Virus record (IMG/VR): IMGVR_UViG_3300050343_000130
DNA from: an uncultured virus (IMG/VR IMGVR_UViG_3300050343_000130)
Lineage: Duplodnaviria > Heunggongvirae > Uroviricota > Caudoviricetes > Crassvirales
DNA: 20,000 nucleotides
Direction: 5' to 3' (one strand)
The position numbers and the translations under genes were made by a program. Positions 1 to 20,000 of the stretch are shown one piece after another (the first letter of the stretch is position 1; every line of letters begins with the position of its first letter). Under the pieces are notes generated by a model. The model was not told the DNA's origin and made no database searches. It saw nothing but the letters and a program-made list of their open reading frames with translations.

Positions 1-1
1 A

Positions 2-3000
2 CAATATAAAAATTTATTAAAAAGTAATGTGCTATCTAGCGAAGCTATAGCAAATATAAATTCAAAAGTATTAACAATAGTACGAACGCTTAAATCTAAA
101 TTAAACGAAAAAATTTCTAATAATAGAACCGTTACACCTTTAATCGCTGAGATTAAAAAAGAAATGGGGAAGCAGGCTGATATTGATTTAAAGAAAGCTA
201 TGGGCGGTATTAAAGATAATGCCATACAGAAATTTCTTACTAAAAATAAAAAAGCTATATTAGAAAACATGACCACTACGTGGTTAATGGGTGCTATCCC
301 AAGTGCTGTACAAAAGCAAGTTGATGGAAAGTTTATATCTAATTGGAAAGGCCAAAAAATTGATAGAGAAACCGTTGGAACAGATAATGCGGGTAGAACA
401 TCTGGCGCGGAAATAACACGAAGAAAGCCAAATGTAGCATCAATGCCTGATGCGGAATTCTTAAGTTATTTTATTGCTGACAATAAACTCATTAGAGGCA
501 GGAAAGAATCACTTGCTAAAGCAATGGCTGAAGAAATATCTTTAGAAATATTTAACACTGAGCTACAGAATGAAAATAGCGAGATAAGCAAGGCTTTTGA
601 ACAAAATCAAACATTAAAAGGTGTAGAGCTATTAGACAATTATATAGTAGAAGTTGCTAAACAAACAGAAAGAGGAAATGCTAAGTTTAGCAAATCACTA
701 AGTGCTAACGAGGCTAATATTGTAAAAAGTAAAGCGAATCAATTAAAAAATAAGTTAATAAAAGCTGATGTAAAATTAACTGCCAAAAGATTATTACCAT
801 TTTTAATAGACACGTACCCTGAAATAGACGAAAAAAGATTAAAATCTTTTGCTACAGAAGCTATACAATCTATACAAAGATATATTAAAAAAATTGAAAT
901 AACCGATAAAGTTGATTTTGGTAATTTTATTTTTGAAGGGATGTCTTTAAAAGAAAGCAATAGTAATTTATTAAAGTTTTTTGGATTTTTAAAAAATGAT
1001 GTAGAGTCTTTAGGTGCGTTGTTTAATAACCCTGATCTTATAGCAGAACAAAGGGGTCTTGAGCTTTCTTATAATACTAATTTAATTTTAAAAGAAGGCG
1101 CTGATGGATTAATAAAAATATTAAGATGGGGAAGGGGCCATAATGTTACTTCAGGAAAAATTGGTGGTGGTAGAAATCAAATTTATGCAGGCAACCCCGA
1201 TTATTTAGATAATAATTTAAATAATATACCAGATGTTGAAGTAGTTTATAAAAAAGGCAAATCAACTTCTATTAAAGCTGTTTTCTATAAAGGTATTGAA
1301 GTAGAAAAATGGAAAGAAAGGATACAATCCCCAGCCCAAAAACCCGCAGGTGGAATAGAAGGCTTTAGAAAGGATTCTCAAATTAGAGAAGATGCTGCAA
1401 GAGAAGCGTGGACTTACTTAACGGACTATCTACAACACGTAAAAGATAACGGCTCTAAAATAAACTGGGTCATGACTATGATGAGTTTGAAATCGAACAT
1501 GTCATCCGTCCTTAAAGCGGCGGCTCCTGTTAAGTATTACTTTAACGGTAATTACAAAGGGCCATTAAGGTATGAGCATATGATACCTACCGAATACATG
1601 GTGCTAAAACTTACCGACTATTATTATAATGGCAAAAGCTTTGATTTAAATACCTTAAGGGACAAGTATAATGTTGCTATTATTCCTGTAATAATGGACA
1701 ATAATTTTAACGTTCTTACTCAGTCTCAAATGAACAGTTCGTTTGATCCAATGGTTGATTCCGAAGTTGATAGATATTTTAATGAAAACACCTATGGATA
1801 TCCTAATATGTTTCCTATAGAATCTTTAACCGGAGAAACTAAGGGTAATATTGAGGGTGAAACTTGGGTAAAATTTAACAACGTTTTAAAGCCACAGGCT
1901 GCGAAAATGTCTAAGTCAATGCGTATAGCAGATAAGGCTATGAACGCTGCTAGAATGCCAGACTACGGAGTAAACCCAAAAGGAATTAGTGTTTATGACT
2001 TTGACGATACTTTAGCTTTTAGTAAAAGTAAAATTATTGTAACTATGCCCGACGGTAAAGTTACTAAGATCACACCTGCTGAATTTGCAGCTAAAGACGA
2101 AATACTTTCAGAACAAGGAGCGTCTTTTGATTTTAGTGAATTTAACAAAGTTGTTCAAGGTACTAAAGGGCCATTAGCAGCTAGACTAGAAAAAGCAATA
2201 AAGAAATTCGGCAATAAAAATATATATGTTTTAACTGCTAGGCCACAAGCGTCAGCACCTGCTATATACGAATTTTTAAAAGGTATTGGTTTAGAAATAC
2301 CATTAGAAAATATAACTGGATTACAAGACGGAAGACCTTCTGCTAAAGCTGACTGGATGATTGAGAAATTTTCAGAAGGTTACAATGATTTTTATTTTGT
2401 AGATGATGCATATAAAAATGTTAAAGCGGTGCAAGATGTGTTAAGTGTTTTAGATGTGAAGTCTAAAGTGCAGCAAGCTAGAGCAAAATTCAGTAGATCA
2501 TTAAGTTCTGAGTTTAATAAAATGATTGAACGTAACAAAGGTGTTACTGCTGAAGCTCAATTTTCAAATGCTGTTGCTAAAAGAAGAGGAGCTAATATTG
2601 GTAAATACAAATGGTTTATACCATCGTCGGCTGATGACTTTAGAGGATTGACACAATATACTTTTGCAGGTAAAGGAAAACAAGGTGAAGCAGATCAAGC
2701 GTTTTTTGAAAAAGCTTTAATGGATCCCTACTTCGCGGGAATATCTGCTATTGAATCATCGAGACAGATGATGAAAAATGCTTATGCTAATTTGTTAAAA
2801 CAAATGAAGCCAGTAAGAAAGAAGCTTAATAAATTAATACCTGATACAAGCTATACTTATGATCAAGCTATAAGGGTTTATTTATGGAACAAAGCAGGAT
2901 ACGATATTCCAGGTTTATCTAAAAGAGATTTAAAAAAGTTACTTAGTATAATTAATAATGACTCGGATTTATCGGCGTTCGCTGATGGGGCTTTGTTATC

Positions 3001-4585
3001 TTCTAAGCAAGATCAATGGTCCGAACCCTCTGAGCACTGGCAAGCTGGGACTATACTTAAAGATTTAAATGAGTTAACTGAAAAAGTAAATAGAAAAGAA
3101 TACTTAGGTGAGTTTATAGCTAATTCAGAAATATTATTCAGTCCTGAGAACATGAACAAAATTGAAGCTTTATATGGATCTAGACATAGGGAGGCTTTAG
3201 AGGATGCACTATATAGAATGCGTAATGGGACTAATAGACCATCGGGTGGCAATAGATTAACAAACGCGTGGAATAACTGGGTTAATAATTCTGTAGGTAC
3301 TATTATGTTCTTCAATAGAAGATCGGCTTTATTACAGTTATTATCAACAGTAAACTTTATAAATTGGTCTGATAATAATCCGTTAAAAGCTAGTATAGCT
3401 TTTGCTAATCAGCCACAATACTGGAAAGATTGGGTTAGAATATTTAATTCTGATAAACTAAAGCAAAGACGTGGTGGTTTAAAATCAGATATACAAGAGC
3501 AAGAGATAGCGAGTCAGGCTAAAAACTCTAAAGATAAGTCATCAGCTATAATAGCTTACTTATTAAAAATAGGTTTTACGCCAACACAAATTGCAGATAG
3601 TATGGCCATCGCAACAGGTGGAGCAACGTTTTATAGAAATAGAATAAACACGTACCTTAAACAAGATATGTCAAAAGAAGAAGCTGAAGCAAAAGCTTGG
3701 GCAGACTTTAGTAAAATATCAGACGAAGCACAGCAATCGGGTGACCCGGCTTTAGTATCTCAACAGCAAGCTAGTGTCCTAGGTAGATTAGTGTTAGCTT
3801 TCCAAAATACACCTATGCAATATACTAGGTTAATGAAAAAAGCTGGGCTTGACATTATAAACAGACGTGGTGATTTTAAAACAAATTTTAGTAAAATAAT
3901 ATATTACGGTGCTGTTCAAAACTTTATATTCTCAGCGTTGCAGAATGCATTGTTTGCTATGATTCCTGGGTTTGATGATGAAGAAGAAACTGAAGAAGAT
4001 AAGAAAAAGAAAGAAAACCAAAAGACTGGCAGAATAATACATAGTATGGTAGATACTATATTAAGAGGATCTGGTTTAGCCGGAGCAGTTGCAACTACCA
4101 CTAAAAATACTATTAGAAAATTTTTAGAGCAAGAAGAAAAAGGTTTTACCGCAGATCATACCTACACTATTATTGAAGCGGCTAACATATCACCACCTAT
4201 AGGATCTAAATTAAGAAAACTATACGGAGCAATACAAACATGGAAGTTTGATAAAGACGTTGTTAAGGAAAGAGGTTTTGATGTTACTTTAAATGGTAAA
4301 TTAAACATTAGCCCAACATACAATATAATAGGTAATCTGTCATCTGCTTTAGTAAACTTACCGCTTGATAGAGCTTTAATGGAAGTTGAAGGTATTGTTG
4401 AAGCGTTAGATGAAAGAAATACTTTATACCAAAGAATAGCTTTAGCTTTAGGTTGGAGAACTTGGGGTGTGGGTGCTAAAAATGAAGAAGAAGATCTTAT
4501 AAAGGATGCTGCTAAAGCAAAAAGAAAAGAAGAAGGAAAATTAAAAGCAAAAGAAACTAGAAGAGTTAATAAAGATGCTTTATAA
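2..4585 (+). CDS. Giant multidomain virion/ejection (polyvalent-like) protein, 5'-truncated; contains an HNH-like module and a HAD phosphatase domain
   Basis: Frame is open from base 2 (CAA TAT AAA...), so the GTG at 29 is not a true start; >1500 aa. Lies upstream of lysis genes in the late-strand block. HAD motifs DFDDTL / LTAR / K / FVDD at ~1980-2470; YEHMIP motif at 1571-1588; helical C-terminal region with hydrophobic segments. Confidence 0.75.
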   Translation, partial: QYKNLLKSNVLSSEAIANINSKVLTIVRTLKSKLNEKISNNRTVTPLIAEIKKEMGKQADIDLKKAMGGIKDNAIQKFLTKNKKAILENMTTTWLMGAIPSAVQKQVDGKFISNWKGQKIDRETVGTDNAGRTSGAEITRRKPNVASMPDAEFLSYFIADNKLIRGRKESLAKAMAEEISLEIFNTELQNENSEISKAFEQNQTLKGVELLDNYIVEVAKQTERGNAKFSKSLSANEANIVKSKANQLKNKLIKADVKLTAKRLLPFLIDTYPEIDEKRLKSFATEAIQSIQRYIKKIEITDKVDFGNFIFEGMSLKESNSNLLKFFGFLKNDVESLGALFNNPDLIAEQRGLELSYNTNLILKEGADGLIKILRWGRGHNVTSGKIGGGRNQIYAGNPDYLDNNLNNIPDVEVVYKKGKSTSIKAVFYKGIEVEKWKERIQSPAQKPAGGIEGFRKDSQIREDAAREAWTYLTDYLQHVKDNGSKINWVMTMMSLKSNMSSVLKAAAPVKYYFNGNYKGPLRYEHMIPTEYMVLKLTDYYYNGKSFDLNTLRDKYNVAIIPVIMDNNFNVLTQSQMNSSFDPMVDSEVDRYFNENTYGYPNMFPIESLTGETKGNIEGETWVKFNNVLKPQAAKMSKSMRIADKAMNAARMPDYGVNPKGISVYDFDDTLAFSKSKIIVTMPDGKVTKITPAEFAAKDEILSEQGASFDFSEFNKVVQGTKGPLAARLEKAIKKFGNKNIYVLTARPQASAPAIYEFLKGIGLEIPLENITGLQDGRPSAKADWMIEKFSEGYNDFYFVDDAYKNVKAVQDVLSVLDVKSKVQQARAKFSRSLSSEFNKMIERNKGVTAEAQFSNAVAKRRGANIGKYKWFIPSSADDFRGLTQYTFAGKGKQGEADQAFFEKALMDPYFAGISAIESSRQMMKNAYANLLKQMKPVRKKLNKLIPDTSYTYDQAIRVYLWNKAGYDIPGLSKRDLKKLLSIINNDSDLSAFADGALLSSKQDQWSEPSEHWQAGTILKDLNELTEKVNRKEYLGEFIANSEILFSPENMNKIEALYGSRHREALEDALYRMRNGTNRPSGGNRLTNAWNNWVNNSVGTIMFFNRRSALLQLLSTVNFINWSDNNPLKASIAFANQPQYWKDWVRIFNSDKLKQRRGGLKSDIQEQEIASQAKNSKDKSSAIIAYLLKIGFTPTQIADSMAIATGGATFYRNRINTYLKQDMSKEEAEAKAWADFSKISDEAQQSGDPALVSQQQASVLGRLVLAFQNTPMQYTRLMKKAGLDIINRRGDFKTNFSKIIYYGAVQNFIFSALQNALFAMIPGFDDEEETEEDKKKKENQKTGRIIHSMVDTILRGSGLAGAVATTTKNTIRKFLEQEEKGFTADHTYTIIEAANISPPIGSKLRKLYGAIQTWKFDKDVVKERGFDVTLNGKLNISPTYNIIGNLSSALVNLPLDRALMEVEGIVEALDERNTLYQRIALALGWRTWGVGAKNEEEDLIKDAAKAKRKEEGKLKAKETRRVNKDAL

Positions 4586-4688
4586 AACTTGAATTAGAAA
4601 TAGATGGTGATAATTTTATTGAGTATTATGAATGGAAAAAAGGTAAAAGTATCAAAGATAAAATAGAATGGCTTAAATCAAAAAAATA

Positions 4689-4997
4689 ATGAACGAACCA
4701 ATTACAATTAGAGTACGAAAAGCTAGAAGCAACGTAAAAGCACCAGAGGGTATGGAAATATCCATGAATGCAGATGGCAGTGGTGGTGCTGTCCCAGAAA
4801 AAAATCCATCACCTGCTAAAAAAATTGGACCTCAAGGCTTAGGCGTTAAAGGCAACAATGGGTATAGTATAGGATCACCGGCTAAAGCAAAAGATGCATG
4901 CTACCATAAAGCGAAAGCAAAGTATGATGTATTCCCTTCTGCTTATGCATCGGGATATATAGCTAAGTGCAGAAAAAAGAAAGGTAATATAAAATAG
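4689..4997 (+). CDS. Small basic protein resembling the N-terminal half of DUF5872-type proteins (PSAYASG motif)
   Basis: 102 aa, Lys-rich, KAKAKYDVFPSAYASGYIAKC motif, two SPAK motifs. Family resemblance recognised from memory. Confidence 0.6.
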   Translation: MNEPITIRVRKARSNVKAPEGMEISMNADGSGGAVPEKNPSPAKKIGPQGLGVKGNNGYSIGSPAKAKDACYHKAKAKYDVFPSAYASGYIAKCRKKKGNIK

Positions 4998-4998
4998 T

Positions 4999-5256
4999 AT
5001 GGCTTTTAAAATGAACTCACCTTTGAAAGTTAAGAAAACTAAAAAGGGCGCATCACTTAGGCGTTGGTTTAAAGAAGAATGGAAAACACCAAAGGGGAAA
5101 GAAGATTACACAGACGGCGAAAATACTTTTAGACCAACTAAAAGAGTGACAAAAGATACACCAGCAACTTGGAACGAATTAACTCCTGCTGAAAAAGCAA
5201 GAGGTCAAAAAGAAAAAAATACTAAAGGTAGAGTTAGTAGATATAAAAAAAAATAA
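4999..5256 (+). CDS. Small basic protein resembling the C-terminal half of DUF5872-type proteins (LRRWFKEEW...RPTKRV..DTPAT motif)
   Basis: 85 aa, very basic, starts MAFKMNSPLK, 1 nt after the previous stop. Confidence 0.6.
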   Translation: MAFKMNSPLKVKKTKKGASLRRWFKEEWKTPKGKEDYTDGENTFRPTKRVTKDTPATWNELTPAEKARGQKEKNTKGRVSRYKKK

Positions 5257-5257
5257 A

Positions 5258-5428
5258 ATGACTATAGACGACGCAAAATTGTACGCATTAAACACAACAA
5301 CACTTGGGGCAACAACTTTTATGCATTTCGAAGACGCTTTAAAAATAATACTATTGCTAGTAACTATAGGTTATACAATATCAAAATGGATTGGTGTTAA
5401 GAAAGATAAAAAGAAATGCGACAAATAA
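5258..5428 (+). CDS. Putative holin / small membrane protein (56 aa; not in supplied ORF track)
   Basis: MTIDDAKLYALNTTTLGATTFMHFEDALKIILLLVTIGYTISKWIGVKKDKKKCDK: hydrophobic helix followed by a highly basic tail. Fills the gap exactly and overlaps the amidase start. Confidence 0.65.
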   Translation: MTIDDAKLYALNTTTLGATTFMHFEDALKIILLLVTIGYTISKWIGVKKDKKKCDK

Positions 5429-5841
5429 ATAAACTAATAGTACACTGTTCCGCTACACAAGAAGGTAGAGAATTAGATGCGGCTGAAATAAATCGGTGGC
5501 ATTTAAAAAGAGGTTGGAAAGGCATAGGGTATCATTATGTTATTTTGTTAGATGGTACCATAGAATATGGTCGCAACATATATGAGCAAGGTGCTCACGT
5601 TAAAAATCATAATAAAGGATCAATAGGAATTTGTTATATTGGAGGTGTTGAATCAGAACGTGGCTCTAATGGTAAATGGATTGCTAAGGATACTAGAACA
5701 CCAGAACAAAAAGAAAGCTTATTATTATTGCTTAAAACATTAAAGAAGATGCATCCGGATGCCACGATACATGGCCACAACGAATTTGCCGCGAAAAGTT
5801 GCCCGTGCTTTGATGCAAAAGAAGAATATTGTAATATATAA
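5416..5841 (+). CDS. N-acetylmuramoyl-L-alanine amidase endolysin (Amidase_2, T7 lysozyme-like)
   Basis: LIVHCSAT, IGYHYVI, GAHVKNHN, SIGICYIGG, HGHNEFAAKSCPCF Zn-amidase motifs. Confidence 0.93.
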   Translation: MRQINKLIVHCSATQEGRELDAAEINRWHLKRGWKGIGYHYVILLDGTIEYGRNIYEQGAHVKNHNKGSIGICYIGGVESERGSNGKWIAKDTRTPEQKESLLLLLKTLKKMHPDATIHGHNEFAAKSCPCFDAKEEYCNI

Positions 5842-5875
5842 AAAAAAAAGGAGGCTAACTACAACCTCCCTTTTT
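5842..5875. terminator. Bidirectional rho-independent terminator between convergent late and early/middle operons
   Basis: A-run, then GGAGG (5850-5854), 10-nt loop, CCTCC (5865-5869), then C-TTTTT; U-tracts on both strands. Confidence 0.75.
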
Positions 5876-5877
5876 CC

Positions 5878-5903
5878 AACTAACTAACTAACTAACTAAC
5901 TAA
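5878..5903. repeat. (AACT)n tetranucleotide tandem repeat, about 6.5 copies
   Basis: aactaactaactaactaactaactaa seen directly. Confidence 0.9.
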
Positions 5904-5974
5904 TACATATAAATTATTGAATTTTTTATACACATTAGTTTTTATATGTATAAAAAAGTCATAACTTCTATCCT

Positions 5975-7699
5975 TTAGCCATCGCATGCAAGACAATCTT
6001 CATTCATTGCTTGCTGTGCAATATCTCCACGCAAGACAGACTCTGTCCTCGTATAATATAAAGTTTTAACCCCTCGTTTCCACGCTTCAAAATGAACTTT
6101 GTTAATCCATTTTGGTGTTGCAATGCTCGGGAACGCTAAATTTAAACTAACCGACTGATCTACATACTGCTGTCTCAGTCCAGCTTGATTGATTAATTCT
6201 AATTGATTTATTTCCTTAAAAGTCTTAAACACTTCCTTAGCAGGAATATCATGTCCGATTGTAATATCACTAAGTTCAGATATATTTTGAACAGACCCTC
6301 CATCAGCCAATATCTTATCCCATATTTCATTTGTATTTATTTTAAGTTTTTTCAATAGCTTAACTAGTGTCGGGTTTTTCCTAATGAAAGTCCCCTTCGC
6401 ACTCTGTTCTGTAAAAACATTCGCAGCCCACGGTTCAATACCTGGCGAAACATTTCCACTAAGCTTGCTATTACTAACAGTAGGAGCAATAGCACGTAAA
6501 TGAGTATTGCGCATACCAGTTCCAGCACACCACAAAGGTTCGCCGTATGTCTCTGCAAGATCCATTGAAGCTCTTTCGCTTTCAATTTTAACTTGTGAAA
6601 ATATTTTCCTAGTTTCAAACTGAGCAAGCAAACCTTCAAAAGGTATTCCCTTTTCTTGGAGATACGTGTGCCATCCCAAGACACCCAACCCAAGCGCTCG
6701 TCCTTTCTGAGCAGAACGAATGGCATTTTCAAAACCTCTAAGTCCTTTTGCTCTTTGAATAAATTCCTCCATAACGCCATCAAGAAACCATATAGAGTCG
6801 TATATAAGGTTTGTGTTTTTCCACTCTTCATATTTTGCTAAATTTAATGATGATAAGCAACAAACAAAACTGTGATTTTCATCTGTATGTAAAGTAATCT
6901 CAGAACATATATTGGTCATATGAACTTTGAGACCGTTATCTTTGTATGCTGCTGGGTTATTTTTGTTTGTATTTCCCTTAAATAAAATATAAGGCTCTCC
7001 AGTTGCTTTTCGCTTTTGTAATAATTTTGACCATCTCTTTCTTGCATCTTTATCACCTCCTTCAACTCTTCGCATGAACTTGTCGCCGACCACAGCGCAC
7101 TGGTGTAGGTTGAGGGACTGACGATTAACGTCTCCTTTAGGTTCTCTAATTTCGATCCAGTCTTCGAAATCGGCATGCTCAATATTGATGTTAACTGAAG
7201 CAGCTCCTCGTCGGACAGATCCTTGATTAGTGGCGAGTATTGTTGAATCGTAAATCTTACAAAACGGCACAACTCCATCAGATGTTCCATTTCCTGTTAT
7301 TTTAGCGCCAGCGGGTCTTATTTGATTTATACCGATACCAACTCCACCGCCGTGCTTAGCGAGTAGCATCATCTCTAGATTCTTTTGTCCTATGTCTTGT
7401 ATACTATCAGCCACATCAATACCAAAGCAACTAATAGGCAAGCCGCGATCAGTACCTGTATTAGATAATACTGGACTAGCGAGACATAACCAACCATTCC
7501 AAATGTACTCGAAGAAAGTTTCTGCCATTTCTGGTTTATATAATCTACGAGCAACCGTCTTAGCGACTCTTTGGTATGCTTCTTTAGGCGTTTCTCCGTT
7601 GAATAAATATCCCCCGGATATAGTCTTCTTGTATACGTCGTTATTACCCCACGCAGGGTAATCTTCTCCTTTTTTCCAATCATCATTCCACATTTGCAT
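5975..7699 (-). CDS. nrdA: Ribonucleotide reductase class I alpha subunit, compact, no ATP cone (start may be ATG at 7693)
   Basis: PISCF, TNICSEI (N-x-C-x-E), FVCCLSSLNL, IAPTVSNS, DQSVSLN, KTLYY and C-terminal CLAC motifs. Confidence 0.95.
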   Translation of the reverse strand: MQMWNDDWKKGEDYPAWGNNDVYKKTISGGYLFNGETPKEAYQRVAKTVARRLYKPEMAETFFEYIWNGWLCLASPVLSNTGTDRGLPISCFGIDVADSIQDIGQKNLEMMLLAKHGGGVGIGINQIRPAGAKITGNGTSDGVVPFCKIYDSTILATNQGSVRRGAASVNINIEHADFEDWIEIREPKGDVNRQSLNLHQCAVVGDKFMRRVEGGDKDARKRWSKLLQKRKATGEPYILFKGNTNKNNPAAYKDNGLKVHMTNICSEITLHTDENHSFVCCLSSLNLAKYEEWKNTNLIYDSIWFLDGVMEEFIQRAKGLRGFENAIRSAQKGRALGLGVLGWHTYLQEKGIPFEGLLAQFETRKIFSQVKIESERASMDLAETYGEPLWCAGTGMRNTHLRAIAPTVSNSKLSGNVSPGIEPWAANVFTEQSAKGTFIRKNPTLVKLLKKLKINTNEIWDKILADGGSVQNISELSDITIGHDIPAKEVFKTFKEINQLELINQAGLRQQYVDQSVSLNLAFPSIATPKWINKVHFEAWKRGVKTLYYTRTESVLRGDIAQQAMNEDCLACDG

Positions 7700-7886
7700 C
7701 AGGTTGTTTTTGTTGTTCTTCTAATAACTTAGCTATAGCTTCTTCATATCCAGGCATTCTTTTAACTGTCTCTAATAAACCTTGAGCCAGTGTATTAACG
7801 TGCATTATGCCTTGTGTATTATTGTGCATTCCTTGAACTATCTTGCCCATGTCATGCTTCATATTAATTAACGTTTTTTCTTTCAT
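7683..7886 (-). CDS. Hypothetical helical protein (67 aa, MKEKTLINM...)
   Basis: ATG at 7886 overlaps the upstream TGA (ATGA coupling). The supplied 98-aa version overlaps the upstream gene and is probably over-extended. Confidence 0.6.
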   Translation of the reverse strand: MKEKTLINMKHDMGKIVQGMHNNTQGIMHVNTLAQGLLETVKRMPGYEEAIAKLLEEQQKQPDANVE

Positions 7887-8134
7887 TTCATAAAATGTGT
7901 TATCCAGGCTATTAACCCGTTTAAATTTAAAGTAACTAGATTCCATTGTTTCCTCGAGGCTGTCTGTACCATTACGCATATAAAACCAATTATATAAAGC
8001 GATGGTTCAATTGTCCATTGTGCTGCTATCAGGAAGCCTGCTCCCATATAACCTATACGGGATGCAAACTTTTGATATGATGTTAACTTATTTGTATAAG
8101 CTAACAGCTTAAGTAATTTTCTTTTTGTTACCAT
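7883..8134 (-). CDS. Small membrane protein with 2-3 TM helices
   Basis: IGYMGAGFLIAAQW / SLYIIGFICVMVQTA / WNLVTLNLNGLIAWI hydrophobic segments; overlaps the nrdB stop. Confidence 0.65.
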   Translation of the reverse strand: MVTKRKLLKLLAYTNKLTSYQKFASRIGYMGAGFLIAAQWTIEPSLYIIGFICVMVQTASRKQWNLVTLNLNGLIAWITHFMK

Positions 8135-9096
8135 ATGTCCTCGAAGTCTTCTCCTTCGCCAGCTTTAGAATAATCTGTTGGCCTAATAGCGAAAAAGTCA
8201 GTATGAGTGACGCCCCCGGTAAGATGATAAAACCAATTAAGATTATCCGCTGCATCTTTTTCATACGCGAAATACGATCCCAAATCGATGTACCCCAATT
8301 CAACAAGCTTTTCATTTGTTCTCTTTCTTATAAATTGTTTTAAATCATTTGCCTTAATGCCTTCAATGTCTCCCATCTCAAACATTTTGTCTATATACTT
8401 CTCTTCTAAATCTACCATTGCTTCGGCAGCTTTAATTACATTTGCCCTGCATGCTTCTAGTAAAGTATCATCTTCCTGACACATATGTCTAAATAATTGA
8501 CAACCCATTTTACTATGCAATGATTCATCTCTTACAGACCATTTCATTTGCTGACCAATTCCTTTGAGTAAATTACGTAATTGAAAACTATATAACACAG
8601 CGAAAGCACTATATAAACTAACACCCTCTGCGAAAGCGGAAAATATAGCCAAGCTTGTACCGATGCCAACACTACTAGTACCGTCATAAGCAACCAAGTT
8701 ATCAAAACGTCTAGCTGTTGCAGGTTCGTGTAAAAATGCTTCATAGTCTTCTAATTTTAATGTTTCATTTAGATAGCTATATGCTACAGCATGCACAGTT
8801 TCTTGTGAGCCAAACATCATAGCCATCTGTCTTATCTCGTGTTTAGGAAACCACGATACGACCTTCTGGGTCCAATAGTCTGAAACAGCGCATTCGGTCT
8901 GCGCGAATCCAAGAAGTATGTTCCCAACGAGGTTTTTTTCTTTTTTGTCAAGTCTTTCATTCCAATCTTTTATATCGCTCTGCATTGAGATTTCAGTATG
9001 TAACCAAAATGCTTGAGCTTGTTTTAACCAACCTTCTGTATAGTATTCAGGATAATCAAATGGTTTGTACGCTATGCGCTCATCAAACAATCCCAT
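8128..9096 (-). CDS. nrdB: Ribonucleotide reductase class I beta subunit (NrdBi / class Id-like)
   Basis: YKPFDYP, FWLHTE, FAQTE68, E99-TV-H102-AVA-Y106, EGVSLYSAF, RDESLH, HTDFFA..PTDY. Confidence 0.95.
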   Translation of the reverse strand: MGLFDERIAYKPFDYPEYYTEGWLKQAQAFWLHTEISMQSDIKDWNERLDKKEKNLVGNILLGFAQTECAVSDYWTQKVVSWFPKHEIRQMAMMFGSQETVHAVAYSYLNETLKLEDYEAFLHEPATARRFDNLVAYDGTSSVGIGTSLAIFSAFAEGVSLYSAFAVLYSFQLRNLLKGIGQQMKWSVRDESLHSKMGCQLFRHMCQEDDTLLEACRANVIKAAEAMVDLEEKYIDKMFEMGDIEGIKANDLKQFIRKRTNEKLVELGYIDLGSYFAYEKDAADNLNWFYHLTGGVTHTDFFAIRPTDYSKAGEGEDFEDIW

Positions 9097-9239
9097 TATT
9101 TAAATATTTCTAACGCTATATCTACAAAAGGTAAATATAAGACATGCGTTACTTGTGTTTCTTCGTCATAAGTTCTTGCTCCTAGTAGTACACCAGGATA
9201 CGTACCTATAGATAAACTCCAATTCTTATTTTCCTCCAT
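9096..9239 (-). CDS. Hypothetical protein (47 aa; not in ORF track)
   Basis: MEENKNWSLSIGTYPGVLLGARTYDEETQVTHVLYLPFVDIALEIFK; its TAA overlaps the nrdB ATG (TAATG). Confidence 0.65.
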   Translation of the reverse strand: MEENKNWSLSIGTYPGVLLGARTYDEETQVTHVLYLPFVDIALEIFK

Positions 9240-9405
9240 ATGCTTTAATATTATATTTATCTTGTAGTTCAACTAATTCTTTATATTTTATTTTGCCTCT
9301 AACATCCCAACTCCATTTGCACCATTTATCAATCTGTCTTTCAGCGTACTTTTGCCTAGCTAATCTTTTCGACTGGCTTGGATGAGGCTTATCGTTTCGT
9401 CGCAT
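9226..9405 (-). CDS. Hypothetical basic protein (59 aa; not in ORF track)
   Basis: MRRNDKPHPSQSKRLARQKYAERQIDKWCKWSWDVRGKIKYKELVELQDKYNIKAYGGK fills the otherwise empty 9240-9359 gap. Confidence 0.55.
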   Translation of the reverse strand: MRRNDKPHPSQSKRLARQKYAERQIDKWCKWSWDVRGKIKYKELVELQDKYNIKAYGGK

Positions 9406-9818
9406 TCTTTTTGATTTTGTGGTTTGTATAATGTTGTACCCGGAAACTGCCTAACTATTAATTGCTTAAATAATTTCCATCGCATAGGAAATGATTCGTT
9501 TGCTCTACCTTTGGTTTCAATTATAAAATCTTCGCCAATAAAATCTGGTGTATACTTTATAGGTAATATTCTTTTTTCACCTCTATTCTTGTAATCACCT
9601 TTACCATTGGATTGTCTTTCATAAACTTTATTATCAAAATGAAATCCATTTAATAAAACAAACGTTTCTCCCTCGTATTTAGCTTTAATTCTTGCTTTCT
9701 TTAAAGCCATATACATATAACGTTCAAGGCCCGAAGCAAAGTTGATACCATCATATGATACCTTCTTTGCTTGCACTGGTCCTCTCTTCTTTTTTCTTTT
9801 ATAAGGTTTTCTCATCAT
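9360..9818 (-). CDS. PD-(D/E)XK endonuclease, T7 endonuclease I / DUF1064-like (putative Holliday junction resolvase)
   Basis: DGINFASGLE, KYTPDF, IIETKG motifs; start at ATG 9818 or 9815 rather than 9854. Confidence 0.8.
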   Translation of the reverse strand: MMRKPYKRKKKRGPVQAKKVSYDGINFASGLERYMYMALKKARIKAKYEGETFVLLNGFHFDNKVYERQSNGKGDYKNRGEKRILPIKYTPDFIGEDFIIETKGRANESFPMRWKLFKQLIVRQFPGTTLYKPQNQKECDETISLIQASRKD

Positions 9819-10017
9819 AAGCTTCTTTTGCTTTTTGTAAATATAACACAGCATCCATAAGCTCTTCTTGTAAATGATTAAGCCAGTCTATTACTTTACT
9901 AGGATCTTCATCTAGTGTAACACCGTATTTAGCATAGCCTACATCTGATCTAGACACAAATTTATCTACAACTCGCTCAACAACTGGATCTCTAAATTCT
10001 ATTTGTTTTTTACTCAT
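9799..10017 (-). CDS. Small all-alpha NTP pyrophosphatase-like (MazG-superfamily) protein
   Basis: RSDVGYAKYGVTL...WLNHLQEELMDAVLY with an EExxD acidic cluster. Confidence 0.6.
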   Translation of the reverse strand: MSKKQIEFRDPVVERVVDKFVSRSDVGYAKYGVTLDEDPSKVIDWLNHLQEELMDAVLYLQKAKEAYDEKTL

Positions 10018-10783
10018 TGTCTGTATCTTTTACGAATGTTCCATTAATCATTTTACCTGTTCTTGCCGCTATAACTTTATAAGCTTCGTCAATACAATAT
10101 TCTATATTGTATCCTTCTAAATGAGCTAAGTTTGTAAGCACTACAACAATATCACCTATTGCATCTATAACTTCAGGTTTATCGTTCTTAAGTAATGCTT
10201 TAGCTAACTCTCCAGCTTCTTCTTGTAATTTGACATATTGTGTATGTGAATTACCTTCGTTATATAATCCTCTTGTAGCTGCCCAGTTTCTTATAAGATC
10301 GAATCTTTCGTCTGAACGTACATCAGGATTGTGGTCTGTGTTATAAAACGCTTCATAAAAAGCTTTATTATATATATAGCTTCTTTTATCATTGTACATT
10401 GATGTTTTACAATTCTGCATAATCCAAGGTATTGTTTTGGCTGTTATTTCAAATGTGCCAAATTCCGTAGACCATTTAGCCCCTATGTGGTCCGATAAAT
10501 TACCTTTAAGTTTATTTACTGGATAGGGGAATGTACTTGTCTGCTCTGTAGCGTTAATTTTCATTTTATTTGATTTAATTAAATTTTTATAAGTTTGTCT
10601 ATCAACTTTATAGCCGTAAGACTTTTGAAGTTCTATTTCCTTTGCGGATATAATTTCTATATCATCGCTTGTAAATAAAACTTCATACTCTTCTGGTGCA
10701 TATCCTTGTTGCTCCGTAACTCTTTTATTAAGATTACGTGTAACTCCAATTTTTTTACCAGGAATGTGATAAATGTTGTACAT
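10010..10783 (-). CDS. Fusion of GIY-YIG-like N-terminal domain, unknown middle domain and C-terminal MazG-like NTP pyrophosphohydrolase
   Basis: N-term YNIYHIPGKKIGVTRNLNKR...E; C-term WAATRGL...QYVKLQEEAGELAKA...DAIGDIVVVL...RTGKMINGTFVKD. Confidence 0.8.
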   Translation of the reverse strand: MYNIYHIPGKKIGVTRNLNKRVTEQQGYAPEEYEVLFTSDDIEIISAKEIELQKSYGYKVDRQTYKNLIKSNKMKINATEQTSTFPYPVNKLKGNLSDHIGAKWSTEFGTFEITAKTIPWIMQNCKTSMYNDKRSYIYNKAFYEAFYNTDHNPDVRSDERFDLIRNWAATRGLYNEGNSHTQYVKLQEEAGELAKALLKNDKPEVIDAIGDIVVVLTNLAHLEGYNIEYCIDEAYKVIAARTGKMINGTFVKDTDNE

Positions 10784-10792
10784 ATTTTTAGT

Positions 10793-11605
10793 TTATTTGC
10801 CAACACTCAACTCTGCTTTTATAGCAGGATAAGGATTGTATTTGATTAAATTTATTTCATTATGCTTAGGTATTTCTAAAGAAACATCTAAACCTTTATC
10901 TAACTTAAGCTTTGGTAAAACTCTTTTAGGTCTGTTTATATATACATTTGCTTGTTCTAAATGATTGTTATATAAATGACAATCCCCAAGCTGTCCTATA
11001 AGCTTCCCAGGCTTCAAATTAGAGCCTTTAGCCAACATCTCGAGTAGTAAGCCATACATTGAAATATCGTACGGCAGACCAAGAAATATATCGACTGATC
11101 TTTGTTGCCACATTAAATCCATAACGCCATTGTTTATGTATATTTGAAATCCGTAATGACACGGAGGCAACACCATATCATCCATTTCATGAGGAGCCCA
11201 GGCGGATAACATAATGCGACGACTGTGCGGTGTATCACGTATAGCATTTACTACATTTGCTAGTTGATCAACCCCATTGAAGTCACGCCATTGTTTTCCA
11301 TATACAGGGCCAAGTGTTTCGTCCGTTCTACCTGATCTATTATAATCAGGGCGCCAGTATTTAACACCATTGTCTTCAAGATATTTAAGATCTGTTCTAC
11401 CTTGTAATATCCAAAGCAATTCTGTTTTAACTGCTTGGAAGCTTATCCTTTTACCTGTGAGTATAGGGAAGCCAAGTGACATATCGTGCTTAATCGTTCT
11501 TCCGAAGACAGCTCTCGTCCCTGTCCCTGTTCTATCCTCTTTATTAGATCCGCCGTGGAGTACACCTCCCATAAGTGCTTTATATTCATTTTCTATGTTT
11601 ATCAT
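10793..11605 (-). CDS. thyA: Thymidylate synthase-family enzyme with Asn-to-Asp specificity residue (candidate dCMP methyl/hydroxymethyl transferase)
   Basis: DRTGTGT, ELLWIL, GPVYGKQWRDF, SRRIMLSAW, LPPCH, QRSVDIFLGLPYDI, GDCHLYNNH. Start probably ATG at 11605. Confidence 0.9.
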   Translation of the reverse strand: MINIENEYKALMGGVLHGGSNKEDRTGTGTRAVFGRTIKHDMSLGFPILTGKRISFQAVKTELLWILQGRTDLKYLEDNGVKYWRPDYNRSGRTDETLGPVYGKQWRDFNGVDQLANVVNAIRDTPHSRRIMLSAWAPHEMDDMVLPPCHYGFQIYINNGVMDLMWQQRSVDIFLGLPYDISMYGLLLEMLAKGSNLKPGKLIGQLGDCHLYNNHLEQANVYINRPKRVLPKLKLDKGLDVSLEIPKHNEINLIKYNPYPAIKAELSVGK

Positions 11606-11864
11606 AATAATATTTACAAAATTCATAATACGCTTTCCAAATCGCATCTCTATTATATATACTCGGTGCTACATTAGGTTTCTCTCCACGTTTGTATGGG
11701 CCAAGTGTTATAGTTATTCGCCAGTTATCTGGATCGTTCTGTATTCCTTGAGGTGCAATTCTTATATCATTACGTATACAATACAAACAAGCTTTAATCT
11801 CGTCTGTAGTAGGAACGTATTTTGGCATGCTATAATTAGCGCCTTTTCTATATAAGCTTTTCAT
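11586..11864 (-). CDS. Hypothetical protein (92 aa)
   Basis: Abuts the primase-helicase stop and overlaps the thyA start; operon-consistent. Confidence 0.7.
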   Translation of the reverse strand: MKSLYRKGANYSMPKYVPTTDEIKACLYCIRNDIRIAPQGIQNDPDNWRITITLGPYKRGEKPNVAPSIYNRDAIWKAYYEFCKYYYDKHRK

Positions 11865-13583
11865 TTATTCCCAAGGCATAGCCTCATCTGTTAAGTTTAA
11901 TTGCTCGTGAGGTATAAAGCAACCCGACTTTGGTTCCCATTTAAAATGTGCTTCAGCACCGTTCTCTCCTAAGTTTTGAAACTTAACTTTAAGAACTTTA
12001 GCTTTAACAGTTTTCTCTTCATAATTTCTATGAACTAATATACCGTGATAAGAAGCATCATACCATTCACCTCCACCTTTAATGTTATACATTGTAGGTT
12101 CTTCAATCTTACCGTCTTGTGTCTTATACATCTTAGTAGGGTGAGCTACTATAAATACAAGCACATCGTACTTCTTAGCAAATATTTCGATCTTAGTTAA
12201 GTATTCCATAGTATACCTGTTAACATCTTCTGTCTTACAGTCTACGTCTCTAACCTTATTAAAAGGATCTATAACTAAACATTTAATACCTTTACGTTTT
12301 ACTAGCTCAGCACCTTTACGTAACACAGACTCTAATGTGTAACGTTCCATATCAATATGAAAATAATTACTATTGCAATGATCAGCTATTTGATTCCATT
12401 TGTCTCCGTGTATATCTGAAGCTGATGGCATACCTTCCCAGGTTTTTCTCATTAGCTTGTGAGCATGTAAATACGTCGGCGCATTTTCTGGTGATGCAAA
12501 AGCCGTCTTCCAACCGTAGTTACGATTATATCCGACAACCATCTGATCAACAAAGTCTGATTTACCTGAACTAGGTATACCAGTGACAGTAATAAATTGA
12601 CCGGTATAAGTACTAAAAATGTCATCAAAATTGGATAAGCCAACTTGATATCCTTTCTTAAAGCCGTTACGAACAAAGTCAGTAACCTCATCCTCAATAT
12701 CTCTGAATGTCGTAACATTTTCAAGCGGAACGGGTCTCGCTCCGGTAATACGCTCTGATAGTTTTTCTTTTCCATGCTTGATTAAGTATTCATTAGCATC
12801 TTTACAATCATCAAACGTTGCTAAGTAACAAACTTCTGCTCCTAGCCTTCTAACTAATTCTGATTGCAATGCTTGTCCAGCTTCATCCGAATCAACTGCT
12901 AATATTATTTTCTCTTTGTCTTCAAAATAATCAATACAATTGTCTAGATAATCTAAGTTATTACTATTTAGTGTTGCGCCATTAGGAACTGATATTGCGT
13001 TAGGTATTCCAGCTTCGTGCAATGCTAACACATCCATTTCACCTTCTACTATAATACAATATTCATATCCTACTATACTATTTATATTATAAAATACTTT
13101 CTCAGCTCCTTTATATAGTTTAAAGTTTTTTCTACCGTCTCTATATTTAATATTAATAAGCTGATCACCCATTATATAATTAAACTGAATCGTATTCTCG
13201 GCCTTGCCGGTTTGAGGCATATATTCAGAACCTTCAGTCACGTGTAATTCGTCTAAAGTTTTCTGTGATATACCTCTTGTTTTAAACCATTCATATACTT
13301 TAGATCCTAACTGTTCAGGATCTGCAACATGCAACGCATTGGGCCTAACGTATTCTTTTTCGCTAGCACCCTTGCGTTGATATGTATGTAATTGAAATGA
13401 TGTGTTACAATTATGACAAGTACCGAGACCACGTTCCCAATCGTAAGAAGCGCACTTTAATTTTTGCTTCTTGGGTTGTCTATCAGAAGAGCACAAAGGA
13501 CACGTCCCTTGTTTCTTACCTTCGTCAAGCTTATATTGATTGAACTCATCAATCAAGAATCCATTGATCTCTGTTGTCTGCAT
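11865..13583 (-). CDS. Bifunctional DNA primase-helicase (T7 gp4 / Twinkle-like)
   Basis: Zn ribbon CPLC...CHNC, TOPRIM EGEMD and DSDEAG/KDANE, Walker A GIPSSGKS, VIDP, VAHPTK. Confidence 0.93.
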   Translation of the reverse strand: MQTTEINGFLIDEFNQYKLDEGKKQGTCPLCSSDRQPKKQKLKCASYDWERGLGTCHNCNTSFQLHTYQRKGASEKEYVRPNALHVADPEQLGSKVYEWFKTRGISQKTLDELHVTEGSEYMPQTGKAENTIQFNYIMGDQLINIKYRDGRKNFKLYKGAEKVFYNINSIVGYEYCIIVEGEMDVLALHEAGIPNAISVPNGATLNSNNLDYLDNCIDYFEDKEKIILAVDSDEAGQALQSELVRRLGAEVCYLATFDDCKDANEYLIKHGKEKLSERITGARPVPLENVTTFRDIEDEVTDFVRNGFKKGYQVGLSNFDDIFSTYTGQFITVTGIPSSGKSDFVDQMVVGYNRNYGWKTAFASPENAPTYLHAHKLMRKTWEGMPSASDIHGDKWNQIADHCNSNYFHIDMERYTLESVLRKGAELVKRKGIKCLVIDPFNKVRDVDCKTEDVNRYTMEYLTKIEIFAKKYDVLVFIVAHPTKMYKTQDGKIEEPTMYNIKGGGEWYDASYHGILVHRNYEEKTVKAKVLKVKFQNLGENGAEAHFKWEPKSGCFIPHEQLNLTDEAMPWE

Positions 13584-13596
13584 TAATTATATTAGT

Positions 13597-13905
13597 TTAA
13601 AATGGTAAATCATCTGCCGGTTGTGCTACCGGTTGAGCTTGTTGTGGTTGATCTGTTCTTGGTGCAGCGGCTACATTATCACCGTTAGTCCACACCACTT
13701 TAACATTTCCTAAATAAGTCTTAGCTACTTTAGCTTCACGCTCCTCTTTAGATTGTTCAACAATAACCGGTCCTTGATTACCATAGTTGTCAACTTCGTC
13801 ATTAATTGTAATTGTTATAGGTAAATACTTACCTTTCTTGCCCACATAGATTTTATCTTTTGGGATTTCATTCAAGTTAATACTTGCTTTAATTATACTT
13901 GCCAT
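13597..13905 (-). CDS. Putative single-stranded DNA-binding protein
   Basis: Beta-rich core, Q/P-rich linker, acidic DDLPF C-terminal tip; lies between recombination genes and primase. Confidence 0.7.
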   Translation of the reverse strand: MASIIKASINLNEIPKDKIYVGKKGKYLPITITINDEVDNYGNQGPVIVEQSKEEREAKVAKTYLGNVKVVWTNGDNVAAAPRTDQPQQAQPVAQPADDLPF

Positions 13906-13906
13906 A

Positions 13907-14083
13907 TTAGTACGCGTTTATCTGATTAAACATTCTTGTTAATTGCTCTTTTGTAGCGCCAGTATTTCTTCTCATATTGTCTACTGCTTTAACATGATTT
14001 TGGTTAGTATAAAAATTATCTACACTTGTTTTCATTCCTGTTACTGTACAAATTTTTGTTTGGTTTTTTCTTGGTCTTGCCAT
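13907..14083 (-). CDS. Hypothetical protein (58 aa; not in ORF track)
   Basis: MARPRKNQTKICTVTGMKTSVDNFYTNQNHVKAVDNMRRNTGATKEQLTRMFNQINAY fills the gap, with a 1-nt spacer to the SSB start. Confidence 0.7.
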   Translation of the reverse strand: MARPRKNQTKICTVTGMKTSVDNFYTNQNHVKAVDNMRRNTGATKEQLTRMFNQINAY

Positions 14084-14092
14084 AATTAATAA

Positions 14093-14839
14093 TTAAAGGG
14101 TTTTGTTAATAAAAAATTGTTGTGGATCGAAATCCGGGTTTTTAAAAAATAGTTCATATGCTTCTATAGCTCTTTCAACTTTATCTCTACCGCTTTCCAA
14201 AAACTTTGGAGAACAATCAAATATACCTATTTGATGAGATGATTTGTCTATAGCCATAAACACCAGCTCATAACCAAATAATTTTTGGTAAATATAAGCT
14301 TGTGAATCGTAATTATATTTTCGTGCACTATACTGAAATTTTGATATGTCAGCTGTAGTTTTCAAATCAATAATTAATTTTTCACCGTGGTTTATTATAT
14401 CAGCTTTGCCTTTCCACATATGACCGCCTATTTCTTCAATCCCAGGCTGTTCGTAAGTTACACTCTCACCTGTTCCACGAATCAAATCTCTACATATGTC
14501 ATTAGACATTATCTTGTCTACTAACAATTCAGTTTTATCTACTTCGTGTTGCAATAAGCATATCTCACCGCCTGAGATCTCTCTATACGCTTTTGTATTT
14601 CTAGTTGTAGCTTCTACAATCTTAAAGTTATTAAGCTTTTCAGGTTCTAGTATAGCTGTATGAAAATACCCACCAATTAAAAATGCAGGTCTATTCTCTA
14701 GAGGTACGCCTAGCGATAGAGGGTTTGTTAACAGTGTAGAGATGTCAGAATTACTTAAAAACTTCTTACCGTAACTGCCGTAATAGTTTTTATCTTCCTT
14801 AAGTTTTTCTAACACCTCTTTCTTGTTAGCTTTTTCCAT
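14093..14839 (-). CDS. PD-(D/E)XK exonuclease, RecE/exonuclease VIII-like (DUF3799-type)
   Basis: LSNSDI, GGYFHTAILEP, KGKADII, IIDLKTT, YDSQAYIY. Confidence 0.82.
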   Translation of the reverse strand: MEKANKKEVLEKLKEDKNYYGSYGKKFLSNSDISTLLTNPLSLGVPLENRPAFLIGGYFHTAILEPEKLNNFKIVEATTRNTKAYREISGGEICLLQHEVDKTELLVDKIMSNDICRDLIRGTGESVTYEQPGIEEIGGHMWKGKADIINHGEKLIIDLKTTADISKFQYSARKYNYDSQAYIYQKLFGYELVFMAIDKSSHQIGIFDCSPKFLESGRDKVERAIEAYELFFKNPDFDPQQFFINKTL

Positions 14840-14840
14840 T

Positions 14841-15386
14841 TTATAGAGTTTTCAATTTTGCCTCTACTTCTTTAGATAAGGCATACTTTGCTTTTATAGC
14901 TTCAATCTTACCTCCTGCTTTAACGTAATCCTTTGCTTTAGCAAATGCTGGATCTTTGTCTGATGTTAAGGTAGGCTTGTTAGCTCTCGGTGCATTACCG
15001 TGGTTGTTTGTAGCGTCACTATCTGCAGTGTCGTCAATTAAAAATAAATTACCTAGCGCATATTTTTTTCCGTAAGATGATGCACTACCGAACTTTTGAG
15101 GCATTTGCATACCCTTCTGAGTTAGGTCAACGCCTACAAGTGCAGTAGCACGTATAGCATTTTCGCCATCGCAGATGATAGCAGTTGATTTGATAATTGG
15201 AAATTCTTGATTGTCAATTAGTTCCTCATCAATTCTTACTGATACTCCTAACTCTAAGAGAAAGGGTTTAGTTGCTTCTAGGATGTCTTCGGCTGATCTG
15301 AAGTTGTATTTGCCGAATGAATTAAATCTACTCTTCTTCGATTTAAATTTTGTCTGGATTTGGGCCAGCTTTTGGTTTATGGTCAT
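14841..15386 (-). CDS. ERF-family single-strand annealing recombinase
   Basis: FNSFGKYNFRSAEDIL, QKFGSASSYGKKYALGNLFLIDDTADSD (ERF GSxxSY..Y.L...D.D motif). Confidence 0.85.
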   Translation of the reverse strand: MTINQKLAQIQTKFKSKKSRFNSFGKYNFRSAEDILEATKPFLLELGVSVRIDEELIDNQEFPIIKSTAIICDGENAIRATALVGVDLTQKGMQMPQKFGSASSYGKKYALGNLFLIDDTADSDATNNHGNAPRANKPTLTSDKDPAFAKAKDYVKAGGKIEAIKAKYALSKEVEAKLKTL

Positions 15387-15436
15387 AAGGTATTGTTTGG
15401 TTTCTTATTATTATTATTACGTATTTTATTCATAAG

Positions 15437-16189
15437 TTAAAGATAATCAATTACTTGGTTGCTGTCGACATTAGCGATTAAATGGTCGATTGCTTCTTTT
15501 TTAATCTGCGAAACTATAACAGTTGCAGTCGGAACTTTGAGACCAATATAGTCTGCTATTTCTTTTGCAGAATGTTTGTTGCAATCTAAACCATAAAATA
15601 ATCTAACTACGTCGTATTGTTTTGATGTTAAATGTTCTTGCATTAGACTAAGCAAATAAGTGTTTAGTAAAGCTATGTTATATGGCTCGGACTTATCAGG
15701 TAATTGATAAGCAAAGTTATCTTCATCGGCTGGTGTTATATCATAACTTGAAAACATACTATTAAAAAACAACGCTACCATCTTATCATCTTTAGGGTTC
15801 TTGCGTATTTCATTTAGCTTGTGTTCTGGTATTTTAATATCGCCTCTGTTAATATCTATTGATCTTCTTATAGCTCCTTTAATTCTTTTACTTAGAAATG
15901 ACTTCAATGTTTTTTCAATGTCCTCTGATTCGTTTAAAACATCCCAGTCTAATCTGTCCACAGCTTTAGTTAATCCTGCACCGCCTTCTTGCAATAGATC
16001 ATTGATACTTAAAACTCCCGAAGCCTGCTGTGTTGTTGAAAACTTGCGAGCTAGATTTTCTACCAACGGCAGAAATCTAATTATAAGTTTATCTCTTGAT
16101 AATTCACTATAGCCAATGTCTTCATCAGGCATAGATGACTTAACATCTTCTTTATACCTAATGTAATTCTGTATATTATATTTTTTCAT
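15437..16189 (-). CDS. Phage sigma70-family RNA polymerase sigma factor
   Basis: Region 2-like LPLVENLARKF...DLLQEGGAGLTKAVDR...RIKGAIRR, IKIPEH, and region 4 HTH LTSKQYDVVRLFYGL...SAKEIADYIG. Confidence 0.85.
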   Translation of the reverse strand: MKKYNIQNYIRYKEDVKSSMPDEDIGYSELSRDKLIIRFLPLVENLARKFSTTQQASGVLSINDLLQEGGAGLTKAVDRLDWDVLNESEDIEKTLKSFLSKRIKGAIRRSIDINRGDIKIPEHKLNEIRKNPKDDKMVALFFNSMFSSYDITPADEDNFAYQLPDKSEPYNIALLNTYLLSLMQEHLTSKQYDVVRLFYGLDCNKHSAKEIADYIGLKVPTATVIVSQIKKEAIDHLIANVDSNQVIDYL

Positions 16190-16195
16190 TACTCA

Positions 16196-16816
16196 TTATA
16201 ATTGCTGGTTTAATAGTTCTTTTTCTCGTCTTAATTCATTTGTCATATTTCTATGCACTGTACGTGTTGAACAACCTAACATTATACTTATCTTTGATAT
16301 ATTGATTTTTTGTTTATTATCATTTAATATAAGCATACTATCATATATTTCAGCAGCCGATAGCTTTTGTCTACCAACCATCTGGCCTACTATAGATAGC
16401 TTTTGTCTCATATCTAAACCGCAGTGATCTTTGAATATAACCTTACGCAATTTATTTGGTGGTGGTTTTTCTAAGTCCTGCATTGATACATCATATACCA
16501 TGCTCTGCATTAATTGTTCTGATACTTTAAAAGTAACAAATCCATTTCTATTATCGCAGACGTATCGTGTTAATGCTGTAAAAGCATCAGCATCCATTTG
16601 GGGATTCAAGTACCATAATACGTACAAGTGCCACTTTAAAGATCTATATGTAGTTATCTTTGCTCTTGATGCAAACAAGTTATAACATTCATGGGTACCG
16701 TCTGCATAAAAATCACCCCAGGCAAATTGCTCTGTTGGTTTATCGCTGATCGGATTACGCCTGTATATTACTCTATGCCTGTTAAGATAATCTTTATTTC
16801 TTTCGTACTGTGACAT
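16196..16816 (-). CDS. Hypothetical DNA-binding protein with C-terminal HTH (possible replication/regulatory protein)
   Basis: C-terminal KINISKISIMLGCSTRTVHRNM helix-turn-helix. Confidence 0.6.
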   Translation of the reverse strand: MSQYERNKDYLNRHRVIYRRNPISDKPTEQFAWGDFYADGTHECYNLFASRAKITTYRSLKWHLYVLWYLNPQMDADAFTALTRYVCDNRNGFVTFKVSEQLMQSMVYDVSMQDLEKPPPNKLRKVIFKDHCGLDMRQKLSIVGQMVGRQKLSAAEIYDSMLILNDNKQKINISKISIMLGCSTRTVHRNMTNELRREKELLNQQL

Positions 16817-16853
16817 TAGCCTGTTACTATTATTATTATACTACCTATCGTCC

Positions 16854-17048
16854 CTATATGGACAAATACTTTAATCTTCTGTTATATTTAAGAAAAAGCT
16901 GGCTTTTTATTTTTGCCATCTCATAATTATCTTCTATAACATATAATACTATGCTGTTATGAAGCTCTGTTATTGCCTGTTCTAAAATTCTTTTGTGGTG
17001 CCGCTTTCTTCGGCTTTCGATAAGCTTTAATTTTATTGCTAATTCCAT
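16854..17048 (-). CDS. Hypothetical protein (64 aa)
   Basis: Overlaps the upstream stop; operon-consistent. Confidence 0.55.
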   Translation of the reverse strand: MELAIKLKLIESRRKRHHKRILEQAITELHNSIVLYVIEDNYEMAKIKSQLFLKYNRRLKYLSI

Positions 17049-17530
17049 TGTAATTCGTGCTTATTAAGTGGTCTACTAATTTTTTGCTCATTTTTATTTG
17101 CTATTTTACATTTATCTAATTCATAATAATTCCAGTATGCTCTAATACTATCACCCTCGACCTTGTATTCGTCTGGCATACATTGAGGTGGTTCTTCGAA
17201 AGTACCTGTTGGTATTCCTGGAGGTGGGGTAGCTAAAATATCTTTGCATTTTGTAATTGTTAAGTGAGTTTTATTATATCTATTTGTGTATTCTTTACCA
17301 AGTGCTAACATATGATTATATAACCATAAGTATTGCGATTTATTTGTTCTGCACCATATAGTTGACGGATGATTTAAATGTGCTTTCTTATATGGAACGT
17401 TGTTATTACCTAGTGCTATATGAGCCGTACAAAGCATTTGTGCTGACTCTAAGATCATTTTAACTTTATGCTTATCATAAAAGTAACTAGCTGAAACAAC
17501 AGGGTCTCTGTCTAAATAAAATATATTCAT
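17039..17530 (-). CDS. Pyrimidine-dimer DNA glycosylase / T4 endonuclease V-like family protein
   Basis: MNIFYLD..P...A....DKH.VKMILESAQMLCTAH, YKKAHLNHPSTIW, EYTNRYNKTH, PPQCMPDEYK, AYWNYY family signature. Confidence 0.75.
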   Translation of the reverse strand: MNIFYLDRDPVVSASYFYDKHKVKMILESAQMLCTAHIALGNNNVPYKKAHLNHPSTIWCRTNKSQYLWLYNHMLALGKEYTNRYNKTHLTITKCKDILATPPPGIPTGTFEEPPQCMPDEYKVEGDSIRAYWNYYELDKCKIANKNEQKISRPLNKHELQWN

Positions 17531-17637
17531 CTGTATCGTTTATTGTTTAGTCTATTGTAATGTTTGTCTAATAAGAGGTTTGCTATCTCTTCGCTTATCA
17601 TGTTGTCGTTGTATAACTGCCATATTAATTTATTCAT
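17527..17637 (-). CDS. Hypothetical protein (36 aa, MNKLIWQLYNDNMISEEIANLLLDKHYNRLNNKRYR)
   Basis: ATG overlaps the ligase end; its TGA overlaps the next ATG. Confidence 0.55.
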   Translation of the reverse strand: MNKLIWQLYNDNMISEEIANLLLDKHYNRLNNKRYR

Positions 17638-18481
17638 AGTTTCTGATTGCTTTAAATTGTGGGTGTCTGTAGCTATTAGCTTTTGTTCGTTCGAAATAAG
17701 TGAACGTTGCTGTTTGGCCAATATAGTTATGAATATTTTCTAACATATTAGCTAACATTTTGTAATTATAGCCTTTACCGGGAGGGCAACCGAACTCGAT
17801 ACCGTCAGCATCGATCATTAAGAACTTGCCGAGAGTGCCAGTACGTTTACCTTTGCCAGGTACATAGCCAACTATCGTCGCTTCAGTATCGTGGAAATCT
17901 TTAAACTTTTGTAGGTTATAAGAACGTTTGCATTCATATGGTTTATCTAGACGCAATATAGAGCCTTCGTAATCATTAGCTAGAAATTTGTTTTTGTGCA
18001 TATATAAAGCATCAGAATAACTGGTTACTTCATAAGACGGAACATATTTAACACAGTAAGAATACATATCGCTAGTAGCAAGTTGATTCATTCTGTACGA
18101 ATAGTTTTCGTTCATTACATTTTCAATATAGTCATAACAATGAAATTGTACATATGCTGCAGATTCTGTTCTATCAGCGGCAGATGGCTTTTGTTTTCGA
18201 ACTAATGATATTATTTTTTCGAAATCGTTGCGTAATTCGTGATTGTACAATTCGCCGTCAAGCACAATATCTGGGTGCTGATCGAAGAATGGTTTTAGAT
18301 TTTCAAGAATGTGATGAATATTTAGCCAAGGTTTGTTGTTACGAGAGAATGCGACAACTTCACCGGATTCATTTTGTTTAATTACACAGCGTACGCCGTC
18401 TAGTTTTGGTTGCATAAATACTTTCTCGGACCAGTCGATTGGTTTGGCATCTACTTTGTATGCGAGCATTGGTTTGATCAT
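17630..18481 (-). CDS. Minimal ATP-dependent DNA ligase
   Basis: KPMLA, QPKLDGVRC (KxDG), LDGELY, YEGSILR, KRSYNLQKFK, OB-fold C-terminus ending RHPQF. Confidence 0.92.
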   Translation of the reverse strand: MIKPMLAYKVDAKPIDWSEKVFMQPKLDGVRCVIKQNESGEVVAFSRNNKPWLNIHHILENLKPFFDQHPDIVLDGELYNHELRNDFEKIISLVRKQKPSAADRTESAAYVQFHCYDYIENVMNENYSYRMNQLATSDMYSYCVKYVPSYEVTSYSDALYMHKNKFLANDYEGSILRLDKPYECKRSYNLQKFKDFHDTEATIVGYVPGKGKRTGTLGKFLMIDADGIEFGCPPGKGYNYKMLANMLENIHNYIGQTATFTYFERTKANSYRHPQFKAIRNYE

Positions 18482-18482
18482 A

Positions 18483-18740
18483 TTATTTAAATTTATTTAA
18501 TTGGTTTTCTATTTTTATTATTTTCTTTTTTAATTTATCGCATTTAGAATAGTCTTCTTGTTGCAAGTTATAGTCTAGTTCGGTCATAGCTTTCGCTAAG
18601 TCAGCTAATAATTGCTGCTCTTCGTCAACAGGGCCGTCAAACACGGAACTGCTATAAACATTTACAGCTTGATCTTCCATAAATGCGATGAGTCTAGAGG
18701 CTATTCTATCTGCGATATAATTCATTTCTTGTTCATTCAT
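18483..18740 (-). CDS. Hypothetical protein with C-terminal UVR-like coiled coil
   Basis: QQEDYSKCDKLKKKIIKIE resembles the UvrB/UvrC motif. Confidence 0.6.
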   Translation of the reverse strand: MNEQEMNYIADRIASRLIAFMEDQAVNVYSSSVFDGPVDEEQQLLADLAKAMTELDYNLQQEDYSKCDKLKKKIIKIENQLNKFK

Positions 18741-18741
18741 A

Positions 18742-18765
18742 TATATTATCGTTATTCGTCCGTAT
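18742..18765 (-). promoter_or_regulatory. Putative phage promoter ATACG-N9-CGATAATATA (copy 1)
   Basis: + strand TATATTATCG ttattcgtc CGTAT, immediately upstream of ORF 18483-18740; same arrangement at 19639-19662. Confidence 0.6.
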
Positions 18766-19192
18766 CAAGTTCGTAGCCTTCATCTTCTAATTCTTCGATT
18801 GCTTGCTCGTGGTGGCGTTCGCATAGGTATACATATAATTCTTGTACTGCATCATCGATAAAATCTTGGTATAGATCATCGACGTATACAACGCCGCTAT
18901 CACGTATAGCATCTTGAAGGTGTCCGCTTAATTCAGATTCGTAGTAATTAACATTTTCACTTACACAAATGTTTCTAGTATCGTGAGTGGTTATATAAAC
19001 ACTGTAGCCATCGGCTGTTGATTCTTCGTATATATAGTAATCACAATTTTCATTCCACTGATCAGTTAGTTCAGTGTCATAATAATCAAGTATTATTTTT
19101 CTAATATGTTCTTCGTCGTGTGATTCAACTTCGCCAAAGCCATAGCTTATCATTTTTTCTTCGATAAGTTCGTCAGTTATTTTTTTACTCAT
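18752..19192 (-). CDS. Hypothetical highly acidic early protein (146 aa)
   Basis: Very D/E-rich ORF, ATGA-coupled to the upstream gene. Confidence 0.75.
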   Translation of the reverse strand: MSKKITDELIEEKMISYGFGEVESHDEEHIRKIILDYYDTELTDQWNENCDYYIYEESTADGYSVYITTHDTRNICVSENVNYYESELSGHLQDAIRDSGVVYVDDLYQDFIDDAVQELYVYLCERHHEQAIEELEDEGYELDTDE

Positions 19193-19404
19193 TTTATTTT
19201 ATTTATTACTTCGTTTATTTTGTGTATAAGATCAGCGGCATCCATATTATAATGGTATTCTTCTATCAGCCACTTGATTTCTTTTAGCTTTTCATCAGCT
19301 AATTCTAGTGCTATTTTTTCGTCGATTTTTACACGAACGTCAGGATTTCTAGTCCACCAACCTTCTTCGTTTAGTTCGTGCCACTTAGTTACTGAGTCGC
19401 TCAT
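19189..19404 (-). CDS. Hypothetical protein (71 aa)
   Basis: ATGA overlaps on both sides. Confidence 0.7.
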   Translation of the reverse strand: MSDSVTKWHELNEEGWWTRNPDVRVKIDEKIALELADEKLKEIKWLIEEYHYNMDAADLIHKINEVINKIK

Positions 19405-19625
19405 GATTTTAAGAATGAATCGCCGTACATAAAACCGAATGCAGATACTTGCACGCCGCTTTGACCGGTGTATGTTATTAAATCTTTAACGTTGTCAACT
19501 GTTAAGTCTGACCAGTATGATTTAGAAAGTAAAACATACTTTAATCTCATAGCGGTACTGTACTTCACGCTTGATGAGTCGAGTTCTGATTGTAACTCTG
19601 GCTTAAGGTTTTCGTATATAGTCAT
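19401..19625 (-). CDS. Hypothetical protein (74 aa)
   Basis: A-rich leader, downstream of promoter motif copy 2. Confidence 0.7.
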   Translation of the reverse strand: MTIYENLKPELQSELDSSSVKYSTAMRLKYVLLSKSYWSDLTVDNVKDLITYTGQSGVQVSAFGFMYGDSFLKS

Positions 19626-19638
19626 ATTATTAATTTAT

Positions 19639-19662
19639 TATATTATCGTTTATTGTTCGTAT
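19639..19662 (-). promoter_or_regulatory. Putative phage promoter ATACG-N9-CGATAATATA (copy 2)
   Basis: + strand TATATTATCG tttattgtt CGTAT, upstream of ORF 19401-19625. Confidence 0.6.
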
Positions 19663-19910
19663 TGTTGTTGTATTTGTAAATCTTTATTTATATGCTCTGC
19701 TAATTCTCTAAAATCAACTTGAGCAATGAAAGATCTCGCGTAACTTTCCATAAGACCCATGTCACCACAATGATCGAACACAATATGCTCTACATATTCT
19801 TCAATAAAGTCATAAGTTACTGGGAATTCCCAATCACCTCCTGATACTATTTCACTATTAATTTTCCAAGTGGCATAATTTGACCACCCATTACATTTTT
19901 TATCACTCAT
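19650..19910 (-). CDS. Hypothetical early protein with NGWSNYATW motif
   Basis: 86 aa; (Y/C)NGWxNYxTW is a recurrent small phage protein motif. Confidence 0.7.
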   Translation of the reverse strand: MSDKKCNGWSNYATWKINSEIVSGGDWEFPVTYDFIEEYVEHIVFDHCGDMGLMESYARSFIAQVDFRELAEHINKDLQIQQQYEQ

Positions 19911-19922
19911 ATTATTTAATTT

Positions 19923-19998
19923 TGGTGCGCCAGGAGGATTCGAACCTCCGACCTCTAGGTTATGAGCCTAGCGAGCTGACCATCTGCTCTACAGCGCA
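19923..19998 (-). tRNA. tRNA-Met(CAT), initiator (fMet)-like
   Basis: Reverse complement folds as TGCGCTG / GAGC-AGATGGTCA-GCTC / CTAGG-CTCATAA-CCTAG / GGAGG-TTCGAAT-CCTCC / TGGCGCA-CCA. The A11:U24 pair is an initiator hallmark. Confidence 0.92.
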
Positions 19999-20000
19999 AT

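Follow-up and report, generated by a model that had tools for sequence, protein, structure and literature searches.

Gene content of the locus

The window analysed here is a 20,000 nt stretch from an uncultured virus of the Crassvirales (IMG/VR record IMGVR_UViG_3300050343_000130). Within it, a gene for a homologue of thymidylate synthase (ThyA) is followed by two further CDS, one coding for a 257 aa fusion protein that ends in a MazG domain and the other for a protein of 72 aa. The features of this region and their coordinates are given in Table 1. The genes for both subunits of a class I ribonucleotide reductase (RNR) belong to the same block, and the small ORF that precedes the ThyA gene had no match in Pfam, PHROG or NCBIfam.

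Table 1. Annotated features of the ThyA region (window positions).
Feature	Position	Strand	Basis
RNR large subunit, class I, same gene block	5975..7699	-	PF02867, E 1.7e-93
RNR small subunit, class I, same gene block	8128..9096	-	PF00268, E 3.3e-56
72 aa protein, two-helix hairpin	9799..10017	-	predicted structure, pLDDT 90; overlaps MazG gene by 8 nt
257 aa three-part fusion whose last domain is a MazG/PRA-PH NTP pyrophosphatase; candidate for clearing dCTP	10010..10783	-	Pfam, PHROG
MazG-fold domain of the fusion, residues about 154-241	10061..10324	-	AlphaFold2, pLDDT 89.8; VIA-align
N-terminal domain of the fusion, residues about 1-62, beta-beta-alpha-beta-alpha, GIY-YIG/T5orf172-like	10598..10783	-	weak profile matches, secondary structure
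ThyA homologue, 270 aa; predicted dCMP C5-methyltransferase (5mdCMP synthase)	10793..11605	-	PF00303, full length
Two additional C-terminal codons (Gly-Lys) past the canonical ThyA end	10796..10801	-	alignment
Asp180 codon, GAT (E. coli Asn177 position)	11066..11068	-	read from sequence; D180 invariant in clade alignment
Catalytic Cys149 codon, TGT (E. coli Cys146), PPCH motif	11159..11161	-	C149 and H150 invariant in clade alignment
92 aa ORF between primase-helicase and ThyA	11586..11864	-	end overlaps ThyA start by 20 nt

IMG/VR holds 303 related stretches, and the stretch itself turns up in public sequencing runs from 17 studies of seawater, marine or estuary sites (20 rows), whose entries give no library type and report no modification. 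A megablast search with the window gave no match, and no close cultured relative was found. The best relative of the primase-helicase is that of Cellulophaga phage phi10:1 (43%), with no ThyA in the region shown, and the best ThyA match in the phage collection shares 44.5% identity and, going by its annotation, is of the Asn type. Gene order is strongly conserved among 80 related IMG/VR loci: the MazG fusion adjoins ThyA in 79 and the 72 aa protein is present in 78 (in 16 of these it is relocated directly upstream of ThyA), while the large and small RNR genes are syntenic in 63/80 and 67/80, respectively, and the 92 aa ORF occurs in 57.

A Pfam scan of the window detected neither DHFR nor a dNMP kinase or DNA polymerase, in agreement with the first-pass annotation of this DNA. 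Genome-wide profile searches used G001, a near-identical, complete genome of 66 kb, and found no dCMP deaminase (PF00383), DHFR (PF00186), family A polymerase or C5 DNA methyltransferase; nor did the scans run on G001 reveal a dNMP kinase or other DNA polymerase, and no glycosyltransferase or carbamoyltransferase was seen. Its only ThyA homologue is the 270 aa protein, and its sole Walker A motif lies in the primase-helicase. The genome is AT-rich (about 34% G+C). Palindrome avoidance in G001 was set aside as a read-out of DNA modification, the values not being interpretable: CATG and CGCG are under-represented (observed/expected 0.57 and 0.58), the rest lie between 0.81 and 1.06, and such depletion, unexpected were all cytosines protected, is weak evidence.

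The ThyA homologue and its conserved departures

The 270 aa protein matches the Pfam Thymidylat_synt family (PF00303) from end to end (E 8.4e-84; 281.3 bits, cut-off 24.3), with residues 7-268 covering profile positions 2-266 of 266, and matches E. coli ThyA with an E-value of 1.6e-66 (phmmer). The start of its gene at 11605 is backed by the near-invariant N-terminus MINIENEY among relatives. The segment QRSVDIFLGLPYDISMY aligns without gaps to QRSCDVFLGLPFNIASY of E. coli, which places an Asp at the position of Asn177. The first-pass annotation had read this exchange at about residue 180, together with canonical catalytic motifs, and both readings hold: the residue is Asp180, and EDRTGTGT, PPCH and GDCHLY are all found. 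In E. coli numbering, the active-site signature is L143 C146 H147 Q165 D169 D177, and it is common to all 80 related loci. Cys146 and the phosphate-binding residues Arg21, Arg126, Arg127, Arg166 and Ser167 are kept and are invariant in 47 clade sequences; indeed, all catalytic and folate residues are conserved except for N177D. The position of Trp83 is occupied by another residue, and there is an insert after Trp80. The protein also passes the NCBIfam equivalog for thymidylate synthase (TIGR03284; 267.9 bits, cut-off 108.35), which bears out the earlier expectation that it would be auto-annotated as such, and the score shows just that: what automatic naming would say.

The Asp is found in 120/120 of the nearest database proteins (75–90% identical) and in 80/80 related loci (62–100% identical). 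This rules out an AAT-to-GAT read error, for which a homologue check had been proposed. Across 150 representatives of 50%-identity clusters, an alignment-based count at this position gave 139 Asn, 10 Asp and 1 Ser. Two further departures are fixed in the clade. The first is at the C-terminus, where 135 of 142 Asn-type rows stop exactly at the column of E. coli Ile264 and only six, including the SPO1 dUMP hydroxymethylase, extend past it, whereas an extension is present in 187/190 unique clade sequences and consists of two residues (GK, GN, GI or GT) in 180 of them. The second is Met at position 180 of the E. coli numbering (189/190 clade sequences), where 132/142 Asn-type rows have Ser. In canonical thymidylate synthases, the free carboxylate at the C-terminus closes the active site. 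Judged from these alignments, the two additional clade-fixed departures show an enzyme that would lie outside ordinary thymidylate synthase constraint. F176Y was considered as a companion of N177D and rejected, as Tyr is also present in 19/142 Asn-type rows.

The protein might nonetheless work mainly as a thymidylate synthase, or accept both dUMP and dCMP, tolerating the Asp and providing dTMP for an AT-rich genome in concert with the phage RNR, with MazG in a house-cleaning or dNTP-rebalancing role. An otherwise canonical active site and the equivalog match fit this explanation, as do the presence of a single ThyA homologue in G001, with no deaminase route to dTMP, the gene block shared with RNR (the usual setting of a phage thymidylate synthase) and the abundance of similar MazG proteins in other phages. 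In the accessible part of a preprint (bioRxiv 10.1101/2024.12.05.627091), two of seven assayed Asp177 homologues from modified-cytosine contigs gave no 5mdCMP, while five made it in vivo. However, Asn177 predominates so heavily among the cluster representatives, and Asp is so uniformly fixed in the clade, which has abandoned both the canonical C-terminus and Ser180, that we regard this explanation as unlikely. The engineered mutants E. coli N177D and L. casei N229D also argue against it, since they methylate dCMP and their preference is switched to this substrate (cited in the available sections of PMC8670742).

Relationship to the Xp12 lineage

Phages Xp12 (MT664984) and PaMx74 (JQ067093), in which 5-methylcytosine (5mC) replaces cytosine, carry ThyA homologues that also have Asp177. 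Trees of 59 rows were built on a sample that included every one of the 10 Asp representatives, 19 Asn rows chosen by name and 22 random Asn rows shorter than 340 aa, and left out T4 gp42, the RB69 gp42 homologue and SPO1 gp29 (long branches) as well as 101 of the 150 representatives. In the free trees (FastTree, quick IQ-TREE), the Xp12/PaMx74 pair sits on a very long branch, separate from the query clade. A separate origin of the two Asp lineages, as these trees suggest, was not upheld by the AU test, in which a single clade of both was not rejected (p 0.925 and 0.909). Trees constrained to one Asp clade scored above the free trees, so the free quick searches were poor.

The MazG fusion and the 72 aa protein

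The fusion protein exceeds the Pfam cut-offs for PF01503 (26.3 bits, cut-off 21.3) and PF03819 (22.6, cut-off 22), and matches PHROG families 1992 and 715, both 'MazG-like pyrophosphatase', with E-values of 7e-32 and 2e-29. The model of its MazG domain, a four-helix fold, superposes on 1vmg with a Z-score of 10.0 (rmsd 2.1 across 82/83 residues), on MazZ of S-2L (7ody) with 9.2 and on RS21-C6 with 7.5–7.9, and mouse and human dCTPase were matched by Foldseek. In the model, the fold is equally like mouse/human dCTPase and S-2L MazZ, and a preference for dCTP is best described as a candidate specificity. The metal-binding residues of the EExxE and ExxD motifs (E188, E189, E192, D207 and D211) are invariant in 49 fusion sequences. 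The domain shares 47–49% identity with MazG proteins from phages of Staphylococcus, Lactobacillus and Aeromonas, which are not known for modified cytosine, and for this reason the pairing of ThyA with MazG is not specific. At the N-terminus, a match to T5orf172 is weak (17.3 bits, below the cut-off of 20), as is one to MUG113, and Y5, H6, K11, G13, T15, R21 and E49 are invariant. Searches with the model of the whole fusion returned lists taken up by the MazG domain, and so gave no fold match for the N-terminal or the middle portion.

The 72 aa protein had been described in the first-pass annotation as a second, small all-alpha pyrophosphatase. The all-alpha part of this description stands, given the predicted two-helix hairpin, and of the two genes downstream of ThyA, the MazG fusion is upheld by its fold. 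For the 72 aa protein, no link to a pyrophosphatase by profile or fold emerged: there was no Pfam match even at E 10 and no Foldseek match, hhalign against the MazG fusion gave a probability of 0.2% (no profile similarity), and its ESM Atlas neighbours are viral hypothetical proteins only. PHROG returned families of unknown function only, and the small ORFs next to the pyrophosphatase genes of Xp12 and PaMx74 do not resemble the protein. Invariant residues are R23, S24, G27, K30, Y31, W45, H48, Q50, E51, E52 and D55. A QEELxDA motif is the sole echo of the MazG EExxE helix. Complex prediction with ThyA, the MazG fusion and the 72 aa protein scored 0.00, a value that carries no weight for or against binding.

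Predicted product and pathway

According to published residue rules, N177D directs the enzyme to dCMP, an acidic residue at 143 leads to hydroxymethylation and D169N to a 5-hydroxy product (PMC13326640). With Leu143, Asp169 and Asp177, the enzyme described here is predicted to form 5-methyl-dCMP, not 5-hydroxymethyl- or 5-hydroxy-dCMP. We consider it probable, though well short of assured, that this ThyA homologue is a dCMP C5-methyltransferase, that the adjoining MazG enzyme clears dCTP and that the phage DNA acquires 5mC. Of the pathway first put forward for this locus, a dCMP-acting ThyA with an adjoining MazG is thus the best-supported part, with the methyl product favoured; the second pyrophosphatase lacks support.

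The sequence features, their degree of conservation, the pairing of the genes and the fold of the MazG domain are shown directly, whereas substrate, product, MazG specificity, the route of phosphorylation and how far cytosine is replaced are inferences. In the proposed mechanism, the enzyme would be a pyrimidine C5-methyltransferase with the ThyA fold that depends on folate. The Asn to Asp change at the base-recognition position would have shifted its substrate from dUMP to dCMP, and it would convert dCMP and 5,10-methylene-tetrahydrofolate to 5-methyl-dCMP and dihydrofolate. The MazG-domain protein would hydrolyse dCTP to dCMP, both removing the competitor and feeding the methylase, the role that gp56 plays for gp42 in T4. 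Host kinases would phosphorylate 5-methyl-dCMP up to the triphosphate, which the host polymerase would insert into phage DNA; since no deaminase, DHFR, family A polymerase or further Walker A motif was found in G001, phosphorylation of 5mdCMP and the supply of dTTP would both depend on the host. The outcome would be the replacement of much or all of the cytosine by 5mC, and we propose that the DNA would therefore be protected from many restriction enzymes.

A dCMP-acting enzyme could also yield another C5 product, most simply 5-hydroxymethyl-dCMP, if the longer C-terminus and the missing Trp83 loosened closure of the active site and water attacked the exocyclic methylene in place of hydride. 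The extension is fixed in the clade, the position of Trp83 is non-Trp, and in L. casei thymidylate synthase, mutations at the C-terminus or of Trp abolish hydride transfer and can lead to hydroxymethyl-dUMP. Such a product nevertheless seems decidedly unlikely. Position 143 is Leu, not Asp as in T4 gp42 and SPO1 gp29 or Glu as in RB69 (the acidic-143 rule of PMC13326640), which sets the protein apart from T4-type dCMP hydroxymethylases, and it keeps Asp169, where the 5-hydroxy-dCMP synthase of the RB69 gp48 type has Asn. The RB69 td protein, which has Asn177 and is a ThyA homologue of the canonical type, likewise lacks Trp83, and non-canonical C-termini are seen in the methylases of Xp12 and PaMx74 too. 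Moreover, G001 showed no glycosyltransferase or carbamoyltransferase for which a hydroxymethyl handle would be needed.

Alternatively, 5-methyl-dCMP could serve mainly as an intermediate towards thymidylate by way of a host deaminase, leaving little 5mC in the DNA. Phages of the Xp12 type make dTTP from 5-methyl-dC nucleotides, but this route, as set out in the accessible part of the preprint (bioRxiv 10.1101/2024.12.05.627091), needs a dedicated 5mC-selective deaminase. An AT-rich genome would suit such an arrangement; no phage deaminase was found in G001, and a MazG that clears dCTP would be pointless for that purpose alone, so that we rate it as highly improbable.

A broader version of the preferred reading, 5mC made by a dCMP-acting ThyA, is possible but on the doubtful side. 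It envisages an abundant marine phage family with genomes of 50–66 kb, probably infecting Flavobacteriia, that swaps cytosine for 5mC with a minimal kit: a near-canonical ThyA (Asp177, Met180, longer C-terminus) together with a GIY-YIG-like/MazG fusion and the 72 aa hairpin as a new dCTP-exclusion module. Kinase, deaminase, DHFR and DNA polymerase would all be missing from the phage, and fully methylated DNA would therefore be built by the host replisome and kinases. If these phages do carry 5mC DNA, a common family of seawater phages with chemically modified genomes would be hidden under the annotation 'thymidylate synthase', which would bear on the evasion of restriction and other defences in marine Bacteroidota, on methylation signals in marine metagenomes and on enzyme mining.

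Comparison with known systems

That a ThyA look-alike with Asp177 can make 5-methyl-dCMP is an established principle, known from Xp12, the MetaGPA study (2021) and the 2024 preprint. The novelty of the locus was overrated in the first-pass annotation, as the available sections of PMC8670742 (MetaGPA; eLife 2021) already report Asp177 ThyA homologues on contigs of phages with modified cytosine, and list PRA-PH among the domains that co-occur with thymidylate synthase on modified contigs, and formation of 5mdCMP appears in the accessible part of bioRxiv 10.1101/2024.12.05.627091. In the MetaGPA text available, position 147 is the second discriminating site (PMC8670742); the query keeps His147. 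As far as these sources describe them, the MetaGPA enzymes picked for assay adjoined dCMP-family deaminases, which the query family lacks, and the published assays in E. coli included a co-expressed phage dNMP kinase (bioRxiv 10.1101/2024.12.05.627091; PMC13326640).

The first-pass annotation had likened the locus to T4 gp42 and gp56, and the logic is the same: a dCMP-specific ThyA homologue with Asp and an all-alpha NTP pyrophosphatase to clear dCTP. The proposed pathway is strengthened by Xp12 and PaMx74, which carry the pair of ThyA(Asp) and PRA-PH side by side, and by a weak PRA-PH match of T4 gene 56, the dCTPase (E 0.0015); it is weakened in that no recognisable kinase and no deaminase, the partners of the enzyme in Xp12 or in the published assays, were found in the genome. 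T4 gp42 itself has Asp143 and Thr147, lacks the C-terminal region of ThyA, yields a hydroxymethyl product and is not matched by the query at E 10 (phmmer). T4 differs further in having glucosyltransferases and a dNMP kinase.

The enzymes of Xp12 and PaMx74 likewise have the ThyA fold, the catalytic Cys, Asp177, Asp169 and a non-acidic residue at 143, are labelled 'thymidylate synthase' in their records, and are directly adjoined by a gene for a PRA-PH/MazG-type pyrophosphatase. However, this pyrophosphatase has no detectable similarity to that of the query (BLASTP E 0.26) and a different domain order. Both phages have a dCMP deaminase and DHFR adjoining, and their own DNA polymerase, none of which was recognised in G001. 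The query matches the Xp12 and PaMx74 methylases (E 4e-24 and 3e-25) far more weakly than E. coli ThyA (2e-66), and where they have N143, P147 and L165, it has L143, H147 and Q165. As these proven methylases are diverged and carry N143, the Leu143 rule is not their defining trait, and function is transferred mainly via one residue. What is new here, on the alignments, is that the clade retains a canonical ThyA active site, unlike Xp12, along with a fixed C-terminal extension and Met180.

In this respect, the query resembles the engineered N177D and N229D enzymes, in which the active site is canonical except for the Asn to Asp change. Unlike those mutants, it is natural, is fixed in a large phage clade and carries in addition Met180, the C-terminal Gly-Lys and the insert after Trp80, and the clade represents a natural experiment on the N177D switch in an otherwise canonical ThyA with few fixed companion changes.

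Conservation of Asp177 in the ThyA homologue

The ThyA homologue matches PF00303 end to end (Pfam, E 8.4e-84), and solved thymidylate synthases (TS) align to it at E 1e-63 to 1e-69. Aligned to E. coli ThyA, whose numbering is used here for this enzyme, it keeps R21, E58, W80, Y94, R126, R127, L143, C146, H147, Q165, R166, S167, D169, G173, H207 and Y209, but the Asn177 position is occupied by Asp (codon GAT, 11068..11066, minus strand), in agreement with the main observation of the first-pass annotation. The conservation in related phages that it had proposed looking for was also found, as Asp177 is present in all 120 of the nearest database proteins (75–90% identical) and at all 80 related IMG/VR loci (62–100% identical). 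Asn predominates at this position in the 150 top-ranking representatives of clusters built at 50% identity (139 Asn, 10 Asp, 1 Ser); Asp177 in the query clade (the close Asp-type relatives of this protein) is thus real, fixed and unusual.

Two further features mark the clade. In an alignment of Asn-type proteins, 135/142 rows stop at precisely the column of E. coli Ile264, whereas 187 of the 190 unique query-clade sequences are extended at the C-terminus, most often by Gly-Lys or Gly-Asn. The second feature is position 180, with Met in 189/190 query-clade sequences versus Ser in 132/142 Asn-type rows. Together, these features say that the clade's enzyme lies outside the ordinary TS constraint. 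A retained or dual thymidylate synthase, to be weighed between them and the many residues kept from E. coli ThyA, is considered unlikely.

Published residue rules

In a 2021 survey (PMC8670742, eLife), thymidylate synthase is the domain most strongly associated with phage contigs enriched for modified cytosine, where it co-occurs with PRA-PH pyrophosphohydrolase, dCMP deaminase and ligase domains; the most discriminating residues are at positions 177 and 147, with Asp177 in the modified contigs. A later preprint (bioRxiv 10.1101/2024.12.05.627091) reports 5mdCMP production by five of seven Asp177 homologues co-expressed with T4 gp1, the Xp12 enzyme being the positive control in the 5mdCMP assays, and states that dTTP in such phages is supplied via 5mC-selective deaminases. 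The current rules, as given in PMC13326640 (NAR 2026), link N177D to dCMP selection, Leu143 to methyl and Asp/Glu143 to hydroxymethyl products, and treat D169N as the mark of flavin-dependent 5-hydroxy-dCMP synthases. A literature search for this phage family turned up no work other than these three sources.

Because it has L143, D169 and D177, the protein is predicted by the PMC13326640 rules to be a 5-methyl-dCMP synthase, and the signature L143/H147/Q165/D169/D177 is common to all 80 related loci. The C-terminal extension and Met180 alone do not separate a methyl from a hydroxymethyl product; with Leu143 pointing to methyl, another C5 product is judged quite unlikely.

Gene neighborhood and reference genome

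The genes for the ThyA homologue, the 257-aa MazG fusion and the 72-aa protein are co-oriented and sit within a block for replication and nucleotide metabolism, in phage DNA of about 34% G+C.

Features of the window around the ThyA homologue
Feature	Position	Strand	Remarks
ThyA homologue, 270 aa	11605..10793	-	ORF reading
257-aa protein (MazG fusion)	10783..10010	-	ORF reading
MazG fusion, N-terminal beta-beta-alpha-beta-alpha unit	10598-10783	-	weak T5orf172/GIY-YIG-like matches, below cut-offs
MazG fusion, middle region			conserved, kind not assigned
MazG fusion, C-terminal MazG domain			metal-binding acidic residues invariant
72-aa protein	10017..9799	-	ORF reading; 8-nt overlap with 257-aa gene
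Primase-helicase	13583..11865		upstream of ThyA homologue
92-aa ORF			upstream of ThyA homologue
DUF1064 protein			downstream of the three genes; Holliday junction resolvase by PHROG
Ribonucleotide reductase, both subunits			downstream of the three genes
ERF, PDDEXK nuclease, ATP-dependent ligase			further upstream; Pfam/PHROG scans
Sigma-like factor	15437-16189	-	weak sigma-70 region 2 match
denV-like pyrimidine-dimer glycosylase homologue	17039-17530	-	PF03013 E 8e-06; PHROG 624 E 3e-49
1518-aa ORF	29-4585	+	open at 5' window edge; no Pfam match

A near-identical IMG/VR record, G001 (66,183 bp, CheckV 100% complete), served as a whole-genome stand-in. Window positions 5868-20000 are 98.8% identical to it, and the ThyA homologues are 100% identical. 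Positions 1-701 and 1049-5849, a region carrying the large 1518-aa ORF, small ORFs and an amidase, are only 86–87% identical, so that the lysis/structural arm meets the replication arm at a sharp mosaic boundary.

The G001 counterparts of the large ORF (1800 and 879 aa) have no Pfam or PHROG match. The portal gene of G001 is broken into two ORFs (2337-3470 and 3475-4767) that differ in frame, one matching the first half of PHROG 6547 and the other its second half; a frameshift, an assembly error and a programmed shift are each possible causes. Adjoining GroEL-like (PF00118, E 8e-57) and GroES-like (PF00166) chaperonin genes lie at 59790-61638, and weak matches to crAss-virus muzzle protein domains (PF25731, PF25729) in 98-aa and 1778-aa proteins (10154-15921) hint that crAss-like podoviruses may be distant relatives. 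Two 4-base palindromes, CATG and CGCG, are scarcer than expected in G001 (observed/expected 0.57 and 0.58), the others ranging from 0.81 to 1.06. The window stretch 6000-15000 is present, at half or more of the sampled words, in 17 public runs. All runs containing it, taken together, come from 17 studies, for the most part of seawater, marine or estuary metagenomes, and six of these runs (shares 0.47–0.59) bear coded organism labels.

The MazG fusion and the 72-aa protein

Alignment divides the MazG fusion into three conserved parts, and its N-terminal unit, a nuclease-like module, is strongly conserved (YHIPGKKIGVT ... R21 ... E49). The model of the protein (pLDDT 89.8) gives Z scores of 8–10 to MazG-fold structures, including S-2L MazZ and the mouse dCTPase family, and its gene adjoins thyA at 79/80 related loci. 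A PRA-PH-domain pyrophosphatase gene lies directly beside the ThyA homologue in Xp12 (E 6e-17) and PaMx74 (E 1e-17), in the order pyrophosphatase, TS, dCMP deaminase, DHFR, and T4 gene 56 (dCTPase) matches PRA-PH weakly (E 0.0015, below the cut-off). For these reasons the pairing of an Asp-type ThyA with an adjoining pyrophosphatase, as described in the first-pass annotation, is the known one, although the Xp12 and PaMx74 pyrophosphatases are not detectably similar to the MazG fusion (BLASTP E 0.26). Against the specificity of the pairing, many other phages have MazG proteins that are 47–49% identical to this MazG domain.

The 72-aa protein had been proposed as a second pyrophosphatase, but this was not upheld: it is confidently modelled as a two-helix hairpin, and no family, fold, profile or sequence comparison made linked it to pyrophosphatases. 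It is kept at 78/80 related loci. At 16 of the 80 (L045, L047, L049, L050, L061, L065-L067, L071, L080 and L085-L090) the gene lies immediately upstream of thyA rather than downstream of the MazG fusion, taking the place of the 92-aa ORF; 15 of the 16 loci lack that ORF. Complex prediction for the 72-aa protein, ThyA and the MazG fusion gave no verdict on binding either way.

Predicted dependence on the host

The most likely reading, which we hold to be moderately probable, is that the ThyA homologue is a dCMP C5-methyltransferase and that the MazG enzyme would clear dCTP, with 5-methylcytosine DNA as the joint outcome. In six-frame profile searches, G001 showed no dCMP-family deaminase, no DHFR, no family A DNA polymerase and no C5 DNA methyltransferase. 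No other polymerase, and no kinase or glycosyltransferase, emerged when 82 proteins (31 window, 51 G001) were compared with Pfam. G001 has 81 called ORFs: its own copies were used for the 51 that lie beyond the window-homologous stretch, and window counterparts for most of those within it, while the sigma-like gene, a spanning ORF, was represented by its window copy alone. The PHROG scan took in 30 of the proteins (18 window, 12 G001). The sole Walker A motif in G001 is within the primase-helicase. A thymidylate by-pass, considered beside these searches, appears very improbable.

If the methyltransferase and the MazG enzyme do act together, the host would have to phosphorylate 5-methyl-dCMP, recycle dihydrofolate, supply dTTP and carry out DNA synthesis. 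Xp12 induces its own 5-methyl-dCMP kinase. Host dependence is the main weakness of a model of full replacement of C by 5mC and, should that model be true, its most interesting point.

Relationship to proven enzymes

The query clade was placed inside the Asn-type ThyAs by FastTree (171 rows, support 0.999) and by a quick IQ-TREE search (59 rows, support 99), both of which put Xp12 and PaMx74 together on a very long branch away from it. The Asp state needs eight changes on the tree, only two of them forced by well-supported branches. However, a tree uniting the clade with Xp12 and PaMx74 was not rejected by the AU test, with or without the motif columns (p-AU 0.925 and 0.909), and the trees from constrained searches scored 34 and 50 log-likelihood units higher, which shows the quick unconstrained searches to be inadequate. 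Therefore, no independent origin is claimed for the clade's Asp.

Public records of the ThyA homologues of Xp12, PaMx74, T4, RB69 and SPO1, and of E. coli ThyA, formed the comparison set. Like the protein studied here, the methylases of Xp12 and PaMx74 have Asp177 and Asp169, but they carry N143, P147 and L165 in place of L143, H147 and Q165, and they are far more distant from it (phmmer, E 4e-24 and 3e-25) than is E. coli ThyA (E 2e-66). Judged by these residues and scores, the clade is therefore in effect a natural N177D of canonical ThyA and not an Xp12-type sequence. It adds a widespread marine clade, distinct in sequence, to a phage enzyme class already known since Xp12 and surveyed from 2021 to 2026.
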